From a virus: a stretch of DNA of 38,085 bases. Shown here in pieces: positions 1 through 38,085 of this stretch. The notes below the pieces were generated by a model that was given only the letters and a program-made list of their open reading frames with translations, made no database searches and was not told where the DNA came from. A program made the position numbers and the translations under genes. The number at the start of each line of letters is the position of its first letter. Positions within the stretch are counted from its first letter, which is position 1. The stretch lies in UHGV virus genome UHGV-0010575; one strand, written 5' to 3'.

Positions 1-183
1 TGAATAAAACCACGAGTTCCTGGTGTGCCTTATTCGGCCTGCTAGTTCGAATTTAATTTACGGTTTTTATGTGGTTTTAGGGATAAACACAAGGATGGTG
101 TCCCCTGCAGACATCTACTTGAAGCGGCAGGGGATTGATTGGAATGGTGTTTTTTAGATGTGAAAAATATTTTACCCGCTATT

Positions 184-384
184 TTACCCATTGGCGCGGC
201 TTAAGAGCTTATTTTTGAATTCACAATGGTCACGATATAACCATCTTGCGCGTCCGTGGATAACTTTGGCTTTTGGCAGGTCGCCGGACTTAATCCGGTC
301 ATAGATGAAGGTTTTACCAAAGCCAGTATCAGCCATGATGAATTTCAAATCAACCAGTGAATCAGGTTGTAGTTCGTGTTGCAT
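184..384 (-). CDS. Excisionase-like / AlpA-family small DNA-binding protein (66 aa)
   Basis: ORF in track; small basic protein with HTH-like segment (FIMADTGFGKTFIYDRIKSGDLP), typical of phage Xis/AlpA regulators; family assigned from recall only. Confidence 0.5.
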   Translation of the reverse strand: MQHELQPDSLVDLKFIMADTGFGKTFIYDRIKSGDLPKAKVIHGRARWLYRDHCEFKNKLLSRANG

Positions 385-429
385 GAGTGCTATCTCCGAA
401 TAGGGAATCGAACCTGCAAATCAGGCAAT

Positions 430-455
430 AAAAAACCGCCATCAGGCGGCTTGGT
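430..455 (-). terminator. Rho-independent terminator (stem CCGCC/GGCGG, loop TGAT, then T6 on minus strand)
   Basis: Read directly: minus-strand RNA ...CCGCCUGAUGGCGGUUUUUU; overlaps the stop of the 55-aa ORF. Confidence 0.5.
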
Positions 456-609
456 GTTCTTTCAGTTCTTCAATTCGAATATTGGTTACGTCTGCATGTG
501 CTATCTGCGCCCATATCATCCAGTGGTCATAGCAGTCGTTGATGTTCTCTGCTTCGATAACTCTGTTGAATGGTTCTCCATTCCATTCACCTGTGACTCG
601 GAAGTGCAT
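442..609 (-). CDS. Small hypothetical protein (55 aa, MHFRVTGEWNGEPF...)
   Basis: Hand-translated ORF below the track's 60-aa cutoff; ATG preceded by GGAG 7 nt upstream; stop embedded in terminator hairpin. Confidence 0.35.
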   Translation of the reverse strand: MHFRVTGEWNGEPFNRVIEAENINDCYDHWMIWAQIAHADVTNIRIEELKEHQAA

Positions 610-659
610 TTATCATCTCCATAAAACAAAACTCGCCGTAGCGAGTTCAGATAAAAGAA

Positions 660-680
660 ATCCCCGCGAATGCGAGGATA
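660..680 (-). terminator. Rho-independent terminator (hairpin CCUCGCAUUCGCGGGG + U-rich tail on minus strand)
   Basis: 16-nt hairpin 662-677 followed on the minus strand by AUUUCUUUU; lies just downstream of the 698..979 gene. Confidence 0.5.
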
Positions 681-697
681 GTTACTTGTTCATATTA

Positions 698-979
698 TTA
701 ATCGTCAATGTATTTTGAGCATTGTGGGCAATCATCAATCCCACAATACGATTCATATGCATCCTTTATTGCGTCGCGGGCTTCAGTAAGAGTATTGAAT
801 AAGTTGCAGCTATTATCTTTTTGATATAGGTAAGTTCCTAATTTATAAGCAGAAGAAGCATCATTTCCGCTGTCTAAAATTACATCGTTATGGATTCTGC
901 ACCTTGCAAGAACTCCTGATCCCATAAGGGTCTGCATAGCCCATTGCTCTTGATCTTCACACAAATCATGAATACTCAT
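698..979 (-). CDS. Hypothetical protein (93 aa), Cys-containing C-terminus
   Basis: ORF in track (698..997); start moved to the internal ATG at 979, which has GAGGTG 5 nt upstream. Confidence 0.5.
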   Translation of the reverse strand: MSIHDLCEDQEQWAMQTLMGSGVLARCRIHNDVILDSGNDASSAYKLGTYLYQKDNSCNLFNTLTEARDAIKDAYESYCGIDDCPQCSKYIDD

Positions 980-1093
980 TTCAACACCTCTCTTCACGTT
1001 TCACACACGTTAAGATTAACAGTGTTTTTACATGCTTTGGAAGATTTATTTTATAAAAACTCTTTTAATACAAATAGATATAATAGTTCACTA

Positions 1094-1894
1094 TTATAGC
1101 TCCTTTAATCGAGGCGGTTCTGGTAGTGGCATCCAGTGTGACGGCTCACATACCCCCTCAACACCATTCATGTAAAAGAATTGAAATAACCCTTTACCTT
1201 TGTGAAACCCTACCATCTGCTCTTTTGTGTCTGAGCAATAAACCAAAACATCTTCTTCGTTCGGCATTCGCTCACTACAGCTTATCCAACCATCCGGAGT
1301 TACCGGAGAGTTGCTATTTACATCGAAGTTTGGCTCTGCGTCCTGAACCAGGAGGATGTAACCATTCTTGGCCGTATCAAGTTCTAACGCCTCGGTGACG
1401 GTGCCGAAATAGCGATTACCTAAATCAGCATCACAAGTGCTTACATCAATGGAAACTTCCATGCCTTCGATTAATTCTGCCAAGTTGTAAGCTTGGCTTA
1501 CAGGTTCGGCTTCCAGTTCTGCTATGCGCTTATTTGCTGCTTCCAGCTCAACACGCAGCTTCCCTACCGTTAGCGCAATTTCCTCGTTCTCCTGGTCGCG
1601 GCGTTTGATGTATTGCTGGTTTCTTTCCCGTTCATCCAGAAGCGCCAGCACAGTAGCCGGATTGGCTGCGGCGATGAATTCAGCATTGGCCTGCTGTTCA
1701 GTTTGGAAATCTTCATCGAAACCGCTTTCAGGATGCGCTCCTTCAATTCTGCAAATGGGAATATATCCAGCAACTTCACGATGAATTAGTGCATCATCAC
1801 CATCAAATCGGCTCTCTCCATATTCGAGAGACCACTCACCACACGTTGCTTTTTCTGCCTTTTCACGCAGTACCTGATAGTCAATCTTGCTCAC
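1094..1894 (-). CDS. Ead/Ea22-like early protein
   Basis: Translation resembles the lambdoid Ead/Ea22-like family (central coiled coil, C-terminal DUF551-like region); start placed at GTG 1894 after AAGGAGG, overlapping upstream stop (GTGA). Confidence 0.55.
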   Translation of the reverse strand: MSKIDYQVLREKAEKATCGEWSLEYGESRFDGDDALIHREVAGYIPICRIEGAHPESGFDEDFQTEQQANAEFIAAANPATVLALLDERERNQQYIKRRDQENEEIALTVGKLRVELEAANKRIAELEAEPVSQAYNLAELIEGMEVSIDVSTCDADLGNRYFGTVTEALELDTAKNGYILLVQDAEPNFDVNSNSPVTPDGWISCSERMPNEEDVLVYCSDTKEQMVGFHKGKGLFQFFYMNGVEGVCEPSHWMPLPEPPRLKEL

Positions 1895-2475
1895 TGGTTG
1901 CCTCCTTTGCGAATCTGTTCCGCCCATTCTTCAAGGGATTTCTCCGCATATTCACCGGACAGGCCATCAATCGGGTACGGTTCATTAGCCAACTCTTCTT
2001 TCGCTGACAGAATCATGCGCGTAACGTCGAAAACTTCACGCAAAGACTTATTGATAAATCCGTGATTGAACGCAGCAGCAAGACGGCTGGCGGTATAGTT
2101 AATCCCCTCGTTGCGTGCTTCCGCACGAATTTCAGCCAGAAAAGCATCGGTGGCTGGGGTTTCCGTGAAGTTGTCCTCCCAACCGTAGTACTCCTGACGA
2201 CAGAAGTTATTAAATTCCTTCTCCGACTGTTTAAGCGCCGCATTCTCCGCTGCCAGCTCCGAAAACTTCTCGTGTGCCAACTTAACAGCCGAATCAGCCT
2301 GCTTAATTGACTCAATCGCTTTCTGGTGGTCTTCGGACAGAGCCGAAATCTTTGCCTCCGCTTCAGCAAATTTACGCACCAGATATTCAGCGTTTGTTTC
2401 GTTAACCTTTAAATCACATGGGATGCATTTACCTTTCAGAAATCCATCCATCTCAATTAGTGACATTTGTTTCAT
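1891..2475 (-). CDS. Hypothetical early protein (about 194 aa)
   Basis: ORF in track (1891..2493); start placed at ATG 2475, which forms an ATGA overlap with the stop of the upstream 54-aa ORF. Confidence 0.5.
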
Positions 2476-2636
2476 TTCTTCCCACTCCGCCACATCGCAT
2501 TCAGATATTTGTTTTGATTTACTGATGGAAAAGAATTTCTCTTAAGCAATTCCTCTCTCGATGGCATTGGCTTTACGCGTTGGCGAATAATCATTTCTGC
2601 CGGAAGAATGCCGGGATTGTATGCAAGTCCTCTCAT
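2472..2636 (-). CDS. Small hypothetical protein (54 aa, [15 protein letters not shown]...)
   Basis: Hand-translated; AGAGGA SD about 8 nt upstream; ATGA-coupled to downstream gene. Confidence 0.35.
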
Positions 2637-2652
2637 GATTAATTCCTCTTTG

Positions 2653-2967
2653 TTAATTTATTTGTATGCCTGCTCTTTCTTCATCGAGTTTTTTTAGCTT
2701 GTATCGCATAGCCCTTACTGAATAAATTGAGCGGCAGGTTGCAATTGCTATTTCTTCTGCGGAGAACTTACCGAAAAGTGATACTTCGGCTCTTGTCCAT
2801 CGTCTTCCACGAAATCGGCTAACAATGTCAGCGCCAATCCTTGTTGCTTTCGCCATTACTGCTTTCTCAGTCCTTTCCAGTTTTTCAGCGATAACTTCAA
2901 CTGGCATTGTCGCCGCTACTTCGCGCAAGAAATCGACTTCCCATTTCTCCCATGGAGTCTTTTTCAT
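2653..2967 (-). CDS. Hypothetical protein (104 aa)
   Basis: ORF in track, same strand and tight spacing within the leftward early operon. Confidence 0.5.
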
Positions 2968-2978
2968 AGGCGATACCG

Positions 2979-3461
2979 TTATTTGATAAGAAGTGAAGGT
3001 TTCCCAACTTTTAGTTGAGCACCGGGGATATTTATTCCTGCTTTTAGTTGGTGTTTGATTGCCAGTTTGTCGGCTTTAATTGTCGTTTCAAACTCAACGT
3101 ATTCAGGAGGAAGGGCGCTTGAGTCGATGATTTCTACAGTTTCTGACGGTTTGCGGATTGTTACCTGGTGAATACCTGCTCGAATCTTTTTCTTGCCAAC
3201 CATTTCAAGCGATGACGCTATATACGCCATAATTCTGTCAATCTTATTTTGAATTACTGCGGCTCGCTCATTTAGTGACTTTGCCTCTTCCTTGAGGCGT
3301 TCAGCATAACCAGATTCATTTTTAATAATGGCAAGAAGTTGCTCTATTTTATCGGTAAATTCTCCTTCCATGCCTTCTATTGTGTCAGCAATCATCTCTG
3401 GTTCTAAATCTGAATCCATCAATTTTGCGTATTCATTGGCTATTTCATATAGTTTGCTCAC
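2979..3461 (-). CDS. Gp157-family phage protein (160 aa)
   Basis: N-terminal MSKLYEIANEY... and overall pattern recalled as siphovirus Gp157 family, commonly adjacent to RecT. Confidence 0.55.
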   Translation of the reverse strand: MSKLYEIANEYAKLMDSDLEPEMIADTIEGMEGEFTDKIEQLLAIIKNESGYAERLKEEAKSLNERAAVIQNKIDRIMAYIASSLEMVGKKKIRAGIHQVTIRKPSETVEIIDSSALPPEYVEFETTIKADKLAIKHQLKAGINIPGAQLKVGKPSLLIK

Positions 3462-4356
3462 TGGAAACCTCCAGTTTAGCTTTGCATTCTATGTAAATGG
3501 CTTGTACGTTCTGCTGCAATTTCATTCCAGATGTCAGGCGATATGCTTCTGCAAAATATCGCTTCAAATCATCCATGTTTTCTGCCTGAGCCATTTCATC
3601 ACAAAGAAGTTGTGCTTTTTCCATAATTTCCTGCTGGCGTTTCCGTTCATCTTCGCGGATATATTCCTCTGATTTGTGCGGCATAACTGGTTCAGTCCAC
3701 ACACCTTCTTCTTCGTTTAGTACGTGAATAGCACTATCAAGACGTGATGCCTTAGGCCAATACTTGCTTGCACGCTTTACGACCGTCTTTCGCGCCATCT
3801 CATTCCAGTGATTTACCCATGGTCCTTTATCGCTGAATGCCGCCTTGCTTGTTTTCCTTACAGCCTCAATTTCAGCCAGACTCATCTCTTCCGTTAGATA
3901 ATCACCTGCTGGCGTCTTAACTGTGCAGTAAACGCCAACGATATCACCACGATCACCGAAGGCGTTGTATTTATGGGTTGGTGCTTTATCAAGCCCGTTT
4001 GACTCATAGGTATCGTTAGCATGAACAAGTTTTGCCTGACCCCATGAGATAACACCAGACTCCATTGCAATATGGAGCAATCCCATATAACTGATATCAA
4101 GGCAAACCATGCCGTCGCGCGGAACTAGATAAGCAAGTTTGCTGGCCGGGTTTAAGGTGATGCCGATCGCCGCAACATTGATGATGGCGTTCTGTGCGCT
4201 GGTTGGATTTGCCAGTGCCGTTTTAGCAAGGTAATCATTTTTCTGGAAATACTGAATTGCAAACTGGCTTTCCTTAGCCCATGTCACCGTCTGTTCAGTC
4301 AATGCTCCGCAGAATAACTGCTCCTGCTGTTTAACGAATTCAACGATATTGCTCAT
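3445..4356 (-). CDS. recT: RecT-family single-strand annealing recombinase
   Basis: 303-aa translation with characteristic RecT/Bet-type regions; sits where erf/bet is found in lambdoid early-left operons. Confidence 0.8.
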   Translation of the reverse strand: MSNIVEFVKQQEQLFCGALTEQTVTWAKESQFAIQYFQKNDYLAKTALANPTSAQNAIINVAAIGITLNPASKLAYLVPRDGMVCLDISYMGLLHIAMESGVISWGQAKLVHANDTYESNGLDKAPTHKYNAFGDRGDIVGVYCTVKTPAGDYLTEEMSLAEIEAVRKTSKAAFSDKGPWVNHWNEMARKTVVKRASKYWPKASRLDSAIHVLNEEEGVWTEPVMPHKSEEYIREDERKRQQEIMEKAQLLCDEMAQAENMDDLKRYFAEAYRLTSGMKLQQNVQAIYIECKAKLEVSSEQTI

Positions 4357-4664
4357 GCTGCTTCTCCATAAATGTGTCTGCGTTTGAATATTGCGAAGGC
4401 ATATTCAGCCTTAACTCTTTCGGTTATTGCATCCCAGAACCATTCAGCGGCTTTTTCCTGATAGTTACAGTCATCATCTTCCAGCCAGTCGATAGCGTCC
4501 TTAGTGTGTTCATCTGGTTTATATGAGCGAAGCATTTCGCTTATTGGGTCGCAACGTTTGCAGAGGCGATCAACTTCACTGTTGATTCGCTCGTAATCTT
4601 CATCAGTAAAACTTGCGATTATTTGCGATATTTCACGCTTATCATTCAGAGTCAGAATCATCAT
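4353..4664 (-). CDS. Hypothetical protein (103 aa)
   Basis: ORF in track; AAGGAG SD 5 nt upstream of ATG 4664; overlaps RecT start. Confidence 0.5.
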   Translation of the reverse strand: MMILTLNDKREISQIIASFTDEDYERINSEVDRLCKRCDPISEMLRSYKPDEHTKDAIDWLEDDDCNYQEKAAEWFWDAITERVKAEYAFAIFKRRHIYGEAA

Positions 4665-4749
4665 CTTTCTCCTTCTCTTTGTGCTGATTGAGCATTTTGT
4701 TCATCTGACGAATGAATTCTTCGTCTGACCAGTTATCTGTAAAACTCAT
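4642..4749 (-). CDS. Small acidic hypothetical protein (35 aa)
   Basis: Hand-translated; ATGA overlap with the kil-like stop; below track cutoff. Confidence 0.3.
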   Translation of the reverse strand: MSFTDNWSDEEFIRQMNKMLNQHKEKEKDDDSDSE

Positions 4750-4898
4750 TTCCTGCGATACCACGGAAGGTTGATAGCTGATTTCATCGCTTTATTTGCT
4801 TCAAGCCACATTTTTGAATCACCAATAAATCTGGCTATTACTGCTTTGTTTTGTGCAGCACGAAGCATCTGGTGATTGATGGCTATTTCATTGCGCAT
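4746..4898 (-). CDS. kil: Kil-like host-killing protein (50 aa)
   Basis: Hand-translated MRNEIAINHQMLRAAQNKAVIARFIGDSKMWLEANK...; central IA.FIGD.KM motif recalled from lambda Kil; position downstream of the cIII-like gene matches lambda. Confidence 0.45.
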   Translation of the reverse strand: MRNEIAINHQMLRAAQNKAVIARFIGDSKMWLEANKAMKSAINLPWYRRK

Positions 4899-5017
4899 AA
4901 CGCCTCCAGTTGTTTCTTTGCTGCTCTGATTAATTGTTTAACTCGGCGTGATAATTCAGATTCGTGCGGGTAGAAAGCGGACATGACGCCGCTACCCGCG
5001 AGCTGAAAGTGCATCAT
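4883..5017 (-). CDS. cIII-like small protein (44 aa)
   Basis: Internal start of track ORF 4883..5122 with AAGGAG 6 nt upstream; AG..V..P.ES.L.RR.K.L pattern resembles lambda cIII core helix (recall only). Confidence 0.4.
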   Translation of the reverse strand: MMHFQLAGSGVMSAFYPHESELSRRVKQLIRAAKKQLEALCAMK

Positions 5018-5233
5018 GGGTAACTCCTTATATTTGATTGCATAACGAAAACGCCTCGAGTGAAGCGTTATTGTTATGCATATAAAAAGGCCCTCACATC
5101 GGAGGGCAAAGAAGATTTCCAATAATCAGAACAAGTCGGCTCCTGTTTAGTTACGAGCGACATTGCTCCGTGTATTCACTCGTTGGAATGAATACACAGT
5201 GCAGTGTTTATTCTGTTGTTTATGCCAAAAATA

Positions 5234-5252
5234 AAGGCCGACTATGCGGCCT
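5234..5252 (-). terminator. Rho-independent terminator (stem AGGCCG/CGGCCU, U-rich tail on minus strand)
   Basis: Hairpin overlaps the stop of the 5242..5865 gene; minus-strand tail UUAUUUUUGG. Confidence 0.45.
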
Positions 5253-5865
5253 CGGAAGGAAGTCCAATCATCTTATTCAAATCTTCTACCCGTAAAGCAG
5301 GAAGTGCTGTACTTGCTTTATCTGCTTCTTTTGGTAGCAATTCTTTGCTTTCAGGCCAAACTTCAATAAGTCGCTTAACTGTTGTTACTGAGTTCAAAGC
5401 AGCCCATACATTTGATTCGATATCCTTTTTCTTGGCTTCAAGTTTTTGTTGTAATGCGCAGATTTCATCAAACCTTTTTGTTATTTCGTGCTCTGCGTCA
5501 AACATGCATTTATCTTTTGTCGGAGTAGGGAGCAATATATCTTCGCCGTTGCCGTCTTTCCCATATGAATGCCATCCAACCCTTCTGCCAGATACAGTAA
5601 GATAAATTGAAGTAGAACGAACATCGCATGAGTAAAATGAACATCCCATCTTTTCAAGTTCTTCACTTATAGCTACCAACTTGGATGATAACTGATCCAC
5701 TTCCTCAGTTTTCTTTTTACCGCCAAACGCAATAACTCTGGCGTCAAGTGCAAGCTGGTTCTTTAACTTTGTTACTTCTTCAAGTTCAGTGAAAACCCCA
5801 GACTTAATTAAAGCGTTACGAGCGATTTCCTCTTTCATTCTCGTAGTTAAGCGGATTGATGACAT
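5242..5865 (-). CDS. Hypothetical protein (207 aa), coiled-coil rich
   Basis: ORF in track (5242..5880); start at ATG 5865 with GAGGAA SD; no family recognised. Confidence 0.5.
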   Translation of the reverse strand: MSSIRLTTRMKEEIARNALIKSGVFTELEEVTKLKNQLALDARVIAFGGKKKTEEVDQLSSKLVAISEELEKMGCSFYSCDVRSTSIYLTVSGRRVGWHSYGKDGNGEDILLPTPTKDKCMFDAEHEITKRFDEICALQQKLEAKKKDIESNVWAALNSVTTVKRLIEVWPESKELLPKEADKASTALPALRVEDLNKMIGLPSEAA

Positions 5866-5982
5866 ATTAATTCCTCTCAAATAAGAAAATAAAGGCCACC
5901 ATCAGGCAGCCTTGTTGTTCTGTTTACCAAGTTCTCTGGCAATCATTGCCGTAGTTCGTATTGTCCACACCATTGATTTGTA

Positions 5983-6069
5983 TCAATAGTCGTAGTCATA
6001 CGGATAGTCCTGGTATTGTTCCATCACATCCTGAGGATGCTCTTCGAACTCTTCAAATTCTTCTTCCAT
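5983..6069 (-). CDS. Tiny acidic ORF (28 aa, MEEEFEEFEEHPQDVMEQYQDYPYDYDY)
   Basis: Hand-translated; strong GAGGTG SD 5 nt upstream; very short, may not be translated. Confidence 0.25.
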   Translation of the reverse strand: MEEEFEEFEEHPQDVMEQYQDYPYDYDY

Positions 6070-6127
6070 ATATCACCTCAAATAAGTGGTTTGCTGCCTA
6101 ATTTCATTTTCTGGCGACCAACACAAG

Positions 6128-6400
6128 TCACCTCGCCGTCAGTTGTTTTGATTTCCGGTAGCCTGCCGCGTAAATGGCTACGTTTGGAAGACAAGTTGAA
6201 CCTTCATATTTTCTGGTCAACGTTGTCAGAGTTATAACTTCTGCTCTCATTGCTGGTTTGCGCTTGCATTGCAAGACCACTCGTGAAGGGGTTGGCCTGT
6301 GTAGCTTGTCGGAGCTAATCGACTCCTGACTTTGCAGGTTTGCGCGACGAGCTCTACGACGAGAAGCTGCGGTGCCTTTAAATTCTGTTTTTCTGGACAT
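6128..6400 (-). CDS. N: N-like transcription antiterminator (P22 gp24-like)
   Basis: Arg-rich N-terminal motif (GTAASRRRARRANLQ) and C-terminal ...VAIYAAGYRKSKQLTAR recalled as P22 gene 24 product; start at internal ATG 6400 with GGGAGG SD; flanked by a nut-like site. Confidence 0.6.
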   Translation of the reverse strand: MSRKTEFKGTAASRRRARRANLQSQESISSDKLHRPTPSRVVLQCKRKPAMRAEVITLTTLTRKYEGSTCLPNVAIYAAGYRKSKQLTAR

Positions 6401-6498
6401 AGATTCCTCCCGAATAAACTTTGGCGATGCAATCTCGAAGCTCCTCCTGAGACGGTTGCTTCGGCATTGCATCCCACAGCTCATGTGGTTGGGTGATC

Positions 6499-6546
6499 TG
6501 GCTTTTCAGCCACGTAGTCGAGTGTTCGACGTTGTTTAAAGAGCCT
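6499..6546 (-). promoter_or_regulatory. nutL-like site (boxA GGCTCTTTA, spacer, boxB hairpin UGGCU-GAAA-AGCCA)
   Basis: Read directly on the minus strand; near-identical architecture to the nutR candidate at 8935-8980. Confidence 0.5.
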
Positions 6547-6550
6547 GCCA

Positions 6551-6796
6551 GTCTGTTCCGTTTGGCTTCCAGCGTCCTGCTGACGGTTAAATAGTACGAT
6601 ATGTACTTTATTGGGTCAATACGATTTGTTCTAAAATGGGGTGATTTTTTATAACACTTTGTATTTAATAGTGTTGTTTTTTAGCGTGGGTGTATCGCCT
6701 CGGCGATGTAAGGAGAGATCAGAATTGCGTGGTTTAGTGAGTTGTATCTATTTATTTTTCAATAAATACATTTGGTTATGTGTCTTTAGGTGGGGC
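6551..6796 (-). promoter_or_regulatory. Candidate pL/OL region (AT-rich, inverted repeat AACACT-N11-AGTGTT at about 6652-6675)
   Basis: Position between cI operon terminator and nutL/N; shares TGTATTT motif with the OR region; exact operators and promoter not resolved. Confidence 0.3.
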
Positions 6797-6800
6797 GTGA

Positions 6801-6830
6801 GGCAAAGAAAACCCGGCGCTGAGGCCGGGT
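6801..6830 (-). terminator. Rho-independent terminator of the cI operon (stem CCCGGC/GCCGGG)
   Basis: Hairpin 6812-6829 followed on the minus strand by UUUUCUUUG; immediately downstream of the 206-aa gene. Confidence 0.6.
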
Positions 6831-6837
6831 TAATGCG

Positions 6838-7458
6838 TTAATGCTGGGGAGTGATTTTTTTGTTGTCTGTTGGCTGGGTATTTTGTGGCGGCGCTTGCAA
6901 AGTGGAAGGCTGTTGCAAAGGTGCGTGGTCTGACTTTAAAGCTGATACCAGCCCGGGAATCGCAACTATTACAGCGATAATGACACTAAAAATGGCTAAT
7001 CGTATAGAAATACCCGACTGAACACCACTAATTGCGGTATTAACCCCTGTTATTTGTCCTTGAATTCCTTCGAATCTCCCATTAATTGCTTTTATATCGC
7101 CAGCAGCGCTATCCATCTTTCCATCGATCTTGGACGATAGAGAGTTTATGGCTGCATTAAGTGATGCAAATTGGACATTAACGCTTTCACGAGATAGAGC
7201 CATGTCAGCCATAATGGAAGAAGCAATAGACTCCATCTCTGCTTTATTAGCAGCTAAGCGAGCATCAAGTTCCTCTCTGCTGATCGTTCCCACTTCTTCC
7301 TCCGTTTGTGGCGGTTTTATGTAATTATTTTGCACCTTGGTGGGAGAATTATCAAATTCAGCCTCAAAATAGGAACCGCCAACAACCTTCAACCTCCGGC
7401 TTTCAGATATGTTGGTGTCTTGCTTTCCATGATTATTTAAATTGCTGTCGTCACTCAT
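6838..7458 (-). CDS. Unrecognised protein (206 aa): coiled-coil region, single C-terminal transmembrane helix, Pro/Gln-rich tail
   Basis: ORF in track; hydrophobic segment IRLAIFSVIIAVIVAIPGLVSAL; ATGA overlap with upstream ORF; no family recognised. Confidence 0.55.
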   Translation of the reverse strand: MSDDSNLNNHGKQDTNISESRRLKVVGGSYFEAEFDNSPTKVQNNYIKPPQTEEEVGTISREELDARLAANKAEMESIASSIMADMALSRESVNVQFASLNAAINSLSSKIDGKMDSAAGDIKAINGRFEGIQGQITGVNTAISGVQSGISIRLAIFSVIIAVIVAIPGLVSALKSDHAPLQQPSTLQAPPQNTQPTDNKKITPQH

Positions 7459-7889
7459 AATAGCTCTACGGTGAAAAATGATTCATTTTTATGAAGTTCA
7501 TTTTTAGGGTCTTCATTATCCTGCAATATCCCTATAACACTATACAGCCCTTTAGCTGGGACCCTAATTTCTTTCAATGTTACTATTACCTGTCCGCCAA
7601 CCCCTGTTTCAAAATGGCTATCTTTCGTATCGATGAAAAGTGAAACTGATTCCGAAGAGCCGTCAGGGAATTGAATTTCCTCACCTTTTTTTATAATTAG
7701 GTGCGCGGGGATTACCATAATACCCAAATTATATCTTGAATTTGGTTTCAACCCGATCATACCAACCCTGAAATCAATTGATAGCCGCGCAGGAAATTCA
7801 TTGCATGTAAAATTAAGCGTCGGTTGGTTGGGTTCTTCGCTGCTATCAAATGGGGTTATAAAAGATATTCTTTCTAAATTAAGTGCCAT
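7455..7889 (-). CDS. Unrecognised protein (about 144 aa)
   Basis: ORF in track (7455..7943); start at ATG 7889 with AGGAG 6 nt upstream; AT-rich coding sequence. Confidence 0.5.
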   Translation of the reverse strand: MALNLERISFITPFDSSEEPNQPTLNFTCNEFPARLSIDFRVGMIGLKPNSRYNLGIMVIPAHLIIKKGEEIQFPDGSSESVSLFIDTKDSHFETGVGGQVIVTLKEIRVPAKGLYSVIGILQDNEDPKNELHKNESFFTVELL

Positions 7890-7939
7890 AAATTCTCCTG
7901 CATCGCTGTATGCTCTACGAGCATCTCGGCGACTTATCA

Positions 7940-8593
7940 TCACCCAAACGTCTCTTCAGGCCACTGACTAGCGATAACTTTCCCCACAACGGAACAACTC
8001 TCATTGCATGGGATCATTGGGTATTGTGGGTTTAGTGGCTGTAGAAACACCTGACCGCTATCCCTGATCAGTTTCTTGAAGGTAAATTCATCACCACCAA
8101 GTCTGGCTATGCAGAAATCGCCGGGCTCAACAGCTTGCTCTGGGTCAACCAGAATTAACATCCCGTCAGGAAAACTAGGTTTGGAACCTGTTGGGGCGGT
8201 CATTGAGTTACCTTCAACCTCAAGCCAGAATGCAGAGTCACTGGCTTTTTTGGTTGTGCTTACCAATCTCTCCGCATCGCCTTTGGTAAAGGTTCTGAGT
8301 TCTGGAGAGAACATCCCAGCCTGAACATGAGAAAAAACAGGGTACTCATATTGTTTTTTAACTGGGGCCGATGAGTATTCGCCAACAGGTGAAAATGTCC
8401 CGTCGTGGTTGAATGATATGTTATCAATACCAAGGTATTTAAACACCACACCAATATCACTAAGAGATGGATGACGAGATCCGCGCAACCAGTGTCCAAT
8501 CCCACCCTGCGTCATACCTAGCTCTTCGGCTAACTTCTCTTGAGTTATGCCGAGCTCTTTCATTCTGGATCTAGCCAGTTCATACCATTTCAT
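7940..8593 (-). CDS. cI: CI-type prophage repressor (HTH_XRE N-domain, LexA/S24-like C-domain)
   Basis: N-terminal HTH ([20 protein letters not shown]), AGMF and GNSM motifs of autocleaving repressors; divergent from the cro-like gene. Confidence 0.85.
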
Positions 8594-8708
8594 TTTCATG
8601 TCCTTATTATTACGCTCTGTATTGCAACCATCCATGCACAATGTGTATTTTTACTTGCATTCAAAAAGTACATATTGTATTTTTCTTCATGGTTACTATG
8701 GAGGGCAT
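8594..8708. promoter_or_regulatory. Divergent cI/cro control region (candidate OR, PRM, PR)
   Basis: 115-bp intergenic region between divergent cI and cro; contains short inverted repeats (CACA-A-TGTG, TACA-N3-TGTA, TTGCAA); operators not assigned. Confidence 0.5.
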
Positions 8709-8924
8709 ATGAGCAACCTACGAAAATATCGAGAGTCACTGAATATCTCTCAAACAACACTTGCTAAGGCAGTTGGATGCACACAGGGAGCTATCGGACA
8801 TTGGGAATCTGGTCGTCGCTTCCCAGACCTTAAAACATGCCGTGCTCTTGTTGCGTGTCTAAACAAGTTAGGCGCAAAAGTCAGTCTTGATGACGTGTTC
8901 CCGCCGGAACACAAAGCCGCTTAA
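8709..8924 (+). CDS. cro: Cro-like HTH repressor (71 aa)
   Basis: XRE-type HTH (ISQTTLAKAVGCTQGAIGHWESG); GGAGGG SD; first gene of the rightward operon. Confidence 0.7.
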   Translation: MSNLRKYRESLNISQTTLAKAVGCTQGAIGHWESGRRFPDLKTCRALVACLNKLGAKVSLDDVFPPEHKAA

Positions 8925-8934
8925 TAAGCGGATC

Positions 8935-8980
8935 CGCTCTTTGTAACAACGGACATTCGTCCTACGTCGCTGAAAAGCGA
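8935..8980 (+). promoter_or_regulatory. nutR-like site (boxA CGCTCTTTG, spacer, boxB hairpin UCGCU-GAAA-AGCGA)
   Basis: Read directly; aligns almost base for base with the nutL candidate, including the spacer. Confidence 0.5.
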
Positions 8981-9065
8981 GTTCCAAGATATCTGACCAA
9001 CTAAGGCCATATGCGTTTCCACGCATACCTTTCAACTAACTATTCACTATTGGAAATCTTAAGAA

Positions 9066-9362
9066 ATGGAAAGAACAAGTTACAGCAAACTATCACAGCG
9101 TGACGTTGATCGCGCAGAAACAGATTTACTTATCAATCTGTCAGCTATTACCCAGCGCGGTCTGGCAAAGATGATTGGCTGTCATGAATCGAAGATAAGC
9201 AGAACGGACTGGAGATTTATTGCTTCGGTCTTGTGTGCTTTCGGAATGGCATCAGACATCAGTCCGATTAGCAGGGCTTTTAAGTATGCGCTTGATGAAA
9301 TCACAAAGAAAAAATCCCCGGCCGCCACCGAGGATTTTAAGCAAATTGATATGCAATTCTGA
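9066..9362 (+). CDS. cII: CII-like transcriptional activator
   Basis: C-terminus KKKSPAATEDFKQIDMQF closely resembles lambda CII ...KKRPAATERSEQIQMEF (recall). Confidence 0.7.
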   Translation: MERTSYSKLSQRDVDRAETDLLINLSAITQRGLAKMIGCHESKISRTDWRFIASVLCAFGMASDISPISRAFKYALDEITKKKSPAATEDFKQIDMQF

Positions 9363-9394
9363 GGGAATTACTGGATCAATCCACAGGAGTAATT

Positions 9395-9559
9395 ATGACA
9401 AAACGTCGTAAGAAATACCAGGAAAAAGAAGAGATTCGACACCCTGATTCACCTGAGGGATTAGTGGTAGCCGCAGCAAATAACAGGGCGTTCGCAGAGC
9501 GCCTTGTTGGTGTTTACAGACTAGCCAAAGCAGGAGTGAAACATGGGCGTCGTTAAGTT
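9395..9559 (+). CDS. Small basic hypothetical protein (54 aa)
   Basis: Hand-translated; AGGAG SD 5 nt upstream; overlaps O start by 17 nt. Confidence 0.35.
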
Positions 9560-10364
9560 AGCTGATTACAGGCCTCAACTGGAGGTCGTGGAGCATCGCG
9601 TGGCAGATACCGAAGATGGTTTCATGCGCGTTGCTAACGAGATTACCGACAGTCTGCTGATGGCTGATTTAACCGTCCGGCAGATGAAGGTGATGCTCGC
9701 TATCATGCGCAAGACATACGGATTCAATAAGCCGATGGATCGACTCACAAACACGCAGATAGCAGCCATGACAGGCATTCATCACACTCATGTTTGCGCT
9801 GCCAAGCGCCAGCTTATTGAGCGTAAATTCCTCATTGCTGATGGCGTGAAAATCGGAGTGAACAAGGTGGTTTCTCAGTGGATTAGCCAGGACAGCTTAA
9901 CATTAGCTAAAACAGCTAATAAAACATTAGCCGAGTCGGCTAATGGGTATAAGCCAAGTCAGCTAAACACAAAAGACAATATACAAAAGACAATAAATAC
10001 AAATACCCCCTTACCCCCTAACGGGGGTGGCGGTGGGCAGGTTAAACCTGAACGTCGCAAGGCAGAACGAATCGACTACGAATCCTTCCTGAACGCCTAC
10101 AACACCGAAGTCGGTGACAGACTTCCACACGCTGTTGCGGTCAACGAGAAACGAAAACGCCGCCTGAAGAAAATCATCCCGCAACTGAAAACGCCAAACG
10201 TGGACGGTTTCAGAGCGTATGTCAGGGCGTTTGTGCATCAGGCCAAGCCGTTTTACTTCGGAGACAACGACACTGGCTGGACGGCAGATTTTGATTACCT
10301 GCTGAGGGAAGATTCGTTAACGGGAGTACGGGAAGGGAAGTTTGCAGACAGGGGGATTGCATGA
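9543..10364 (+). CDS. O: Replication initiator O-like protein
   Basis: N-domain similar to lambda O ([38 protein letters not shown]); AGGAG SD. Confidence 0.8.
9890..10020. other. Candidate replication origin inside O gene (AGCTAA/TTAGC iteron-like repeats, AT-rich block, G/C inverted repeat)
   Basis: Repeated GCTAAT/ATTAGC units 9893-9957, AT-rich 9958-9995, ACCCCC-N4-GGGGGT at 10003-10018; lies in the O linker-coding region as in lambda ori. Confidence 0.4.
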
Positions 10365-11737
10365 GACAGGATATCGAAGCGAGCGTTATCGGTGGCCTGC
10401 TGATTGGTGGATTAACGCCAACTGCCAGTGACGTTCTGGCAACGCTTGAGCCGGAGGCGTTTTCAATTCCGCTCTACAGAAAAGCCTTCGAGGTTATCCG
10501 GAAGCAGGCGAGAAACAGAAACCTAATCGACGCGCTGATGGTTGCCGAGGCGTGCGGAGAGGAGCATTTCACGTCAATCCTGATGACCAGCAAAAACTGC
10601 CCGAGTGCCGCAAACCTGAAGGGATATGCCGGAATGGTCGCGGATAACTATCACCGCCGTCTGGTGCTGGAAATCATGGATGAAATGCGTGAACCAATTC
10701 AGAGCGGAACCATCGACGCATCGAGTCAGGCGATGGATGAACTTGTAAAACGTCTCTCAGCCATCAGAAAGCCCCGTGACGAGGTTAAACCGGTACGGTT
10801 AGGGGAAATCATTACTGACTACACTGACACGCTTGACAGGCGTCTGAGGAACGGAGAAGAGTCAGATACCCTGAAGACCGGAATCGAAGAGCTTGACGCC
10901 ATCACCGGAGGGATGAACGCAGAAGACCTGGTGATAATCGCTGCTCGTCCTGGTATGGGGAAAACCGAACTGGCGCTGAAGATTGCCGAAGGCGTTGCAA
11001 GCCGCGTTATTCCTGGTTCTAACGTCCGGCGCGGGGTATTGATTTTCTCAATGGAAATGAGCGCATTGCAGATTGCAGAGCGAAGCATTGCCAACGCCGG
11101 GAGGATGTCGGTTAGTGTGCTGCGAAATCCTGCATCGATGGATGACGAAGGCTGGGCGCGCGTTGCTAATGGCATGAGTCAGCTTGCAGACTTGGATGTA
11201 TGGGTAGTCGATGCCTCGCGGTTATCGGTCGAAGAAATACGCTCAATCGCAGAACGGCATAAACAGGAAAATCCAAACCTGTCACTAATCATGGCGGATT
11301 ATCTTGGCCTGATTGAGAAGCCGAAAGCAGACCGCAACGACCTCGCAATTGCTCACATCTCCGGAAGCCTGAAGGCGATGGCGAAAGACCTGAAAACGCC
11401 AGTTATCTCCCTAAGTCAGCTTTCGCGCGATGTTGAGAAGCGACCAAACAAACGCCCGACAAACGCAGATTTGCGTGATTCAGGAAGCATTGAACAGGAC
11501 GCAGACTCAATCATCATGCTCTATCGGGAAGCGGTATATGACGAGAACAGTAGCGCCGCGCCATTTGCTGAAATCATCGTGACGAAAAACCGTTTTGGCT
11601 CACTTGGTACGGTTTACCAGCGGTTCTGCAACGGACACTTTGTTGCATGTGACCAGGATGAAGCCAGACAGATTTGCACAGCATCAAATGCACCTGCTGC
11701 GCGTGGCAGACGATATGCACAAGGGGCTGACGTATGA
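10361..11737 (+). CDS. DnaB-family replicative DNA helicase
   Basis: 458 aa with Walker A (ARPGMGKTE) and DnaB-like C-terminal motifs; follows O as in P22 gene 12. Confidence 0.85.
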
Positions 11738-11762
11738 CCATCTACATCACTGAGTTAATAAC

Positions 11763-11793
11763 AGGCCTGCTGGTAATCGCAGGCCTTTTTATT
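11763..11793 (+). terminator. Rho-independent terminator (AGGCCUGC ... GCAGGCCU + U5)
   Basis: Perfect 8-bp stem, 8-nt loop, followed by TTTTTATTT. Confidence 0.6.
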
Positions 11794-11809
11794 TGGGGGA
11801 GAGTAAATC

Positions 11810-12016
11810 GTGGTTGAGTTGATTTTCTCTGCATTGAGGCTTCTCGGTGCTCTGTGGATGGTGGCGACGTTCATTGTGGTTGCTGGCTGTTTTGTCCGGT
11901 TGGTAGGCGAAGGTAAAGACCTGGTGGGTGTGATTTTCGGTAGCATTTTCCTGTGGGTGATTATCGGTGTTGCGCCTGTCGCTGTAGCAAAAATGGCGTG
12001 GCGTTTTGTGAGTTGA
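11810..12016 (+). CDS. Small hydrophobic (membrane) protein (68 aa)
   Basis: ORF in track; GTG start after GGGAGAG; two predicted hydrophobic helices. Confidence 0.4.
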   Translation: MVELIFSALRLLGALWMVATFIVVAGCFVRLVGEGKDLVGVIFGSIFLWVIIGVAPVAVAKMAWRFVS

Positions 12017-12033
12017 ACTGAGGGTAAGTATCG

Positions 12034-12303
12034 ATGGACGAATCAAGAAAGCAGTTTGAAGAATGGTTTGAAAATTACACCGGATGTGATCCTAAAAATA
12101 AAATATACGCCAATATGGTTGAGATGTATTGGCAAGCGTGGCAGGCATCGCGAGCAGCTATTGAAATAACCGCGCCAAAGTTTATCGACAGCAGAGAAGC
12201 ATTAACCAAAGGGTTTACTGTTGATTATTCCAATGGCTTCGGCGATGGAATGGATGCTTATGAGGAAAACATCCGCGCTGCTGGAGTCAAAGTGAAGGAG
12301 TAA
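12034..12303 (+). CDS. Hypothetical protein (89 aa)
   Basis: ORF in track, upstream of ninB in the same operon. Confidence 0.5.
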   Translation: MDESRKQFEEWFENYTGCDPKNKIYANMVEMYWQAWQASRAAIEITAPKFIDSREALTKGFTVDYSNGFGDGMDAYEENIRAAGVKVKE

Positions 12304-12305
12304 CG

Positions 12306-12716
12306 ATGAAGCAGACAATCTTCCTCCGAAGTAAGCAACAACAGCAAGCCGCAATAAATGCCATCCTCTCAACTCCTCTCGATAAAGACAAGCCAGTCAC
12401 GATCCGCATTACTGACTACAAGCGAAATCTTGACCAGAACGCAAAATTTCACGCGATGCTGGCGGATATCGCTCGTCAGGTTCAATGGTGCGGCAAATGG
12501 TTAAAACCGGAACAATGGAAGGTTTTGTTGATCAGCGGTCATGCAGTGGCAACAAAACAGGAAGCTGATGTTTTGCCAGGCCTTGAAGGCGAATACGTCA
12601 ACATTCGCGAAAGCAGCGCGCAGATGAGCGTGAAGCGTATGGCAAGTCTGATTGAGTACACGACAGCATGGGCTATTGGTCAGGGTGTCAGATTTACCGA
12701 CAGGAGGTACGAATGA
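12306..12716 (+). CDS. ninB: NinB (Orf) recombination protein
   Basis: Translation aligns with lambda NinB along its length (recall), e.g. [27 protein letters not shown]. Confidence 0.8.
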
Positions 12717-12895
12717 GACGACAGCGACGAAGTATCACCGACATAATCTGCGAAAACTGCAAATACCTTCCAACGAAACGCTCCAGAAATAAACCCAAGC
12801 CAATCCCAAAAGAATCTGACGTTAAAACCTTCAATTACACGGCTCACCTGTGGGATATCCGGTGGCTAAGACATCGTGCGAGGAAAACAAGGTGA
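12713..12895 (+). CDS. ninE: NinE-like protein (60 aa)
   Basis: [30 protein letters not shown]... recalled as lambda NinE; AGGAGG SD; internal start within track ORF. Confidence 0.7.
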
Positions 12896-13062
12896 TTGAC
12901 CAAAATCGAAGTTACGAACAAGAAAGCGTCGAGCGAGCTTTAACGTGCGCTAACTGCGGTCAGAAGCTGCATGTGCTGGAAGTTCACGTGTGTGAGCTCT
13001 GCTGTGCAGAACTGATGAGCGATCCGAATAGCTCAATGTACGAGGAAGAAGACGATGGCTAA
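12892..13062 (+). CDS. ninF: NinF-like protein (about 56 aa)
   Basis: [35 protein letters not shown]... recalled as lambda NinF; GTG start. Confidence 0.6.
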
Positions 13063-13666
13063 ACCAGCGCGAAGACGATGTAAAAACGATGAATGTCGGG
13101 AATGGTTTCACCCTGCATTCGCCAATCAGTGGTGGTGCTCTCCAGAGTGTGGAACCAAGATAGCACTCGAACGACGAAGCAAAGAACGCGAAAAAGCGGA
13201 AAAGGAAGTAGAGAAGAAACGACGACGAGAGGAGCAGAAACAGAAAGATAAACTTAAGATTCGAAAACTCGCCTTAAAGCCCCGCAGTTACTGGATTAAA
13301 CAAGCCCAACAAGCCGTAAACGCCTTCATCAGAGAAAGAGACCGCGACTTACCATGTATCTCGTGCGGAACGCTCACGTCTGCTCAGTGGGATGCCGGGC
13401 ATTACCGGACAACTGCTGCGGCACCTCAACTCCGATTTGATGAACGCAATATTCACAAGCAATGCGTGGTGTGCAACCAGCATAAAAGCGGAAATCTCGT
13501 TCCGTATCGCGTCGAACTGATTAACCGGATCGGGCAGGAAGCAGTAGACGAAATCGAATCAAACCATAACCGCCATCGCTGGACTGTCGAAGAGTGCAAG
13601 GCGATCAAGGCAGAGTACCAACAGAAACTCAAAGACCTGCGAAATAGCAGAAGTGAGGCCGCATGA
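13055..13666 (+). CDS. ninG: NinG / Rap Holliday-junction resolvase-like protein
   Basis: 203 aa, Cys-rich with conserved HYRT...CVVCNQHK region recalled from lambda NinG. Confidence 0.8.
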
Positions 13667-13869
13667 CGTTCTCAGTAAAAACCATTCCAGACATGCTCGT
13701 TGAAGCATACGGAAACCAGACAGAAGTAGCACGCAGACTGAAATGTAGTCGCGGTACGGTCAGAAAATACGTTGATGATAAAGACGGGAAAATGCACGCC
13801 ATCGTCAACGACGTTCTCATGGTTCATCGCGGATGGAGTGAAAGAGATGCGCTATTACGAAAGAATTGA
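13663..13869 (+). CDS. ninH: NinH-like protein (68 aa)
   Basis: [37 protein letters not shown]... recalled as lambda NinH. Confidence 0.65.
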
Positions 13870-14518
13870 TGGCAGCAAATACCGAAATATTTGGGTAGTT
13901 GGCGATCTGCACGGATGCTACACGAACCTGATGAAAAAACTGGAGACGATAGGATTCGACACCAAAAAAGACCTGCTTATCTCGGTTGGCGATTTGGTCG
14001 ATCGCGGTACAGAGAACGTCGAATGCCTGGAATTAATCACATTCCCCTGGTTCAGAGCTGTACGTGGAAACCATGAGCAAATGATGATTGATGGCTTATC
14101 AGAGCGCGGAAACGTCAATCACTGGATGCTTAATGGCGGTGGCTGGTTCTTTAATCTCGATTACGACAAAGAAATTCTGGCTAAAGCTCTTGCCCATAAA
14201 GCAGATGAACTTCCGTTAATCATCGAACTGGTGAGCAAAGATAAAAAATATGTCATCTGCCACGCCGATTATCCTTGTGACGAATACGAGTTTGGAAAGC
14301 CAGTTGATCATCAGCAGGTAATCTGGAACCGAGAACGAATCAGCAACTCACAAGACGGGATCGTGAAAGAAATTAAAGGCGCGGACACGTTCATCTTTGG
14401 TCATACGCCAGCAGTGAAACCGCTCAAATTTGCCAACCAGATGTATATCGATACCGGCGCAGTGTTCTGCGGAAAGCTCACATTGATTCAGGTACAGGGA
14501 GAAGGCGCGTGGGCATAA
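13847..14518 (+). CDS. ninI: Ser/Thr protein phosphatase (NinI-like, calcineurin-like metallophosphatase)
   Basis: GDLHG, GDLVDRG and GNHE metallophosphatase motifs; start at internal ATG of track ORF. Confidence 0.8.
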
Positions 14519-15027
14519 GAGAACTAAACCTCACCAAAGAACAGCATGAGTGGCTGAATGGCTGGCTTGAACTGTGGGGCGCATGGGTTTATTCAGGTCG
14601 TCTGGAAAAGCGCATGAGCAGCGTAATAGCGAAGTTCATGGAGAGCGTAGAGCCGGGAAGAGTTATGACAAGGCCAATGTGTAATGATGATGATGGAATG
14701 TTGATTTCTCAGGTCGTCGATTCCGTCATGTACATTGACAAGAAAGCCTTTGGCATCCTCCTCAGCTACTACGCTCATGGTTCATCTAAGCGAGCAATTG
14801 CATCCTACTATCACGCGACTGCAAAGCCACGCAAGATGTGTGGACGTGGTGGCGAGGGATGGAGAAAACCTTCAATGGCAACCTGTAGAAACGAAATTGA
14901 CGACATCCTGAAAGCGTCGTTATTTGTTTTGTACCAGCCAATGCAAAATGCTTTCAAAATGCGTAAACGTGTTGAGAAAGTTAAGCATGTTGCTGTTAAA
15001 AGCCTTGACATGCAATTATCTATTTAG
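14509..15027 (+). CDS. Q: Late-gene antiterminator Q (QuuD / phage-82-type family)
   Basis: [11 protein letters not shown]...[12 protein letters not shown]...LLSYYAHG pattern recalled from DLP12 QuuD; GTG start uncertain. Confidence 0.65.
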
Positions 15028-15090
15028 CCATAATTAGAAGGTAAGCTGCCGTTAGTGACTCTTAAGTTGCAACGGTGGCTTTTTTTATTT

Positions 15091-15165
15091 GGGTCAGTCG
15101 TATAAAGGTCATTACGGAAGGCTGTTAACCTTCTTATCGTGGTTCGAGTCCACGCTGTCCCGCCA
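15091..15165 (+). tRNA. tRNA-Asn-like (anticodon GTT), 75 nt, one T·T mismatch in acceptor stem and 3-bp D stem
   Basis: Hand-folded cloverleaf: anticodon loop CTGTTAA, T-arm CGTGG-TTCGAGT-CCACG, discriminator G, CCA encoded. Confidence 0.55.
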
Positions 15166-15170
15166 AACAT

Positions 15171-15246
15171 GCTGGTTTAGCTCCAATGGTAGAGCGGTCG
15201 CCTTGTAAGCGAATGGGTAGCGGTTCAAGTCCGTTAACCAGCACCA
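15171..15246 (+). tRNA. tRNA-Thr (anticodon TGT), 76 nt
   Basis: Hand-folded cloverleaf: acceptor GCTGGTT/AACCAGC, D-arm GCTC-CAATGGTA-GAGC, anticodon loop CTTGTAA, T-loop TTCAAGT, discriminator A, CCA encoded. Confidence 0.7.
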
Positions 15247-15364
15247 TAACTGAGCCGTAGCCACTGGCTATCCTGAATTCATCAGTGATAGTTACGCTGC
15301 GGCCTTCTTTTTTCCCCTTCCCAATATAAGAACTACGCAATCCGTTACTGGCGGAGGCGTTGCT

Positions 15365-15580
15365 ATGAAATCAATGGACAAAATCTCAACTGGCATTGCC
15401 TACGGAACATCTGCTGGTAGTGCGGGATACTGGTTTTTGCAGTGGTTGGATCAGGTCAGTCCGTCACAGTGGGCTGCGATTGGAGTGCTTGGAAGCCTTG
15501 TGTTGGGTTTTCTCACTTATCTGACAAATCTGTATTTCAAAATCAGAGAAGACAGACGAAAGGCTGCGAGAGGTGAATAA
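15365..15580 (+). CDS. S: Pinholin (phage 21 S-type holin, dual-start MKSM motif)
   Basis: 71-aa two-TM protein matching recalled S21 sequence; Met1/Met4 dual start. Confidence 0.8.
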
Positions 15581-16077
15581 TGCCTCCATCATTACGAAAA
15601 GCCGTTGCTGCTGCTATTGGTGGCGGGGCTATTGCCATAGCATCTGTGTTAATCACTGGCCCAAGTGGTAACGATGGTCTGGAAGGTGTGAGACATAATC
15701 CTTACAAAGACATAGTTGGTGTATGGACTGTATGTTACGGGCATACAGGAAAAGACATCATTCCCGGTAAAACGTATACCGAAGCAGAATGCAAAGCCCT
15801 CCTGAATAAAGACCTTGCCACGGTCGCCAGACAAATTAACCCGTACATCAAAGTCGATATACCGGAAACAACGCGCGGCGCTCTTTACTCGTTCGTTTAC
15901 AACGTGGGTGCAGGCAATTTCAGAACATCGACGCTTCTTCGCAAAATCAACCAGGGTGATATCAAAGGTGCGTGTGACCAGCTACGTCGCTGGACATACG
16001 CTGGCGGTAAGCAATGGAAAGGGCTGATGACCCGTCGTGATATTGAGCGTGAAGTCTGTTTGTGGGGGCAGCAATGA
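15580..16077 (+). CDS. R: SAR endolysin (lysozyme with N-terminal signal-anchor-release domain)
   Basis: N-terminal Gly/Ala-rich weakly hydrophobic segment followed by lysozyme domain, as in phage 21 R; TAATG overlap with holin. Confidence 0.8.
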
Positions 16078-16511
16078 GCAGGTTAACCGCGATTATCTCC
16101 GCTCTGATTATCAGCATCATCGTCTGCCTGTCATGGGCTGTTAATCATTACCGTGATAACGCCATCGCCTACAAAGAGCAGCGCGATAAGGCCGCATCCA
16201 CAATCGCTGACATGCAGAAGCGTCAACGTGATGTAGCAGAACTTGACGCCAGATACACAAAGGAGCTTGCTGATGCTAACGCGACTATCGAAAGTCTCCG
16301 TGCTGATGTTTCTGCTGGTCGTAAGCGCCTGCAAGTCGCCGCCACCTGTGCAAAGTCAACGACCGGAGCCAGCAGCATGGGCGATGGAGAAAGCCCAAGA
16401 CTTACAGCAGATGCTGAACTCAATTATTACCGTCTACGAAGTGGAATCGACAGGATAACCGCGCAGGTTAACTACCTGCAGGAGTACATCAGGACGCAAT
16501 GCCTTCGATGA
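16074..16511 (+). CDS. Rz: Rz-like i-spanin
   Basis: N-terminal TM then coiled coil; ATGA overlap with endolysin stop. Confidence 0.7.
16273..16458 (+). CDS. Rz1: Rz1-like o-spanin lipoprotein embedded in Rz (+1 frame)
   Basis: Signal-like LLVVSAC lipobox and Pro-rich mature region; AAGGAG SD; fully embedded in Rz. Confidence 0.5.
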
Positions 16512-16686
16512 TAGCGATAATTTTACTCATCATCCTTCACATCTGGCTCTGTAGACAGGGTGGTGATCACTTCTGGAGTAAATCCAGATTAAACATCTCA
16601 TTGCTGATGCTTGATATTGAGCATCTGGCGCGCAGTAAGGGGCTGCGTTGAGATAAGAGCCAGTTCATTACAAATACCAGGATTTA

Positions 16687-16712
16687 GCCTCGCATTCGCG
16701 GGGCTTTTTTAT
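16687..16712 (+). terminator. Rho-independent terminator (hairpin CCUCGCAUUCGCGGGG + U6)
   Basis: Same 16-nt hairpin as at 662-677, in inverted orientation. Confidence 0.6.
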
Positions 16713-16854
16713 ATCTGAATTTCACAGCGCATCTCACGCGCATATTAACGAGAGCCTTTCAGTAAGCGAGCCTGAGAAATGCCGTTATAGGTGGCGACCT
16801 CTCTCGGGCGGCTTTTCTGTGAGACAGGCTCACTTTCTAAAAGGTAAAGACGCT

Positions 16855-17352
16855 ATGAAAGCAATCACGCTTTTTAATACACCGATTCGTGTTGATGAAT
16901 CAGGAATGATCTGCCTCACTGATATGTGGAAAGCCAGTGGTAAAAGTGAATCTGAATCTCCGTACCACTACCTGCGAAACAAGCAGACCAAAGAGTTCTT
17001 AGCCGAGCTGGAGAAAAACCACGAATCTGTGGTTTTTACTGAGCGCGGTGTACACGGTGGAACATATGGCGGGAAGTTTGTTGCTTATGATTATGCAGCA
17101 TGGCTAAACCCCGGGTTCAAGTACGCGGCCTATAAAGTCCTCGATGACTACTTCACCGGAGAACTTCAGCATCGCAACAGCTTAAGTGCGCAGCTCAACA
17201 TGAAATGTCATGAGTTTGACCAGAAGAAAGACATGGCGAGCTTCTGCGGACAAGGGCTGGCGGCATGGCGCTATACGAAGCCAGTGTTGGTCGCTGAGAT
17301 TAACTCCCTGGCTAACCAGCTGCAGATTACGATCCCCGGGCTTCCGGGATGA
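16855..17352 (+). CDS. KilA-N domain protein
   Basis: N-terminal region (ITLFNTPIRVDESGMICLTDMWKASGK...YHYLRNKQTKEFLAEL) resembles KilA-N DNA-binding domain; start at internal ATG of track ORF. Confidence 0.55.
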   Translation: MKAITLFNTPIRVDESGMICLTDMWKASGKSESESPYHYLRNKQTKEFLAELEKNHESVVFTERGVHGGTYGGKFVAYDYAAWLNPGFKYAAYKVLDDYFTGELQHRNSLSAQLNMKCHEFDQKKDMASFCGQGLAAWRYTKPVLVAEINSLANQLQITIPGLPG

Positions 17353-17606
17353 GTGATCGTGTCATTGAATGCGCCTCCAGAGCGGGGCGCGACTTCTCAG
17401 AGTTCATGAAAGGCGAGAAGGGCATGATGGAAGCATTGGCCTCGGTGGATGAGTTTGGCGAGCAGCTGCGCCTCAACGGCTGTGTCAATCATCACTTTGT
17501 TAGCTACATGATGCGGAACTCGATCATGCAGGCATTCATGGACATGGCAAAAGCCGAGAGGAAAGAAGAGCGCCGGCGTAAGCGAGCGGAAGCAAAAGCG
17601 AAGTAG
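17349..17606 (+). CDS. Hypothetical protein (85 aa), basic C-terminus
   Basis: ORF in track; ATGA overlap with upstream gene. Confidence 0.5.
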   Translation: MSDRVIECASRAGRDFSEFMKGEKGMMEALASVDEFGEQLRLNGCVNHHFVSYMMRNSIMQAFMDMAKAERKEERRRKRAEAKAK

Positions 17607-17886
17607 CCATTACAAAGCCCATTTACGGGTGGGCTTGATAATGAAACCGGAATTTATTCTGGGCCACCAGTTAACGGCAGTACCACGAAACAACCCAAGC
17701 CAGTAAGCGGGGAAATAACACTGGCAGCCACTGAAAGATGAACCTCCAGCCTTATGGCAAAAAAGATTCTTTGTGGTGGCGGACTGATGGAAAGACATCG
17801 GTTATTGCAGAGGCCATTCAATGAGCGGTCTCGACAATGAGTAAAAGCACAATATGTGAGGCAGAAACGAATTGGTTATATTGAGT

Positions 17887-18030
17887 TTAGGATGGATTTG
17901 AGCCCATAGGGAGTGGGAACGTAACCCAGCCCCCGAGGTAGAAGAGAGCGACATCGACCATGGTGAGTTCTTCGGTATTCGAGGTTAAGCGTTTTACCGT
18001 ATTCATGAATTTTTCTGAATATTTCCTCAT
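17887..18030 (-). CDS. Small hypothetical protein (47 aa) inside inverted-repeat-bounded segment
   Basis: C-terminal part of track ORF 17887..18579 that does not overlap terS; ATG with GGGGG SD; longer track ORF judged spurious upstream of this. Confidence 0.3.
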   Translation of the reverse strand: MRKYSEKFMNTVKRLTSNTEELTMVDVALFYLGGWVTFPLPMGSNPS

Positions 18031-18165
18031 GGCAACCCCCTTGCTTTTGGCTATATCGCTAACAACTTTTACTGCTTTTGGTATCAGTGGATAAAACAAA
18101 AGTCCTACTGCTGTAATGTTTTTCACCACTTGAACGATATCGCTTCCGGCACTCCCTATGGGCTC
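17900..18165. repeat. Pair of perfect 16-bp inverted repeats (GAGCCCATAGGGAGTG / CACTCCCTATGGGCTC) flanking a 234-bp segment
   Basis: Read directly: 17900-17915 and 18150-18165 are exact reverse complements. Confidence 0.6.
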
Positions 18166-18202
18166 GTAGGGAGATAGTTTAACTAAATAAAGAGAATAAG
18201 CA

Positions 18203-18730
18203 ATGGCACTCACCGACAAACAAGAAATGTTCTGTCGCGAGTACCTCATCGATTTAAACGCCACGCAAGCGGCTATTCGGGCGGGGTACAGCGCAAAGAC
18301 AGCTAACCGTACCGCATCCGAAAACCTGTCAAAACATGACATCAAGTTAAGAATCGCCGAACTGAAAGCGCAACGCAATGATCTTGTTGGTATTAACGCA
18401 GAATATGTACTTAATCGCCTTATTGAAATCGACCAGATGGATGTGCTCGACATTCTCCTGCAAAACGGCGAGTTAAAGCCAATTAAAGACTGGCCTAAGG
18501 TATGGCGCACAACGCTATCAGGAATGGATGTCGTGGAGATGGTATCCGCAGATAGCGCCGCACTTCTGAAGAAAATCAAATGGCCTGATAAGGTTAAAAA
18601 CCTCGAACTTCTTGGTAAGCATGTTTCTGTTCAGGCGTTTAAAGAACAAGCTTCTCACGAATTAACAGGCAAAGACGGCGGCGCAATTCAGATTGAAACA
18701 TCACCGATGAGCACTCTATTTGGAAAATGA
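18203..18730 (+). CDS. terS: Terminase small subunit (Terminase_2-like)
   Basis: N-terminal MALTDKQEMFCREYLIDLNATQAAIRAGYSAKTA motif typical of this family; directly upstream of terL. Confidence 0.75.
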   Translation: MALTDKQEMFCREYLIDLNATQAAIRAGYSAKTANRTASENLSKHDIKLRIAELKAQRNDLVGINAEYVLNRLIEIDQMDVLDILLQNGELKPIKDWPKVWRTTLSGMDVVEMVSADSAALLKKIKWPDKVKNLELLGKHVSVQAFKEQASHELTGKDGGAIQIETSPMSTLFGK

Positions 18731-20142
18731 CCTCGATTAATCCTATCTTTGAACCGTTCATTGAGGCGCATCGCTACAAAGTCGCCAAAGGCGGTCGAGG
18801 TAGCGGTAAATCATGGGCAATTGCGAGGCTGCTTGTTGAAGCGGCGCGCCGACAGCCTGTGCGTATTCTCTGCGCTCGTGAACTGCAAAACAGTATCAGC
18901 GATTCGGTAATCCGGTTGCTTGAAGACACCATCGAGCGGGAAGGGTATTCGGCTGAGTTTGAAATTCAGCGTTCCATGATTCGTCATCTCGGAACGAATG
19001 CTGAATTCATGTTCTACGGCATCAAAAACAACCCGACGAAGATTAAATCGCTCGAAGGCATTGATATCTGCTGGGTGGAAGAAGCGGAAGCGGTAACGAA
19101 GGAATCATGGGATATCCTGATACCAACCATCCGTAAGCCGTTCTCTGAAATATGGGTGAGCTTTAACCCGAAGAACATACTCGACGATACCTATCAGCGA
19201 TTCGTTGTAAATCCTCCCGATGATATTTGCCTGCTGACGGTGAACTACACCGACAACCCGCACTTTCCTGAGGTTCTCCGTCTGGAGATGGAAGAGTGTA
19301 AACGCAGAAATCCGACACTGTATCGTCACATCTGGCTTGGTGAGCCAGTAAGCGCAAGTGATATGGCAATCATCAAACGTGAATGGCTTGAAGCAGCAAC
19401 CGATGCGCACAAGAAACTCGGATGGAAAGCGAAAGGCGCTGTTGTCTCTGCGCATGACCCATCAGATACAGGGCCAGATGCTAAAGGTTATGCATCGCGT
19501 CACGGTTCGGTGGTTAAGCGCATTGCCGAAGGTCTGCTGATGGACATCAACGAGGGTGCTGACTGGGCTACTTCGCTGGCGATTGAAGACGGCGCTGACC
19601 ATTACCTGTGGGATGGTGATGGTGTTGGTGCCGGGCTACGCAGACAGACAACGGAAGCGTTCTCCGGCAAGAAAATCACCGCCACGATGTTCAAGGGCAG
19701 CGAATCGCCATTCGATGAAGATGCACCGTATCAGGCCGGAGCATGGGCTGATGAAGTCGTACAGGGCGACAACGTTCGCACTATTGGCGATGTGTTCCGC
19801 AATAAGCGAGCGCAATTCTATTACGCGCTGGCTGACAGGCTGTATCTGACATATCGGGCGGTTGTCCACGGTGAGTATGCAGACCCCGACGACATGCTGA
19901 GTTTCGACAAAGAAGCGATAGGCGAGAAGATGCTGGAGAAGCTGTTTGCAGAACTGACGCAGATTCAGCGCAAATTCAATAATAACGGGAAGCTGGAGCT
20001 TATGACTAAGGTCGAAATGAAGCAGAAGCTCGGTATTCCATCTCCTAACCTGGCTGATGCGTTGATGATGTGTATGCATTGCCCGGAGTCGGCTGCGCAA
20101 CCCGACTATTCCAGTTACTCAATTCCTTGTGGTGTAGGTTGA
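18727..20142 (+). CDS. terL: Terminase large subunit
   Basis: 471 aa with Walker A-like GGRGSGKS and nuclease-domain acidic residues; overlaps terS stop. Confidence 0.85.
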   Translation: MTSINPIFEPFIEAHRYKVAKGGRGSGKSWAIARLLVEAARRQPVRILCARELQNSISDSVIRLLEDTIEREGYSAEFEIQRSMIRHLGTNAEFMFYGIKNNPTKIKSLEGIDICWVEEAEAVTKESWDILIPTIRKPFSEIWVSFNPKNILDDTYQRFVVNPPDDICLLTVNYTDNPHFPEVLRLEMEECKRRNPTLYRHIWLGEPVSASDMAIIKREWLEAATDAHKKLGWKAKGAVVSAHDPSDTGPDAKGYASRHGSVVKRIAEGLLMDINEGADWATSLAIEDGADHYLWDGDGVGAGLRRQTTEAFSGKKITATMFKGSESPFDEDAPYQAGAWADEVVQGDNVRTIGDVFRNKRAQFYYALADRLYLTYRAVVHGEYADPDDMLSFDKEAIGEKMLEKLFAELTQIQRKFNNNGKLELMTKVEMKQKLGIPSPNLADALMMCMHCPESAAQPDYSSYSIPCGVG

Positions 20143-20143
20143 T

Positions 20144-22342
20144 ATGGCAGAAAAAAAGATGACTGACTGGCATCGCAAGGTGCTGTGCAACTTTGATAAT
20201 GCCTGGTCAGCAACGCAGGATATGCGTGAGCAGATTATAGAAGCTCAACGCTTCGTCAGGGTGTCCGGCGCACAGTGGGAAGGCAGCACAAACGCTGGTT
20301 ACTCATTTGATGAAGGCAGGTTTGAGCATTATCCGCGCTTTGAACTGAATAAGATTGCCCGTGAATGTGATCGCATCATTGGCGAGTATCGACAGAATCG
20401 CATCAGCGTTAAATTCAGACCGAAGGACGATAAGGCATCGGAAGCGTTAGCCGAAAAGATGAACGGCAAATTCCGCGCTGATTATCAGGAAACATCCGGT
20501 GGCGAAGCGTGTGATAACGCATTTGATGATGCTGTAACGGGCGGATTCGGTTGTTTCCGCATGTGTGCCGATTACGAAGATGAAATGGATCCGAGTAACG
20601 AGCAGCGACGCATCAGCCTTCTTCCTGTTTACGACCCAGCGACATGCGTCTTCTTCGATCAGGACAGCAAGCAATATGACCGCTCTGATGCTATGTGGGC
20701 TATGGAAATGTTCTCCATGACGCCTAAAGCGTTCGAGGCTGAATACCCTGATTCCATCGCGGCAAGCCTTTCTCGTGATGACACTGGCACTCAATATGAC
20801 TGGTCAACTCCTGATGCTATCTATGTTGGTCGCTACTACGAAGTTCGCATAGAGAAGGTGAAGCTCACAGCATGGCGTAACCCTGTTAGCGGAGAAACGG
20901 CAATCTATGATGAAGATCAAATCAAAGATATTGTCGACGAGCTGACCGATGGCGCATTCGAACTGATTGGCGAGCGGACAGTGAAGAAACGCCGCGTTTA
21001 TTGCGGTCTTCTGTCTGGCGCTGAATGGCTGGAAGAACCGAAGCGTATTCCGGGTGAACATATTCCTCTCATCCCGGTATATGGGCGTCGCTCATTTGTT
21101 GATAATCAGGAGCGAATCGAAGGCCACGCTGCAAAAGCGATGGATGCACAGCGTCTTGAGAACCTGATGGTTTCCATGATTGCAGATAACGCCACTCAGG
21201 CTGGCGGCGATGGCATTCCTGTAGTTGATGTTGACATGATTCCTGGTCCTCTTGCCACTCATTGGGCGGAGCGCAACAAAAAGCGCCCGGCGTTCCTGCC
21301 GATGGTCAGTCTGAAAAACAAAAACGGAGATATTACTGCGCAGGCTCAGGTCAGCAGTTATACGCCTCCGACACAAATGCCGCCAGCTCTTGCCGGGCTA
21401 TTGCAGTACACCGGAACGGCTATTCAGCAAATTACAGGTGCGTCGCAGCTTGAGAACATGCCGAGCAACGTCGCCACCGATACCGTTGATAGCATCTTTA
21501 ACAGGATGGACACGCAGTCCTATATCTACATGGACAACATGGCTAAATCCATGCGCCGCGCTGGCGTTGTGTGGCTTTCTATGGCGCGTGAGGTCTATGG
21601 CAGCGATACGCCAATGCGCATCGTTAATGAGGACGGCAGCGATGACGTGGCGCTGATGACTGGTGAAGTGATTGACCGTCAGACAGGGCAGGTTATCGCG
21701 CTTAACGACCTTTCGCAGGGTAACTATGAAGTGACTGTCGATGTTGGTCAGTCGTTCGCTACTCGCCGTGATGCAACGGTTAAGTCGTTACTTTCCATGC
21801 TGGCACTTATCCCGCCAGGAACGCCGAAGCATGACCTTGTATCGTCGATGATTCTCGACAATATGGACGGCGAAGGGATGGACGACCTGAAAGAATACAA
21901 CCGCAATCAGTTGCTTCTGTCTGGCGTTATCAAGCCGAGAACGCCTGAAGAACAGCAGATGGTTGAACAGGCGAAACAACAACAGGCCAGTCAGCCAGAT
22001 CCGGCTATGGTTGCAGCGCAAGGTCAGCTTCTTGCTGGTCAGGCTGAATTGCAGAAAGCGCAGAACGAACAGGCAGCCATTCAGGTTAAAGCATTCCAGG
22101 CACAGACTGATGCTCAGGTTGCAGCGGCAAACGTTGTGAAAATCCTCGCATCTGCCGATAGCCAGCAGAAATCTGATATCCGCGAGGCTCTGAAACTGCT
22201 CGGACAGTTCCAGCAACAGCAAGGAGACAATGCCCGTGCTGATGCAGAGCTTGTCCTGAAAAGTCAGGCACAGGGACATGCGCAGCGCATGGACATCAGC
22301 AGCATCCTGCAAAAATCAACTCAGCAACAACCACAGCAGTAA
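20144..22342 (+). CDS. Portal protein (P22 gp1-like)
   Basis: 732 aa, position after terL, Gln-rich C-terminal barrel-like tail. Confidence 0.8.
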   Translation: MAEKKMTDWHRKVLCNFDNAWSATQDMREQIIEAQRFVRVSGAQWEGSTNAGYSFDEGRFEHYPRFELNKIARECDRIIGEYRQNRISVKFRPKDDKASEALAEKMNGKFRADYQETSGGEACDNAFDDAVTGGFGCFRMCADYEDEMDPSNEQRRISLLPVYDPATCVFFDQDSKQYDRSDAMWAMEMFSMTPKAFEAEYPDSIAASLSRDDTGTQYDWSTPDAIYVGRYYEVRIEKVKLTAWRNPVSGETAIYDEDQIKDIVDELTDGAFELIGERTVKKRRVYCGLLSGAEWLEEPKRIPGEHIPLIPVYGRRSFVDNQERIEGHAAKAMDAQRLENLMVSMIADNATQAGGDGIPVVDVDMIPGPLATHWAERNKKRPAFLPMVSLKNKNGDITAQAQVSSYTPPTQMPPALAGLLQYTGTAIQQITGASQLENMPSNVATDTVDSIFNRMDTQSYIYMDNMAKSMRRAGVVWLSMAREVYGSDTPMRIVNEDGSDDVALMTGEVIDRQTGQVIALNDLSQGNYEVTVDVGQSFATRRDATVKSLLSMLALIPPGTPKHDLVSSMILDNMDGEGMDDLKEYNRNQLLLSGVIKPRTPEEQQMVEQAKQQQASQPDPAMVAAQGQLLAGQAELQKAQNEQAAIQVKAFQAQTDAQVAAANVVKILASADSQQKSDIREALKLLGQFQQQQGDNARADAELVLKSQAQGHAQRMDISSILQKSTQQQPQQ

Positions 22343-22432
22343 TTAACCCATAACGTGCAATGGCTGTCTTTATGAGGCCTGGCACCCTATTGCCTTCCGA
22401 TGGGCTGAACATCGAGTAAACAGGGGTAACAA

Positions 22433-23326
22433 ATGGACCAGATGGCAGAAAACACACCAGAAGTTGAAATCGAAACCGACGCGTCAGAGCAGATTCCTGA
22501 TGATGTCGAACTGGCTGAAGAAGTCGAAACAGAAGATGGCAGTGAGTCCTCCGGCAATGATGCAGAGGAAGCTACTGAAACTGATGACGACGAATCAGAA
22601 CAGGAATTCTACTTTGGTGACGAAAAGCTGGATTCGCCAACCAGTGAAGATAGCGCAGAGCATGGACTGGTAAAACACCTGCGCAAGACGATTAAAGAGA
22701 AAGACCGCGAGCTGAAAGAGCTGATGCGTCAGTCTCAGAAACCCGTCGAGCAGCAGCCGGTAATCACTCAACCACCGCGAATGCCAAAACTGGATGATGA
22801 GGACATCGGTTTCGATGAAGAAATCTATCAGCAACGCATGGCTAAGTGGGCAGAGGATAACGGCAAGTACCAGGAGCAAATACGAGAGCGGAAACGAGAG
22901 GAAGAGGCGCGTACCGCAACGCTTCAGCAGAAAGCAGCCAATTACATGCATAGAGTAAAAGCACTGAAAGTGGCTGGCTACCAAGATGCAGAGCAGGCTG
23001 TACGCGAAGATGTTCCTGTTCACATTCAGGACATGATCCTTCTTGAGTCAGAGAAGCCGGAAATCGTTGTTCTGGCACTCGGCCGCAACGCTGAACTGCG
23101 CAAGCAACTGGCAGAAGCTACCAACCCCGTAGCAATTGGTCGTCTGCTGGAACGTATCGAATCTAAGGCCAGAATCATGCCAAAAGCAAAAACCACGGCA
23201 GCCACAACCCCGACAGTTAAGGGGAGCAACGGCGCAGTAATCAATAACCTCGACAAACTGAAAGCCAAGGCGCTGGAAACTGGTGACTGGACGCCGTATT
23301 TCGCCGCTAAAAAGGCAAAAAAATAA
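22433..23326 (+). CDS. Scaffolding protein (P22 gp8-like)
   Basis: 297 aa, acidic N-terminus, helical and charged, between portal and coat. Confidence 0.7.
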   Translation: MDQMAENTPEVEIETDASEQIPDDVELAEEVETEDGSESSGNDAEEATETDDDESEQEFYFGDEKLDSPTSEDSAEHGLVKHLRKTIKEKDRELKELMRQSQKPVEQQPVITQPPRMPKLDDEDIGFDEEIYQQRMAKWAEDNGKYQEQIRERKREEEARTATLQQKAANYMHRVKALKVAGYQDAEQAVREDVPVHIQDMILLESEKPEIVVLALGRNAELRKQLAEATNPVAIGRLLERIESKARIMPKAKTTAATTPTVKGSNGAVINNLDKLKAKALETGDWTPYFAAKKAKK

Positions 23327-23344
23327 CCTATCGGAGCATTAAGC

Positions 23345-24598
23345 ATGGCTAACCAATTAGCAAAAGACCTTGAAATCATGTTCGAAAACTACGTTGAAGG
23401 CTTTGAGGCCGCCTGCGTAGTTTCCCGTAACGCTAAAAAATTCCGTCCCGGTGATACAGCAATGCAGCGAGCAGGTGATGTTCTGTATCGTCCGCAGCAT
23501 TACCACATGAACATTGAGGAAGGCCTCGACCTCAGCAGCAAAACGCCAACAGCACTGGTTCAGCGCCTTGTTCCTTCTGTGTTCAAGGAGCCGAAAAACA
23601 TTCTGTACACTCTGGATGCGCGTGAAATGCGTGACCCGGAACATAAAACTGAAGCTGGTCGCGCCGCAGGTATGCGCCTTGCTGCACAGATTGACTCTGA
23701 CCTGATTTCCATGGTCACGCAGCGTGCTACTAACGTGATCACAATGGCTGACTCAACCACTGGTTCACAGGGCCGTGATTTGTGGAACTGTGCGGCAGGC
23801 ATTGATGCCACCATGACGGCGATTGGTGTACCACAGGGTATCAACCGCCGCTCTTTCTGGAACCCCTTCAACTACAAAGACCTTGCTGGCGAGCTTGGTC
23901 ACCGTGCCTATGCTCAGGGCGCAACCCTGACAGCATACGAAAAAGCGCAGATCCCTCCTGTTGCGTCCTTCGATAGCTACAAGACCGATATTTCTGGTCG
24001 TGTTCCGAAGGGTACAGCAACTTCCCTGACGCTGGCGGCTGAACCTGCGCACAAGGTTGAAGCGAAAGATGCCAACGATATGCCAGTGGATAACCGACAG
24101 GGGACTATTACGGTATCTGCATCTGGGTTGCAGGTTGGCGATGCGTTCACCATTGCTGGCGTGAATTCTGTACACCAGATCACCAAAGACACCACCGGGC
24201 AGCCGCAGGTATTCCGCGTTCTGGCAGTAAGCGGAACGACAGTAACTATCTCCCCGAAAATTCTGCCGCCTGACAACGCAGATGTCGCCAGCCGTCCATA
24301 TGCAAACGTTGATGCTAACGCGGCAAATGGTGCAGCAATTACCATTCTCAACAAAAATGCCGCACCGGCTAACCTGTTCTGGGCTGATGGTTCTGTTGAA
24401 CTGATGTACGGCAAACTGGCGTTCCCGACTGGTCAGGGTCCACAGGTAATGACAGCAACCACCGAGCAGGGCGCTACGCTGATCATGTCTTACGCCTTCG
24501 ACCATATCAAAGGCGTAACCACTGCGCGTTTCACCACTCTGTACGGTTGCTCTGTACTGGTTCCTGAATATACGGGCATCGTTATTGCCGGGCAGTAA
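23345..24598 (+). CDS. Major capsid (coat) protein, P22 gp5-like
   Basis: 417 aa; N-terminal region and C-terminal FWADGS... segment resemble P22 coat (recall). Confidence 0.8.
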   Translation: MANQLAKDLEIMFENYVEGFEAACVVSRNAKKFRPGDTAMQRAGDVLYRPQHYHMNIEEGLDLSSKTPTALVQRLVPSVFKEPKNILYTLDAREMRDPEHKTEAGRAAGMRLAAQIDSDLISMVTQRATNVITMADSTTGSQGRDLWNCAAGIDATMTAIGVPQGINRRSFWNPFNYKDLAGELGHRAYAQGATLTAYEKAQIPPVASFDSYKTDISGRVPKGTATSLTLAAEPAHKVEAKDANDMPVDNRQGTITVSASGLQVGDAFTIAGVNSVHQITKDTTGQPQVFRVLAVSGTTVTISPKILPPDNADVASRPYANVDANAANGAAITILNKNAAPANLFWADGSVELMYGKLAFPTGQGPQVMTATTEQGATLIMSYAFDHIKGVTTARFTTLYGCSVLVPEYTGIVIAGQ

Positions 24599-24602
24599 TT
24601 TT

Positions 24603-24628
24603 AGTGGGGCTTCGGCCCCATTTTTATT
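24603..24628 (+). terminator. Rho-independent terminator after coat gene (UGGGGC-UUCG-GCCCCA + U5)
   Basis: Perfect 6-bp G/C stem with UUCG tetraloop and T-run. Confidence 0.65.
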
Positions 24629-24639
24629 GGGAGAAGACA

Positions 24640-24828
24640 ATGGCACGAACAATGCTCTATAAGCCTGGCAACATGATCACCTGTGGTCAGTTTGCTGTCG
24701 ATTACATCATTGTTGATGACGAAGAAGTTAAATCTCACCTGAAAAAAGGCTGGGTAAAAACCCCTGAAGAAACCGCAACGAAGCAAAAAGTGGCTAAGGC
24801 GGAAGAAGATGGCGAAAACGAAGGGTGA
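24640..24828 (+). CDS. Small hypothetical protein (62 aa)
   Basis: Internal ATG of track ORF with GGGAGA SD. Confidence 0.4.
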   Translation: MARTMLYKPGNMITCGQFAVDYIIVDDEEVKSHLKKGWVKTPEETATKQKVAKAEEDGENEG

Positions 24829-25270
24829 TCTCGTTCTTAAGGCTTTACGAAAAGCCGGGCTGTATTCCAATGCCACGTTGATAGATGCTGACCCTCAGGC
24901 AATTGAAGATGCCATTAATGACCTCGAAGACATGATGGCAGCATGGCAGGAGAAAGGTATCGAGCTTGGGTATCAGTTTGCTGATACAGAAAACGGCATC
25001 ATGCCGTTACCTGACGATGATTCAGGTATCCCTGCATGGGCAAATGATGGCGTCGCTTTGAAACTCGCTGTGCAAGTGTGCATGGATAACGTCATTCAGC
25101 CGTCAGACGCTCTCCTTACCGCTGCTGACAGTGCATATCAAACAATCTGTATCGCTTTAACCAAAATACCACCACTTGAGCGGCGAAATGACATGCCTCG
25201 CGGTAGTGGTAACAAAAGCGCGTTTACGTGGAATCGGTTTTACATCGAGAAAGATGATTCGAGTACGTGA
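24809..25270 (+). CDS. Head-to-tail adaptor (P22 gp4-like)
   Basis: N-terminus MAKTKGDLVLKALRKAG... resembles P22 gp4 (recall). Confidence 0.65.
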   Translation: MAKTKGDLVLKALRKAGLYSNATLIDADPQAIEDAINDLEDMMAAWQEKGIELGYQFADTENGIMPLPDDDSGIPAWANDGVALKLAVQVCMDNVIQPSDALLTAADSAYQTICIALTKIPPLERRNDMPRGSGNKSAFTWNRFYIEKDDSST

Positions 25271-25279
25271 GGTGAATAA

Positions 25280-26698
25280 ATGCCAATTCAGCAACTTCCG
25301 CTTATGAAAGGTGTCGGCAAAGACTTTCGAAACGCCGACTATATCGACTATCTGCCAGTGAATATGTTGGCTACACCCAAAGAAATCCTCAACAGCAGCG
25401 GATATCTTCGCTCATTCCCGGGCATTGCCAAACGCTCTGATGTAAACGGCGTATCGCGCGGCGTCGAGTACAACATGGCGCAGAATGCTGTTTATCGTGT
25501 GTGTGGCGGCAAGCTCTACAAAGGCGAAAGCGAAGTCGGTGATGTCGCCGGAAGTGGTCGTGTATCAATGGCGCATGGTCGGACATCACAGGCGGTAGGC
25601 GTTAATGGTCGACTGGTCGAGTATCGCTATGATGGCACGGTTAAAACAGTCTCAAACTGGCCTACAGACAGCGGATTCACTCAGTATGAGTTAGGTTCAG
25701 TCCGCGATATTACGCGCTTACGTGGGCGTTATGCGTGGTCAAAAGACGGAACTGATTCATGGTTTATCACTGACCTTGAAGACGAATCACATCCTGACCG
25801 TTACAGCGCACAATATCGTGCCGAGTCTCAGCCTGACGGCATCATCGGCATCGGAACATGGCGAGACTTCATCGTCTGCTTTGGCTCATCGACGATTGAA
25901 TATTTCTCCCTGACGGGCGCAACCACTGTTGGTGCCGCTTTGTATGTCGCCCAGCCATCGTTGATGGTGCAAAAAGGAATCGCCGGAACTTACTGCAAAA
26001 CGCCATTCGCTGATTCCTATGCGTTCATCAGCAATCCGGCAACAGGTGCGCCGTCTGTTTACATCATCGGCTCCGGTCAGGTATCACCAATCGCCAGCGC
26101 GAGCATTGAGAAAATCCTCCGCTCCTACACTGCTGATGAACTGGCTGATGGCGTGATGGAGTCTCTGCGATTTGATGCGCATGAGTTGCTGATTATCCAC
26201 CTTCCACGCCATGTTCTCGTGTACGACGCATCTTCAAGCGCCAATGGTCCGCAATGGTGTGTGTTGAAAACTGGCTTGTATGACGATGTGTACCGCGCTA
26301 TCGACTTCATTTACGAAGGCAATCAGATAACGTGCGGCGATAAGCTGGAATCCGTGACCGGGAAACTGCAGTTCGATATCAGCAGCCAGTACGACAAGCA
26401 GCAGGAACATATTTTATATTCTCCTTTAATAAAGGCAGATAACGTTTTAATAAATGACCTTGAATTAGAAACATCTGGCGGCGTGTGTGATAGAATAGAT
26501 AGAATATTTATATCAGCAACTACAGATGGAATTAATTACGGTCGTGAGCAAATGGTCGTATTACAAAAACCATTTGTATATGACAATCGCGTTTTATGGC
26601 GAAAAGTTGGTCGAGTTAGACGCCTCATTGGATTTAAATTCAGAGTTATTGCAAAAGGTCCTGTTACATTATCAGGCCTTTCTATTCGTGTAACATAA
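25280..26698 (+). CDS. Tail hub / DNA stabilisation protein (P22 gp10-like)
   Basis: 472 aa, same length and position as P22 gp10; last ~100 codons are markedly AT-rich. Confidence 0.7.
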   Translation: MPIQQLPLMKGVGKDFRNADYIDYLPVNMLATPKEILNSSGYLRSFPGIAKRSDVNGVSRGVEYNMAQNAVYRVCGGKLYKGESEVGDVAGSGRVSMAHGRTSQAVGVNGRLVEYRYDGTVKTVSNWPTDSGFTQYELGSVRDITRLRGRYAWSKDGTDSWFITDLEDESHPDRYSAQYRAESQPDGIIGIGTWRDFIVCFGSSTIEYFSLTGATTVGAALYVAQPSLMVQKGIAGTYCKTPFADSYAFISNPATGAPSVYIIGSGQVSPIASASIEKILRSYTADELADGVMESLRFDAHELLIIHLPRHVLVYDASSSANGPQWCVLKTGLYDDVYRAIDFIYEGNQITCGDKLESVTGKLQFDISSQYDKQQEHILYSPLIKADNVLINDLELETSGGVCDRIDRIFISATTDGINYGREQMVVLQKPFVYDNRVLWRKVGRVRRLIGFKFRVIAKGPVTLSGLSIRVT

Positions 26699-26719
26699 AT
26701 CGAAACTAAAGGAGTAGAT

Positions 26720-27265
26720 ATGTTGAGTGAAAACGCAAAAGATATTCCTGGATATGAAGGTTTATATGCCGTAACAGAGGATGGGCGAGTATATTCTCAC
26801 TCACGTGTTGTTAAGGCTGCGCATGGCAGCACGCAACTCAGAAAGGGTCGGTGGCTAAAACAACACGAGAATAATAAAGGTTATCTATATTTGCCACTTA
26901 GTGTTGATGGAGTTAAAGTAAAATGGCTTGTGCATAGGCTTGTCGCTCTTGCTTTCGTCCCCAATCCAGAAGGCAAGCCGTTCATAAATCACATAGATAA
27001 CAACCGAAAAAATAATAATGCTTCTAATTTAGAGTGGTGTACTCAAAAGGAGAATATGAAGCATTGCTCATCTCAAGGCAGGGTGAAGTTTCCGGCTTTA
27101 AAAGGAGAAAATAATCCAATTTCAAAGCTCTCATATGAGCAAGTAATAGAAATAAAGAAATCAAAGGGAGTTAATCAAAGAGAGCTTGCTAAAAAATACT
27201 GTGTCAGTCAGACGGTGATTCACAATATCCAGTCTGGTAAATCGTGGAGGCATGTTAATGGCTGA
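26720..27265 (+). CDS. HNH homing endonuclease (NUMOD4 + HNH motifs)
   Basis: [18 protein letters not shown] (NUMOD4-like) and HRLVALAF...[11 protein letters not shown]...NLEW (HNH); AGGAG SD; AT-rich. Confidence 0.8.
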
Positions 27266-28211
27266 TTCGAATCTCAATGAGCCGGTAATCATCCAGGCTA
27301 CGCGGCTCGACACATCAGTCCTTCCGCGCAATATCTTCTCGCAGTCATATCTGCTGTACGTTATCGCACAGGGCACTGATGTTGGTAACGTGGCTAACAA
27401 GGCCAACGAAGCAGGGAAGGGGGCTTATGATGCACAGGTGAAGAATGATGAGCAGGATGTCACCCTTGCAGACCATGAGTCCAGAATTGAAGCTGCTGAA
27501 GCAACTCTCATCAATCATGAACATAGAATCGCAGCAGCGGAAAGCACTCTTGCAGATCATGAAACAAGGATTACGGCTGCTGAAACAGAGCTGGCTGATC
27601 ACGAGACGCGAATTGCTGCCAATGAATCTGAGTTAGCAAACCATGATGCGCGCATAACTCAGAATGCAACAGATATCGACGCACTGGATACCAGGCTAAC
27701 AGCGGCTGAAGGAAGCATTTCGACGCTTCAAAGCACAGTTGGTGATCACTCAACAAGAATATCTGCGCTTGAGTATGTCACAACGCGCAAGAAGTCAGAG
27801 GTCGTTTACTCAGGAGTATCGGTAACCATTCCAACAGCGCCGACCAACCTTGTTAGCCTGCTGAAAACGCTCACGCCGTCATCCGGGACGTTGGCACCAT
27901 TCTTCGACACCGTTAACAACAAGATGGTTGTTTTCAACGACAACAAAACCCTGTTCTTCAAGCTGTCGATTGTCGGGACGTGGCCCAGCGGAACCGCCAA
28001 CAGGTCAATGCAGCTAACCTTTTCCGGCTCTGTTCCTGACACGTTGGTAAGCAGTCGTAACTCGGCGACAACAACCGATAACATCCTGTTAGCTACGTTC
28101 TTCAGCGTGGATAAAGACGGCTTTCTTGCCACAAATGGCAGCACGTTAACCATTCAGTCAAATGGTGCGGCGTTTACTGCCACAACCATCAAGATAATCG
28201 CGGAGCAGTGA
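27258..28211 (+). CDS. Tail needle (P22 gp26-like) with C-terminal knob extension
   Basis: N-terminus [43 protein letters not shown] almost identical in pattern to P22 gp26; ADHETRI heptad repeats; extra ~130-aa C-terminal domain. Confidence 0.8.
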
Positions 28212-28666
28212 TGATTCAGTTCAAACCAACGCGAAACATCGACCTGATAGAAGCCGTAGGAAATCACCCTGACATTATCGCCGGGAGCAACAACGGTGAT
28301 GGATACGACTACAAACCTGATTGCCGTTACTTTGAGGTGAACGTGCACGGGCAGTTCGGCGGAATTGTTTACTATCAGGAGATTCAGCCGCTAACCTTTG
28401 ATTGCCACGCCATGTACCTGCCAGAGATTCGTGGATTCAGCAAGGAAATCGGGCTGGCGTTCTGGCGATACATTCTAACTAACACCACCGTTCAGTGCGT
28501 CACATCGTTCGCTGCACGCAAATTCCGCCACGGTCAGATGTACTGCGCAATGATTGGCCTTAAGCGTGTAGGAACCATCAAGAAATACTTCAAAGGCGTG
28601 GATGACGTGACGTTTTACAGCGCCACACGCGAAGAACTAATCGACTTCCTGAATCACAGGAGATAG
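28208..28666 (+). CDS. gp14-like virion assembly protein
   Basis: 152-aa ORF at the position of P22 gene 14; assignment by synteny. Confidence 0.45.
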
Positions 28667-28668
28667 CC

Positions 28669-29361
28669 ATGTTATATGCATTTAAGCTGGGCAGAAAGCT
28701 GCGCGGCGAGGAACCTTATTGCCCTGAAAAAGGCGGCAAAGGTGGCAGTTCTGATAAAAGCGCAAAGTATGCAGCAGAATCTCAGAAGTATGCCGCAGAC
28801 CTGCAAAATCAGCAGTGGCAGACGATCATGAAAAACCTTGCTCCGTTCACGCCTCTTGCGGAGCAGTATGTTAACCAGCTTCAGGACCTTTCCAGTTTAG
28901 AAGGTCAGGGGCAGGCACTTAATCAGTATTACAACTCTCAGCAGTATAAAGACCTTGCAGGTCAGACTCGTTACCAGAGTCTTGCTGCTGCGGAGGCTAC
29001 GGGAGGACTTGGTTCGACAGCCACAAGCAATCAACTGGCTACGATCGCGCCGACTCTCGGTCAGTCTTGGTTATCAAACCAGATGAGCAATTACAACAAT
29101 CTGGCAAACGTTGGGCTTGGTGCTCTGCAAGGTCAGGCAAACGCCGGGCAGACGTACGCCAACAACATGAGCAGCATTGCACAGCAAAGCGCAGCTCTTG
29201 CCGCTGCTAATGCTAACAAACCATCAAGTCTTCAGACAGCAATTAGCGGCGGAACGTCCGGTGCGATTGCCGGTGCAGGTCTTGCCAGCCTTTTGGGAAC
29301 ATCAACACCTTGGGGTGCTGGCATTGGTGCTGGTATCGGATTGCTTGGCTCGTTGTTTTAA
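28669..29361 (+). CDS. Ejection protein (P22 gp7-like)
   Basis: 230 aa, Gln/Ala-rich, Gly-rich hydrophobic C-terminus; synteny. Confidence 0.65.
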   Translation: MLYAFKLGRKLRGEEPYCPEKGGKGGSSDKSAKYAAESQKYAADLQNQQWQTIMKNLAPFTPLAEQYVNQLQDLSSLEGQGQALNQYYNSQQYKDLAGQTRYQSLAAAEATGGLGSTATSNQLATIAPTLGQSWLSNQMSNYNNLANVGLGALQGQANAGQTYANNMSSIAQQSAALAAANANKPSSLQTAISGGTSGAIAGAGLASLLGTSTPWGAGIGAGIGLLGSLF

Positions 29362-29370
29362 GGGGTAATC

Positions 29371-30747
29371 ATGGCTACTTGGCAAGGATCAAATGGCGGA
29401 TTGTTGGCTGGTATCGGCGGCGTCAACTCAAACGCTCCGAGCGTAAATGACATCGGCAATACGCTTCAGCTTATCAGGCAGAACAATGATATTGAGCGTT
29501 CAGGCGCTAACAATGTTGGGCTGACTGCTTTGCAAGGCCTTTCAGGTATTGCGGGGGTGTTTCAGCAGGAAAAGCAGGCTCAGCGGCAGAAAGAATTTCA
29601 GCAGGCGTACGCTAATGCTTATGCGTCTGGTGATCGCGGTGCTTTGCGTCAGTTGGCTACTCAATATCCAGACCAGATTGAATCCGTTCGTAAAGGCATG
29701 GGATTCATTGATGAAGACCAGCGTAATTCTATCGGCACCTTAGCGGCTGGCGCACGCCTTGCGTCATCGTCTCCAGAAGCAATGCAATCATGGCTGCAAA
29801 ACAACGCCAAGGAACTGACTCGCGTCGGTGTTGATCCTAATAACGTTGCTCAGATGTATCAGCAGAATCCTTCAGGATTTGGTGAGTTTGTTGATCACCT
29901 TGGAATGTCAGCGCTTGGTCCTAATGATTATTTCAATGTTCAGGACAAGATGGCTGGTCGTGAGATTGACCGAGGCAGGCTGGCAGAGACAATCCGCAGC
30001 AATCAGGCTGGCGAGGCACTTCAGGCGAGAGGGCAAAACCTTTCCTATCAGTCAGCAATGACTGGACACGGACTTGCAGCAGAAAGACTGGCACTTGATA
30101 AGCAGAAATTCGGTTTTGAAGTACAACAGGCACAAAAGAAGGCCGATGAACTTATTAATGCTGCGCCAAAACTATCCGTGAACATGGAAAAGGCTATAGA
30201 AAAATCAGCAGGTGATGCGGCAGCTAGTCGTAATGCTGCCGATTCAATGACAACGCTTGCTGACACGCTTGAGAAGGAGAAGCCAACTCCTGGTTTGTTC
30301 GGTAACGCTGAAAATATGTTCACTAAGCTTACGGGGCAAGATAACTACCTCCGAGATATGCGGATTAGATTCAACCAACTAGCCAATGCGCAGGCAACAA
30401 AGCTTCTCCCTCCCGGCCCTGCATCAGATAAGGATATTGAGTTTGCAAGGAAAGGCATTCCAAGCGAAACGGATAATCCAATGGTCATGGCTCGATGGTT
30501 AAGGGGTATGGCAAAAATGGAAAGTAATAACGCGAAGTTCAACGAGTTTAGGTCAGAGTGGATGAGTGCAAATGGCAGCCCAGGACAATCTGATCGCAAC
30601 CGAAACATCATGGGGATGGATGTTAAGAAGGGTGAATCATTGAACTCTGCGGCAAAACGTTTTCTTTCCTCAAGTTATGGCGATAGCCAACCTCAACAGC
30701 AATTGTCCGATGACGAATTAATTAGCAAATATCTCGGAGGGCAGTAA
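29371..30747 (+). CDS. Ejection protein (P22 gp20-like)
   Basis: 458 aa; synteny and size. Confidence 0.65.
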
Positions 30748-32858
30748 TGGCCTATAGTCGTGAACAGTTGATGACGGCGTTAAGGAATGCTGATGCTGCC
30801 GGCGATACTGAGGGAGCACGTCGCATTGCTCAGATGCTGTCTTCTGGTGATCAATCCACTCAAAACCAATCGCAGCCAGAAGAACAATCTCTGGTGGGAA
30901 AAGCTACTGACTGGCTCACTGGTGGTCAAAGTGCAGGGCAAATTGCAGAACAGGCTGGTCGTGGTCTGGTAAACATACCATTTGACGTATTGCAGGGTGG
31001 CGCAAGTCTGATTAATGCAATCAGTCAGGGGCTTGGTGGCCCCAAGGTTTTGGATGATGTTTATCGCCCTGTCGATCGACCGACAGACCCTTACGCGCAA
31101 GCCGGTGAAACAATTGGTGGGTATCTCCTGCCAATTGGCACAGCGGCAAAAGCTGCTGGAGCGCCAGCAAAGCTCGCTGAAGATATCGGTTCCGCAGGAA
31201 ACATGATTGCAGGTTCTCTTGCTGATGCTGCAAATCAGGAGGGTGATTTTGCACAAAATGCTGCCATTAACGGTGGTATCAATATTGGTGCTCAAGGCGT
31301 TCTTTCAGGTGTCGGGCGCGTTATTGCGCCAAGGGTTTCACAGGCTCTTGGTGGTGCAGCACTGAATTCTGCTAATGATGTTTCCAGGATGGCAAAGTCA
31401 GGTGCTGGGCGTCAGTCAATTGCCAGTCAGGCCGCTAATGTGTCCGAAGATGTAGCAAAAGCGGCTGAGTCTGCTGGAATTGATATAAACGCATTAACAC
31501 CAGGAATGCGATCTGGAAGTCGTGGAATTGCACAAGCCGAAGGCGCATTGGCATCAACACCAGGAATTGTTCAGGACGCCCATCAGGCAGCATTTAACGA
31601 AATATCATCAAAGTTAAGTCGAAACCTTGATGAATTTGGGGCCGCATCTGGAACGGCATCAGAAAAAAGTGCGGCTATAAAACAAAGGATTCTTCAAAAT
31701 CTTGATCAGATGAAGGATGCCGAGCGCGCGGCATGGGATGACGTGCGGTCAACAATGCCAAATCAAAAAGCAAGAATGCTAAATGGTAATGCCGTTATTC
31801 AGGCAGAGCGATCTGCTGGCATACCGCTTACTCCTGAAATGAAACAGTTTGTTCAGGCAAACAATCAAGGTGGAGTAACATTTGATGGCATGAAAGCATG
31901 GAGAGCGAAATTTGCTGATGCGGAGCAAAAATATAAGCGTAGCGGAGAGGCAAATGCGGCAAGGAGAGCAGGGGAAATACGTCGGGCAATTACTGATGAT
32001 ATGCGCACAATGGCGGAAAACGGCGGATTTTTTGATGACTGGCAAAAAGCTAATGATCTGTCTAAAGCGAGGTTATCAGCACAAGAGAGTGCAGAGTCTG
32101 TTTTCGGGCGTGATTTGGCAACAGATGCACTGATTACGAATGGAGTAAAATCCCTTCAATCATCGTCAGCTAAAGGTCTTAATGGTCCTGCTGGATTCCA
32201 TTCTATGATCCGCGCGCTGCCAGAATCAGAGCGTGTTCCTGCTATATCATCAATGTTGCAGGATGCTATCTCGCATGGTGTACGTGGTGGCAAATCTGAT
32301 GCAGCAGGAATTAACCATATCGCAGAGATACTCACGCCACAAAATGTAAAAGCCATTAGCCGATATTCCTCAGAGCTTGGAAGAATTGCTGATGCATATG
32401 GCACTCTTGCAAGAGCAGCAGTGAAACCTCAGCAGTATATTGAAAGAACAGGGCGAACTGCCAATGTACTACGTGATCTGGATGCCGGTTTATCCAACGT
32501 CACATCAACAGTGTTAAATGCAATTGCCAATTCAACATCAGGTGCCATTGTTGGTGGGGCAGGAGGGGGCATTGCAGGCGCTGCCGCAGGTGCTTTAGTT
32601 GGCGCCGGGCTAAAAGGTGCTGTATCTAAAATTGCCACCACACGTAGTGGTCGGTATGCGATAGAGAAAGCAGTTCAGGAAGCCACGAAAGCAGTAAGAG
32701 CTGGCGGAAGTAAAGAAGCATTAGCGGCGGCGGAACGCAGATTTATGGCAAATAAAGCCGCCGTAAAAGCAATACGCGATGCAGTTGGAAACGAAGAGTT
32801 CAATCGCTTAGCGAGGGCTGGCATTGTAGCGTCGCTAAGCGGAATGGCACAGGAGTAA
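30747..32858 (+). CDS. Ejection protein (P22 gp16-like)
   Basis: 703 aa, Ala/Gly-rich; synteny. Confidence 0.65.
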
Positions 32859-33182
32859 TTAATCATCCATGGATGGATTGAGCTTATCACGTGTTGATGT
32901 GGCGATTTGTCCTACATTCCTAAGCCAAGATTTCAAATCCTTGATATTGTCATTGATTTCATGAATATCTTCTTTTTTTAATCTGTTAATATTATTCTCA
33001 ATAATTTCAATGGATTGCTCAATATCAGATATAGTGAATGATAGTTTGTTCTTCTCATCTTTTATTGAGTTTTTAAGTGCTTCGTTCTCAGTCTTGAGGT
33101 CAGATATCTTTTGTTTTAAAGATGCCAGTTGGTACTGAACCACAATGAGTGCGATAGCTATCGCGATAACTGTTGTATACAC
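32859..33182 (-). CDS. Unrecognised small membrane-anchored coiled-coil protein (107 aa)
   Basis: ORF in track; N-terminal TM (YTTVIAIAIALIVVQY) then heptad-rich region; AT-rich. Confidence 0.5.
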   Translation of the reverse strand: MYTTVIAIAIALIVVQYQLASLKQKISDLKTENEALKNSIKDEKNKLSFTISDIEQSIEIIENNINRLKKEDIHEINDNIKDLKSWLRNVGQIATSTRDKLNPSMDD

Positions 33183-33204
33183 ACCAACCTCCTTAGTTGA
33201 TATT

Positions 33205-33624
33205 TTATTTGTATGAAATCAACGAGTTAAGCTCCCTCTCATTTAGAGATTGGAATCTTTTTTCAGTTATATCAATGATGGCTGGCAATAGTTTTTTTAC
33301 CTTCTCATGACCATCAGGTTTAATGATAGCAATGATCTGGATATGAATTGGATATGTGTTGTGTACCGCAAATATCAAAAAGTTATCGCTAACTCTACGA
33401 TGTATTGGCGTTGTTCTTAACCAAGGATCATCTACTCCAGGGATCCTGATGTGCGACTTGTAAATTCCCGATAAGACGGCGTGATGGTTTCTCTCAAACC
33501 CACCAATCTTACCAAGATAAGCTGAAACGGTGCCTCTGTTTTTGTAGTTTGCAAGAGCCTTCGCAAAGTATTGTTCTAATGGTCCAGCCGCTGCATCTAC
33601 AACAATGCTTATGCGGTTTTCCAT
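33205..33624 (-). CDS. Unrecognised protein (139 aa); weak resemblance to YafO-type toxins
   Basis: ORF in track; C-terminal IAIIKPDGHEK... segment resembles YafO ILKPEPH region (recall, low confidence). Confidence 0.45.
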   Translation of the reverse strand: MENRISIVVDAAAGPLEQYFAKALANYKNRGTVSAYLGKIGGFERNHHAVLSGIYKSHIRIPGVDDPWLRTTPIHRRVSDNFLIFAVHNTYPIHIQIIAIIKPDGHEKVKKLLPAIIDITEKRFQSLNERELNSLISYK

Positions 33625-34208
33625 TTTGGTGCTTCCATGCCAAATCTTTTATGTGAATCTTCAACTGATTTCTTGAAGGAAGCCAACTCTTCTTCAGTGA
33701 ACTCTTCAGGTTCAGCATATGATAGTGGTATGTGCTGCATTGCTAGCGTCACAAGCCCCATTGTTAGCCTTTTGTATTCTATAAAAGTATTGATTGAGTG
33801 GTTTTTCATTGTTGTAAGAGTTGACATATGGGGCTTCCACGCATCGCTGTTCTCAGCGATGAAGAAGGTATACAACAGTTTCGCGATACCATAATCAAGC
33901 TTAGATATCTGATCGTTCAACATATCTACATCGTCATGTTGAATATCAAGTGAGGAAATATCTTCTTCTGTACCATTACTTAATATGTCAATGAATGTAA
34001 TGTACTTTTTGCAAACTTCCTCTACAGGTGACATAACGCAGTAGATCTTGCTAAGAGCTTCAGAAGCCTGTTTTTTAGACAAAGAGCCGCTATGACTGCG
34101 ATCAAAGTCTGAAATTGAACGCTCGATAGATGTTGATATGTCAGAAAAAACGTTTTCAATTTTTCCTGGCTCTTGATTCAGGATGGCCATAACGCCTATC
34201 TCAATCAC
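33609..34208 (-). CDS. Unrecognised acidic protein (199 aa)
   Basis: ORF in track; GTG start (alternative ATG at 34190); overlaps downstream gene by 16 nt. Confidence 0.45.
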   Translation of the reverse strand: MIEIGVMAILNQEPGKIENVFSDISTSIERSISDFDRSHSGSLSKKQASEALSKIYCVMSPVEEVCKKYITFIDILSNGTEEDISSLDIQHDDVDMLNDQISKLDYGIAKLLYTFFIAENSDAWKPHMSTLTTMKNHSINTFIEYKRLTMGLVTLAMQHIPLSYAEPEEFTEEELASFKKSVEDSHKRFGMEAPKWKTA

Positions 34209-34250
34209 AATGTATACCTTGTTATTTTATATCAACGAACAAACATTGAC

Positions 34251-34499
34251 CTATCTGGTCTCGTACATTTTTTTCAGGGTTTCAAACACCATCTTCTTAA
34301 CAATTTCTGCTTGCTGATCAGCCATGCGTTCTGCTTCGTCACGGTAACCTGCAATCGGTGATGGTTTTGATAGCGCATCCTGAACGATTTGTAATAACTC
34401 AGAGTTCATTGACCTTCCGTTAGCCTCGGCTCTTAATTTCAATTTTTCTCTTACTTCCAAAGGCATACGGAAGTTAAAGTGCGGATCATCTCTAGCCAT
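34251..34499 (-). CDS. mnt: Mnt repressor (ribbon-helix-helix)
   Basis: MARDDPHFNFRMPLEVREKLKLRAEANGRSMNSELLQIVQDALSKPS... closely matches recalled P22 Mnt. Confidence 0.7.
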   Translation of the reverse strand: MARDDPHFNFRMPLEVREKLKLRAEANGRSMNSELLQIVQDALSKPSPIAGYRDEAERMADQQAEIVKKMVFETLKKMYETR

Positions 34500-34522
34500 G
34501 CCATCACTCCAAGTTAGTATCT

Positions 34523-34786
34523 CTAACTTTCGTCTTTATTGTTGCCATACATGCATTTCAACTTCTCAACATCATGTTCAAGATCTATCAATCGTGATGC
34601 TATAGTTGCAAGGTCTAGTGCTTGAATGTGTTTATTTTTTTCGGTCCATGCTTCAAGTGCAGCGACCATCTCAGCATTTAATGAACGAGAATTAGCCTCA
34701 GCCAGTTCAATAAGACGTTCCTTTATCTCTACAGGAAGCCTCAGATTCACTTGAGGGTTTTTGTACTTACGATCAGACATCGGCAC
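34523..34786 (-). CDS. Second ribbon-helix-helix (Arc/Mnt-family) protein (87 aa)
   Basis: PQVNLRLPVEIKERLIELAEANSRSLNAEMVAAL RHH signature. Confidence 0.55.
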   Translation of the reverse strand: MPMSDRKYKNPQVNLRLPVEIKERLIELAEANSRSLNAEMVAALEAWTEKNKHIQALDLATIASRLIDLEHDVEKLKCMYGNNKDES

Positions 34787-34885
34787 ACCCTGAATAATTT
34801 TTTACCACAGGATATGTAGGTGTCTATTGACTATCAATGCGTACCTAAATACTATGTATGCGTACCACATACAGCGGAGGATGCA
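34787..34885. promoter_or_regulatory. Divergent immI control region (candidate Pmnt/Pant and operators)
   Basis: Intergenic region between divergent RHH genes; inverted repeats ATTGA-cta-TCAAT and TGTATG-N7-CATACA, direct repeat TGCGTACC x2. Confidence 0.45.
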
Positions 34886-35026
34886 ATGAAGGTAAAAACA
34901 CTGCGTATGCCAGAGAAGTTAGAAAAAATCCTTGAAGAGAAAGCAAAGGAAGAGTGTCGATCGTTTAGCGCAGAAGTAATTAAACGGGTGCTGGACAGCT
35001 TGAAGAGAGAGGGGGTGATGGTATGA
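34886..35026 (+). CDS. arc: Arc-like repressor (ribbon-helix-helix, 46 aa)
   Basis: Internal ATG with GGAGG SD; RHH pattern KTLRMPEKLEKILEEKAKEECRSFSAEVIKRVL. Confidence 0.6.
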   Translation: MKVKTLRMPEKLEKILEEKAKEECRSFSAEVIKRVLDSLKREGVMV

Positions 35027-35226
35027 GTAAAGAATGTTGTTTCTGCGGCATTAGCGAATCAGACACTGATCAAACATACATTTACTCTAAAGAAACAGGT
35101 CGGATGCTGTGTAGTGACTGCGTGTTGGACATCATAAGATACAAGCATCTTGGATGTTCTGCCAGCATTAGCAATATAGGTGAAGTATACGAAGGGAAAG
35201 ATATAACTGATAGAGCAGAAAGTTGA
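35023..35226 (+). CDS. Small Cys-rich (zinc-ribbon-like) protein (67 aa)
   Basis: ATGA overlap with arc stop; CxxC...CxxC pattern (CCFCG ... CSDC). Confidence 0.4.
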
Positions 35227-35288
35227 AGCCCCAACTGCGGGAACAGTCAGGGCTTCGGTATCAACAAAACTTACGAGGTATTATTGAT

Positions 35289-36179
35289 ATGTCAAGCTTA
35301 GCAAAGTCAGCTGTAAATTGCACTAATAGCATCATCATTTCTGACGTCAAGATTCATATGGATTCAGAGGGTCGTTACTCGCTTAATGACCTTCATGTAG
35401 CGTCTGGAAAGGAGGAAAAACATCAGCCAGCTTTCTTCATGCGTAGAAATGAAACTATTGAATTGATTAATGAAATTTTTAATTCTGCGGATATGCAGAA
35501 TAAGAATCCCGTCATTTCTAAGAAAGGTAGATATGGTGGAACATACGTGTGCAAGGAGCTTGTTTACTCCTACGCCATGTGGATTAGCGCAGCATTTGCG
35601 CTGAAGGTTATCCGCGCATATGACGCAATGGTTACTGCCACACAAGAGAGGAAGGCTATTGGCGGTAAAACTTCAGTAGCTGAACGCACGCCGCTACGCG
35701 ATGCAGTAAACATGCTGGTAGGAAAGAAAGGACTTCGCTATGACGATGCATACAATATGGTTCATCAGCGTTTTGGTATTGACAGCATTGATGAACTTTC
35801 AATTGAACAAATCCCGCTGGCCGTAGAGTACATCCACAGGGTAGTGCTTGAAGGTGAGTTCATTGGCAAACAAGAGAAGAAAACCAACGAGCTTTCTGCA
35901 AAAGAAGCAAACAGCCTTGTATGGTTATGGGATTATGCCAACCGCTCACAGGCATTATTCCGCGAATTGTATCCGGCATTAAAACAAATTCAATCGAACT
36001 ATTCCGGCAGATGCTACGACTATGGTCATGAGTTCTCGTATGTTATCGGAATGGCGAGAGACGTTTTAATAAACCACACACGAGATATTGATATTAATGA
36101 GCCAGACGGACCAACGAATCTTTCCGCATGGATGAGACTTAAGAATAAAGAATTACCTCCTTCAATACATAACTACTGA
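35289..36179 (+). CDS. ant: Antirepressor (KilA-N domain N-terminus)
   Basis: Position downstream of arc; KilA-N-like N-terminal region; start at internal ATG of track ORF. Confidence 0.6.
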
Positions 36180-36197
36180 CAGATAACCAACGCAACG

Positions 36198-36222
36198 ACC
36201 CAGCTTAGGCTGGGTTTTTTTA
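36198..36222 (+). terminator. Rho-independent terminator (ACCCAGC-UUAG-GCUGGGU + U7)
   Basis: Perfect 7-bp stem and long T-run between ant and tailspike. Confidence 0.7.
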
Positions 36223-36279
36223 TGCCCAAAATTCACCGTAGCCATGCTGCGGCGATTCCTTGTATCTGGAGCAAATTAA

Positions 36280-38085
36280 ATGACAGACATTATACCTAAC
36301 ATTATAGTTTCCATGCCTAATCAATTGTTCACAATGTCAAGAACATTTAAATCAGTATCGAATGGAAGCATTTATATCGGGAAGCCTGATACCGATCCGA
36401 CTAATCCAGATAATCAAGTGGATGTTTATTTTGAGAATGAGAATGGAAAATATATTAAGGTTTCTCAACCAATAAAAATAAGTCAAGCTGGACAACCTGT
36501 ATTGAATGGTCAATTCGGTAAGTTTGCGACTATAAAAAATCACTCAATGGCGATTTTTGATGCGTATGGCTCTCAGCAGCACTATTTCCCAAATGTAATG
36601 AAATATGCTCCAGATCAGTTAAGGCAGGAATTAACAAATTTTTCTGGTGAAAATTCTCCTGGTTATGCTGACCCAAGTAATACGGTATGGGGAATTGATG
36701 CATTTTCTTCTAATGAATATGCGAAAAATAATGCTTTTTTCGGAGTTGGAGCAGGATCATCAATTATAGGTAACGAGTCAGATGAGGCTGTTGGTGCGGA
36801 AAATACTGGTATTGGTAGACGAGCCGGTGCAAGCCTTACAACAGGACAGCGCAATGTTCTACTTGGACATGAGGCTGGAGCACTGTTAACTACAGGTAGT
36901 TGTAATATTTTTATTTACGCTCAAAGTTCTTCTTATGCCAACTATAAAACCGGTAGTTATAATGTAGTGGTTGGTTATAACGCTGGCAAACTATTAACAT
37001 CAGGAGAGAGAAATGTTTCAGTTGGTACGGATGCTGGGTCACGAACAACAACAGGAAGAGATAACGTTGCTGTCGGTCAAGCAGCAATGCAAAATAACTC
37101 AACTGGTGGTGGTAATACCTATATAGGAGCATTCTCTGGTGCTGAGACGGGAACTGGCGGTAATAATCTTGCTGCAGGTCGCTCTGCCTTATTTAGAAAT
37201 GTGGATGGTTCTGGAAACGTTGCACTAGGACGTGAGGCTTCTCTTGGTTTGTCTTCATATGGGGAATCTCCCAATAATATTGTTGCTATAGGGTATCAAG
37301 CTGCATGGTCACAGAATGGATTAAATGGTGTTGTTTTTTGTGGGATGCAAGCAGGATATAAAGCAACAAAAATGAATGATTCAGTTCTTATTGGTAGGGC
37401 TTCCGGCTTTAATTTAACAACAGGAAGTGATAATGTTTTTGTTGGTGCAGCGTCAGGAGATAGTGAGACTACTGGAACCCAATTAGTATATCTTGGACAT
37501 CAAGCTGGTAGGTTTTTGATTGATGGGACACCTGCAAAAGAGAAATTAAATTGTGTAGCTTTAGGCTGCCGTGCCAGAGTTGGTGGAGATCATGAGATTC
37601 AGTTAGGAAATTCTTCTCAGACAGTTTATGTATATGGTACGGTGCAAACTCGGTCTGATGAGCGTGATAAAGCAGATAAACGAATAATAGACGGAGAACT
37701 TGCTGTATCATTCGTCCGTGGAATAATCCCATATTTTTATAAGTGGGATTTTCGTGATGATTATATAGAAGAATACAATGTAAAAATTGGTGATGATTCT
37801 AATGGCAATCCGATTTTTGAAACTAGAATTCATCAACATGAAAAAGATGGCAGTAGAAAAAGGAAAAGAGAACATGCCGGGTATCTTGCACAGCAAGTTA
37901 AAGAATTACTTGATCGACTTGGAATTGACTGTGGTATATATCAAGATCATCTAGTAAACAATGGATGCGATGTAAAAACAATTGCCTACGAACAGGTTAT
38001 ACCGTTTGTTACAAAGGCTATAGATGTTGCATTTTCAAGGATAGAGGGGTTAGAGCAAAGATTGAACAAACTCGAAAACCTATAA
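36280..38085 (+). CDS. Tailspike: P22-type head-binding N-domain + repeat-rich receptor domain + C-terminal intramolecular-chaperone (S74-like) domain
   Basis: N-terminus MTDIIPNIIVSMPNQLFTMSRTFKSVSNGSIYIGKPDTDPTNP matches P22 gp9 head-binding domain; central xTTG repeats; C-terminal SDERDK...coiled coil typical of autoprocessing chaperone domains; AT-rich. Confidence 0.8.
   Translation: MTDIIPNIIVSMPNQLFTMSRTFKSVSNGSIYIGKPDTDPTNPDNQVDVYFENENGKYIKVSQPIKISQAGQPVLNGQFGKFATIKNHSMAIFDAYGSQQHYFPNVMKYAPDQLRQELTNFSGENSPGYADPSNTVWGIDAFSSNEYAKNNAFFGVGAGSSIIGNESDEAVGAENTGIGRRAGASLTTGQRNVLLGHEAGALLTTGSCNIFIYAQSSSYANYKTGSYNVVVGYNAGKLLTSGERNVSVGTDAGSRTTTGRDNVAVGQAAMQNNSTGGGNTYIGAFSGAETGTGGNNLAAGRSALFRNVDGSGNVALGREASLGLSSYGESPNNIVAIGYQAAWSQNGLNGVVFCGMQAGYKATKMNDSVLIGRASGFNLTTGSDNVFVGAASGDSETTGTQLVYLGHQAGRFLIDGTPAKEKLNCVALGCRARVGGDHEIQLGNSSQTVYVYGTVQTRSDERDKADKRIIDGELAVSFVRGIIPYFYKWDFRDDYIEEYNVKIGDDSNGNPIFETRIHQHEKDGSRKRKREHAGYLAQQVKELLDRLGIDCGIYQDHLVNNGCDVKTIAYEQVIPFVTKAIDVAFSRIEGLEQRLNKLENL

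Follow-up and report, generated by a model that had tools for sequence, protein, structure and literature searches.

We analysed a 38,085-nt stretch of viral DNA (UHGV virus genome UHGV-0010575; hereafter the window), in which N, cI, cro, and cII were identified together with two elements that stand where the N-utilisation sites of lambdoid phages, nutL and nutR, are placed (table 1). The nutL element lies approximately 40 nt downstream of a candidate pL and approximately 100 nt upstream of the N start codon, and nutR begins 11 nt past the cro stop codon. The N gene product matches the Pfam domain model N_peptide (PF25694, E value 1.6e-31) and the N-like PHROG 271, and its arginine-rich motif (ARM) reads SRRRARRA. 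The mechanical open reading frame of N extends to 6484; the start codon was chosen by conservation with 933W-type N proteins and a GGAGG ribosome-binding site. The same operator-like sequence, AAAGTACATAT, is found at the pL and pR candidates, the latter scoring below the thresholds of the promoter scan. Between nutR and cII, the window is near-identical to the region downstream of nutR in the Shiga-toxin phage H-19B, which in work from the Sen laboratory is the Rho-dependent nutR/tR1 terminator, and the terminator-like hairpin downstream of N is likely an early target of N antitermination.

Table 1. Nut elements and neighbouring early-operon features of the window
Feature	Position	Strand	Sequence	Basis
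nutL	6499-6546	-	boxA GGCTCTTTA (6545-6537), ACAAC, spacer hairpin, TACG, boxB; full reading GGCTCTTTAAACAAC-GTCGAacacTCGAC-TACG-TGGCT GAAA AGCCA	Sequence, unique pattern match
nutL spacer hairpin	6517-6530	-	GTCGA-ACAC-TCGAC	Minimum-energy fold
nutL boxB	6499-6512	-	Stem TGGCT/AGCCA, loop GAAA (6507-6504)	Sequence and fold
nutR	8935-8980	+	boxA CGCTCTTTG (8935-8943), TAACAAC, spacer hairpin, TACG, boxB; full reading CGCTCTTTGTAACAAC-GGACattcGTCC-TACG-TCGCT GAAA AGCGA	Sequence, unique match, H-19B nutR homology
nutR spacer hairpin	8951-8962	+	GGAC-ATTC-GTCC	Fold; identical in H-19B nutR
nutR boxB	8967-8980	+	Stem TCGCT/AGCGA, loop GAAA (8972-8975)	Sequence and fold
N gene, 90 aa	6128-6400	-	Start MSRKTEFKGTAASRRRARRANLQ (ARM), C-terminus CLPNVAIYAAGYRKSKQLTAR	
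pL candidate	6591-6619	-	TTGACC, 17 nt, TACTAT	Promoter scan
pR candidate	8655-8683	+	TTGCAT, 17 nt, TATTTT	Analogy with pL
tR1-like region, nutR to cII	8981-9060	+		Homology to H-19B
Intrinsic-terminator-like hairpin, downstream of N	5892-5913	-		Terminator scan

An earlier note on this DNA had proposed a nutL/nutR pair at these two positions, each with a boxA and a 5-bp boxB stem closed by GAAA, and both elements are present as it described them. The boxA sequences (GGCTCTTTA at nutL and CGCTCTTTG at nutR) are close to the consensus CGCTCTT(T)A, and boxB at both sites carries a purine-rich GNRA-type loop, GAAA, on its 5-bp stem. The distance from the 8-nt boxA core to boxB is 25 nt at nutL and 24 nt at nutR. 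The combined pattern GCTCTTT-N2-4-ACAACG-N10-14-TACGTNGCTGAAAAGC has two matches in the window, at 6501-6544 on the minus strand and 8936-8978 on the plus strand, and none across 100 shuffles; similarly, TACGTSGCTGAAAAGCS with up to two mismatches matches nutL and nutR alone in the window, with 0.01 matches expected. When boxA is left out, the minimum-energy fold of each site consists of two hairpins (nutL, -12.8 kcal/mol, z -3.3; nutR, -11.9 kcal/mol, z -2.2). In the full-length minimum-energy fold boxA pairs with boxB and the boxB hairpin is absent. We rejected this long-range boxA:boxB pairing as a conserved alternative structure because g341c-type nutL, which has no boxA, cannot form it and because the boxA variants AGCT and TGCT break its fourth pair. 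A scan of the window against Rfam, which holds no nut or boxB family, matched only sar RNA and two tRNAs.

Hairpins of this kind could instead be terminators, RNase III sites, or operator-related palindromes that resemble nut sites, and the terminator scan does flag the nutL spacer palindrome on the plus strand (6517-6530). However, neither boxB is followed by a T-run, the motif occurs once per early operon and nowhere else in the window, and the positions, the boxA sequences, the homology to H-19B nutR, itself footprinted experimentally, and the adjacent ARM-encoding N gene all argue against such an origin, which we regard as highly improbable. The two elements are very probably functional nut sites of the H-19B type.

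The earlier note had also described the two elements as aligning nearly base for base across a conserved spacer, which holds for the flanks of the spacer alone. ACAAC(G) and TACG(T) are common to both sites, whereas the central 12-14 nt differ (GTCGAACACTCGAC in nutL vs. GGACATTCGTCC in nutR) and form two different hairpins that had been missed. The nutL element is conserved in approximately 80 IMG/VR loci. In relatives, the stem of the nutL spacer hairpin is kept and its loop is variable (ACAC, CTC, ACTC, ATC, and GCAC), the nutR spacer hairpin is found as GGGC/GCCC, a compensatory change, or as GGGC/GTCC with a G-U pair, and the nutL boxB stem likewise shows compensatory changes (CGGCT/AGCCG and AGGCT/AGCCT), with a GCAA loop variant in one case. 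We parsed 106 unique family nut sequences by script in structural register and found in all 106, immediately before TACG, a spacer hairpin of 4 bp or more; positions 2-4 of this hairpin comprise three to six pair types and the outer boxB pair four Watson-Crick types, 100% of them canonical. In MAFFT alignments of these sites, spacer hairpins and the loop indel were misplaced, which made the alignments unfit for structure pair counts or a covariance model, and a scan of genome contigs returned four loci only. The pattern of substitution indicates that the spacer hairpin is maintained by compensatory change, as in the well-studied H-19B nutR. Because loop and stem are both free to vary in sequence, we rejected the spacer hairpin as an N-binding element.

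The boxB loop behaves differently in that its length follows the ARM of the N protein. Among approximately 170 N-anchored loci, loop length at both nut sites agrees with ARM type without exception: the tetraloop-type ARM, ..RRR(A/E)(R/H)RA.LQ.. (..RRRARRANLQ.. in the window), always occurs with G(A/C)AA at both sites, and the ARM ..RRRERLKAKALANG always occurs with G(A/T)CAA. Concordance is also complete in 146 nutR-anchored loci (64/64 tetraloop and 82/82 pentaloop, none discordant), and GACAA was never found with the ARM type of the window in either set. Both loop types occur within six clusters of cro-end sequences and four clusters of downstream sequences, and the immunity module thus does not dictate which loop is present. 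A comparison of the Salmonella phages g341c and SPN9CC localizes the difference further: their N proteins are identical at 84 of 87 positions outside the ARM and at 20 of 40 within it, their DNA differences are confined to a boxB patch and an ARM-coding patch, and the 113-nt leader between the two patches differs at a single base. In an ungapped alignment, ARM positions 3, 11, and 15 are R, K, and L in pentaloop-type N and A, A, and S/N in tetraloop-type N; MAFFT opens a 2-residue gap in the ARMs, and any argument from single residues therefore hinges on which alignment is used. Only approximately 100 nt separate N from nutL, and because the sampled loci are related, the independent loop/ARM switches behind these counts are few, perhaps three to six.

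In the lambda and P22 systems, ARM peptides are known to accept a degree of loop variation, and cross-recognition between GAAA and GACAA sites is therefore possible. The elements could also be ordinary H-19B-class nut sites of unchanged specificity, in which either N works on either loop and the loop and ARM differences are co-inherited products of neutral drift. Such drift would fit the nutR loop, which differs from that of H-19B by a one-base deletion in an otherwise identical hairpin, as well as the tight linkage of N and nutL, the close relationship of the sampled loci, and the core fold shared by the GNRA tetraloop and the GNRA-like pentaloop (PMC12550061). It does not readily fit the lack of a single discordant locus in the N-anchored and nutR-anchored sets, nor the persistence of concordance although nutR and N are separated by 2.5-4 kb of mosaic immunity region, in which cro/cII alleles occur with both loops. 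Drift would also not produce the divergence between g341c and SPN9CC, limited as it is to boxB and the ARM codons. We consider neutral drift unlikely, and lean, on evidence that is correlational throughout, toward the view that the tetraloop and the window ARM have co-evolved into a recognition sub-class whose specificity is altered.

The account as a whole, namely that a lambdoid (P22-like) prophage here has working nutL and nutR sites that follow the H-19B/933W plan, with a GAAA boxB and a matched ARM variant, seems to us probable; the anatomy, conservation, covariation, homology, and co-occurrence are observed, and N binding, Nus-factor use, and specificity at these sites are inferred. Under this account, the pL and pR transcripts would each carry, in order, boxA, ACAAC, the spacer hairpin, UACG, and boxB. 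BoxA would serve as the NusB/NusE site, the ACAAC and UACG flanks would be single-stranded, and the spacer hairpin would fold away 12-14 nt, thus bringing the effective boxA-boxB distance to 11-12 nt, as in P22. The boxB loop would be bound by an arginine-rich helix at the N-terminus of the 90-aa N protein, N would then bring NusA to the spacer, and the conserved C-terminus of N would engage RNA polymerase, leading to read-through of tR1 and downstream terminators. The GAAA boxB is a true GNRA tetraloop without the extruded base of the lambda, P22, and H-19B pentaloops, and it is paired with an ARM variant that, if the ARMs are aligned ungapped, is without the P22-like residues contacting that base.

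The element, or this N type, is very common, being present in 759 of 5,426 complete Escherichia coli genomes, and numerous E. coli prophages, both with and without Shiga toxin, encode an N of this type. The expression of late genes and toxin is influenced by N antitermination and, given how common this N type is, cross-activation between co-resident prophages through N becomes a practical question. The N-boxB interaction is a textbook model of arginine-rich peptide/RNA recognition, and boxB tags are widely used for tethering; an abundant natural tetraloop class with a matched ARM would supply a further peptide-RNA pair, compact and possibly orthogonal. The two types are set apart by no more than two short patches and a one-base indel, which, if the co-evolution reading is true, would constitute a natural experiment on specificity rewiring. 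A literature search found no description of these tetraloop boxB sequences or of a phage tetraloop boxB; subscription journals may hold one.

Among known systems, the N-nut system of H-19B and 933W (Neely and Friedman 1998, 2000; Sen laboratory) shares with the window the order boxA, ACAA(C/T), spacer hairpin, TACG, and boxB. H-19B nutR, the sequence of which was reconstructed from published antisense oligos, and window nutR have in common the spacer hairpin GGACATTCGTCC, TACG, and the boxB stem TCGCT/AGCGA, and in H-19B two hairpins have been reported, the spacer and boxB being protected by N plus NusA (PMC3526286). The N proteins are homologous, with 40% identity and a common C-terminus, but differ in length (90 aa in the window vs. 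127 aa in H-19B/933W) and in the ARM (..RRRARRANLQ.. vs. ..RRRERLKAKALANG). The nut sites differ in the boxB loop, which is GAAA in the window and GACAA in H-19B, and in boxA: that of H-19B nutR is CGCTATTTTC as opposed to CGCTCTTTG, and the window has consensus GCTCTTT at both sites, whereas 933W-type nutL is without a recognisable boxA. A "reducer" stem-loop is said to have been described by Neely and Friedman in 2000, and NusB/S10 as well as boxA are reportedly dispensable for H-19B; a literature search for "reducer" returned nothing relevant. Because both window sites have a consensus boxA, the host-factor requirement may differ from that of H-19B.

The earlier note had set the GAAA tetraloop apart from lambda and P22, to which it ascribed 5-nt loops and a shorter boxA-boxB spacing, and the annotated records bear out both statements, with GAAGA/GAAAA loops 8-9 nt past the 8-nt boxA core in lambda and GACAA loops 11-12 nt past it in P22. 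Lambda shares the nut logic of boxA, spacer, and boxB, placed downstream of pL and after cro, and a purine-rich GNRA-type loop; however, its recognition involves a pentaloop with the fourth base extruded and a short unstructured spacer, whereas in the window the loop is a tetraloop and the spacer, 24-25 nt long, contains a hairpin. The window ARM is also without a tryptophan, unlike lambda N, in which Trp18 stacks on the boxB loop. The lambda nut spacer is bound by NusA (PMC2724277). The P22 system (N, gp24; N-boxB complex, PDB 1A4T) has in common with the window a homologous ARM (GNAKTRRHERRRKLAIE vs. GTAASRRRARRANLQSQ), the C-terminus of N, an effective single-stranded boxA-boxB distance of 11-12 nt, and a GNRA-type fold of the boxB loop, but the P22 loop is a GACAA pentaloop from which a C is extruded, and P22 is without a spacer hairpin. 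This C, the third base of GACAA, contacts His7, Arg11, and an isoleucine (Ile15), and Lys3 contacts G6/A7; in an ungapped alignment the window N has A, A, and S in place of Lys3, Arg11, and Ile15, and with Ala and Ser at positions 11 and 15 and a 4-nt loop it departs from P22-type recognition. The P22-like Salmonella phages g341c, epsilon34, and MG40 belong to the same tetraloop class as the window (nutL CGGCT GAAA AGCCG, nutR TCGCT GAAA AGCGA, ARM ..RRRERRAALQN..), but their N is 120 aa long, with a central region as in 933W-type N, a consensus boxA is absent from both nut sites, and the nutL spacer hairpin is GATTCA/TGAATC. A putative NutR is already annotated in the g341c record.

Set against these systems, the distinct N/boxB specificity class suggested in the earlier note is upheld in part. 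The co-occurrence of loop length and ARM type and the confinement of divergence to boxB and the ARM patch give it good comparative support; the long spacer, which that note had counted as well, is not a mark of a new class because H-19B and 933W already have the spacer-hairpin layout. Neither the nut sites themselves nor their long spacer is unusual in this phage group; the tetraloop is a genuine variant, and a distinct specificity is plausible as a sub-class within the H-19B-type family. More tentatively, the GNRA-tetraloop boxB with a ..RRR(A/E)RRA.LQ.. ARM could be a fourth natural mode of N-boxB recognition, after those of lambda, P22/H-19B, and phi21, orthogonal to the GACAA/H-19B pair. 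If so, N would read a bona fide tetraloop, any role of the extruded base in N-NusA assembly would be dispensable or replaced, and a switch of mode would require only a one-base indel at nutR together with small patches at nutL boxB and in the ARM codons.

The region from 6100 to 9400 of the window is a lambdoid immunity region by gene content and domain matches (see table of features). Both the ORF called mechanically for N and the N annotated in phage 1717 begin at an upstream ATG that gives a protein of 114–118 aa (window 6400-6484, minus strand). The ATG at 6400 is conserved with 933W-type N and is preceded by a GGAGG ribosome-binding site, and these features indicate that it is the true start of N, giving a 90-aa protein. 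Between cI and pL, where lambda has rexA/rexB, lie two ORFs encoding 206 and 162 aa, with a strong intrinsic terminator after them. They match only PHROGs 5820 and 5893 of unknown function, neither has a match in PADLOC, and the pair may be exclusion or defence cargo expressed in the lysogen. The terminator-like hairpin antisense to the interior of cII is similar to the terminator that ends OOP RNA in lambda and P22. The presence of sar RNA implies a P22-type immI (ant) region and therefore indicates that the window comes from a P22-like phage.

Features of the window (positions, strand, and supporting evidence)
Feature	Position	Strand	Evidence
N gene (mechanical ORF)	6128-6484	-	Pfam N_peptide, E 1.6e-31
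nutL	6499-6546	-	
pL-like promoter candidate	6619-6591	-	TTGACC, 17 nt, TACTAT (promoter scan)
Strong intrinsic terminator	6831-6810		
Two ORFs, function unknown	6838-7458 and 7455-7943	-	
cI-type repressor	7940-8596		HTH_3 and Peptidase_S24 domains
cro	8709-8924	+	HTH_3
nutR	8935-8980	+	
cII	9066-9362	+	Phage_CII, E 4.9e-31
Strong terminator-like hairpin	9311-9338	-	
tRNA-Asn (GTT) and tRNA-Thr (TGT), neighbouring	15091-15246	+	
sar antisense RNA	35221-35287	-	Rfam RF00262, 69.7 bits

Read 5' to 3', nutL is GGCTCTTTAAACAAC-GTCGAacacTCGAC-TACG-TGGCT GAAA AGCCA and nutR is CGCTCTTTGTAACAAC-GGACattcGTCC-TACG-TCGCT GAAA AGCGA. The joint pattern of boxA, ACAACG, TACGT, and boxB core matches only these two sites in the window and nothing in 100 shuffles, and a looser boxB pattern allowing up to two mismatches again finds only nutL and nutR in the window. 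The earlier note had described a GAAA tetraloop boxB at both sites, unlike lambda and P22, and the sequence together with the annotated lambda and P22 records bears this out; its conserved spacer holds for the flanks, which are alike, whereas the centre differs between nutL and nutR and yet preserves a hairpin. Without boxA, each RNA forms a pair of neighbouring hairpins, with -12.8 kcal/mol (z -3.3) in nutL and -11.9 kcal/mol (z -2.2) in nutR. In full-length folds (6495-6550, minus strand; 8931-8986, plus strand) boxA GGCUCUUU is paired to the loop and 3' arm of boxB (GAAAAGCC), an alternative of -14.9 kcal/mol for nutL that would destroy boxB and is impossible in relatives lacking boxA.

From about 350 related loci we collected 106 unique nut sequences, the sole selection criteria being a boxB-like hairpin and the flanking ACAA(C/T)G and TACG. 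All 106 contain a spacer hairpin of at least 4 bp that directly abuts TACG, with arm pairs including GGAC/GTCC, GGGC/GCCC, GTCGA/TCGAC, GATTC(A/G)/(T)GAATC, and GATTC/GAGTC; a further arm pair, GAGC/GCTC, comes from a Pantoea prophage site. Three of the four registered pair positions of the spacer hairpin have 3–6 pair types, all 100% canonical. The boxB stems also covary (TGGCT/AGCCA, TCGCT/AGCGA, CGGCT/AGCCG, AGGCT/AGCCT, GCGCT/AGCGC), and the outer boxB pair, which played no part in selection, occurs as four Watson–Crick types and is 100% canonical. Since its loops vary freely, the spacer hairpin counts as a structural element, not as a site bound by virtue of its sequence. The Pantoea septica prophage (L007, 4840-4905) carries the nut layout of the window in another genus, with boxA GCTCTTTGTAACAAC, spacer hairpin GAGC-GGGAA-GCTC, TACGG, and boxB GGTGC-C GAGAA C-GCACC; a C-C mismatch flanks its GAGAA loop, an arrangement shared with P22 nutR, and its N protein has another distinct arginine-rich motif (ARM), GKDNAKSRRNARRAEEAIKARE.

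Across related phages, boxB loops of 4 nt (GAAA, GCAA) and of 5 nt (GACAA, GTCAA) each accompany their own type of ARM in N.

N proteins, ARMs, and boxB loops of representative phages
Phage	N length	ARM	nutL loop	nutR loop
Window	90 aa	..GTAASRRRARRANLQ..	GAAA	GAAA
Shigella phage 75/02	90 aa	..RRRAHRAELQ..	GCAA	GAAA
Salmonella g341c, MG40	120 aa	..GSAAGRRRERRAALQN..	GAAA	GAAA
933W-like / H-19B	127 aa	..GNSRSRRRERLKAKALANG	GACAA	GACAA
SPN9CC	127 aa	..GTSRARRRERLKAKALANG	C-GTCAA-C	GACAA

This correspondence has no exception in about 170 loci found through N. In a second, independent sample of IMG/VR loci picked by exact nutR sequence, a tetraloop nutR goes with a tetraloop-type ARM and a tetraloop nutL in 64 of 64 loci, and a pentaloop nutR with a pentaloop-type ARM in 82 of 82, four of them with single-residue variants. 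Simple hitch-hiking with the immunity module does not account for it: in 183 distinct nutR contexts, six clusters of cro 3' ends and four clusters of downstream sequence each contain both loop types.

In the structure of P22 N bound to boxB, the C of GACAA is extruded and touches an isoleucine as well as His7 and Arg11, with Lys3 in contact with G6/A7 (PMC12550061; PMC11480772). At positions 3, 11, and 15, P22 has K, R, and I, pentaloop-type ARMs (H-19B, SPN9CC) have R, K, and L, and tetraloop-type ARMs (window, g341c) have A, A, and S or N in an ungapped alignment, where MAFFT instead opens a 2-residue gap in the ARM region. From the tetraloop-type residues we infer that absence of the extruded base is accompanied by absence of the side chains expected to hold that base. 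The GAAA/GCAA tetraloop and its matching ARM together form a natural variant with good support, for which a distinct specificity is plausible. The interpretation offered in the earlier note is supported in part.

Salmonella phages g341c and SPN9CC differ in loop type, and their N proteins are identical at 84 of 87 residues after the ARM and at 20 of 40 within it. At nutL, 47 identical nt lead up to boxB, where about 20 nt differ; the 113 nt past boxB (leader and first N codons) differ by one base, and the ARM codons then diverge. Over 4836-5156 of the two loci, the divergence thus lies in one short patch at the nutL boxB and another at the ARM codons, on either side of the 113-nt stretch. The nutR sites share a cro context and differ only in the loop of boxB, the pair that closes it, and a few bases immediately downstream. 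A mosaic this fine points to gene conversion in patches or to selection.

The nearest public records are Stx-converting phages 1717, YYZ-2008, and 2851, Stx1-converting phage, and Escherichia phage E212, which cover roughly two thirds of the immunity region at about 96% identity. Of 5426 complete E. coli genomes, 759 carry the segment comprising N and nutL at a coverage of at least 80%; the segment also has 355 relatives in IMG/VR and is found in dozens of sequenced Stx phages. Being so widespread, the nut sites themselves are ordinary. A search of non-subscription literature yielded no description of a natural tetraloop boxB or of the ARM–loop pairing. Two contigs labelled 'MAG: Segatella copri' are probably mis-binned: JAJXBQ010000280.1 encodes an enterobacterial lambdoid N with 98% identity to that of the window, and JAJXBQ010000254.1 a lambdoid N whose match is confined to the conserved C-terminal 24 residues (96%).

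Annotated lambda and P22 nut sites served as controls for spacing. Lambda has pentaloops GAAGA and GAAAA 8–9 nt beyond the 8-nt boxA core, and P22 has GACAA loops 11–12 nt beyond it; the corresponding distances in the window are 25 nt for nutL and 24 nt for nutR, in agreement with the longer spacing claimed earlier. Subtracting the spacer hairpin leaves 11 nt and 12 nt, respectively, which is the P22 spacing. Neely and Friedman reportedly found in 2000 that breaking the spacer dyad inactivates the site and that compensatory changes or deletion restore activity, and are said to have named the stem-loop the 'reducer' for shortening the effective spacer. The window spacings are consistent with this idea.

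The H-19B nutR rebuilt by joining the reverse complements of published antisense oligos, CATAAGTAACACCGCTATTTTCACAATGGACATTCGTCCTACGTCGCTGACAAAGCGAGTCCCAATATATCTGACCAACTAAGG, matches the nutR of a 933W-like phage base for base. Two hairpins have been reported in H-19B nutR, whose spacer and boxB are shielded from RNase H and T1 by N plus NusA and which is considered to overlap the rut site of tR1, a Rho-dependent terminator (PMC3526286); the lambda nut spacer is bound by NusA (PMC2724277). The long spacer is an already known H-19B feature. Window nutR shares with H-19B the spacer hairpin GGACATTCGTCC, TACG, the boxB stem TCGCT/AGCGA, and the downstream sequence, and differs from it in two respects, boxA and the loop, which is GAAA in the window and GACAA in H-19B.

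Follow-up and report, generated by a model that had tools for sequence, protein, structure and literature searches.

A repressor-linked two-gene cassette at the rexAB position of a lambdoid immunity region as a candidate phage exclusion module

In phage lambda the slot directly downstream of the repressor gene cI holds rexA and rexB. What, then, are the two genes that stand in this slot in the viral genome UHGV-0010575 (38,085 nt; this whole stretch of DNA is the window hereafter), and do they serve the lysogen as rexAB does? As our main reading, with a probability of roughly 0.4, we infer that the two genes, here called orfA and orfB, form a repressor-co-transcribed accessory ('moron') cassette of the lambdoid immunity region, which most likely serves phage exclusion or abortive infection.

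The locus between cI and Timm

Both genes lie on the minus strand of the window, as does a cI-type repressor gene (7940..8596/8641) with HTH_3 and Peptidase_S24 domains, which would be the first gene of the operon. After a gap of 50 nt (7890..7939, minus strand), where an AGGAG Shine-Dalgarno sequence is located 7 nt 5' of the ATG and where a scan found no terminator-like hairpin, comes orfA (7455..7889, minus strand; 144 aa, PHROG 5893), whose stop codon overlaps the start codon of orfB by the four nucleotides ATGA within ctattATGAgtgac. The latter gene (6838..7458, minus strand; 206 aa, PHROG 5820) encodes a predicted tail-anchored coiled-coil membrane protein. A 162-aa version of orfA, with a start that overlaps the cI stop codon, was rejected because the homologues start at the downstream ATG with its strong Shine-Dalgarno sequence, the longer start not being conserved among them. 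The unit is closed by an intrinsic terminator (6801..6831, minus strand), a homologue of lambda Timm with 90% identity to the Timm region; read on the minus strand from 6831 to 6801, it consists of the stem-loop AACCCGGC-CTCAGC-GCCGGGTT followed by TTCTTTG, and its eight pairs, six of them G-C, fold at a computed -17.1 kcal/mol (z = -2.3). An internal promoter like lambda pLit was also considered and rejected, as promoter-like sites are no commoner here than in shuffled sequence. The original prediction had placed the two ORFs, their ATGA overlap and the terminator at these positions, which is confirmed; it had moreover coupled the unit to cI, which is borne out by the common strand, the short gap, the lack of any internal terminator and the single terminator that the genes share. 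Judged from these features, cI, orfA and orfB presumably make up one transcription unit that is co-transcribed from the repressor promoters, and the cassette would thus be made in lysogens.

The alignment with lambda places the cassette exactly at the rexAB position, as had been proposed for it. On the left, a flank (6713..6832) that is 90% identical to lambda 35708-35827 stops at the position of the rexB stop codon, which is the left edge of the swapped cassette; on the right, the DNA of the cI C-terminal domain (window 7939-8350) is 93% identical to lambda 37226-37637, and the N-terminal domain is an allele other than that of lambda, found also in phages ev017, 2B8, YYZ-2008 and E212. The homology to lambda DNA breaks off exactly at the cassette edges, and the cassette (6833-7938) takes the place of rexA-rexB to the very base, filling the interval from the cI stop codon to Timm. 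The same orfA-orfB pair, annotated as hypothetical proteins, is present in phages HK542 and HK244, and the HK542 annotation agrees with a cassette placed between cI and Timm/OL on the cI strand. Degnan et al. 2007 reportedly were the first to sequence the immunity regions of these two phages. Both have been isolated as phages of lambda immunity, and HK542 is currently used in the laboratory.

That orfA and orfB might be spurious ORFs is ruled out by their conservation and by pN/pS. The two window proteins match their PHROG families, both of which have no assigned function, at 2e-50 and 2e-75; homologues of both are found in several genera and are conserved across Enterobacterales; and pN/pS values of about 0.14-0.29, at saturated synonymous sites, indicate that purifying selection acts on both genes. 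As to kinship with characterised proteins, Pfam and NCBIfam gave nothing significant for either protein, while PADLOC-DB 2.0.0 gave zero matches for orfA and one match of coiled-coil type (E 0.029) for orfB, with no defence family assigned. Neither protein matched Rex homologues in Pfam, NCBIfam, PHROGs or PADLOC, nor XhlA, SieA/SieB, Imm or similar proteins in Pfam, PHROGs or NCBIfam, nor toxin or antitoxin families in Pfam, PADLOC or NCBIfam; the pair sits in the immunity region and not in the lysis cassette. Our literature search found nothing on these proteins, and they are absent from the DefensePredictor supplements. The profile HMM, structure and defence-annotator searches together gave no confident homology to characterised proteins and no PADLOC family, so that the original statement that neither protein is recognisable stands for Rex, Sie and the PADLOC defence families, but has to be given up in part for orfB, which is remotely linked to CCDC90-like/DUF1640 proteins.

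The slot itself has a history of carrying cargo. Between cI and N lies a hotspot where defence genes expressed by lysogens, for instance rexAB and bstA, are found (PMC8585504, PMC7067206), and passages of the same two papers, both citing Degnan et al. 2007, document the rexAB slot as a mosaic and moron hotspot (PMC8585504, PMC7067206). Elsewhere, with the same cI allele, the slot is occupied by PADLOC candidates, namely PDC-M24 and a NYN nuclease; in about 12 loci PDC-S43 (DUF3024) adjoins the pair; and in many phages the same repressor comes without this cassette altogether. The earlier view of this slot as a hotspot for cargo is therefore in line both with the published record and with the other cargo, PADLOC candidates included, that accompanies the same cI allele. 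Such a location is no more than circumstantial evidence for defence, because slots of this kind carry non-defence morons too.

A predicted membrane-anchored stalk and its soluble partner

By the Kyte-Doolittle scale orfA has zero hydrophobic segments, and it is predicted with moderate confidence (pLDDT 67) to be a cytoplasmic seven-strand beta-sandwich; its alignment profile yielded nothing above chance level against solved structures. The coiled coil, C-terminal tail anchor and Pro/Gln tail that had been ascribed to orfB are recovered in the predicted helices and a single hydrophobic peak, and all the parts of the protein can be laid out in order along the minus strand. The head (residues 1-57; 7288..7458, minus strand) is poorly conserved overall and predicted to be disordered, with a motif L-K/R-V-V/I-x-G-S/T-x-F-E/D-A that is common only to the orfB proteins with an orfA-type partner, and we propose it as the candidate docking site for orfA. 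The conserved region begins at the neck (residues 58-66, TISREELDA; 7261..7287, minus strand), a beta-layer-like segment which is also the point of head exchange, and a motif I/V/M/F-S/T-R/K-x-E/D-L/I is found at this head-stalk junction in 56 of the 79 family members. The stalk (residues 67-150; 7009..7260, minus strand) is predicted as one long helix. Its residues 108-150, the best-conserved part of orfB (majority fraction 0.85), form heptads that contain Gly and have Ile, Val, Phe or Met as their core residues. The stalk is followed by the transmembrane helix (residues 151-175; 6934..7008, minus strand), assigned from the predicted helix and from the sole hydrophobic peak of the protein (Kyte-Doolittle 2.71 at residues 156-174); a C-proximal hydrophobic segment is kept in 78 of the 79 members, and the conservation peaks over the membrane-proximal Gly-heptad region and the membrane helix together. 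The C-terminal Pro/Gln-rich tail (residues 176-206; 6841..6933, minus strand), presumed periplasmic, reads QPSTLQAPP here and QP-III-Q-VP in most close relatives, the P-III-Q-V-P-type motif being present in 37 of 79 relatives and absent from the window orfB.

The structure model of orfB, of low confidence (pLDDT 58), has a helix at 61-142, a second helix at 150-175 and two disordered termini. A structure search with this model gave no match, which is expected because the model is a single long helix. For the oligomeric state two features bear indirectly on a trimer, namely the occurrence of Ile and Val at both core positions of the heptads, and the top solved-structure profile matches of the orfB family, which are haemagglutinin HA2, reovirus sigma-1, a short tail fibre and 6h9l. 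The first three are trimeric coiled coils, and 6h9l, listed with three chains, is the best match of the broad family profile (E 4e-4). The stalk is probably trimeric. The membrane helix is fully hydrophobic, and therefore a trimer of it would not be an obvious channel.

Exchange of heads and partners, and what the pair may do

The cassette is found in 51 of 5426 complete E. coli genomes (about 1%), where it is 97.5-99.9% conserved and lies behind at least four repressor alleles; a scan with one genome per species added just two more loci. A prophage repressor directly 5' of the pair on the same strand, with early-left genes 3', is seen in about 18 of the 21 evaluable contexts, which come from Escherichia, Klebsiella-type contigs, Cedecea, Salmonella, Yersinia, Pectobacterium, Leclercia, Enterobacter, Citrobacter and distant metagenomic relatives, and the adjacent repressor is missing in three (L008, L048 and L051/52). 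Across the family orfB is always preceded by a small gene, in many members with overlapping stop and start codons, and this gene comes from one of at least six families, for which profile-profile comparison detected no relationship (every probability below 6%). There is one partner family per head type: the head varies together with the partner family, while stalk and anchor stay constant. Moreover the same head with an orfA-type partner is also found on another stalk-anchor subtype, and an identical stalk-anchor is found with different heads and partners. We propose that head and partner gene form an exchangeable specificity module, and that the work itself is done by a constant part made up of neck, Gly-rich heptads and membrane helix. 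The co-variation could stem in part from the physical linkage of neighbouring DNA and not from binding. Of the soluble sensor or partner and membrane effector that had been suggested at the outset, it is the pairing of a soluble partner with a membrane protein that gains support, through the strict co-variation of orfB head with partner family.

In the exclusion or abortive-infection reading that we favour, orfB would be anchored in the inner membrane through its one C-terminal helix, the short Pro/Gln tail lying outside, and its long, probably trimeric stalk would hold the short N-terminal head out into the cytoplasm, where orfA would dock on it. Head and orfA together may sense or bind a phage-derived cue, upon which the segment of orfB that is conserved and close to the membrane would disturb either the inner membrane or some step of infection that is bound to a membrane. 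Phages would thus be excluded or their infection aborted, so that the lysogen is protected against other phages, as by rexAB at the same site. A more tentative extension, which we hold to be somewhat unlikely, sees in the pair the first example of a prophage immunity architecture that is widespread and linked to repressors, in which a constant trimeric MCUR1/DUF1640-like stalk serves as effector or platform and interchangeable head-partner cartridges, from at least six unrelated partner families, give the specificity of phage sensing. If true, this would provide the first function for prokaryotic relatives of MCUR1/CCDC90B, and a structurally new solution to the job of RexAB.

The pair may also benefit the lysogen in a way that has nothing to do with phages. 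Here orfB would be a membrane scaffold, and its head and partner would act on a component of the host membrane or cytoplasm, recruiting or regulating it and thus altering envelope physiology, transport or stress tolerance. Such non-defence lysogenic conversion agrees with an orfB that has no enzymatic or toxin domain and is remotely linked to CCDC90-like/DUF1640 proteins, for which a scaffold and not a toxin function has been described. The mitochondrial relatives MCUR1 and CCDC90B are regarded as membrane scaffolds; Adlakha et al. 2019 reportedly described such a role, and it is also given in 10.1101/2025.10.14.682030. The external tail motif, kept in 37 of 79 relatives, points to a fixed contact with the host, and lambda lysogens express the non-defence morons lom and bor as well (PMC7067206). 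Against this, a fixed host target poorly explains the turnover of at least six partner families with matched heads, which is more typical of an arms race, and both the neighbouring and the alternative cargo of the slot are enriched in defence candidates; on balance we consider a host-directed scaffold unlikely.

The very tight linkage to repressor genes of many unrelated types, and the placement between the repressor and the early-left operon, could instead mean that the pair works for the prophage itself, tuning the lysis-lysogeny switch, induction or lysis timing, perhaps by tethering a regulator or a protease adaptor at the membrane. Effects on the lambda switch and on Clp-dependent proteolysis have likewise been reported for RexA and RexB. 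However, the same highly conserved cassette lies behind at least four repressor alleles, and it is lacking from many phages whose repressor is the same, and therefore the pair is not integral to any one switch; three contexts, besides, have no nearby repressor, and such an autonomous regulator is in our view improbable. Still less probable is an addiction pair like a toxin-antitoxin system, with orfB as a membrane toxin that the coupled upstream protein neutralises via the head, thereby stabilising the prophage, though this would overlap with abortive infection if phage infection releases the toxin. The order of a small upstream and a larger downstream gene, where in many members the stop codon of the first overlaps the start codon of the second, fits it, as does the one-to-one matching of heads and partners, which is known from cognate toxin-neutraliser pairs; yet no toxin or antitoxin family is matched, the partners have no DNA-binding domains typical of type II antitoxins, and the variable part is a short disordered head and not a catalytic domain.

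The cassette among known systems

Among the cargo of the same slot, PDC-M24, PDC-S43/DUF3024 and NYN resemble orfA-orfB in being small, lysogen-side and cI-proximal, some with the same cI allele, but their proteins are unrelated to the pair and they are themselves computational candidates only.

For orfB alone, two likenesses are worth considering. One is to SmhB and MakE, members of the ClyA family of tripartite alpha-pore-forming toxins. Residues 151-210 of SmhB, which from their hydrophobic sequence we take to be its membrane-inserting head, locally resemble the best-conserved segment of orfB, a Gly-containing amphipathic helix that runs into a hydrophobic helix (IDGINAAIDGAIAGIV in SmhB, ItGInTAisGiqSGiS in orfB). 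The SmhB match has E 0.014, with 0 of 2000 shuffles reaching its score, and the MakE match, again to the membrane-inserting head, has E 0.0034 at 16 bits against a cut-off of 360; both fall far short of the curated cut-offs and below significance, and the fold differs, so that orfB is not assigned to the ClyA family. SmhB and MakE are secreted, measure about 350 aa and have a helical-bundle tail, unlike orfB with its 206 aa, its tail anchor on the cytoplasmic face and its predicted single long helix. The resemblance may be convergent, and offers a weak lead towards a membrane-active orfB. The other likeness is to the CCDC90-like/DUF1640 proteins (Pfam PF07798: MCUR1, CCDC90B and prokaryotic relatives), trimeric head-neck-stalk-anchor membrane coiled coils with which orfB shares the order of parts, i.e. 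a variable N-terminal head, a short conserved motif at the stalk start, a long coiled coil and a single C-terminal anchor. We know of no DUF1640 protein tied to prophage repressor operons. PF07798 is matched, below threshold, by 23 of 57 orfB family members, in register with its C-terminal end, and one of the 57 relatives (P0117) lies above the curated cut-off (34.7 vs 33.5 bits), while the window orfB has no match at E up to 1. DUF1640 has been described as a membrane-protein family with a beta-layer motif at the stalk start (PMC4786415); the orfB neck I-S-R-E-E-L differs from its published consensus [aliphatic]-A-T-K-[polar]-[D/E], and at the level of sequence the neck motif of the orfB family resembles listed beta-layers such as FVTKTEF (PMC4786415), but off consensus. 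Unlike that of DUF1640, moreover, the orfB head is both short and disordered, and its partner is encoded by a gene of its own. OrfB is a remote relative of, or an architectural match to, these coiled coils.

By location, the closest parallels are BstA and rexAB. BstA, the abortive-infection protein of Salmonella phage BTP1, is like the pair encoded directly 3' of a prophage repressor, is expressed in lysogens, and keeps its repressor linkage across genera (PMC8585504). In contrast to the pair, one gene suffices for BstA and has an anti-BstA DNA element inside it; the protein works at the sites of phage replication and not in the membrane, not being a membrane protein, and searches of Pfam, PHROGs, PADLOC and NCBIfam found no similarity of BstA to orfA or orfB. 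With lambda rexAB, the slot is the same at nucleotide resolution, from the cI stop codon to Timm, and in both cases two genes lie on the cI strand, the soluble protein first and the membrane protein second. RexA and RexB are expressed with cI, as we would expect in lysogens for orfA and orfB, to which they have zero sequence similarity. Rex is an abortive-infection system that excludes T4 rII and other phages by depolarising the membrane. RexA has 279 aa, unlike orfA with 144 aa and a predicted beta-sandwich, and RexB has four membrane helices. The latter is polytopic and ion-channel-like (PMC8585504), whereas orfB has one predicted C-terminal membrane helix and a long cytoplasmic coiled coil; and how Rex couples sensing to its membrane effector is still poorly understood (PMC8585504). 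The cassette is thus a clean, non-homologous replacement of rexAB, in the very interval where rexAB and bstA were found. Should it not serve defence, what is left is a conserved membrane module of the lysogen side that about 1% of complete E. coli genomes carry. If it does, it would be a new family of unusual design, with a constant tail-anchored coiled-coil stalk and swappable head/partner cartridges, which would give the bacterial and phage relatives of DUF1640/MCUR1 a biological role, and would serve as a tractable model for the coupling of sensing to a membrane effector.

The gene pair and the rexAB slot

Directly behind the cI-type repressor (7940-8596/8641, minus strand; HTH_3, 2e-10, and Peptidase_S24, 1e-28, domains), orfA (7455-7889, 144 aa) and orfB (6838-7458, 206 aa) follow consecutively, both on the minus strand as well. 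The gap between cI and orfA is 50 nt long and holds an AGGAG 7 nt ahead of the orfA ATG at 7889; a scan of this interval for terminator-like sites found none. The stop of orfA and the start of orfB share four bases, as seen in ...gagctattATGAgtgac..., and a hairpin at 6831-6801 on the minus strand (AACCCGGC-CTCAGC-GCCGGGTT then TTCTTTG) has a folding energy of -17.1 kcal/mol (z = -2.3 relative to shuffled sequences).

In some gene callers as well as RefSeq, orfA is given as a 162-aa version, whose additional codons (7890-7943) begin at a GTG/ATG start overlapping the cI stop (gggTGATGa). Such a start would permit coupling of the longer product to cI translation. The extension is absent from the homologues in other genera, and since these all start at the downstream ATG we regard 144 aa as the conserved product, the 162-aa version being probably not translated.

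Both ORFs are real genes under selection. In fact orfA matches PHROG 5893 at 2e-50 and orfB matches PHROG 5820 at 2e-75, with homologues of the two in Klebsiella, Enterobacter, Citrobacter, Cedecea and other genera, against which pN/pS is about 0.14-0.29 with synonymous sites saturated.

As for the position, window 6713-6832 aligns at 90% with lambda 35708-35827, namely the Timm terminator up to the rexB stop codon, and window 7939-8350 aligns at 93% with lambda 37226-37637, namely the cI C-terminal domain from its stop codon. Between the two homology blocks lie 1106 bp, which are therefore an exact replacement of rexA-rexB. The original prediction had placed two same-strand ORFs with an ATGA overlap behind cI, at the rexAB position and closed by a terminator; the coordinates, the sequence, the hairpin and the two lambda blocks at the edges bear this out at each point.

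Distribution of the cassette and other cargo

The window is an E. coli lambdoid prophage, whose immunity region is 99.8% identical to that of the AVS0655 prophage adjoining sbcB. Among 50,697 phage records, the orfA-orfB cassette matched only HK542 and HK244, two lambda-immunity phages which carry it at 99.9% identity and whose annotation names the terminator Timm and lists both genes as hypothetical proteins. It is present in 51 of the 5426 complete E. coli genomes (97.5-99.9% identity), always chromosomal and in a single copy per genome, and at least four different repressor alleles precede it in this species. The window's own repressor (7939-8641) is a hybrid, with an S24 C-terminal domain of 93% DNA identity to lambda cI and an N-terminal DNA-binding domain of another allele, the latter being common to ev017, 2B8, 2G7b, YYZ-2008, E212 and many Stx phages. 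The cassette appears to move together with this lambda-type 3' end of cI as one of its recombination flanks.

Behind this same cI allele, the slot is filled by different cargo in other phages: a DUF1828/DUF6978 pair matching the PADLOC candidate PDC-M24 in ev017, an NYN-domain protein in 2B8 and E212, and uncharacterised proteins in 2G7b and YYZ-2008. Moreover, at about 12 E. coli loci (L017-L033, for example L017 3158-3499, and L070 3623-3964) a 113-aa DUF3024 gene (PADLOC candidate PDC-S43, 1e-40) lies between repressor and orfA, so that DUF3024, orfA and orfB form a three-gene cargo array in those prophages. Stacked cargo is seen again at L049 2535-3017, where an S24 repressor and the partner-orfB pair are separated by a 160-aa protein that has a hydrophobic segment at its N-terminus. 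The cI-N interval is a mosaicism hotspot in which accessory genes expressed in lysogens, rexAB and bstA among them, are commonly found (PMC8585504, PMC7067206, both citing Degnan et al. 2007).

Outside the immunity region the window looks P22-like, with a sar antisense RNA (35221-35287, minus strand; Rfam RF00262, 69.7 bits) and two ORFs, one of Ant size and one of tailspike size. The sar RNA and the 318-aa ORF opposite it (35223-36179, plus strand), which we take to be like the P22 immI region, point to a putative second immunity region with an antirepressor, and the window would therefore combine a P22-like virion module with a lambda-like immC. Just past N lies a 212-aa gene (5242-5880, minus strand); in the AVS0655 prophage, which is nearly identical, its counterpart bears the annotation 'Nmad5 family putative nucleotide modification protein'. 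Adjacent tRNA-Asn(GTT) and tRNA-Thr(TGT) genes occupy 15091-15246 in the late-regulatory, lysis-proximal region; a phage tRNA-Thr(UGU) is able to counter the OLD tRNase defence (preprint 10.64898/2026.07.10.737580).

A constant stalk with an exchangeable head and partner

OrfA has no hydrophobic segment by hydropathy, and its model, a beta-sandwich of seven strands, is of moderate confidence (pLDDT 67); a search of the viral structure library with it returned uncharacterised phage proteins of similar size; family, defence and solved-structure databases gave no match. In the prediction for OrfB, residues 1-57 at the N-terminus are disordered, 61-142 form one long helix and 150-175 another, and the Pro/Gln tail is again disordered; hydropathy finds one membrane segment only, in agreement with the coiled-coil-like, tail-anchored protein originally predicted. 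Since there is no signal peptide and 150 residues precede the anchor, its bulk is probably cytoplasmic and its tail periplasmic. In heptads 108-150 both core positions are Ile, Val, Phe or Met, a composition that favours trimers in coiled coils. Top solved-structure matches include haemagglutinin HA2, reovirus sigma-1 and a short tail fibre, all of them trimeric coiled coils, as well as 6h9l, which is listed with three chains and is the best solved structure for the broad family profile (E 4e-4, over repeated ATKEDIE units). We infer that OrfB assembles as a trimer.

An exhaustive profile search for orfB gave 279 cluster representatives at E < 1e-3 (101 below 1e-10), most of them 160-270 aa. 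Of 79 members examined, 78 have a C-proximal membrane segment, 56 the neck motif I/V-S/T-R/K-x-E-L and 37 the tail motif P-(I/V)3-Q-(I/V)-P. In the window's tail (6841-6933) this motif is degenerate, E. coli/HK542 having QPSTLQAPP with the hydrophobic core lost, whereas most close relatives have QP-III-Q-VP. The majority-residue fraction is 0.30 in the head, 0.70 in the neck (TISREELDA), 0.68 in the stalk, 0.85 in the Gly-containing heptads adjoining the membrane, 0.75 in the membrane helix and 0.45 in the tail.

At every locus examined, a small same-strand gene, the partner, directly precedes orfB, and its stop codon often overlaps the orfB start. The partners fall into at least six families with no detectable relationship to each other by BLAST and profile-profile comparison: the orfA type (143-144 aa), a 149-aa Salmonella protein (its C-terminal motif is orfA-like by eye, profile comparison with orfA, at 5.8%, indicating no relationship), and types of 92-97 aa, 98-101 aa, 109-120 aa with two CxxC pairs, and 100-102 aa, besides an 82-aa protein. 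Head types, clustered upstream of the neck, pair one-to-one with partner families. For example, the metagenomic orfB at L064 4001-4534 and that at L066 576-1184 are identical from neck to C-terminus, whereas their heads are unrelated and their partners have 82 and 100 aa, as if head and partner had recently been swapped as one cartridge. Moreover, in Citrobacter and Phytobacter the orfA-type partner and the head motif that matches it, L-K/R-V-V/I-x-G-S/T-x-F-E/D-A, go with a stalk-anchor of another, divergent subtype. The neck is the joint where heads are exchanged, and binding of the head by its partner would explain the pattern most simply, although co-inheritance of adjacent DNA could account for part of it.

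In about 18 of the 21 contexts that could be evaluated, a prophage repressor (S24 cI-type or short HTH) directly precedes the pair, three contexts breaking this rule; the early-left recombination genes lie downstream of the pair. In 4 of the roughly 18 an extra gene or gap intervenes (the E. coli DUF3024 loci, L049, L064 and L015/L053, the last with an untranslated gap of about 390 nt).

Proposed function and known systems

The cassette, originally predicted to be a candidate superinfection-exclusion or abortive-infection pair, is a well-supported and experimentally accessible candidate. Considering the turnover of partners and the defence-rich slot, we favour a lysogen-expressed exclusion or abortive-infection module, with a probability of about 0.42. 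In such a module, the repressor promoters would drive both genes in lysogens, OrfA would dock on the OrfB head, recognition would come from the head-partner cartridge, and the inner membrane or a membrane-bound step of infection would be the target of the conserved membrane-proximal segment. That segment, the most conserved in orfB, resembles SmhB residues 151-210, which we take to be a membrane-inserting head (E 0.014; none of 2000 block-preserving shuffles reaches the score), and MakE gives a second weak match (E 0.0034); such resemblance may serve as a lead only.

Confidence in the exclusion reading is limited by the fully hydrophobic anchor, the sub-significant toxin matches and the lack of direct evidence. 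A membrane scaffold without defence function, which would alter host physiology, is a less probable alternative; it seems unlikely that the pair assists the switch or the lysis timing of the phage itself, and slightly more so that it is a toxin-antitoxin-like addiction pair, which would grade into abortive infection.

That accessory or defence cargo lies behind cI is already well known. Neither protein matches a named family, as had been predicted: no PADLOC defence model matches orfA or orfB, their only families are those of PHROG, and a literature search on the two proteins found no mention. For no characterised system that we found is there a description of such a protein architecture or of its cartridge-like modularity. 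A remote likeness is to Pfam CCDC90-like (formerly DUF1640), matched by 23 of 57 orfB members in register with its C-terminal end, P0117 being the sole one above the curated cut-off. Because the window's own protein gives no Pfam match, we call orfB a remote relative of, or an architectural match to, this class, membership being not proven. The class, as Adlakha and colleagues reportedly described in 2019, is trimeric with variable heads, and its head-neck-stalk-anchor layout is the one that OrfB shares.

Follow-up and report, generated by a model that had tools for sequence, protein, structure and literature searches.

In Stx phages of the 933W type, the ileZ, argN and argO genes lie between Q/PR' and the stx and lysis genes, and depend on the late promoter. 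[quoted passage not shown] The same Asn–Thr pair is annotated in phage 21, Sf6 (as "similar to phage 21"), SfI, BTP1, vB_SosS_Oslo, SPN9CC, and others. The paper on SfI describes the pair and lists it also in Sf6, ST64T, PS3, and p21; its authors, who observe no Asn codon bias, call the significance of the Asn tRNA "not clear". A tandem with the same anticodons in the same order, 2 nt apart, is found in another temperate coliphage, P1, in a different context (dmt...tciA) and with identity to the genes studied here of 59% for tRNA-Asn and 82% for tRNA-Thr.

Such tRNAs have recently been linked to defense evasion. The target of P2 Old, the classic excluder of lambda, is host tRNA-ThrU(UGU), whose cleavage is what kills; E. 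coli has no other UGU isoacceptor, and phage Thr(UGU) tRNAs rescue by standing in for the cleaved one (Govande et al., 2025, PMC12445682). In the same study, tRNA-Thr21 of phage 21, for which a shorter stem and C28U/G42A are described, conferred protection on cells and largely withstood cleavage in vitro; resistance to Old required both alteration of the CNG motif and a shortened anticodon stem, and host tRNA-Asn(GUU) was cut by Old more slowly than ThrU (PMC12445682). Over-expression of host thrU gave no protection, unlike phage tRNA-Thr (PMC12445682; preprint 10.64898/2026.07.10.737580). The Thr(UGU) tRNA of HK446 is a strong counter-defense for the Old-sensitive phages HK97, HK542, and Bas34, but a single Thr tRNA failed to rescue lambda or to relieve recB toxicity, and the escape of HK446 itself is credited mainly to a protein, Oad2 (preprint 10.64898/2026.07.10.737580). 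A second nuclease, AriB of the PARIS system, targets Lys(UUU), Thr(UGU), and Asn(GUU) tRNAs, with tRNA-Thr(UGU) being a prime target, and host tRNA-Asn(GUU), a secondary but biologically relevant one; the cut is made at 40|41 beside the U36-A-A-U39 motif, and substitutions of U39 and A41 block cleavage in tRNA-Lys (Belukhina et al., 2025, PMC12409363). Phage T5 encodes tRNAs that neutralize PARIS (Burman et al., 2024), of which tRNA-Lys is necessary against the B185 PARIS system (PMC12409363).

Organization of the Late Leader and Distribution of the tRNA Pair

The analyzed stretch of DNA, further referred to as the window, is 38,085 nt of the virus genome UHGV-0010575, a mosaic P22-like (Lederbergvirus-type) coliphage or prophage, with the best partial matches to vB_EcoP-720R6, CUS-3, and Kapi1, and with an sar RNA identified by Rfam at 35221-35287. 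ARAGORN identifies exactly two tRNA genes in this 38-kb window, both on the plus strand. These are tRNA-Asn(GUU) at 15091-15165 (75 nt) and tRNA-Thr(UGU) at 15171-15246 (76 nt), both with an encoded CCA end and both also called by Rfam, separated by a 5-nt spacer, AACAT, at 15166-15170 (plus strand; AATAT in other alleles). The RF00005 scores are 55.3 bits (E = 2e-9) for tRNA-Asn and 61.2 bits (E = 4.9e-11) for tRNA-Thr, both far above the gathering score of 29, and no Rfam families other than tRNA were found at the locus. The initial annotation had proposed two tRNA genes at 15091-15246 with a 5-nt gap, downstream of Q and tR' and upstream of the lysis genes; the predictors reproduce its coordinates exactly, and the placement is borne out by annotation and folding, as follows.

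The upstream gene at 14509-15027 (plus strand, 172 aa) encodes a Q late antiterminator of the Sf6/P22 gene-23 type; the match overlies the annotations of Sf6 gene 59 and BTP1 q, and there are 598 relatives of this protein in IMG/VR. The late promoter PR' at 15005-15034 (plus strand) has the structure TTGACA-18-CATAAT, with 11 of 12 consensus positions matched. It is the only promoter-like site upstream of the tRNA genes in the promoter scan, which yielded no promoters inside the tRNA cassette, and both Sf6 and phage 21 have an annotated promoter at the homologous position. The leader terminator tR' (15043-15090, plus strand) consists of a hairpin at 15043-15081 (MFE -21.5 kcal/mol, z = -4.9) and the U-tract UUUUUUUAUUU ending at 15090, which directly abuts the first base of tRNA-Asn; its homologs are the annotated terminator of phage 21 (PMID 1704887 feature) and tR' of Sf6. 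The elements upstream of the tRNAs correspond to PR', the qut/QBE region, and tR' in the annotation of Sf6 and phage 21.

Downstream of tRNA-Thr, a second terminator-like element at 15254-15317 (plus strand) is formed by a hairpin at 15254-15303 followed by CUUCUUUUUUCCCC; the hairpin together with CUUCUUUUUU folds with MFE -27.7 kcal/mol (z = -5.4), and phage L has a terminator annotated at the homologous place. This hairpin is a part of a 61-nt "post" segment, which is retained even in sister phages lacking the tRNAs. As a simple terminator scan of the locus returned no sites, both hairpins are demonstrated by folding instead. The lysis cassette starts with an S21-type pinholin gene (15365-15580), followed by a SAR endolysin gene (15580-16077), both plus-strand ORFs identified by the phage 21 annotation. 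The tRNA pair is hence enclosed between two terminators of the late leader, on the late strand, ahead of the lysis genes. This layout suggests that the tRNAs are transcribed from PR' under control of Q; the initial annotation was probably right in coupling their expression to late transcription by position. A literature search for expression of the cassette tRNAs in lysogens of BTP1 or other phages returned nothing useful.

The phage 21 cassette has the same Asn–Thr order, the same 5-nt spacing, and the same slot directly behind the tR' U-tract, ahead of the lysis genes. The difference lies upstream: Q and PR' of the window belong to the Sf6/P22 type rather than to the phage 21 or lambda types, and sequence homology to phage 21 begins near the transcription start. 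The tRNA-Asn gene of the window is identical (75/75 nt) to those of phage 21, Sf6, L, JLK-2012, and HK446, while the flanks differ. In total, the cassette is found behind three types of Q/PR', that is, the Sf6/P22 type, as in the window, the phage 21 type, and, in HK446, the lambda type together with a 6S-like leader, in each case starting right after the terminator U-tract, and it is also present in a myovirus-tailed prophage of E2348/69. The occurrence in three Q/PR' types and in the E2348/69 prophage indicates that the cassette is a mobile module. It is not rare: 369 of 5,426 complete E. coli genomes carry the pair, annotated by PGAP as tRNA-Asn and tRNA-Thr. The pair is real and ordinary, and it is already known.

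In HK446, the tRNA-Asn gene is unannotated, although it adjoins the tRNA-Thr gene, and the 2026 preprint describes a single Thr(UGU) tRNA in this phage.

The content of the slot varies. The tRNA cargo seen at the late leader includes Asn–Thr, Asn–Gly, Asn–Phe–Thr–Arg, and Asn–Thr–Gly combinations, and also Gly(UCC) and Met(CAU), which too are anticodons preferred by Old (preprint 10.64898/2026.07.10.737580). Of 80 sister loci sharing this Q, about half (36) retain both the tR' leader and the 61-nt segment downstream, with no tRNAs between them. The inserts found there instead are 150-292 nt of structured, unannotated RNA, except for one of 809 nt that includes an HNH ORF. One of their components is a long hairpin whose tips vary, with one tip being hammerhead-like (24.7 bits against the gathering score of 34); the other is a tRNA-shaped element that has a true T-arm and is closed by a 9-bp stem showing covariation. 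Rfam produced only sub-threshold matches on these inserts, and ARAGORN called the tRNA-shaped element only at relaxed settings. As about half of the phages with this Q carry other inserts, the tRNA cassette is dispensable.

Anticodon Arms and tRNA-Cutting Nucleases

The tRNA-Thr gene had been described as canonical, which is wrong: a G27·A43 mismatch shortens its anticodon stem to 4 bp, and C14 replaces the usual A14. At these positions it departs from a fully canonical core, with its tRNA nature not in doubt. Across 24 distinct alleles, both sides have changed in 11 of 21 stem pairs, a level reached by none of 500 shuffles and compared with 0-3 pairs in slid controls, and positions 27 and 43 are unpaired in 23 of these alleles. 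Anticodons and positions 37-38 are invariant in both tRNAs across alleles, and the discriminator A73 of tRNA-Thr is conserved. The identity set of E. coli ThrRS comprises G1-C72, C2-G71, G35, and U36. All of these are present in the window tRNA-Thr; C2-G71 is invariant across alleles, and G1-C72 is retained in 23 of 24. Decoding of ACA by this tRNA is implied by the anticodon-dependent rescue with related phage Thr tRNAs.

The window tRNA-Thr matches tRNA-Thr21 of phage 21 and tRNA-Thr of HK446, which are the same sequence, at 75 of 76 nt, and the anticodon arm is identical. The sole difference from the allele of phage 21, Sf6, and HK446 is at hinge position 26 (G26 instead of A26), outside the anticodon stem; the G26 allele is the second most common one, with 25 loci compared to 91 for A26. 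Chimeric phage/host Thr alleles also exist (L206, JLK-2012).

Comparison with the host demonstrates where the arms diverge. The anticodon arm of tRNA-Thr is GUCGC/GCGAA, compared to ACUGA/UCAGU in host thrU, so that C28-U-G30 and C40-A-G42 on a 5-bp stem in the host correspond to UCG and CGA on a 4-bp stem in the phage. Hence, the window tRNA-Thr combines the features associated with resistance to Old, that is, the UGU anticodon, altered CNG motifs at 28-30 and 40-42, and a shortened stem. Similarly, host asnT has a paired CNG (CGG/CCG) and UAAU, while the window tRNA-Asn has AAG/CUU and UAAC. With regard to AriB, both host thrU and asnT carry U36-A-A-U39, whereas the window tRNAs have G39 (Thr) and C39 (Asn), like the PARIS-neutralizing Thr, Asn, and Lys tRNAs of T5; the site reads UAAGCG in tRNA-Thr and UAACCU in tRNA-Asn, compared to UAAUCA and UAAUCC, respectively, in the host. 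The window tRNA-Thr has both G39 and G41, as does tRNA-Thr of T5. The two sets of phage tRNAs share two of three anticodons, the replacement of U39, and the lack of a paired CNG, and both Thr(UGU) and Asn(GUU) of the window carry substitutions in the U36-A-A-U39-C40|N41 site. At the same time, the sequences are unrelated, and the T5 genes belong to a large early array, while those of the window are in a late leader.

Taken together, these data point to defense evasion by a nuclease-resistant tRNA-Thr as the best-supported function, published in 2025–26 for alleles differing by 1 nt; the initial annotation overlooked this role of tRNA-Thr as a substitute for host tRNA-ThrU. Our preferred reading, to which we assign a probability of roughly 0.7, is that both genes are functional tRNA genes in a mobile late-leader cassette, with tRNA-Thr acting as a nuclease-resistant stand-in for ThrU, and tRNA-Asn possibly acting likewise. 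RNA polymerase starting from PR' and modified by Q would read through both terminators, yielding large amounts of the tRNAs as part of the late transcript, from which RNase P and 3'-end processing of the host would release them. In lysogens, slight amounts of the tRNAs could arise if tR' is leaky, without expression of the lysis genes. Lacking both CNG cleavage motifs and having a short stem, tRNA-Thr would survive the nuclease and keep ACA codons readable. The Asn(GUU) tRNA may do likewise for host tRNA-Asn(GUU), the secondary target of AriB and slower substrate of Old. For tRNA-Asn taken separately, an anti-nuclease role is plausible, but we would put it at somewhat below even odds. The P1 tandem with an unrelated tRNA-Asn suggests selection for the combination of anticodons.

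Several observations count against a simple version of this reading. Not all such tRNAs carry the determinants: a paired CNG (CAG/CUG) is restored in the Klebsiella-type Asn allele, and in P1 tRNA-Thr keeps a paired CUG/CAG and a 5-bp stem, and tRNA-Asn keeps UAAUCA. The T5 set includes tRNA-Lys, while ARAGORN found no tRNA-Lys(UUU) in the whole window, and this, given that T5 tRNA-Lys is necessary against B185 PARIS, also speaks against simplicity, as does the failure of a single Thr tRNA to rescue lambda. Moreover, a paired CNG is absent from 17 of 22 T5 tRNAs; most tRNAs lack these motifs by default, so the absence of a motif alone is weak evidence. As to a RecBCD inhibitor that might trigger Old, the window has only a gene for a Mu Gam-like end-protection protein beside RecT; it is neither lambda Gam nor Gp33, and it is not a known Old trigger.

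HepS of Gifsy-1 was considered as another candidate nuclease and rejected. Its main substrate is Thr(GGU), followed by Thr(UGU), with the cut made inside the anticodon loop; as the phage tRNA-Thr shares the cut loop, no escape from HepS is expected.

A more specific scheme is possible, but we regard it as tentative and rather unlikely in full. It would make the Asn–Thr pair a dedicated two-tRNA module by which temperate enterobacterial phages counter OLD-family Toprim tRNases (P2 Old and PARIS-like AriB), with tRNA-Asn being a cleavage-resistant replacement of the host tRNA, its U4·U69, U13·U22, and C39 serving as resistance determinants, the position between terminators providing low expression in lysogens, and the alternative RNAs of sister phages being other cargo of a hotspot of RNA-based anti-defense.

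Codon Usage and Integrity of the tRNA-Asn Gene

The initial annotation suggested that the pair supplies codons for late genes. We compared codon usage of 42 ORFs of the window (9,869 codons) with that of 42 annotated CDSs of K-12 (14,748 codons). ACA is indeed enriched, 2.75-fold (14.9 vs. 5.4 per 1,000, p = 6e-14), but it only ranks sixth, after AGG (9.4-fold), AGA (8.8-fold), AUA (4.4-fold), UCA (3.5-fold), and CGA (3.2-fold), and the phage supplies a tRNA for none of these five codons. Of the two Asn codons, AAU is enriched 1.6-fold and AAC, 1.04-fold. ACA is used about equally often by early genes (13.3 per 1,000) and by late ones (15.9 per 1,000). The suggestion thus stands for the enrichment of ACA, while the unsupplied higher-ranking codons, the Asn codons, and the lack of a contrast between early and late genes do not agree with it. 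High usage of ACA makes the phage more vulnerable to the loss of ThrU.

Pure codon supplementation, with the tRNAs raising the supply of decoders for late protein synthesis and nuclease resistance being incidental, would be favored by the enrichment of ACA and AAU, by a similar ACA bias in the SfI paper (17.3 vs. 7.1), and by ThrU being the sole UGU isoacceptor in E. coli. We nevertheless consider it improbable, less so than the alternatives discussed below: besides the codon ranks and the even distribution of ACA given above, AAC is barely enriched, in line with the SfI authors seeing no Asn bias; it leaves unexplained the conserved destabilized stem and why precisely the determinants of Old and AriB are lost; and host thrU was unprotective upon over-expression, while phage tRNA-Thr protected. 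Within the preferred reading, that of a nuclease-resistant stand-in, ACA supply would be a compatible additional effect, and we regard codon supply as a reasonable secondary benefit for tRNA-Thr, explaining neither tRNA-Asn nor the unusual stems.

The anatomy of tRNA-Asn had been reported correctly, and all details hold: there is a U4·U69 mismatch in the acceptor stem, the D stem is reduced to 3 bp by U13·U22, and the variable loop (TTAT) has 4 nt. The anticodon stem is GAAGG/CCUUC, and the discriminator is G73. The two mismatches deviate from a fully canonical core, with the tRNA nature again not in doubt. The accompanying suggestion that the gene may be degenerate is refuted by comparison of alleles, drawn from IMG/VR, GTDB representative genomes, and phage records. 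Among 28 distinct alleles, compensatory changes are observed in 13 of 21 stem pairs, which none of 500 shuffles attains (slid controls yield 3-5), and the anticodon stem is paired in 100%. The mismatches are themselves conserved (24 of 28 alleles lack the 4:69 pair, and 27 lack 13:22) and persist while neighboring pairs covary. G34-U35-U36-A37-A38 is invariant, and G73 is conserved in at least 90%. The identity set of E. coli AsnRS consists of the anticodon G34-U35-U36 and the discriminator G73, and the window tRNA carries these elements. Neither of the two tRNA genes is decaying, and their oddities are selected, conserved features. A literature search for experimental data on the cassette tRNA-Asn found none.

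These data bear directly on the view of the Asn-like gene as a decaying or non-decoding relic, either a hitch-hiker or an RNase P signal detaching the terminator hairpin from tRNA-Thr and the late mRNA. Two stem mismatches, the short variable loop, the 5' end abutting the tR' U-tract, and rare alleles with disruptive changes (e.g., L045 and L077) would fit such a relic, but the covariation rules out a pseudogene, and the fully paired anticodon stem, the invariant anticodon loop positions and conserved G73, the persistence of mismatches amid covarying neighbors, the identity of the sequence in phage 21, Sf6, L, JLK-2012, and HK446 despite differing flanks, and the retention of Asn(GUU) beside Thr(UGU) in P1 too leave this view with very little probability. 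E. coli has four copies of Asn tRNA genes, which counts against the last alternative, in which the cassette would make up for a host tRNA gene that the prophage damaged on integrating. It was raised in passing for HK446 (preprint 10.64898/2026.07.10.737580), and many temperate phages do integrate in tRNA genes (SfI in thrW), but it is the least probable of all, as the cassette spans different integration modules and morphotypes (P22-like phages, lambda-like HK446, phage 21, the myovirus-tailed prophage of E2348/69, and SfI), thrW encodes Thr(CGU) and not UGU, and the cassette resides in the late leader, far from att.

Implications for Temperate Phages

Since the function of tRNA-Thr has already been published and both genes are predicted by standard tools, little is new for the window itself. 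Its interest is rather in being a clean natural example of temperate phages carrying one or two tRNAs for defense evasion and not for codon matching, with the unusual stem of tRNA-Thr being a resistance feature. The tRNA-Asn is of interest as its anticodon is that of a secondary PARIS target, and as HK446 has been described with a single Thr(UGU) despite the adjoining Asn gene. This highly conserved partner offers a concrete target for the question whether nucleases of the Old and PARIS types also select for replacements of tRNA-Asn.

Structured RNAs in place of the tRNAs

The position homologous to the tRNA-Asn–tRNA-Thr cassette of the window (15091–15246) is occupied by another, unannotated structured RNA in 36 of the 80 phages that share its Q gene. 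In these 36 phages both flanks are retained, that is, the tR' leader and the conserved 61-nt segment 3' of the slot. The alternative inserts are 150–292 nt long, with the exception of a single 809-nt insert, in locus L069, which also contains an HNH-like ORF. Examples, in the coordinates of each compared locus, are found in L012 (2083–2286), L014 (2083–2240), L013 (2083–2276), L032 (2083–2374), L041 (2082–2231), and L069 (2083–2891).

Two parts are observed in the inserts. The first is a long hairpin, GGUAAGAGCAUUG...CAGUGCUCUUAUC, whose tips vary, and the second is a tRNA-shaped element with a covarying closing stem of 9 bp (GUUGUGSUG/CRSCACAAC), which in the 204-nt insert type carries a true GGUUCGAUUCC T-arm. 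The tRNA-shaped element is found by itself in two Salmonella siphophages, Seszw and Akira. Scanning of the alternative inserts with Rfam yielded no family reaching the gathering score. In locus L055 the hairpin of a 290-nt insert is capped by a hammerhead type I-like motif (positions 2104–2150, core CUGACGAG...CGAAAC), whose score of 24.7 bits (E = 0.036) falls below the gathering score of 34; the match may have arisen by chance or may mark a genuine self-cleaving ribozyme.

Related cassettes and their neighborhoods

Both tRNAs are present in phage HK446 (L221, JQ086372.1; tRNA-Asn at 701–775, tRNA-Thr at 781–856), downstream of a lambda-type PR'/6S leader, and its tRNA-Asn is identical to that of the window. 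Neither gene is annotated in the JQ086372.1 record, and a 2026 preprint on OLD (10.64898/2026.07.10.737580) credits HK446 with one Thr(UGU) tRNA only. Phage P1 (L223) also has a tandem of Asn(GUU) and Thr(UGU) genes, at 1425–1500 and 1503–1578, in the same order as in the window, but the sequence of its Asn gene is unrelated to the window one (59% identity). The P1 tandem is followed by tciA/tciB, and the same two genes are located directly 3' of the lambdoid tRNA array in JLK-2012 (L005), where a match to the STnc100 sRNA family (107 bits, 2261–2433) lies in the late region downstream of tciB.

In the E2348/69 prophage (L009) an HNH endonuclease gene (19434–19946) separates the Q stop codon from the tR' leader and tRNA cassette. 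An insert of approximately 700 nt is observed at the matching place, 3' of Q and ahead of the tR' leader, in several IMG/VR loci (L017, L024, L030, L048, L052, L061, L065, L067, L071, L083, and L088). In the window itself, a 181-aa ORF surrounded by late genes for head and tail (26720–27265, plus strand) appears to be the putative HNH gene named in the initial annotation.

Other features of the window

The minus strand encodes sar, the antisense RNA from immI of P22, at 35221–35287 (Rfam, 69.7 bits; gathering score, 43). Close to it, at 34251–34786, lie two small ORFs (82 and 87 aa) that could be the Arc/Mnt repressors, judging by their position. Adjoining genes for a Mu Gam-like end-protection protein (PHROG 253, E = 7e-54) and a RecT-like annealase, also on the minus strand (2979–4356), stand in place of the P22 erf/abc or lambda red/gam modules.

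Chimeric tRNA-Thr alleles and a possible Thr derivative

The second tRNA of the phage L cII-101 lineage (L004, 1281–1352; also in ST64T and PS3), annotated as tRNA-Leu(TAA), has an acceptor stem and discriminator of the Thr type, combined with a different, aberrant anticodon arm, and reaches only 42 bits with Rfam. It may be a derivative of the Thr gene, either re-targeted or decaying.

Chimeric tRNA-Thr alleles are found in L206 and in JLK-2012 (1281–1356), both with a phage-type 5' part. The rest of the gene in L206 coincides exactly with host thrU, while in JLK-2012 it is thrU-like with G42U/U43C, substitutions that disrupt the CAG motif as well as two pairs of the stem. These two alleles suggest that phage and host Thr genes have recombined, with subsequent selection acting on the anticodon stem.

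Follow-up and report, generated by a model that had tools for sequence, protein, structure and literature searches.

The DNA analyzed here (the whole stretch of 38,085 nt, hereafter called the window) is a lambdoid/P22-like prophage of Escherichia coli with its late operon on the plus strand, in which the genes for tRNA-Asn and tRNA-Thr are followed by those for holin, lysozyme and Rz, a KilA-N protein gene (16819-17352), an ORF of 85 aa, a gap of 600 bp, and then terS, terL and the portal gene. A repeat search of the window found two arms of 16 nt each, 100% complementary and 234 nt apart, of which the left one, GAGCCCATAGGGAGTG at 17900-17915, is the exact reverse complement of 18150-18165, precisely as an earlier note on this DNA had claimed. 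With at most three mismatches allowed, the arm sequence was present at just two sites in the 38,085-nt window, against a chance expectation of 0.16, and the expectation for a perfect inverted pair of 16-mers less than 300 nt apart is about 0.003 per 38 kb (38085 x 300 x 4^-16). The segment between the arms was said in the same note to hold a minus-strand ORF of 47 aa with a good Shine-Dalgarno sequence, and this too was found, with AAGGGGG placed 5 nt upstream of an ATG at 18030-18028. The left arm lies inside this ORF, where it spans the codons P-L-P-M-G-S, and the right arm lies at the predicted 5' end of a minus-strand transcript or no more than about 4 nt from it. All features discussed below are collected in Table 1.

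Table 1. Coordinates of the features in and around the inverted repeat, including predicted RNA helices and candidate expression signals
Feature	Position	Strand	Remarks
PGAP CDS WP_024244326.1	17887-18213	-	hypothetical protein, 108 aa, GTG at 18213
Long ORF form	17887-18126	-	GUG 18126-18124 to TAA 17889-17887, 79 aa, phrog_36259
Short ORF form	17887-18030	-	AUG 18030-18028, stop 17889-17887, 47 aa
Shine-Dalgarno AAGGGGG	18036-18042	-	5 nt upstream of internal AUG
Left inverted-repeat arm	17900-17915	-	in minus RNA, 3' arm CACUCCCUAUGGGCUC of helix 1
Right inverted-repeat arm	18150-18165	-	in minus RNA, 5' arm GAGCCCAUAGGGAGUG of long-range helix 1
Helix 1	5' strand 18165-18150 + 18147-18145; 3' strand 17915-17900 + 17918-17916	-	both families
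Helix 1 extension GGA, 3 bp	18145-18147	-	pairs with UCC 17916-17918, beyond a 2-nt internal loop
Helix 2, 5' strand AGCGAUAUCG.UCA	18131-18144	-	in 5' leader; both families
Helix 2, 3' strand UGG.CGAUGUCGCU	17947-17960	-	ORF codons M-V-D-V-A; both families
Helix 3, 5' strand UGGUGA with GUG start	18123-18128	-	pairs with UCACCA 17961-17966; family A only
Plus-strand 44-aa ORF	17960-18094	+	third codon positions coincide with minus frame
Local hairpin CTCCCTA-N8-TAGGGAG	18152-18173 (18152-18158 / 18167-18173)	+	present in window haplotype only
Candidate sigma-70-like promoter	18176-18203	-	-35 TTGCTT 18203-18198, 16-nt spacer, -10 TAAACT 18181-18176
terS, small terminase, Terminase_2	18203-18730	+	Pfam E 5e-39; divergent from minus-strand gene

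The element proved to be rare. Positions 17600-17839 are a common linker, with matches in 1,121 genomes of E. coli and in 165 phage records; positions 17840-18210 had matches in just 2 of the 5,426 complete genomes of E. coli and in none of the phage records. A comparison of related prophages for presence or absence of the segment, as the earlier note had proposed, showed that they do differ, 2 of the 218 complete E. coli genomes with the terS type of the window carrying the element. Protein and DNA searches yielded relatives at 84-100% nucleotide identity (family A, eight haplotypes), and an HMM search of 1.8 billion representatives retrieved the family itself and one distant relative of 50 aa only. 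The latter led to family B (locus L025 and its relatives, seven haplotypes, bringing the total to 15), which shares about 50% nucleotide and 36% amino-acid identity with family A and has surroundings that resemble temperate phages of Enterobacter, Klebsiella and Erwinia. The whole family amounted to about nine protein clusters among 5.8 billion. Against 50,697 phage records, neither blastn in distant mode nor tblastn with each of the two families gave a match. The same was true of a tblastn search of a plasmid collection with the sequence of family A and of two scans of species-representative genomes, and the extra copies given by a metagenome scan were all identical to the window.

Wherever flanking genes were called, the element was antisense to the late operon and stood between the lysis or accessory genes and the packaging genes. 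It adjoins a full Terminase_2 terS in the window and at loci L002 and L020, and a terS not homologous to that of the window at L025 and L028. At L008-L015 it lies by a 250-bp 5' remnant of terS, upstream of DUF2560 and with the true terS further on, at L004 and L019 just 44 bp of terS are left beside it, and at L005 no terS is adjacent. Homology among these contexts does not stop at the right arm, but takes in the promoter and a further 44-290 bp of terS; on the other side, the homology of divergent loci to the window stops 2-10 nt from the left arm.

Judged by its pattern of substitutions, the block evolves as a coding sequence in the minus-strand frame. Family A substitutions over 17900-18165 were distributed 33:22:13 over minus-frame codon positions 3:1:2, and dN/dS was about 0.3 in every segment, whether calculated for the paired 5' portion, for the middle or for the short ORF, and thus also upstream of the internal AUG. 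The length of the block was identical in 15 of 15 haplotypes, there were no indels over 88 codons between the families, and the minus frame remained open between them (BLOSUM 160, with 33 identities in 92). The plus-strand ORF of 44 aa was considered as a real gene and rejected, with a BLOSUM score of 104 against the 160 of the minus frame; it is a shadow, because this opposite frame has stops, one of which cuts the ORF after seven codons in L025.

Several start codons have to be considered for the minus-strand gene. The PGAP model, identical in two E. coli genomes, was rejected with regard to its start at 18213, as relatives carry in-frame stops just upstream of the 5' arm (L004, L006, L019, L025 and L037) as well as indels of non-multiples of three between the -10 box and the 5' arm. 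By these comparisons, that start is probably placed too far upstream. The first start codon common to the relatives is instead the GUG at codon 14 (18126), kept in 14 of the 15 haplotypes. This long form is not certain, because the codon is GCG in L025/L026 and the GUG is not preceded by a well-spaced Shine-Dalgarno sequence. The internal AUG (codon 46, at 18030) was invariant across all haplotypes, has in family B a Shine-Dalgarno sequence AAGGAG located 7 nt upstream, and corresponds to the start from which the distant 50-aa homologue (P0009) was called. Partition-function calculations gave the GUG as 0% unpaired in seven of the eight family A haplotypes and the Shine-Dalgarno sequence plus AUG of the short form as about 50% unpaired. 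Upstream of the GUG, the invariant residues of codons 1-13 are G4, S5, D9 and Q12, and their codons are base-paired to the invariant codons of P84-L85-P86, V72 and M69. As all of them pair with invariant codons at the 3' end, codons 1-13 can be an untranslated leader, the conservation of these residues being explicable by pairing alone.

As for the protein itself, the ORF matched phrog_36259 (E 6.5e-52), a family with unannotated function, and neither the 47-, 79-, 94- nor 108-aa form had a meaningful match in Pfam, NCBIfam or PADLOC. AlphaFold2 gave the 79-aa form a pLDDT of 55 and no recognisable fold. The protein is basic with two moderately hydrophobic segments, of which the short form has one, at its C-terminus; the Kyte-Doolittle maxima over 19 residues were 1.4-1.6, which is borderline for membrane insertion. 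No mention of WP_024244326.1 was found in the papers searched.

We then come to the repeats as RNA. In the minus-strand transcript, the two arms pair as helix 1 with a probability of 0.95 for the window and of 0.73-0.99 for its relatives, extended by the GGA that corresponds to columns 25-27 paired with 258-260 of alignment A5. Next to it, helix 2, with one strand in the 5' leader and the other in codons towards the end of the ORF, has a probability of 0.63-0.98, and family B has the same helix in the same register, with GACGUCAUUCA/UGAAUGACGUC as its strands (11 nt, 100% complementary). Helix 3 (pairs 46-51 with 208-213) is a property of family A and was not kept in family B when alignment A5 was read column by column. 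The arms of family B, as seen at L025, comprise 27 nt at 3856-3882 and 4115-4141, are 81% complementary and lie 232 nt apart; their sequence is unlike that of family A, whereas the register is identical. RNAalifold applied to the eight family A haplotypes predicted the helices closing the 5' and 3' ends, folds of single haplotypes gave helices 1 and 2 probabilities of 0.63-0.99, and the z-scores of the minimum free energy were -4.1 for the window and -3.7 for L025. The local hairpin CTCCCTA-N8-TAGGGAG that had been seen at the right repeat is indeed present, yet confined to the window haplotype, being missing from every other family A haplotype because of a deletion of 3-4 nt.

The pairing was also kept through substitutions, in one and the same register in all 15 haplotypes. 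Within family A, 37 pairs were 99.7% paired. Over 11 haplotypes from both families, 32 pairs were 96% paired and 11 of these had changed on both sides, and in 0 of 500 shuffles were the observed percentage paired, number of compensatory pairs, number of compensatory cells or covariation score matched (four of five measures). Controls in which the strands were slid gave 38-46% paired and at most one compensatory pair for the same 11 haplotypes. With all 15 haplotypes, and the window row left out, compensatory changes were seen at about 13 of the 32 pairs, many of the compensatory cells stemming from one deep split since the 15 haplotypes fall into just two clades; in the arm of helix 1, the 15 haplotypes showed such changes at 8 of 16 pairs. 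A covariance-model scan of 16500-19000 against Rfam (E <=1) gave no match over 17600-18200 and two chance-level matches, both outside the element. The evidence from covariation is strong, and together with the coding frame it makes it reasonably probable that the repeats form the centre of a long-range RNA duplex of about 32 bp, conserved in the mRNA of the small minus-strand gene.

Almost the same helices can be formed by the plus strand, that is, by the late transcript, with 91.5% of cells paired across haplotypes and a fold of the window at -83.9 kcal/mol (z -3.5). A choice between the strands can be sought in the pairs where only one side has changed. Read as minus-strand RNA, family A had 18 G·U cells versus 0 A·C cells, so that each of its roughly 10 one-sided transitions preserves the pairing on that strand only; as far as sequence comparison goes, this points to RNA made from the minus strand. 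Family B gave 4 G·U versus 6 A·C cells with 11 haplotypes, and a similar result with 15, thereby favouring no strand, and the overall count was 22 G·U to 6 A·C cells. As the family B counts pick no strand, the strand call rests on family A together with the ORF and the promoter, and it is the combination of the G·U pattern, the promoter and the ORF that leads us to place the selected helix on the minus-strand transcript.

With regard to that promoter, a candidate sigma-70-like sequence precedes the right arm on the minus strand. Its -35 box in the window overlaps the A of the terS ATG and has three of six consensus matches, which is below the threshold of the promoter scan. At the same aligned site, the scan found TTGATA-16-TAAACT in L020 and L003 and TTGCTA-16-TAAAAT in L004, with 9 of 12 consensus matches and ending about 8 nt before the 5' arm. 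For family B, the scan gave an unclear and unconvincing picture of a promoter. A strong intrinsic terminator lies 12 nt after the stop codon in L028, and a scan downstream of the ORF in the window detected none. Scans for plus-strand promoters inside the element, made for the window, L020, L003, L004, L025 and L028, detected none.

The earlier note had offered a MITE-like insertion and an invertible or recombinogenic element as explanations for the repeats, which would make the arms either terminal inverted repeats or the crossover sites of a segment that inverts or is excised. Perfect arms of 16 bp around a short segment would suit such DNA, as would the presence or absence of the segment among related prophages and the end of homology in divergent loci so close to the left arm. 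However, no target-site duplication was found at the repeats, the flanks GGATTT|GAGCCC and GGGCTC|GTAGGG having no direct repeat; the element occurs once per genome in its two E. coli carriers, with the arm only twice in the window; and the conserved unit overruns the right arm through the promoter into terS, so that only its left boundary is near an arm. The interior is coding, constant in length and under purifying selection (dN/dS of about 0.3), unlike what a MITE would carry. Nor does inversion fit better, as the element faced the late operon in the same way at all loci with called flanking genes, and as there is no recombinase within 3 kb and no transposase nearby. Unlike the sites of DNA recombination, moreover, the arms change in a compensatory manner that includes G·U pairs. 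We regard mobile or invertible DNA as very improbable here, and neither of these proposals is supported. Hardly any more credit can be given to the repeat as a chance by-product of coding sequence or mosaic recombination that has no function of its own. Both arms are in or beside a reading frame, and the central CCCATAGGG is nearly palindromic in itself, which might help such a repeat to arise; against this stand the expectation of about 0.003 per window, the pairing kept with other sequence in a family at 50% nucleotide identity, and the four of five covariation measures that lay above all 500 shuffles.

Two further explanations accept the RNA structure and differ from the preferred reading in how it would be used. 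The earlier note had also considered a large RNA structure regulating terminase expression, to be sought by folding the late transcript. Of this proposal, it holds that the repeats belong to a large RNA structure and that much the same helices are open to the late transcript, with the free energy given above; less likely is the strand, as the G·U changes of family A, along with promoter and ORF, place the helix on the minus-strand transcript. The helix could nonetheless work in the plus-strand late mRNA upstream of terS, for example as an RNase III processing site, in tuning of terS/terL expression or in stabilising the mRNA, with the minus-strand ORF being secondary. Such a role is compatible with the perfect repeat of the window folding as well on the plus strand (-83.9 kcal/mol, z -3.5), with the 91.5% of cells that pair there across haplotypes, with the A·C cells of family B being as many as the G·U cells, and with the element abutting a terS start in both families though the terS genes are unrelated. 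It is at odds with the one-sided changes of family A, which by 18 to 0 yield G·U in minus-strand RNA but C·A in plus-strand RNA, with the coding selection on the minus strand of the interior, and with the position of the terS ribosome-binding site outside the helices. At L008-L015, L004/L019 and L005, furthermore, the element is away from a functional terS, beside remnants or none. Since it adjoins a non-homologous terS and terS fragments as well, any effect on terminase would be putative, and we find a helix that regulates terminase from within the late transcript to be the less likely reading and, as an explanation of the repeats, rather improbable.

It is also conceivable, if unlikely, that the element is a module resembling type I toxin-antitoxin systems, where a hydrophobic peptide would be silenced by a 5'-3' fold-back of its mRNA (compare tac/fbi of hok), with the late-operon transcript or an undetected plus-strand sRNA as the antisense partner. 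The small ORF (47-79 aa) with a hydrophobic C-terminal segment, the conserved long-distance interaction that closes the mRNA from 5' to 3', and the position of the gene wholly antisense to a highly expressed operon are all in line with such a module. The hydrophobicity is borderline only, however, the strong Shine-Dalgarno sequence and AUG are not sequestered (about 50% open), the scans detected no promoter within the element from which an antisense sRNA could be made at any locus, the late transcript would be complementary without being a dedicated antitoxin, and there was no match in Rfam, Pfam, NCBIfam or PADLOC. In addition, trimming of the 3' end in the manner of hok would destroy the ORF, because the 3' partner of the duplex is in the coding region and not in a 3' UTR. 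A more elaborate and equally doubtful form of this thought would be a self-closing cassette of the type I toxin kind upstream of terS, with the late transcript as its antisense switch and a role in exclusion or abortive infection that is tied to the lytic decision. A basic hydrophobic peptide would then be made from the circularised mRNA in lysogens, and late transcription would either shut off the peptide or expose the GUG, thereby giving the longer isoform.

Returning to the duplex in the mRNA of the minus-strand gene as the favoured reading, the following sequence of events can be proposed. The transcript would start at about 18169, driven by a promoter of its own that shares sequence with the start codon of terS, and its first 39 nt or so (18165-18127) would make up the 5' halves of two helices stacked coaxially. 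Codons near the end of the same ORF, at 17960-17947 and 17918-17900, would supply the 3' halves, such that the mRNA closes on itself around a loop of about 170-230 nt. Translation from the GUG at 18126 would give a basic protein of 79 aa, and from the internal AUG at 18030 its C-terminal part of 47 aa. Acting in cis and post-transcriptionally, the duplex would bury the GUG together with a weak Shine-Dalgarno-like sequence, and because it would do so the open internal AUG would be the default start. Ribosomes that read the last 20 codons would have to melt the duplex, which could couple the two starts, or set the stability of the mRNA or its sensitivity to RNase III. As the duplex hides the leader and the GUG, would be melted by ribosomes and is of a size suited to RNase III, it probably sets either the choice of start or the lifetime of the mRNA. 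The sequences show the repeat, the conservation and covariation of the duplex, the coding frame, the promoter consensus and the rare, mosaic occurrence of the element; the transcript ends, the start codon in use and the regulatory target of the duplex are what we infer.

Among known phage genes, the closest counterparts of the unit are the morons. The bor gene of lambda is a moron that lies antisense between the lysis genes and terminase. The element is similarly a small accessory gene, present or absent among close prophages, in a fixed slot between the lysis or accessory genes and terS; it runs opposite to the late operon and is carried among phage lineages with unrelated packaging genes. 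A candidate promoter of its own was seen as a consensus in L020, L003 and L004, and a terminator in L028. Its product resembles neither Bor nor that of any other named moron, and the unit is set apart by a duplex, supported by covariation, in which the 5' leader is joined to the end of the coding region. Duplexes of that kind are known mainly from type I toxin mRNAs, and we know of no description of one for a moron. At the scale of the 218 genomes, with two carriers, the unit thus behaves, by its distribution and arrangement, as a rare moron, with the term taken in the sense of an independently expressed accessory gene inserted in a phage operon (definition of Hendrix/Juhala, in the form quoted in PMC2629481).

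The type I toxin mRNAs, exemplified by hok and by the aapA1/IsoA1 system of Helicobacter pylori, form a second point of comparison. Here, an mRNA with a predicted length of about 270-400 nt codes for a peptide of some 50 aa that includes a hydrophobic segment, and the extreme 5' end of the mRNA pairs near the 3' end, closing the RNA and occluding a translation start; in hok, the 5'-3' interaction stabilises a closed, untranslatable mRNA (PMC9841398). The element differs from hok and aapA1 in that its 3' partner is in the coding region rather than in the 3' UTR, that its strongest Shine-Dalgarno sequence and AUG are accessible, that no antisense sRNA gene was found, and that it has neither sequence nor Rfam similarity to them. 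Sites for RNase III in phage mRNA, such as lambda sib/int and the intercistronic sites of T7, should be mentioned as well. The duplex of the element (16+3+10+3 bp, coaxial and nearly perfect) has the length that a substrate of the enzyme needs, and if it were cleaved the ORF would lose its 3' end. The known sites, however, are local hairpins, whereas the arms of the element are 234 nt apart. The entries phrog_36259 and WP_024244326.1 represent the same family as the protein of the element and carry neither a function nor an RNA structure.

If the proposed reading is true, the element would be a compact phage accessory gene that pairs its 5' leader with its own coding end, a pairing that compensatory changes have preserved in two families with only about half of their nucleotides in common. 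This suggests that morons oriented against a strongly transcribed operon may need, or exploit, an mRNA that pairs with itself. The practical impact is modest for now, the family being rare; for the databases, the gene model can be corrected, as its present start is probably too far upstream, and the plus-strand ORF can be set aside as a shadow. The slot just upstream of terS, finally, appears as a recurrent site for divergently transcribed cargo genes, as loci L029 and L030 carry another divergently transcribed gene there and L008 has DUF2158 and DUF6953 in the same slot.

In related prophages (L008-L015), the element, that is, the minus-strand small gene together with its inverted-repeat arms, was found along with a 250-bp remnant of the 5' end of terS, the small terminase gene. 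Element and remnant lie there between Rha or lysis genes and DUF2560, with a functional terS located about 1 kb beyond the remnant, and this arrangement is a fossil of past recombination that moved the element and its promoter region jointly. Terminase_2 terS 5' fragments were also seen in L005 and, downstream of the 3' arm of the element, in L039/L040. As the fragments in these three loci lie on the opposite side of the element, in an order unlike that of the window, the element has been shuffled repeatedly relative to pieces of terS.

The slot directly 5' of this type of terS carries different divergently transcribed cargo in other prophages, with two examples listed in the table, and in such prophages the homology to the window begins precisely at the ATG of terS. 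To the left of the element, a non-coding linker is matched at 94-99% identity by 1,121 genomes of E. coli and by 165 records of P22-like phages, and the similarity of the window to the P22-like phages sharing this stretch ends at 17839. The linker appears to be a common linker or recombination joint, situated 3' of lysis/accessory genes. It includes a stem with a terminator-like look, but a T-run is absent on both strands and the stem was not called by the terminator scan.

Coordinates of the features surrounding the element in the window and in related loci
Feature	Location	Surroundings
tRNA-Asn (GTT) and tRNA-Thr (TGT)	window 15091-15246	between Q-type antiterminator and holin
Linker, 240 bp	window 17600-17839	
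Stem AAGCCCA-N8-TGGGCTT	window 17608-17643	directly 3' of 85-aa ORF
terS remnant	L008-L015 ~4818-5068 (= window 18203-18453)	
terS fragment	L005 2665-2881	
terS fragments	L039/L040	~60-90 nt from 3' arm
Slot cargo: 182-aa hypothetical protein WP_000762846.1	L029/L030 1433-1981	divergent from terS
Slot cargo: DUF2158 + DUF6953 gene pair	L008 3811-4307	divergent from terS
Family B motif	L025 ~3850-3860	directly upstream of 5' arm

All copies of the element in family B, the distant relatives, have in common the motif GATCAATA(T/G)T, found at the equivalent place in L027, L028 and L037-L040. The motif, which contains a Dam GATC site, may be a -10 region or a regulatory site.

The representative search also gave a weak match (E 9e-4) to an 85-aa protein, P0010, in which the sequence ...LQILFYLGC.(K/T)FPLPM... 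is present as two tandem repeats, the repeat being similar to the C-terminal motif LFYLGCWVTFPLPM of the protein encoded by the element. The placement of the tRNA pair in the window, finally, is shared by many lambdoid and P22-like phages.

Follow-up and report, generated by a model that had tools for sequence, protein, structure and literature searches.

A putative intronless homing cassette joining an I-HmuI-like HNH gene to a diverged gp10 end in P22-like phages

Introduction

The HNH homing endonuclease I-HmuI of Bacillus phage SPO1 nicks one strand. Its structure (1U3E) combines an N-terminal beta-sheet DNA-binding region (NUMOD4), a beta-beta-alpha-metal HNH core, and a C-terminal HTH-like helical domain, and its gene sits in a group I intron of the DNA polymerase gene. 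Free-standing endonucleases, on the other hand, cut away from their own gene and spread with the flanking sequence (PMC2988022). The genes for SegF, SegG, SegB, and the HNH-class MobE of phage T4 lie between conserved genes, and some collinear relatives have them while others do not. They are inherited along with donor sequence from the adjacent gene, and exchange takes place within the flanking homology (PMC2988022, PMC2790892). In the lactococcal Skunavirus phages, I-HmuI-like HNH genes cluster by insertion site, vary in number and position between close phages, and are linked with genome diversification; some have been shown experimentally to cause marker exclusion (PMC12724721).

Here, we describe an HNH gene found between the gp10 and tail needle genes of the virus genome UHGV-0010575, whose 38,085 nucleotides form the window of this analysis. 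The encoded protein has the same three-part organization as I-HmuI, but the gene is free-standing between structural genes with no intron RNA, the identity is 27%, the position of I-HmuI Asp74 is occupied by Asn, and the activity is a predicted one. As with the T4 Seg and Mob genes, the gene comes and goes among collinear relatives together with a piece of its neighbour. Unlike the T4 systems, the carriers are temperate P22-like podoviruses and prophages, the enzyme is NUMOD4/I-HmuI-like and neither a GIY-YIG Seg nor a T4 Mob protein, and homing is inferred. Moreover, what is co-inherited is part of an essential structural gene in the form of a fixed and deeply diverged allele, which makes gp10 chimeric. 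The Skunavirus genes belong to another host and phage lineage, and the P22-like enzymes are known from sequence alone. A literature search turned up no account of an HNH gene at the gp10/needle site of P22-like phages. The 2011 survey of P22-like assembly gene clusters by Casjens and Thuman-Commike (Virology 411:393) might mention it.

Layout of the gp10/needle locus

The features of the locus are as follows.

24809..25270, + strand: gp4, head-tail adaptor (PF11650, E=5.7e-41), listed for context only
25280-26698, + strand: gp10 open reading frame, 472 aa (PF11134, E=7.6e-284)
25280..26410, + strand: native part of gp10 (head closure / DNA stabilisation protein), codons 1-377 (PF11134)
26411..26698, + strand: plus-type C-terminal segment of gp10, codons 378-472 and stop; foreign, AT-rich, and in frame, as judged from GC, identity, and HNH linkage
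26699..26719, + strand: spacer ATCGAAACTAAAGGAGTAGAT, 21 nt, with the Shine-Dalgarno sequence AAGGAG at 26709-26714, 5 nt ahead of the HNH ATG
26720..27265, + strand: free-standing I-HmuI-like HNH endonuclease gene, 181 aa, assigned by Pfam, phmmer, and Foldseek
26990-26992, 27026-27028, and 27053-27055, + strand: HNH motif codons H91, N103, and N112
26411..27257, + strand: the putative mobile cassette as a unit, 847 nt, standing in place of the 288-nt standard gp10 end, as delimited by the homology breaks against HNH-free relatives
27258..28211, + strand: tail needle gene (gp26 homologue, Sf6-knob type; PF16532, E=2.9e-107)

The initial annotation had placed an HNH/NUMOD4 gene at 26720-27265, between two structural genes and overlapping the needle start. 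The gene is confirmed, with an intact open reading frame and both Pfam domains above cut-off. The overlap is also real, but the needle start had to be corrected to the ATG at 27258 (MADSNLNEP), in agreement with the PGAP call in identical prophages. The HNH stop (27263-27265) then overlaps the needle start by 8 nt (ATGGCTGA). The HNH gene has its own Shine-Dalgarno sequence and ATG, and gp10 is uninterrupted and has its own stop. The spacer with ATCGAAACTnAAGGAGTAGAT is conserved in all enterobacterial HNH variants and in a cassette of the UPF_BP1 type, which lies upstream of gp10. A group I intron-encoded endonuclease is ruled out, as a search of 25200-28300 detected no Rfam intron family (the only match being a chance-level snoRNA, E=0.68) and both neighbouring reading frames are intact. 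A terminase-associated HNH protein, as in cos phages and of the HK97 gp74 kind, is also ruled out by the position between gp10 and the needle and by the patchy distribution.

In HNH-free phages, the needle ATG overlaps the gp10 stop (GAGTAATGG). At the HNH gene, the needle Shine-Dalgarno sequence GGAGG (27246-27250) is located within the final HNH codons, and the three HNH variants known from this slot (A, B, and C) all terminate in ...tggaggcatgt(t/g)aATGGCTGA. Translational coupling to the needle is preserved at the HNH gene in the late operon. Matches to a promoter or terminator of the gene's own are at or below chance nearby; having no promoter of its own, the HNH gene would be expressed from the late operon.

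Composition and junction of the gp10 3' end

In 150-nt windows, the GC content is 0.50-0.54 up to ~26400, 0.33-0.36 over 26400-26700, 0.35-0.44 in the HNH gene, and 0.49-0.52 again from ~27200. This profile, with its drop at ~26400 and its recovery from ~27200, bears out the earlier description of an abrupt AT-rich switch in the last ~300 nt of gp10, the GC changing from 0.52 to 0.34 at 26410|26411. The first 1131 nt of gp10 have a GC of 0.515 and a GC3 of 0.546, and the last 288 nt have a GC of 0.34 and a GC3 of 0.177. When adjacent 288-nt windows are compared over the whole window, only one GC drop exceeds the step at 26406, and within the structural block (19000-33000) just 0.04% of such windows are equally AT-rich. 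The plus-type end includes a run of codons that are rare in E. coli, with two AGA and three ATA in 26492-26512.

The Megablast alignments with over 25 P22-like phages end at query base 1130, which is position 26409 of the window. By nucleotide alignment, the junction reads ...GAACAT|ATTTTATATTC and falls at 26410|26411, after codon His377. The gp10 frame is kept across the junction, and the length is still 472 aa. The native part is 93-96% identical in nucleotides to the gp10 of HNH-free phages (JEP4, Sf6, HK620, and Sf101) and to HNH-bearing E. coli-type gp10 alike. The plus-type end is ~65% identical to the standard gp10 end at the amino acid level and ~57% at the nucleotide level, and ~33 of the 95 residues differ. 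The AT-rich end had been called recoded. It is indeed foreign and AT-rich, but recoding in the strict sense does not describe it; because the standard end has other residues at about one third of the last 95 positions, it is to be read as a diverged gp10 allele and not as the product of synonymous changes.

The HNH protein

The protein matches NUMOD4 at residues 7-60 (44.1 bits, Pfam cut-off 23.4) and HNH_3 at residues 70-113 (40.8 bits, Pfam cut-off 24.8). Its C-terminus (residues 139-172) is a three-helix, HTH-like region, for which the HTH_3 Pfam match alone is below threshold (17.3 versus 23 bits). I-HmuI (1U3E) is the only significant phmmer match among solved structures (E=2.3e-12). The AF2 model has a pLDDT of 90.4, and in Foldseek 1U3E is again the sole match with E<=0.001 (E=8.3e-9), aligned over the full length with 182 columns and a TM of 0.52-0.54. 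The high rmsd is what one would expect of an elongated protein with several domains whose model lacks DNA. Both the sequence comparison and the predicted fold place the protein in the I-HmuI-like subfamily of HNH (beta-beta-alpha-metal) homing endonucleases.

The family-invariant residues N90, H91, N103, N112, and H115 are all kept and align with the I-HmuI HNH motif, so that no loss of catalytic residues is seen. Across 121 homologues, N90, H91, N103, and N112 vary little or not at all, and Asn occupies the position of I-HmuI Asp74 in 119 of them. H91, N103, and N112 align with I-HmuI H75, N87, and N96, for which catalytic or metal-binding roles are reported in the 1U3E paper. Against an 85%-identical homologue, the gene has a pN of 0.10 and a pS of 0.72, which points to strong purifying selection. 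The reading frame is intact in every examined plus-type locus apart from three insertion-interrupted ones, with IS1 in M160133, IS3 in L008, and an unidentified insertion in L054.

Linkage of the plus-type end and the HNH gene

Among 80 IMG/VR loci, the HNH gene is present at 24 of 24 plus-type ends and at 0 of 56 ends of the standard, or minus, type (p=6e-21). All 22 gp10 loci from GTDB species representatives are minus-type and HNH-free, including those of the low-GC hosts Arsenophonus, Morganella, and Xenorhabdus. In E. coli, 56 genomes cover at least 80% of the junction query, and those sampled all have the NUMOD4 gene, whole or IS-interrupted. A further 123 genomes fall in the 60-80% identity band of the standard-end class, and the AT-rich end is absent from those sampled. 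HNH-free gp10 orthologues with the AT-rich end, which would have argued against an imported tract, are therefore found in none of these three sets, the E. coli set as far as sampled. In 127 matching phage records, the plus-type end occurs only in HZ41, which also has the HNH gene; the other 126 are without an HNH copy at the gp10/needle site. JEP4, Gally, Sf6, and HK620 show the empty site, being collinear with the window and 95% identical up to 26409 and again from 27256. The homology to JEP4 stops at ~26410 and restarts at 27256 (TAATGGCTGA).

The last 288 nt of gp10 form two deep clades, 53-62% identical between them, while the 5' part is not split by HNH status. In all HNH-bearing gp10 genes, the end is 74-100% identical to that of the window, and the same plus-type protein variant is also found in phages with gp10 5' parts only 71-73% identical. 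HNH homologues that are 49-85% identical fill the same gp10/needle slot in diverse P22-like phages, among them variants A, B, and C, which are 49-56% identical to each other. A Providencia prophage (L010) has the same slot and the same plus-type protein variant, with no GC contrast in the module. The union of the plus-type end with the HNH gene is old; it is common to numerous lineages and to several of the HNH variants, and did not arise recently in the source phage alone.

These distributions also bear on the possibility that the AT-rich end arose where it stands, driven for instance by selection against self-cleavage or for adjusted translation just before the HNH gene. Such an origin would fit the failure to find a donor, the GC3 of the gp10 end, which at 0.18 makes it more AT-rich than the HNH gene (0.35), and the variant-B cassette, which is AT-rich ~32 nt further left through changes that are almost purely synonymous. 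Yet ~43% of the nucleotides of the end differ beside 1131 nt that are nearly unchanged in HNH-free relatives, and the same protein variant recurs both in the phages with strongly diverged 5' parts and in the Providencia phage. The occurrence of one plus-type variant across distant lineages implies the import of an old allele. Together with the residue differences, it rules out recoding in place, and we give evolution in place in any form hardly any credence.

Recent spread of the cassette

In five E. coli prophages, the cassette shows 0 mismatches in 856 positions, and the flanks are 3.4-4.9% diverged, diverging from 26401 and 27280. Around identical 847-nt cassettes, the flank difference is also put at ~5.6%. 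Across 13 haplotypes, the diversity per site is 0.6% in the cassette versus 5.75% on its left and 13.7% on its right, ~10-fold lower. In the same haplotypes, identical tracts extend only 9-48 nt past the cassette on the left and 22-257 nt on the right. The left end-point varies, as the variant-B extension shows, and HZ41 and the window share another 200 nt at the left side of the cassette. The linkage, the clades, and the identical cassettes all show a cassette history that is incongruent with the flanks and flanking donor sequence that is co-inherited. A recent spread of the cassette among diverged backgrounds is supported by these comparisons. The initial annotation had proposed recent homing, and the identical cassettes agree with it in so far as movement is concerned; the joining of the gp10 end with the HNH gene itself is old.

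The same pattern could be produced by ordinary mosaic exchange, in which the plus-type end and the HNH gene travel as a passenger block by general homologous recombination and the nuclease, inactive on phage DNA or a selfish remnant, takes no part. P22-like phages are highly mosaic, and the window has no close full-length relative in the phage collection, Kapi1 being the best with 56% coverage at 96.5%. The cassette boundaries coincide with the edges of non-homology, and sharp boundaries would also be expected from ordinary exchange at such edges. Even the absolute linkage may be purely structural, because HNH-free genomes lack any homologous stretch between the plus-type end and the HNH gene at which ordinary recombination could part the two. 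In addition, when 40 distinct minus-type ends were compared for a conserved target, no run of 12 nt or longer was conserved at 95% or above. A passenger block does not, however, account well for an HNH gene that is intact outside the three interrupted loci, strongly constrained by purifying selection, and complete in its motif residues, or for the 10-fold deficit of cassette diversity. A second member of the family at the opposite end of gp10 also accompanies a diverged adjacent gp10 piece, and the characterised relatives are active homing or marker-exclusion enzymes. On balance, we regard a purely passive block as unlikely.

Proposed homing mechanism

The reading that we consider likely is that 26411-27257 is an I-HmuI-like free-standing homing endonuclease cassette that spreads by intronless homing. 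It draws on what is seen directly, namely the integrity of the gene, its family and fold, the boundaries, the absolute linkage, the mosaic incongruence, and the very low cassette diversity in diverged backgrounds. The cassette comprises a low-GC foreign allele of the last 95 gp10 codons, the 21-nt spacer with its ribosome-binding site, and the NUMOD4-HNH gene, whose 3' end provides the ribosome-binding site of the needle gene. An HNH-bearing phage would meet an HNH-free P22-like genome either in a co-infection or on infecting a host with a resident prophage. The enzyme would then nick or cut the HNH-free genome at the standard gp10 3' end or at the gp10/needle junction. Recombinational repair, by host RecA or a phage recombinase, would copy the cassette from the HNH-bearing genome, and exchange would take place where good homology first resumes on either side, which is left of 26410 and at the needle start. 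The recipient would thereby inherit the diverged gp10 end as well, and this end probably gives the carrier resistance to its own enzyme. We infer the cleavage activity, the target position, and this immunity role from the arrangement of the locus.

The import from a lower-GC donor that had been suggested holds in that the end is foreign, gp10 falling into two clades over the last 288 nt only. The donor would have had about 35-42% GC, and no low-GC donor with a uniformly AT-rich plus-type gp10 was found among the 22 GTDB gp10 loci. The 95-aa plus-type end, used as a protein homology query, gave only 11 short fragments. The Providencia prophage is excluded as the direct source of the E. coli cassette by its GC3 of 0.46, too high against 0.18.

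It has also been considered whether the HNH protein serves the phage, either as a weapon against competing P22-like genomes and resident prophages or as an accessory packaging or processing nuclease. Homing endonucleases can favour a phage competitively in co-infection (PMC11620839), and the cleavage specificity required for homing would also fit interference. The late-operon position with preserved needle coupling would suit such a function. A packaging role is improbable for a gene that lies between gp10 and the needle and not by the terminase, and most P22-like relatives do without the gene, as the phage records show. Interference, moreover, would add to homing and not replace it, and by itself it leaves the linked foreign gp10 end unexplained. 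As a substitute for homing, a service to the phage is thus very unlikely.

A mirror cassette at the gp10 5' end

A related HNH gene lies upstream of gp10 in UPF_BP1 and STEC308, where the first 120 nt of gp10 that go with it are diverged and a 93-nt remnant of native gp10 is left. A wider reading can be built on this arrangement, namely that there is a family of HNH cassettes, that their gp10 pieces are portable immunity alleles, and that HNH sets the mosaic boundaries; taken jointly, these propositions are possible but doubtful. The 3' slot would hold variants A, B, and C and the 5' slot the UPF_BP1 type; some phages have both cassettes, which would make their gp10 a three-part chimera. Divergent variants of the same slot may target each other's alleles, leading to successive replacement, and infecting phages and resident prophages may use the enzymes against each other as weapons. 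Homing endonucleases, and not general recombination, would then set the mosaic boundaries inside gp10, an essential tail-hub gene.

Significance

The locus is a clean but ordinary case of homing-endonuclease-type mobility, in a group of E. coli P22-like phages for which no description was found, and the understanding of homing endonucleases is unchanged by it. Its value is that of a very clean natural data set on endonuclease-driven mosaicism inside an essential virion gene, with an absolute association of the HNH gene and the diverged segment, identical cassettes in diverged backgrounds, and a mirror cassette at the other end of gp10. For annotation, it explains odd AT-rich gp10 ends and partial duplicates that are called pseudogenes by PGAP. 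P22, Sf6, and HK620 are genetically tractable, gp10 structures have been solved, with 7SG7 and 8TVR as tail structures of Sf6 and P22, and a cassette-bearing isolate is available in phage HZ41. Homing, target recognition, the immunity of the chimeric end, and the fitness cost of a chimeric gp10 are therefore directly testable in these phages.

Gene order and surroundings

The window derives from a mosaic P22-like (Lederbergvirus, Sf6/HK620-type) E. coli phage or prophage with a GC content of 46%. A close full-length relative was not found in the phage collection, where the best match is Kapi1 (96.5% identity over 56% coverage). The local gene order is as follows.

24809-25270, gp4
25280-26698, gp10 (472 aa, PF11134)
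26720-27265 (+), HNH gene (181-aa ORF, NUMOD4 and HNH_3 domains)
27258 (true ATG start), 3' of the HNH gene, tail needle of the Sf6-knob type
after the needle, gp14-like DUF2824 protein

Elsewhere in the window, a strong terminator-like hairpin (AGTGGGGCTTCGGCCCCATT plus a T-run) lies directly 3' of the coat gene at 24603-24622, the position that carries the annotation "t coat" in Sf6 and HK620. The largest GC drop of the window, at 32843, falls directly after a 703-aa gene. The low-GC block at 32859-34208 (minus strand) holds three minus-strand ORFs, one with a YafO-type toxin domain (33205-33624, PF13957, E=3e-11), and resembles a moron or accessory region; it lies upstream of a gene of antirepressor-like type (35223-36179, KilA-N and P22_AR_C). 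The tailspike gene (36280-38085) is incomplete and extends past the window end; it encodes a P22-type head-binding domain (PF09008) and weakly matches Peptidase_S74, an endosialidase-chaperone domain.

The 3' end of gp10 is a foreign allele

At about 26400 the GC content drops from a level of 0.50-0.54 to one of 0.33-0.36, and at about 27200 it rises again. The first 1131 nt of gp10 have a GC of 0.515 and a GC3 of 0.546, and the last 288 nt a GC of 0.34 and a GC3 of 0.177. The step at 26406 ranks second largest across the whole window, and only 0.04% of 288-nt windows within the structural block are equally AT-rich; therefore, the AT-rich end is real and well beyond chance. Alignment places the junction (...GAACAT followed by ATTTTATATTC) between 26410 and 26411, after codon His377, exactly where the initial annotation had put the switch.

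Against the HNH-free relative JEP4, codons 1-377 show about 99% protein and 95% DNA identity, while codons 378-472 show only about 65% and 57%. The end, previously described as recoded, is instead a foreign allele, termed plus-type here as opposed to the minus-type end of HNH-free relatives. Evolution of the AT-rich end in place is scarcely credible, since the protein has diverged too far and the plus-type allele occurs in distant lineages. Megablast homology to >25 P22-like phages stops at 26409 and JEP4 homology starts again at 27256 (TAATGGCTGA), so the standard end of 288 nt has given way to 847 nt (26411-27257, the cassette).

In HNH-free phages, the gp10 stop and the needle ATG overlap (GAGTAATGG). 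In HNH-bearing phages, the needle SD (GGAGG) lies inside the last HNH codons, and the ending ...WRHVNG-stop is kept in all variants; thus, translational coupling into the needle gene is preserved. The overlap of the HNH gene with the needle start, noted earlier, amounts to 8 nt (ATGGCTGA) between the HNH stop and the needle ATG at 27258 (MADSNLNEP), a start that agrees with the PGAP call in identical prophages. A conserved 21-nt spacer provides the HNH gene with a separate SD (AAGGAG). A search for a promoter or terminator of the gene gave none better than chance, so its expression depends on the late transcript. Within the plus-type end, seven consecutive codons at 26492-26512 (..R I D R I F I..) include two AGA and three ATA, rare in E. 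coli, and might slow gp10 translation just upstream of the HNH start.

Linkage of the plus-type end with an HNH gene

Among the phage collection, the plus-type end occurs only in the isolated phage HZ41, which has the HNH gene; all other matching records reach ~69% to this end. A survey of 5,426 complete E. coli genomes, with a 401-nt query that runs from the plus-type end across the spacer into the HNH gene, found at least 80% of the query in 56 genomes and the 60-80% identity band of the standard-end class in 123; the whole cassette was present at ≥98.5% identity in 16. In the sampled rows, a NUMOD4 gene adjoins every plus-type end, save two with IS1 or IS3 in the HNH gene. In IMG/VR (80 loci), the HNH gene accompanies 24/24 plus-type ends versus 0/56 minus-type ends (Fisher p = 6e-21), directly after the 21-nt spacer in 23/24. 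All 22 loci from GTDB species representatives, low-GC hosts included, are minus-type and HNH-free. In none of these four sets, for E. coli in the rows sampled, was the AT-rich end found in HNH-free phages.

Interrupted HNH genes occur mostly in degraded prophages, with IS3 in the ETEC6334 locus (L008, 3401-4629) and IS1 in NZ_CP022164 (M160133). The IMG/VR locus L054 carries an insertion of about 785 nt between gp10 and the HNH gene (2786-3594).

Recent spread of an old module

Five E. coli prophages from Australia, China and Cuba have no mismatch to the window over 26410-27265, and their gp10 5' parts differ by 3.4-4.9%. Their first mismatches lie at 26401 on the left and, on the right, at 27280 in four of the five and at 27479 in strain T2. 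Across 13 distinct haplotypes with this cassette (variant A), per-site diversity is 0.6% in the cassette versus 5.75% in the left 1131 nt and 13.7% in the right 200 nt. The 17 identical-cassette pairs have flanks 5.6% diverged, and identity extends only 9-48 nt beyond the cassette on the left and 22-257 nt on the right. One HNH protein (WP_021514124) adjoins differing gp4 types, gp10 alleles and needle types. HZ41, with one mismatch within the cassette, shares a further 200 nt of left flank with only two mismatches before divergence of 1 in 17 nt, and in variant B the AT-rich sequence begins about 32 nt further left. Such variable end-points look like true co-conversion tracts, in line with the signature proposed initially.

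Variants A, B (177 aa; L004/L005, 3319-3852) and C (181 aa; L007, 3341-3886) occupy one slot with only 49-56% protein identity, and share, besides the spacer, ~40 nt at the start and ~14 nt at the end of the gene. Two plus-type sub-alleles (NVLIND/DRIF/GINYG and NALIND/DKIF/GISYG) each occur with HNH-A and with HNH-B; therefore, recombination also takes place within the cassette and swaps the nuclease gene, with exchange at the conserved spacer and the initial 40 nt of HNH.

The first 1131 nt of E. coli-type gp10 genes are all 93-96% identical, with or without HNH, and the last 288 nt form two clades (74-100% within HNH-bearing, 79-97% within HNH-free, 53-62% between). This very slot is taken by HNH homologues at 85, 75, 68 and 61% identity in other P22-like phages, which match the window at only 71-73% in the gp10 5' part; in E. 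coli it also holds variants B (about 50%) and C (56%). The same spacer and a plus-type end accompany each of them, and thus the pairing is old and widespread. Of the recent event envisaged by the initial annotation, the recent spread of the cassette is supported, but the pairing of end and nuclease is old and not confined to this phage.

The end is AT-rich in every case (GC3 0.18-0.38) where the enterobacterial background has 47-56% GC; a Providencia rettgeri prophage (44% GC) shows no GC contrast. The module composition would fit a background of roughly 35-42% GC. Import from a lower-GC donor holds as far as the end is foreign, but no such donor was found, the 22 minus-type GTDB loci with their low-GC hosts included. 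The Providencia copy was rejected as the direct source. Its gp10 is called as 597 aa (L010/L011, 2180-3973) versus 472 aa elsewhere because the start lies ~375 nt further upstream, overlapping gp4; the extra length may reflect the gene call alone or a true N-terminal extension.

The enzyme

Among solved proteins, the homing endonuclease I-HmuI (1U3E; phmmer E = 2.3e-12) is the nearest and the only significant match. The AF2 model (pLDDT 90.4) matches it over the full length (Foldseek E = 8.3e-9). I-HmuI residues H75, N87 and N96 align with H91, N103 and N112, so that the catalytic residues are retained; H91, N103 and N112, like N90 and H115, show little or no variation across 121 homologues. 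The position of I-HmuI Asp74 is Asn here and in 119/121 homologues. Comparison with the 85%-identical homologue gives pN 0.10, pS 0.72 and dN/dS about 0.05. No intron RNA is present at the locus, so the gene is free-standing. Public annotations read "NUMOD4 domain-containing protein" and "HNH endonuclease".

A mirror-image cassette at the gp10 5' end

Salmonella phage UPF_BP1 and a prophage of E. coli STEC308 carry a 194-aa HNH gene between gp4 and gp10.

L003 1883-2680, mirror cassette (UPF_BP1)
L009 2884-3680, mirror cassette (E. coli STEC308 prophage)
L057 838-1419, upstream HNH gene, UPF_BP1-type, 99.5% identical
L057 2810-3352, downstream HNH gene, A-type, 100% identical

The first 47 residues are nearly identical to the window HNH and the remainder is diverged. 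After gp4 come a 93-nt native gp10 5' remnant (90/93 nt as in the window; partial gp10 in PGAP), 26 nt of unrelated sequence, the same 21-nt spacer, the HNH gene and a full gp10, into which the HNH tail extends 53 nt. This functional gp10 is diverged and AT-richer over its first about 120 nt (47 mismatches/120 nt; MAIQQLPLMKGLGKSAVNADYIDQ...), then returns to background. L057 (IMGVR_UViG_3300029095_000310) carries both cassettes on one contig; therefore, its gp10 should be a three-part chimera.

That two related HNH genes, one at each end of gp10, each come with a diverged adjacent gp10 segment is not readily put down to chance in ordinary mosaicism. A passive mosaic block with a passenger nuclease is improbable in our estimate, even though the linkage could be structural and a target search found none.

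Proposed mechanism and significance

Intronless homing of the cassette is the best-supported reading, and we hold it with good confidence. It follows the scheme known from Seg and Mob enzymes of T4 (PMC2988022) and from I-HmuI-like HNH genes in Skunavirus (PMC12724721). The late-expressed enzyme would nick or cut an HNH-free genome at the minus-type gp10 end or the gp10/needle junction, the carrier's cassette would be copied in by recombinational repair, and the plus-type end would be inherited along with it, probably giving resistance to the enzyme. The short flanking tracts suggest that the break falls within the 288-nt segment that is replaced, or else at the junction; later flank recombination would produce the same picture. 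A role of the nuclease in serving the phage, such as interference competition, is very unlikely, and interference is compatible with homing (PMC11620839). A packaging role was rejected because of where the gene lies and how it is distributed.

No description of this locus was found in the literature covered, which excludes Casjens and Thuman-Commike 2011, one likely source. The element shows every sequence-testable feature of a free-standing homing endonuclease cassette and, judged by these features, is predicted to work like one. The value of the locus lies in an unusually clean comparative signal combined with the tractable P22/Sf6 system.

Follow-up and report, generated by a model that had tools for sequence, protein, structure and literature searches.

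Bases 33205-34208 of a P22-like Escherichia coli prophage are best read as a bicistronic type II toxin-antitoxin cassette that would be expressed in the lysogen and would employ a new antitoxin family. On the evidence of gene and protein sequences, we assign this reading a probability of roughly 0.7. The window, by which is meant the whole stretch of 38,085 nucleotides that was analysed, is closely related to phage CUS-3. A preliminary description had noted in it three AT-rich minus-strand genes between the last ejection gene and mnt, and suggested that they could form a novel exclusion or toxin-based defence module. The part of this suggestion that stands is a toxin-type pair in the P22 sieA slot, with the 199-aa gene as the candidate neutraliser; the part that does not is the idea of one three-gene unit. 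The relevant features of the locus are as follows.

32805-32841, minus strand: perfect 10-nt inverted repeat, just 3' of the hkcB stop codon and within the 3' end of gene 16
32859-33182, minus strand: hkcB, 107 aa (open reading frame; phrog_5962)
33205-33624, minus strand: candidate YafO-family toxin, 139 aa, basic (open reading frame; PF13957, phrog_1651)
33609-33624, minus strand: 16-nt overlap of the 199-aa and 139-aa genes, probable translational coupling (identical length in relatives)
33609-34208, minus strand: candidate antitoxin, 199 aa, acidic, all-helical (open reading frame; phrog_18235)
34217-34234, minus strand: AT-rich box TGaTATAAAATaacAAGG, with a -10-like element and Shine-Dalgarno, 5' of the 199-aa gene (conservation; putative as a promoter)
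34251-34499, minus strand: mnt, with Arc and Repressor_Mnt domains (Pfam)
34523-34786, minus strand: second Mnt/Arc-family gene, the first gene of the leftward operon (Pfam Arc, E 3.4e-10; phrog_795)
34797-34855, both strands: divergent promoter-like sites at the Pmnt/Pant position (sigma-70-like sites in the promoter scan)

The three open reading frames fill the interval from ejection gene 16 to mnt with exactly the coordinates and sizes first reported, and both their shared orientation with mnt and the 16-nt overlap at 33609-33624 were confirmed. Synteny likewise bears out the assignment to the sieA slot, as P22 sieA also sits between gene 16 and mnt. The cluster is indeed AT-rich: it has 37.6% GC, compared with 47.4% across bases 1-32858, and constitutes the lowest-GC 1350-bp stretch within the 38 kb (0.4th percentile); AT-rich DNA continues rightward of it, through immI (41.7% GC) and the tailspike gene (38.6%). 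However, while its overall GC content is the lowest, its third-position GC (0.34-0.39) is not below that of gene 16 (0.33) or the tailspike gene (0.22), and the contrast in GC content is therefore due in part to the Ala/Gly-rich ejection proteins. Purifying selection acts on each of the three genes, with dN/dS values of about 0.09-0.25 where computable, synonymous sites being saturated. The 199-aa gene evolves faster than the 139-aa gene, as seen in the dN values between the window and Salmonella (0.21 versus 0.155) and between the window and Xenorhabdus (0.51 versus 0.31). No published work on the 199-, 139- or 107-aa genes was found by protein accession, by locus tag, or by a search for CUS-3 together with toxin-antitoxin.

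The 139-aa protein passes the Pfam YafO_toxin model, PF13957, with 43.6 bits (E about 3e-11) against a gathering cut-off of 25 bits, and its residues 26-122 align with model positions 2-98 of 101. What had been described as a weak YafO-toxin-like pattern at the C-terminus is thus a significant and nearly full-length match, and the earlier statement that none of the three proteins matches a recognised family gives way to bona fide membership of Pfam YafO_toxin. The protein also matches phrog_1651 in a PHROG profile search, and RefSeq/PGAP annotates it in 44 E. coli genomes, UTI89 among them, as a "type II toxin-antitoxin system YafO family toxin". Alignment of its family with K-12 YafO by hhalign gave an E value of 4e-5 over 84 columns. 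The residues common to the two proteins are H58, P67, R77, D80, L83, I98, P103, and H106, and among these H58, R77, D80, P103, and H106 are invariant in the 139-aa protein, its relatives, and K-12 YafO. Identity to K-12 YafO is ~21%, and the NCBIfam YafO equivalog, NF007377, scores 13.9 bits, far short of its cut-off of 153. As judged by these profiles, the 139-aa protein belongs to YafO at the family level only and is not an orthologue of YafO proper.

The AF2 model of the 139-aa protein, built from 7 close sequences, has a pLDDT of 43.5, and assignment of the BECR fold consequently depends solely on the Pfam HMM. A sequence search of the PDB found no YafO structure, and PDB sequence searches with the 139-aa protein, the 199-aa protein, and the group-2 partner profile returned noise only. 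The 139-aa protein likewise has no match in PADLOC-DB v2. It is basic, with a net charge of +6 and a pI of 9.65, which complements the pI of 4.9 of its upstream partner.

The acidity ascribed to the 199-aa protein was verified, its net charge being -12. Neither Pfam nor NCBIfam contains a match for it, and its only hit in PADLOC-DB v2, to PtuB over 60 residues, is not significant (E 0.005). The relatives of the pair are similarly devoid of defence-system matches in that database, and it counts against the cassette model that neither protein of the pair is present in PADLOC as a defence-system component. The 199-aa family comprises 25 clusters among 5.8 billion proteins, with 22 representatives among 1.84 billion representative proteins, and is confined to Enterobacterales, judging by the relatives with named sources. 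In the AF2 model (pLDDT 80), a bundle of long helices is followed by an acidic disordered linker (residues 160-171) and a C-terminal helix (residues 172-188); a fold search with this model against the PDB and BFVD gave no match. A likeness to YafN was not detected either, with an hhalign probability of 0.13 and no match to Pfam PhdYeFM. The most conserved feature of the family, a set of residues (E29, R30, F35, D36, R37, S38, and H39), does not vary between subfamilies whose partners differ, is modelled by AF2 with low confidence, and is missing from remote relatives that are paired with YafO; this too counts against the cassette model. The invariant polar cluster as a whole (E, R, D, R, S, H, W, P, H) is more conserved than the toxin-specific tail.

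Two further properties of the 199-aa protein stand against the cassette model: it is large for an antitoxin, and no DNA-binding domain of the sort typical of type II antitoxins is recognisable in it. No HTH, RHH, AbrB, or Phd domain was found by Pfam or NCBIfam, and the AF2 model contains only long helices. A DNA-binding domain for autoregulation is common, but not universal, in type II antitoxins. The best reading of these searches is that the 199-aa family represents a new, uncatalogued candidate antitoxin family.

The 199-aa and 139-aa genes are a discrete mobile cassette in which pairing is obligate. In every context inspected, which included E. coli CUS-3, UTI89, and STEC383, Salmonella, and 4 Pectobacterium, 3 Xenorhabdus, 3 Yersinia, 7 Serratia, and 5 metagenomic loci, a small partner gene lies directly downstream of the gene for a ~190-227-aa protein, either overlapping or abutting it, and the copies from Salmonella, Pectobacterium, and Xenorhabdus have the identical 16-nt overlap. 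The pair is found at phage ant-moron, rexAB-like, and nin-region sites, in integrative islands, and at plain chromosomal sites. In the chromosomes of Xenorhabdus and Pectobacterium it is present on its own, the Pectobacterium copy lying between an ABC-transporter operon and gcvP, with phage genes absent nearby. In Xenorhabdus, 82% DNA identity between two chromosomal sites extends exactly from 156 nt 5' of the first gene to 1 nt beyond the second stop codon, and these sharp limits of homology define the borders of the cassette. A distant blastn search of 72,556 plasmids yielded no match.

The cassette is present in 44 of 5426 complete E. coli genomes (0.8%), in all 44 of which both genes are full length, and the full block of pair and hkcB is carried by 42 E. 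coli genomes. The CUS-3-type prophages that contain it occur in K1, ExPEC, and APEC strains, including UTI89, IHE3034, and RS218. The pair adjoins the 3' side of Mnt-type repressor genes in the window, Salmonella, STEC383, and loci L008 and L018, and adjoins CI-type/HTH repressor genes, in the lambda rexAB position, in Yersinia, Serratia, and locus L027. Moreover, the block formed by mnt and the 199-aa and 139-aa genes is homologous as a unit to Salmonella locus L009 (window positions 34500-33251, 70.5% DNA identity), and the block of mnt and the pair is likewise homologous to E. coli STEC383.

The 199-aa family is associated with two partner families, the YafO-like and the phrog_5954 type, which fall into different PHROGs. 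A relationship between the 139-aa family and the 125-130-aa partners was at first indicated by an hhalign probability of 99%, but that alignment was contaminated by a member of the other family, and clean alignments gave 0.1%. Between subfamilies of the 199-aa family that have different partners, identity falls from 44% in residues 1-44 to 28% in the bundle and 16% in the tail, whereas within the subfamilies the tails are 67% and 48% identical. In these alignments, the C-terminal tail tracks the type of the partner toxin. The remote relatives P0043 and P0045, in which the N-terminal motif is absent, have the ...SHKxxxLxxPxW tail, and YafO partners were therefore predicted for them. The prediction was correct for both, as PF13957 genes are found in L027 and L028/L029.

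The position of the cassette bears on its expression. The mnt gene (Pfam Arc, E 1e-27; Repressor_Mnt, E 2.5e-15) lies 42 nt 5' of the pair, and the scan found no terminator-like site on the minus strand from mnt to hkcB. The pair is therefore probably made in the lysogen within the leftward mnt operon, which is the probable source of its lysogenic transcription. At the position equivalent to the divergent sites at 34797-34855, the annotation of epsilon34 places Pmnt/Pant and arcO. An internal promoter had been envisaged at 34209-34250, and is not supported: a -10-like box is present there, yet the consensus promoter scan calls none, the TGaTATAAAATaacAAGG box at 34217-34234 included, and a transcript starting there would have almost no leader. 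Conservation of this box nonetheless extends to the Salmonella and Xenorhabdus copies, and boxes like it precede the Pectobacterium and metagenomic copies. Hand-picked -35/-10 promoters 5' of the Pectobacterium and Xenorhabdus copies matched 8 of 12 positions, were not called by the scan, and were rejected. Downstream, the inverted repeat at 32805-32841 has no clear T-run, and so its role as a terminator, marking a possible end of the leftward transcript, is speculative.

From these properties of the pair, we infer how its toxin might act, be physically neutralised, and be expressed in the lysogen, and what its biological role might be. The 139-aa product would be a YafO-family endoribonuclease (RelE/ParE, BECR superfamily) that shuts down translation by cutting mRNA, and the 199-aa product, encoded upstream, would be its helical neutralising partner. 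Binding and blocking of the toxin would fall to the last ~40 residues of the 199-aa protein, which comprise the acidic linker and helix (...SHK(R/K)xGxxxPxW), and the N-terminal region and bundle would perform a function common to the family, be it regulation, sensing, or oligomerisation. The cassette would be expressed in the lysogen from the leftward mnt operon, and late phage transcription would run antisense across it. Release of the toxin would follow if the supply of antitoxin were halted, for instance by host shut-off upon infection with another phage or by prophage loss, and would result in abortive infection and/or prophage addiction. One consideration against this model is that Arc repression of Pmnt in lytic growth, if it operates as in P22, would risk self-activation of the phage's own toxin.

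A bolder proposal, which we consider rather unlikely, is that the 199-aa protein founds a modular, phage-associated "adaptor" family. Its core (ERSxSDFDRSH, WxPH) would be a sensor of phage or cell-state signals, or an enzyme, its exchangeable tail would restrain either YafO-type RNases or phrog_5954 proteins, and the wiring into repressor operons (mnt, cI) would create an abortive-infection switch that is coupled to lysogeny and placed in the sieA and rexAB slots of Enterobacterales prophages.

Less probable still is a two-gene anti-phage system, with the 199-aa protein of the pair serving as primary sensor, regulator, or enzyme rather than as a passive antitoxin. Its ERSxSDFDRSH and WxPH residues would then respond to a cue from phage or host, or else modify the effector, and interchangeable small effectors would be carried on its C-terminal tail. 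The use of one upstream family with two partner families between which no relationship is detectable (hhalign probability 0.1) would fit such a system, as would the stronger conservation of the invariant polar residues than of the toxin-specific tail and the constant location in lysogen-expressed slots (the rexAB and sieA positions), which is typical of prophage defence genes. However, the ERSxSDFDRSH motif does not occur in the remote relatives P0043, P0045, P0048, and P0049, and both of those checked, P0043 and P0045, pair with YafO toxins, showing that the motif is not required for pairing. In addition, the 199-aa protein matches no enzyme or sensor fold or family, and the motif region is of low confidence in the model.

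Type II toxin-antitoxin cassettes are classic addiction elements, and the cassette might accordingly be a selfish or decayed addiction module that brings no benefit to phage or host and is kept by killing upon its loss or by hitch-hiking with mnt. The isolated insertions in the Pectobacterium and Xenorhabdus chromosomes would agree with this, as would the rarity of the cassette among complete E. coli genomes (0.8%) and its place in the ant moron, a region of rapid gene flux (PMC2629481). Yet purifying selection on both genes is strong across genera, both are intact in 44 of 44 genomes, and the pair has come to lie repeatedly and independently directly behind prophage repressors in unrelated phage types, which suggests selection for lysogenic expression. 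We therefore regard purely selfish maintenance as quite improbable.

The third gene of the cluster has a different history. The 107-aa protein matches phrog_5962 over residues 1-107 (E 1e-58), and its description as a membrane-anchored coiled coil holds, for there is a single N-terminal hydrophobic segment (residues 4-20, Kyte-Doolittle 2.14), followed by a significant heptad periodicity that only 3 of 1000 shuffles reach. It is the orthologue of epsilon34 gp14 (gene 14; 98% identical) and of HK620 HkcB (56% identical; in both the window and HK620 the gene abuts gene 16). Homologues are found only in the P22-like phages CUS-3, epsilon34, SEN22, HK620, and 611R6, and gene 16 adjoins in all of them. 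In the CUS-3 type, the region usually found upstream of hkcB is replaced by the toxin gene, and homology with epsilon34 and HK620 starts exactly at the hkcB ribosome-binding site, marking a recombination joint. A role for HkcB as an Rz-like i-spanin was rejected, as the matches (E 0.002-0.004) are explained by the transmembrane segment and coiled coil, and the gene lies in the ant moron and not near the lysis genes. Also rejected was a conserved DNA block joining the C-termini of gene 16 and hkcB, gp16 of the window and of HK620 being 74.5% identical throughout. In PADLOC-DB v2, HkcB returned coiled-coil noise only.

That all three genes form one exclusion or defence system, with HkcB as a sensor or effector beside the toxin pair, is very improbable: the genes of the CUS-3 type are tightly packed in one orientation (22 nt from the toxin stop to the hkcB start) with no terminator-like site between toxin gene and hkcB, and the whole block is carried by 42 E. 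coli genomes, but hkcB does not accompany the pair in Salmonella L009, E. coli STEC383, Pectobacterium, Xenorhabdus, Yersinia, or Serratia, and the pair does not accompany hkcB in HK620, epsilon34, SEN22, or 611R6. Gene distribution thus largely refutes a single three-component system; the pair and hkcB are inherited independently, contrary to the initial view of one cluster, and on this comparative evidence hkcB is a separate moron gene unrelated to the toxin-antitoxin cassette.

As a toxin-antitoxin cassette, the pair resembles yafN-yafO of E. coli K-12 in having a toxin in PF13957 with the same H, R, D, P, and H positions, in the close coupling of a basic toxin to an acidic upstream partner, and in its gene order, in which, as described for YafO (PMC11980606), the antitoxin precedes the toxin. 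The upstream partners themselves differ, as YafN is a Phd/YefM-type protein of 97 aa, whereas the 199-aa protein is twice as long, all-helical, and unrelated (hhalign probability 0.1). The contexts differ as well: yafN-yafO belongs to the SOS dinB operon, and the pair in the window is phage-borne behind mnt. In 2011, Leplae et al. found YafO toxins on neither phages nor plasmids (PMC3141249).

The cassette shares with P22 sieA the slot between gene 16 and mnt, the orientation, and the expected expression in the prophage (PMC10883804, PMC2629481). Homology to SieA, which the preliminary description had named as a finding that would overturn it, was negative for all three proteins (BLASTP, E at least 0.2). 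SieA passes through the inner membrane several times and prevents the injection of DNA, whereas HkcB, the only one of the three proteins with a hydrophobic segment, has a single anchor, and the proteins of the pair are soluble. Where relatives of the pair directly follow a CI-type repressor gene, as in L027 and in lambdoid prophages of Yersinia and Serratia, they share its orientation and resemble lambda rexAB and BTP1-type BstA in position only. The Mnt-linked relatives are found in P22-like phages and siphophages, and for these the likeness to rexAB and BstA lies in the position behind a repressor. Rex acts by membrane depolarisation, and BstA by abortive infection. The sequences are unrelated, and the mechanism here would instead be RNase-based translation arrest.

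A parallel in organisation is offered by the partner-swapping antitoxin domains of the Panacea (PanA) family in the NetFlax network (PMC10440598): as there, one upstream family is combined with at least two partner families of no detectable relationship, and the part specific to the partner changes along with it. The 199-aa family is not homologous to PanA/DUF4065 or to any Pfam antitoxin domain, and it has been seen with only two partner types, among 22 representatives.

The locus thus presents a YafO subfamily that is carried by a phage and accompanied by a candidate antitoxin of another, uncatalogued family, and flags phrog_5954 as a second uncharacterised candidate toxin family. A partner-specific antitoxin tail would amount to a simple rule for toxin recognition, by which swapping the tail should swap specificity. 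Together, the lysogen-expressed sieA and rexAB slots and the clinically relevant lineages in which the cassette is found make it a candidate for a role in phage defence by the prophage or in stabilising the prophage itself.

Between the last ejection gene and mnt, the three minus-strand open reading frames lie exactly where the preliminary description had placed them, and the 16-nt overlap between the 199-aa and 139-aa genes is real. All three genes are under purifying selection, with saturated synonymous sites and dN/dS of 0.09-0.25 where computable. They fill the slot between gene 16 and mnt that is occupied in P22 by sieA and orf59a, as had been proposed. The reported AT-richness stands in part: at 37.6% GC against 47.4% for the rest, the cluster is the lowest-GC 1350-bp stretch, but the contrast is partly an amino-acid effect, since third-position GC (0.34-0.39) is not below that of gene 16 (0.33) or the tailspike (0.22) and the entire right end of the window is AT-rich. 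What does not hold is the reading of the cluster as a single module, because the 199-aa/139-aa pair and the 107-aa gene, hkcB, each occur without the other. The features of this region are as follows.

30747-32858, plus strand: gp16, compared with positions 2780-4948 of the HK620 locus (L019)
32805-32841: inverted repeat (perfect 10-nt arms, 17-nt loop) within the 3'-terminal part of gene 16, immediately after the hkcB stop
32859-33182, minus strand: 107-aa gene, hkcB
33205-33624, minus strand: 139-aa gene, toxin candidate
33609-34208, minus strand: 199-aa gene, antitoxin candidate
34251-34499 and 34523-34786, minus strand: tandem Mnt/Arc-family repressor genes (Pfam/PHROG matches)
34886-35026, plus strand: Arc-like ORF, inside ORF 34820-35026 (Pfam Arc, E 7.5e-8)
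35023-35226, plus strand: 67-aa Cys-rich ORF (CxxC...CxxC; phrog_7150, unknown function)
35221-35287, minus strand: sar antisense RNA (Rfam RF00262; 69.7 bits, gathering threshold 43)
35223-38085, plus strand: antirepressor and tailspike region, differing from CUS-3

Over bases 32700-34600 the DNA matches Enterobacteria phage CUS-3 (CP000711), as well as prophages of UTI89, IHE3034, NU14, APEC O18 and other E. coli, at 99.7% identity. The layout is P22-like: the plus-strand ejection genes 20 and 16 are followed by the region termed the "ant moron" by Casjens and colleagues (PMC2629481) and by the tailspike. CUS-3 itself can be ruled out, since the antirepressor of the window differs and its 601-aa tailspike combines a head-binding domain of the P22 type with a Peptidase_S74 chaperone domain, whereas that of CUS-3 is a 981-aa endosialidase; the window is therefore a CUS-3 relative, probably with a different receptor specificity. 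Its gp16 is 98% identical to that of CUS-3 and 74.5% identical to that of HK620 over 671 residues, a value at odds with the only 26% given for CUS-3 and HK620 gp16 (PMC10883804). The immI region is complete, comprising two Mnt/Arc-family genes, the Arc-like ORF, sar RNA and a KilA-N/P22_AR_C antirepressor. The first tandem repressor has Arc and Repressor_Mnt domains and the second an Arc domain only, with another C-terminus, whereas P22 and epsilon34 have a single mnt. The Arc-like ORF matches a 46-aa Arc-family protein in the UTI89 RefSeq annotation; the 2008 epsilon34 paper described arc as apparently absent from CUS-3-type ant morons (PMC2629481). The Cys-rich ORF sits between arc and ant, where the CUS-3 annotation has only a 'boundary sequence', and the sar RNA, like its P22 counterpart, overlaps the antirepressor gene at its start.

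Clearly orthologous to HK620 hkcB and epsilon34 gene 14, the 107-aa gene is confined to P22-like phages, always abuts gene 16, and is found without the pair in HK620, epsilon34, SEN22 and 611R6; the sequence that these phages share with the window starts exactly at the hkcB ribosome-binding site. Its product is the membrane-anchored coiled coil previously described, with a single N-terminal hydrophobic segment and significant heptad periodicity. HkcB is unrelated to SieA; given where its gene lies and its membrane anchor, it could conceivably act in exclusion. Spanin-like and SMC-like matches were rejected as weak, coiled-coil noise. In epsilon34 the slot of the cluster holds gene 15, which has the length of the window toxin (139 aa), yet is unrelated to it. 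The inverted repeat beyond hkcB may be where the leftward transcript ends, or it may serve in recombination or regulation.

The pair itself is a mobile cassette, with hkcB outside it. In every context inspected, a small gene overlaps or abuts the downstream end of the gene for a ~190-227-aa protein; the pairing is obligate. In four Pectobacterium genomes the pair stands alone between an ABC-transporter operon and gcvP, with the identical 16-nt overlap, and in Xenorhabdus it lies at two different chromosomal sites, whose shared DNA runs from 156 nt upstream of the first gene to 1 nt past the stop of the second. A Salmonella P22-like prophage carries mnt and the pair directly against gene 16, without hkcB, while in E. 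coli STEC383 the 99.4% identical mnt-199-139 block is accompanied by four unrelated genes where hkcB would be. The four genes, one of which encodes a P63C-domain protein, show that the ant moron is in further flux where it borders gene 16. Among 5426 complete E. coli genomes, 44 carry the pair, always as a single full-length copy on the chromosome, and a search of 72,556 plasmids found it on none. The features of relatives discussed here and below are as follows.

L002 (epsilon34) 3102-3521, opposite strand: gene 15, 139 aa, weak PEGA match only
L030 (E. coli STEC383) 2274-4457: mnt-antitoxin-toxin block and other moron genes
L014 4621-4998, L017 4621-5001, L018 4614-5000: phrog_5954 genes, paired with ~206-aa relatives of the 199-aa protein
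L008 2065-2457, L023 3621-4001, L024 3681-4064: phrog_5954 genes, likewise paired

The preliminary description recognised no family with confidence among the three proteins and saw in the 139-aa product a weak, C-terminal YafO-like pattern. The match is in fact clear: the protein scores 43.6 bits against Pfam YafO_toxin (cut-off 25), covering 97 of 101 model positions, and PGAP already names it "type II toxin-antitoxin system YafO family toxin". It is far from E. coli YafO (~21% identity; hhalign E 4e-5), sharing H58, P67, R77, D80, L83, I98, P103 and H106 with the K-12 protein, and does not reach the NCBIfam YafO equivalog threshold. Its AF2 model, built from few sequences, is unusable for judging the BECR fold. 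YafO was reportedly characterised by Zhang, Yamaguchi and Inouye in 2009 as a ribosome-associated mRNA interferase. The literature cited in a recent review describes it likewise, and the review lists YafO as one of 13 BECR-fold RelE/ParE toxin families, with about 1,000 members, mRNA degradation as its activity and an antitoxin-then-toxin gene order (PMC11980606). Leplae et al. (2011) saw no YafO toxin on phages, and those they recorded had as neighbours only genes of the Phd type or unclassified ones (PMC3141249). By its sequence, the 139-aa toxin candidate adds a new and divergent member, carried by a phage, to a known family; RefSeq had already flagged it.

The 199-aa protein, by contrast with this known family, belongs by sequence to an uncatalogued one. 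It has no match in Pfam, NCBIfam or PADLOC, no relative in a PDB sequence search, and no relation to YafN by profile comparison; the searchable literature makes no mention of these proteins. It is also rare: among 5.8 billion proteins a word-indexed search gave 16 clusters and a profile search 25, and when 1.84 billion representatives were scanned exhaustively with a HMMER profile, 22 relatives emerged, ten at E <= 1e-30. Of 50,697 phage records, CUS-3 alone has the gene. Its AF2 model is all-helical (pLDDT 80, pTM 0.67), with long helices at 45-78, 91-119 and 125-159 (pLDDT ~90), an acidic disordered linker (160-171) and a C-terminal helix (172-188), and Foldseek returned nothing informative from PDB or BFVD. 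An 18-sequence alignment has as invariants E29, R30, F35, D36, R37, S38, S42, A51, Y113, F116, A118, W124, P126, H127, L131, L155, S181 and W196.

Distant relatives of this protein (27-40% identity, ~206 aa), from Yersinia, Serratia and metagenomic phages, pair instead with a 125-130-aa protein that has no Pfam match and belongs to phrog_5954, as against phrog_1651 for the toxin. Comparing the upstream proteins of the two subfamilies gives 44% identity over residues 1-44, 28% across the bundle and no more than 16% over the last ~40 residues, yet this tail is well conserved inside each subfamily: YafO-paired proteins end in ...SFKKxVxDSHK(R/K)xGMExPxW and those paired with phrog_5954 in ...PDWVKSGDDFVxWIQS.... 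Among the remote matches from the HMMER search, P0043 (E 8e-8) and P0045 (E 1.5e-5) are without the N-terminal ERSxSDFDRSH but keep the ...SHKxxxLxxPxW ending. The tail thus predicted a YafO partner for both, and each is followed by a Pfam YafO_toxin gene, with products 41-43% identical to the window toxin. This success gives the strongest in-silico support to the C-terminal tail being the toxin-recognition element and the upstream protein the toxin's cognate partner.

Always paired with the ~206-aa relatives, the phrog_5954 proteins are therefore a candidate new toxin family. These uncharacterised proteins have a strongly conserved LPGRNKPSTGVSK...HYH.G...FGDWTS...HYQN signature, and public gene calls miss several copies. 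Uncontaminated profiles of the two partner families reveal no detectable relation, but because these profiles are shallow a shared fold is possible. An earlier signal of relatedness was rejected as an artefact of a sequence present in both alignments.

Phage copies of the cassette recur in positions that are probably expressed in the lysogen. They follow Mnt-type repressors after a ~42-45-nt gap in the window, the Salmonella prophage (L009), STEC383, L008 and L018, and CI-type (HTH + S24 peptidase) or HTH repressors in Yersinia (L014-16), Serratia (L017, L021-23) and L027, where they share the position of lambda rexAB. Other settings are a nin region (once, L028) and an integrase/AlpA island (once, L024-26). 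In the window, a scan found promoter-like sites at the Pmnt/Pant position (34797-34855) and no terminator-like site between mnt and hkcB. The internal promoter previously suggested upstream of the 199-aa gene is only possible: the AT-rich box TGaTATAAAAT, which adjoins the Shine-Dalgarno site (34217-34234) and is conserved in the Salmonella and Xenorhabdus copies, was not called as a promoter by the scan, and transcripts beginning there would have hardly any leader. If the late transcription described for related phages applies here, late transcripts would run antisense across the cassette.

We infer a mechanism involving binding, neutralisation, lability, RNase activity, lysogenic expression and possibly a defence role. 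Both proteins, which are complementary in charge, would be made from the leftward mnt operon in the lysogen, where the acidic 199-aa protein would keep the basic YafO-type RNase inactive via its C-terminal tail. If their synthesis ceased, because a superinfecting phage shuts off the host or because the prophage is lost, the freed toxin would cut mRNA and arrest translation; abortive infection, prophage addiction or a combination of the two may follow. This scheme does not account for the invariant ERSxSDFDRSH and WxPH residues of the 199-aa protein. In P22 immI, Arc represses Pmnt; if it does so here too, the phage would somehow have to avoid its own toxin during lytic growth.

By genomic criteria, the pair thus resembles a type II toxin-antitoxin module and may work like one, although the 199-aa protein has no recognisable DNA-binding domain of the kind usual in the antitoxins of such modules. 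Rather than being a surprise, the cassette is a well-defined candidate that could be tested cheaply.

Follow-up and report, generated by a model that had tools for sequence, protein, structure and literature searches.

A CUS-3-type antirepressor control region in a P22-like E. coli prophage, with an orphan P22-type mnt gene and a small cysteine-rich ORF between arc and sar

The P22 immI switch is a textbook regulatory circuit and, to our knowledge, its natural variants are almost unstudied. What do additional genes bring to such a switch, and does it still work as in P22? The question arises in the window analysed here, a 38,085-nucleotide stretch of viral DNA (UHGV virus genome UHGV-0010575) that contains the antirepressor control region of a P22-like E. 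coli prophage. A sequence-only reading of this region had described a tandem pair of Mnt-like RHH genes, an arc gene, and a 67-aa ORF with four cysteines that is coupled to arc through an ATGA. It had taken them together for an immI-type antirepressor switch with one Mnt-like gene and one small ORF more than P22. All four ORFs are present, the three RHH genes are supported by Pfam Arc matches, and that description stands. Both the sar RNA and ant proper were missing from it. The features are the following.

34251..34499, minus strand: mnt1, P22-type Mnt, 82 aa (Pfam Arc 1.1e-27, Repressor_Mnt 2.5e-15)
34500..34522, minus strand: 23-nt spacer with recombination junction, from comparison with P22 (identical in eight IMG/VR loci, CUS-3 and NU14)
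34523..34786, minus strand: mnt2, Mnt-like RHH repressor (Pfam Arc 3.4e-10, phrog_795)
34837-34809, minus strand: predicted Pmnt, TTGATA-17-TATCCT (promoter scan)
34827-34855, plus strand: predicted Pant, TTGACT-17-TACTAT (promoter scan)
34830-34845 and 34851-34866, no strand assigned: two 16-bp direct repeats, ACTAT[C/G][A/T]ATGCGTACC, candidate RHH operators
34886..35026, plus strand: arc, Arc-family RHH repressor, 46 aa (Pfam Arc 33.8 bits, cut-off 20.4)
35023..35226, plus strand: Cys ORF, 67-aa micro-protein with four cysteines (phrog_7150)
35221..35287, minus strand: sar antisense RNA (Rfam RF00262, full length, 69.7 bits, E 7.8e-14; gathering score 43)
35289..36179, plus strand: ant, antirepressor, 296 aa (Pfam KilA-N in the N-domain, P22_AR_C in the C-domain)
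36197..36216, plus strand: predicted intrinsic terminator of the arc-ant operon (terminator scan)

Positions 34200-35262 are 99.8% identical at the DNA level to coliphage CUS-3. The arrangement has already been sequenced in that phage and hence is not new DNA. A CUS-3-like region is carried by 44 of 5426 complete E. coli genomes, and the layout, down to the same mnt2/mnt1 junction, is found again in CUS-3, NU14 and eight IMG/VR prophages, which excludes a chance pattern of ORFs. The sequence-only reading had held that its proposal would fall if these genes were a common conserved feature of known function; they are indeed conserved in sequenced relatives, but no part of the region has a known function. 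The 'ant moron' of CUS-3 (CP000711) was reportedly described by King et al. in 2007. It was also treated by Villafane et al. in 2008 (PMC2629481). Our region shares with CUS-3 both mnt genes and their junction, arc, the Cys ORF and, upstream, orf199 and the YafO-like and hkcB genes. It differs in the N-terminal domain of ant and in the tailspike; these are KilA-N and Emek-like in our region, and CUS-3 has its own ant and an endosialidase.

CUS-3 has been stated to lack arc (PMC2629481), and regions of its type were held to use another control mechanism. In the CUS-3 record, arc and the Cys ORF are both unannotated and lie inside a 'boundary sequence'; PGAP labels the former an 'Arc family DNA-binding protein'. 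The arc gene is preceded by the Shine-Dalgarno sequence GGAGGA (34876-34881). The N-terminal strand of its product, MKVKTLRMPE, is the same as in SEN22 Arc, and its C-terminal half is like that of the E. coli phages 611R6, phiv205-1 and EC.P3. The published absence of arc in CUS-3 is evidently an annotation artefact. The sar RNA is antisense to the leader of ant, including the Shine-Dalgarno sequence there; compared with P22, other bases maintain its 5' hairpin, and its terminator hairpin is nearly identical. The ant gene is 98% identical at the DNA level to ant of Salmonella phage Emek, and a terminator is annotated in both Emek and P22 at the place equivalent to the one predicted here.

The likeness to P22 immI (mnt / Pmnt-Pant / arc / sar / ant) extends to its logic and gene order, RHH repressors, divergent overlapping promoters, sar RNA and terminator, and the P22_AR_C domain of Ant. 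What marks a P22-type immI is present, namely divergent mnt and arc-ant, a Mnt, Arc as the first product of the operon, and sar over the ant ribosome-binding site, with the exception of the P22 operators Omnt and Oarc. Other differences from P22 are the specificity type of arc and of the cognate mnt, the extra orphan P22-type mnt, the extra ORF between arc and sar, and the N-domain of Ant, which is KilA-N here and P22_AR_N in P22. A 17-mer search of the whole window allowing up to three mismatches found no P22 Omnt (AGGTCCACGGTGGACCT), and the six matches to its 13-mer core in the window are at chance level (5.0 expected). Oarc is absent as well, and the control region is not alignable with that of P22. 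Thus, the specificity is a different one and not the immunity type of P22 itself. By its predicted parts, the region is a complete mnt/arc/sar/ant switch of an operator specificity different from P22, and the published view of the CUS-3-type region is to be corrected in this sense. By analogy, Mnt and Arc would, we infer, repress Pant, and Ant would inactivate the prophage repressor, as in P22. We read the region as a CUS-3-type immI ('ant moron'), built as a mosaic and working on the P22 principle, with a probability of about 0.7.

The interval between mnt2 and arc is a 99-bp control region (34787-34885), in which the predicted Pant and Pmnt stand back to back and have the -35 region in common, as divergent overlapping promoters. 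The direct repeats within it are 21 bp apart, and their 14 matches out of 16 were reached by none of 2000 shuffles. A 19-bp palindrome (TGTATGCGTACCACATACA, 34855-34873), the first candidate for the Mnt2 operator, was dropped because 26% of shuffles equal it; the palindrome being at chance level, the direct repeat is preferred. The operator assignment is a candidate one, drawn from a single repeat pair.

Mnt proteins consist of an RHH N-domain and a C-terminal tetramerisation domain. The mnt2 product is covered over its full length by phrog_795, which is common to mnt1, and its Pfam match is to Arc only. It may start at the GTG at 34786 (87 aa) or at the ATG at 34780 (85 aa), the start chosen by both the CUS-3 record and PGAP. 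SEN22 and the O104:H4 prophage have a gene of the mnt2 type as their only mnt, together with a nearly identical control region. Compared with SEN22, mnt2 has a dN/dS of 0.028 and saturated synonymous sites (dS ~2.6), and 62 of the 65 bases in the core of the control region (34809..34873) are the same. These comparisons show the promoter-proximal mnt2, the control region and arc to be one co-inherited cognate module. The idea that this second RHH gene is an extra repressor, put forward in the sequence-only reading, must accordingly be turned round: mnt2 belongs with arc, and the P22-like mnt1 is the odd one. In a lysogen, Pmnt would transcribe mnt2 and mnt1, and probably also the orf199, YafO-like and hkcB-like genes downstream. 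Mnt2, bound to the 21-bp-spaced repeats over Pant, would keep arc, the Cys ORF and ant silent.

What, then, is mnt1? Its DNA is 84.6% identical to P22 mnt and its residues 1-13 are the same as in P22 Mnt. Homology to P22 ends at 34520, 21 nt upstream of the mnt1 ATG, which leaves the gene without a promoter and operator of its own. What remains is a P22-like 5'UTR (34500-34520) that includes a Shine-Dalgarno sequence and borders on the stop codon of mnt2; no promoter or terminator was predicted by the scan in the 34500..34522 spacer. Alignment with P22 shows mnt1 as a P22-type mnt whose promoter and operator were lost at one recombination junction, with the Shine-Dalgarno sequence kept. Its dN/dS against P22 mnt is 0.083, and that of its N-domain across the tandem loci is 0.009-0.047. 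Relative to the window copy, the N-domain has 0-1 residue changed in six loci and 5 in L046, with up to 16 synonymous changes. By these ratios mnt1, which is intact in every tandem locus examined (eight from IMG/VR, CUS-3 and NU14), is evidently under strong purifying selection. Close to the identical junction, dS reaches ~1, and the signature of selection in mnt1 could have been imported through recombination with functional alleles.

Orphan mnt genes have already been described in phages L, ST64T and ST104, where a mnt homologue is likewise retained without its cognate ant operon (PMC8022706, PMC2629481). Here, in contrast, the orphan stands in tandem behind a complete heterologous immI, and thus would be expressed from the promoter of that module. 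It might be only a recombination scar, a transcribed leftover without a role in what is functionally a plain one-Mnt immI, given that it has no promoter and operator of its own, that a single ancestral junction explains all of its copies, and that mnt remnants of doubtful function occur in other P22-like phages (PMC8022706). However, a leftover is difficult to reconcile with a gene that stays intact throughout the tandem loci, with an N-domain that hardly varies at such low dN/dS, and with the retained Shine-Dalgarno sequence. Moreover, the L031 locus has a second, independent tandem mnt pair, which suggests selection for stacking. We consider the scar unlikely. Instead, we infer from its sequence that mnt1 may silence the ant of incoming P22-type phages. 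Mnt1 would keep the recognition strand of P22 Mnt, with no site in its own genome, and act in trans on Pant of superinfecting phages with a P22-type Omnt. It would so block the invaders' antirepressor from inducing the resident prophage, a 'stacked' immI immunity. Prophages that stack heterologous Mnt proteins in this way may disarm the antirepressors of their competitors, which bears on prophage-prophage conflict in polylysogens.

The second addition to the P22 plan is the Cys ORF. Its ATG (35023-35025) overlaps the TGA of arc (35024-35026), its own stop TGA falls in the conserved sar-terminator block, and its cysteines follow the pattern C5-x2-C8-x21-C30-x2-C33. Six residues (C6, C8, C30, C33, F7 and G9) never vary among 20 sequences, and at least 90% of these retain C5. 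The family phrog_7150 comprises an E. coli clade and a Salmonella clade of ~35% identity, both in the same slot, whose DNA aligns over the first 26 nt only. A HMMER scan of 1.8 billion representative proteins returned one true homologue, P0013 (68 aa). The other 12 matches, longer proteins aligned in several stretches, were treated as spurious; the two of these that were read, P0007 and P0010, are repetitive Ig-domain eukaryotic proteins. No relative was found in GTDB species-representative genomes, and PADLOC and NCBIfam gave no match for either the Cys ORF or the RHH genes.

This ORF was not called by PGAP and is not annotated in the CUS-3 record, and ~300 E. coli O157-type genomes have a frameshifted copy. 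A non-functional frame between arc and sar, arisen by chance or decaying, would also be in line with a dN/dS of ~1.2 in the Salmonella clade and with 2 synonymous versus 3 non-synonymous changes in the E. coli clade. However, these selection tests are uninformative, since the former concerns only 17 substitutions between two copies and the latter 5 polymorphic sites in 32 copies; and in O157 arc is truncated too, so that the whole module is decaying there. The two diverged clades keep the length, the stop, the ATGA or GTGA overlap with arc and the motif ECCFCG...K.T...C..C. The start is preceded at 8-14 nt by a Shine-Dalgarno-like GAGGGGG, no copy is disrupted among the 32 examined from P22-like contexts (32/32 intact), and AF2 models the zinc-finger core with a pLDDT of ~75. 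A non-functional frame is thus very improbable, and the comparisons indicate that the Cys ORF is a real, narrowly distributed gene.

Its position is occupied by other genes in relatives. Between the 3' end of arc and the sar terminator, in flanks that relatives have in common, at least three to four unrelated small-ORF families are found, all overlapping the arc stop. They include orf73 of Emek, also in 611R6 (phrog_11805), a 57-aa ORF in phiv205-1 and O104:H4 (phrog_17642) and an 89-aa ORF in EC.P3 (phrog_27312). These lie where the Cys ORF lies, overlap the end of arc by the same 4 nt and are likewise bounded downstream by the sar terminator, but their sequences are unrelated to it and contain no Cys motif. 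The Cys cassette itself, at 97-100% identity, occurs with three different mnt/arc module types, and together with the swaps in the slot this means that it behaves as exchangeable cargo. From these comparisons, the Cys ORF is more likely an early-gene cassette open to exchange than a core regulator; the earlier suggestion that it regulates the switch finds no support in them.

As for its function, the family name offers a first indication: the UniRef entry of the Salmonella homologue is a 'ClpX-type ZB domain-containing protein'. The only Pfam match for P0013 and P0019 is zf-C4_ClpX (PF06689), at 13.2 and 10.2 bits, below the gathering score of 27, and the window protein gave no match to the Pfam ClpX domain at E up to 10. 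With scores under the family threshold, we do not file the protein as a member but call it ClpX-ZB-like. An hhalign comparison with the ClpX ZBD gives 76% probability (E 2.3e-5) and covers all four cysteines, and the AF2 model (pLDDT ~75 for residues 1-40) is a beta-hairpin followed by a helix. The protein has in common with the ClpX ZBD (PF06689, PROSITE ClpX-type ZB) a C4 motif with the FCG signature at similar spacing, and its predicted beta-hairpin and helix after the second CxxC would be a further likeness. In contrast to ClpX, it is free-standing, 67 aa long and without an AAA+ module, and its inter-Cys spacer is 3 residues longer. The fold search gave generic protein-binding zinc fingers only and no structural match to ClpX. 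The only matches in a PDB sequence search, RNF4 RING fingers (E 0.007 or weaker), reflect a generic Cys pattern. By its sequence, the Cys protein weakly resembles the ClpX zinc-binding domain.

Our best guess, held with low confidence, is that the Cys protein is a mimic of the ClpX N-domain. A search for literature on phage ClpX-type zinc-finger inhibitors or ClpXP control of antirepressors found nothing relevant. Alternatively, the Cys protein could serve as a small accessory antirepressor, or work as a partner with Arc or Ant; it might, for example, bind and inactivate the repressor of another prophage, or modulate Ant. The Cys ORF always lies directly upstream of an ant-type gene with which it is predicted to be co-transcribed, small proteins beside regulators can inactivate prophage repressors (PMC10432266), and the generic fingers of the fold search would suit such a partner. 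Nevertheless, the arc genes that accompany the ORF are of three types and the ant N-domains of at least three, which leaves no single partner; unrelated ORFs can replace it; and the only family-level sequence signal is that of the ClpX-type ZB domain. We regard the partner role as possible, though rather unlikely. The most elaborate reading seems to us improbable. In it, a free-standing mimic of the ClpX N-domain would be made stoichiometrically with Arc in the brief Pant burst and would sequester ClpX adaptors or N-domain-dependent degrons, or form heterodimers with ClpX, and so shield Ant or other phage proteins from ClpXP; in parallel, Mnt1 would be a deliberate 'immunity stack' that silences the antirepressors of competing P22-type phages.

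On the switch itself, we return to the CUS-3-type immI working on the P22 principle. Upon infection or loss of Mnt2, a burst from Pant would yield Arc, the Cys protein and Ant together, with translation of the Cys protein coupled to arc. Arc would then close both promoters and sar would limit ant translation. The accessory early-gene cassette would add to this burst a zinc-finger micro-protein of the ClpX type, with a treble-clef fold and a tail that is acidic and disordered; this protein may mimic the ClpX N-domain or occupy its partners and so alter ClpXP-dependent turnover. It is tempting to propose, as a testable idea, that the stretch between arc and ant takes up cassettes for small proteins made only in the first minutes of infection, one of which weakly resembles the substrate-recognition domain of ClpX. 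The Cys ORF is carried by hundreds of E. coli and Salmonella genomes, and RefSeq annotation largely omits it.

The immI region of this P22-like E. coli prophage contains two tandem Mnt-like ribbon-helix-helix genes, arc and a gene for a 67-aa four-cysteine micro-protein (Cys ORF), whose ATG overlaps the arc TGA in an ATGA. The ORF list and the raw sequence bear out the sequence-only reading on all of these genes, but it had overlooked the sar RNA and the ant gene proper.

Features of the immI region
34251-34499, minus strand: mnt1, P22-type and promoter-distal, 82 aa, Pfam Arc and Repressor_Mnt
34523-34786, minus strand: mnt2, promoter-proximal, 87 aa from GTG or 85 aa from the ATG at 34780 (the CUS-3 and PGAP start), Pfam Arc above threshold
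34886-35026, plus strand: arc, 46 aa, GGAGGA Shine-Dalgarno sequence upstream, Pfam Arc above threshold
35023-35226, plus strand: Cys ORF, 67 aa, no Pfam match
35221-35287, minus strand: sar antisense RNA, full-length Rfam RF00262 match, 69.7 bits against a gathering score of 43
35289-36179, plus strand: ant, Pfam KilA-N and P22_AR_C
36197-36216: intrinsic terminator 3' of ant

Salmonella phage SEN22 and an E. coli O104:H4 prophage, which each carry an mnt2-type gene as their only mnt, share the control region and the mnt2 and arc N-termini with the window. A 65-bp core (34809-34873) is identical at 62/65 positions to SEN22 and at 64/65 to O104:H4, while mnt2 and its SEN22 counterpart are saturated at synonymous sites (dS about 2.6, dN/dS 0.028), and thus the core must be under strong constraint. 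Promoter scanning predicts Pant within it (TTGACT-17-TACTAT, 34827-34855, a good match) and, back to back, Pmnt (TTGATA-17-TATCCT, 34837-34809). The core also carries a pair of 16-bp direct repeats, ACTATCAATGCGTACC and ACTATGTATGCGTACC, at a spacing of 21 bp. One repeat covers the -35 region that the two promoters share, and the other covers the -10 and +1 of Pant; none of 2000 shuffles matched this pair. A 19-bp palindrome, initially favoured as operator, proved to be at chance level against shuffles. Homology to P22 extends across mnt1 into 21 nt of its 5'UTR and ends exactly where the P22 promoters and operators start, and the P22 Mnt operator (Omnt) has no match anywhere in the 38-kb window. 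Consequently, mnt2, the control region and arc form the cognate module and mnt1 is the orphan, which reverses the earlier view of the second gene, mnt2, as the extra one. We consider this architecture, with a P22-like logic, about 85% probable: Mnt2 would repress Pant in the lysogen, and Arc and sar would switch ant off following infection. Inside mnt2 and antisense to it (34739-34756, plus strand), a hairpin with a T-run resembles a terminator and could attenuate late-operon read-through into immI.

The two mnt genes are separated by a spacer of only 23 nt, in which neither a promoter nor a terminator is predicted, and mnt1 retains its Shine-Dalgarno sequence; from this we infer that mnt1 must be read from Pmnt. 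The junction is identical in eight IMG/VR prophages, CUS-3 and NU14, and mnt1 is intact in all of them. Its DNA-binding N-domain (residues 1-47) differs by 0-1 residue in most tandem loci and by five in one (L046), with dN/dS of 0.009-0.047 despite as many as 16 synonymous differences; the C-terminal oligomerisation part is mosaic. Residues 1-13 are those of P22 Mnt and reportedly include the base-contacting residues, according to the mutagenesis of Knight and Sauer. A different tandem Mnt-like pair, with another junction and distal gene, precedes the same Cys cassette in the IMG/VR locus L031 (2100-2800; UViG 2684622670_000013), so Mnt stacking arose more than once. P22-type mnt modules circulate in E. 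coli (matches H87-H91 in the complete-genome search), and orphan mnt genes without ant are described in phages L, ST64T and ST104 (PMC8022706, PMC2629481). Mnt1 might be a trans-acting anti-antirepressor immunity factor, which we rate at slightly below even odds: acting on superinfecting phages with a P22-type Omnt/Pant, it would stop the resident prophage from being induced by their Ant. On the other hand, mnt1 may be a tolerated scar, since synonymous divergence beside an identical junction could stem from repeated recombination with functional alleles.

The circuit is immI, on DNA that is in public databases already. Coliphage CUS-3 matches positions 34200-35262 at 99.8% identity, and 44 of 5426 complete E. 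coli genomes, NU14 among them, cover at least 80% of the block from mnt1 to the Cys ORF. The CUS-3 record annotates both mnt genes and buries arc and the Cys ORF in a 'boundary sequence' feature; this explains why Villafane et al. 2008 (PMC2629481) described arc as apparently missing from CUS-3, with ant necessarily under some other control, a conclusion that stems from the annotation and is an artefact. Three 'Arc family' genes are now called by PGAP in this region, with the Cys ORF still uncalled. The stacking of an orphan Mnt, the arc gene that had been overlooked and the presence of a ClpX-ZB-like micro-protein in a cassette slot appear undescribed in accessible records and literature.

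The conserved arc 3' end (CTGAAGAGAGAGGGG, also the source of a Shine-Dalgarno sequence) and the sar terminator delimit the slot between arc and ant. The TGA in the terminator block is the stop of three compared ORFs, namely the 57-aa ORF of O104:H4 and the Cys ORF of each clade. The slot is empty in P22, SEN22 and epsilon34, whereas unrelated ORFs occupy it and overlap the arc stop in Emek and 611R6 (73 aa), in phiv205-1 and O104:H4 (57 aa) and in EC.P3 (89 aa, hydrophobic near the N-terminus), all in PHROGs without assigned function. Copies of the Cys cassette in 29 IMG/VR loci are 97-100% identical, yet they are combined with three mnt/arc module types (8 tandem mnt1+mnt2, 8 mnt2 only, 12 611R6-type) and several ant N-domains. 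Such a pattern marks an exchangeable cassette, presumably expressed in the Pant burst, rather than a core regulator of the switch. In one tandem-mnt prophage (L019, 3268-5973) ant is cut after 105 codons, and the ORFs behind it resemble, by sequence, an IS66-type insertion sequence; the four genes from mnt1 to the Cys ORF are intact.

The Cys ORF, a full-length match to phrog_7150, is, judged from its conservation, a real but narrow gene family. A search of 5.8 billion proteins returned only close E. coli/Salmonella copies and a 68-aa Salmonella clade (about 35% identity; 536 blocks of the assembly collection), which at every locus inspected overlaps the stop of a different 52-aa arc and precedes sar and ant, the same slot. 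C6, C8, C30, C33, F7, G9, K23 and T25 are invariant across 20 family sequences, C5 is kept in at least 90% and the C-terminal 25 residues vary. Since DNA of the two clades is alignable over the first 26 nt only, their shared length, start, stop and motif reflect constraint on the protein. Some observations speak against a coding frame: it lacks PGAP annotation, about 300 O157-type genomes carry a 1-nt insertion, and a comparison of two Salmonella copies gives a dN/dS of about 1.2, although over just 17 substitutions. However, the ORF is intact in each of 32 copies from P22-like contexts, albeit with only 5 polymorphic sites, and the frameshifted O157-type module, between lambdoid tail genes L and K, has a truncated arc too. 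We consider the Cys ORF very probably translated. The E. coli O157:H7 TR01 locus (L008, 3859-4302), like those of the roughly 300 similar genomes, is a decayed immI-like module beside nleL with mnt, truncated arc, intact ant and, in an unannotated region, the insertion after nt 17 of the Cys ORF. Public assemblies also hold a 112-aa Arc-Cys fusion (P0001), produced by an AGAGAG tract (window 35003-35015) 2 nt shorter, before the G5 run and ATGA overlap; it may reflect an error in sequencing or a site prone to slippage.

AF2, with a 5-sequence alignment, gave pLDDT of about 75 for residues 1-40, a beta-hairpin then a helix, and a disordered tail. UniRef names a Salmonella homologue 'ClpX-type ZB domain-containing protein', and zf-C4_ClpX is the sole Pfam match, far below threshold, for homologues P0013 and P0019. 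Aligned by hhalign with five ClpX N-termini, the family scored 76% probability (E 2.3e-5), with all four cysteines and the FCG motif in register. For these reasons we call the protein ClpX-ZB-like by sequence, not a ClpX-ZB family member. It is probably a zinc-binding treble-clef protein. That it is a small antirepressor or a partner of Arc or Ant seems unlikely, and an action on ClpX-dependent proteolysis slightly less likely still. Many Salmonella and E. coli relatives carry a 178-aa ClpP-family protease gene directly 3' of mnt, stop and start overlapping, sometimes in the same locus as the Cys ORF; the window has no such gene.

ClpP-family protease gene in relative loci
L010: 3968-4504
L012-L016: 3967-4503
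L003: 1533-2069
L004: 1536-2072

Three genes follow mnt1 in the window (32859-34208, minus strand), with no terminator predicted in between: orf199 (phrog_18235, no Pfam match), overlapping by 16 nt a YafO-family toxin-like gene (139 aa, PF13957, 3e-11), and an hkcB-like gene (107 aa, hydrophobic N-terminus, weak coiled-coil-type family matches). The trio, also found in CUS-3, NU14 and the Salmonella locus L017, may be a toxin-antitoxin or defence pair that the prophage expresses and in which one partner is non-canonical.
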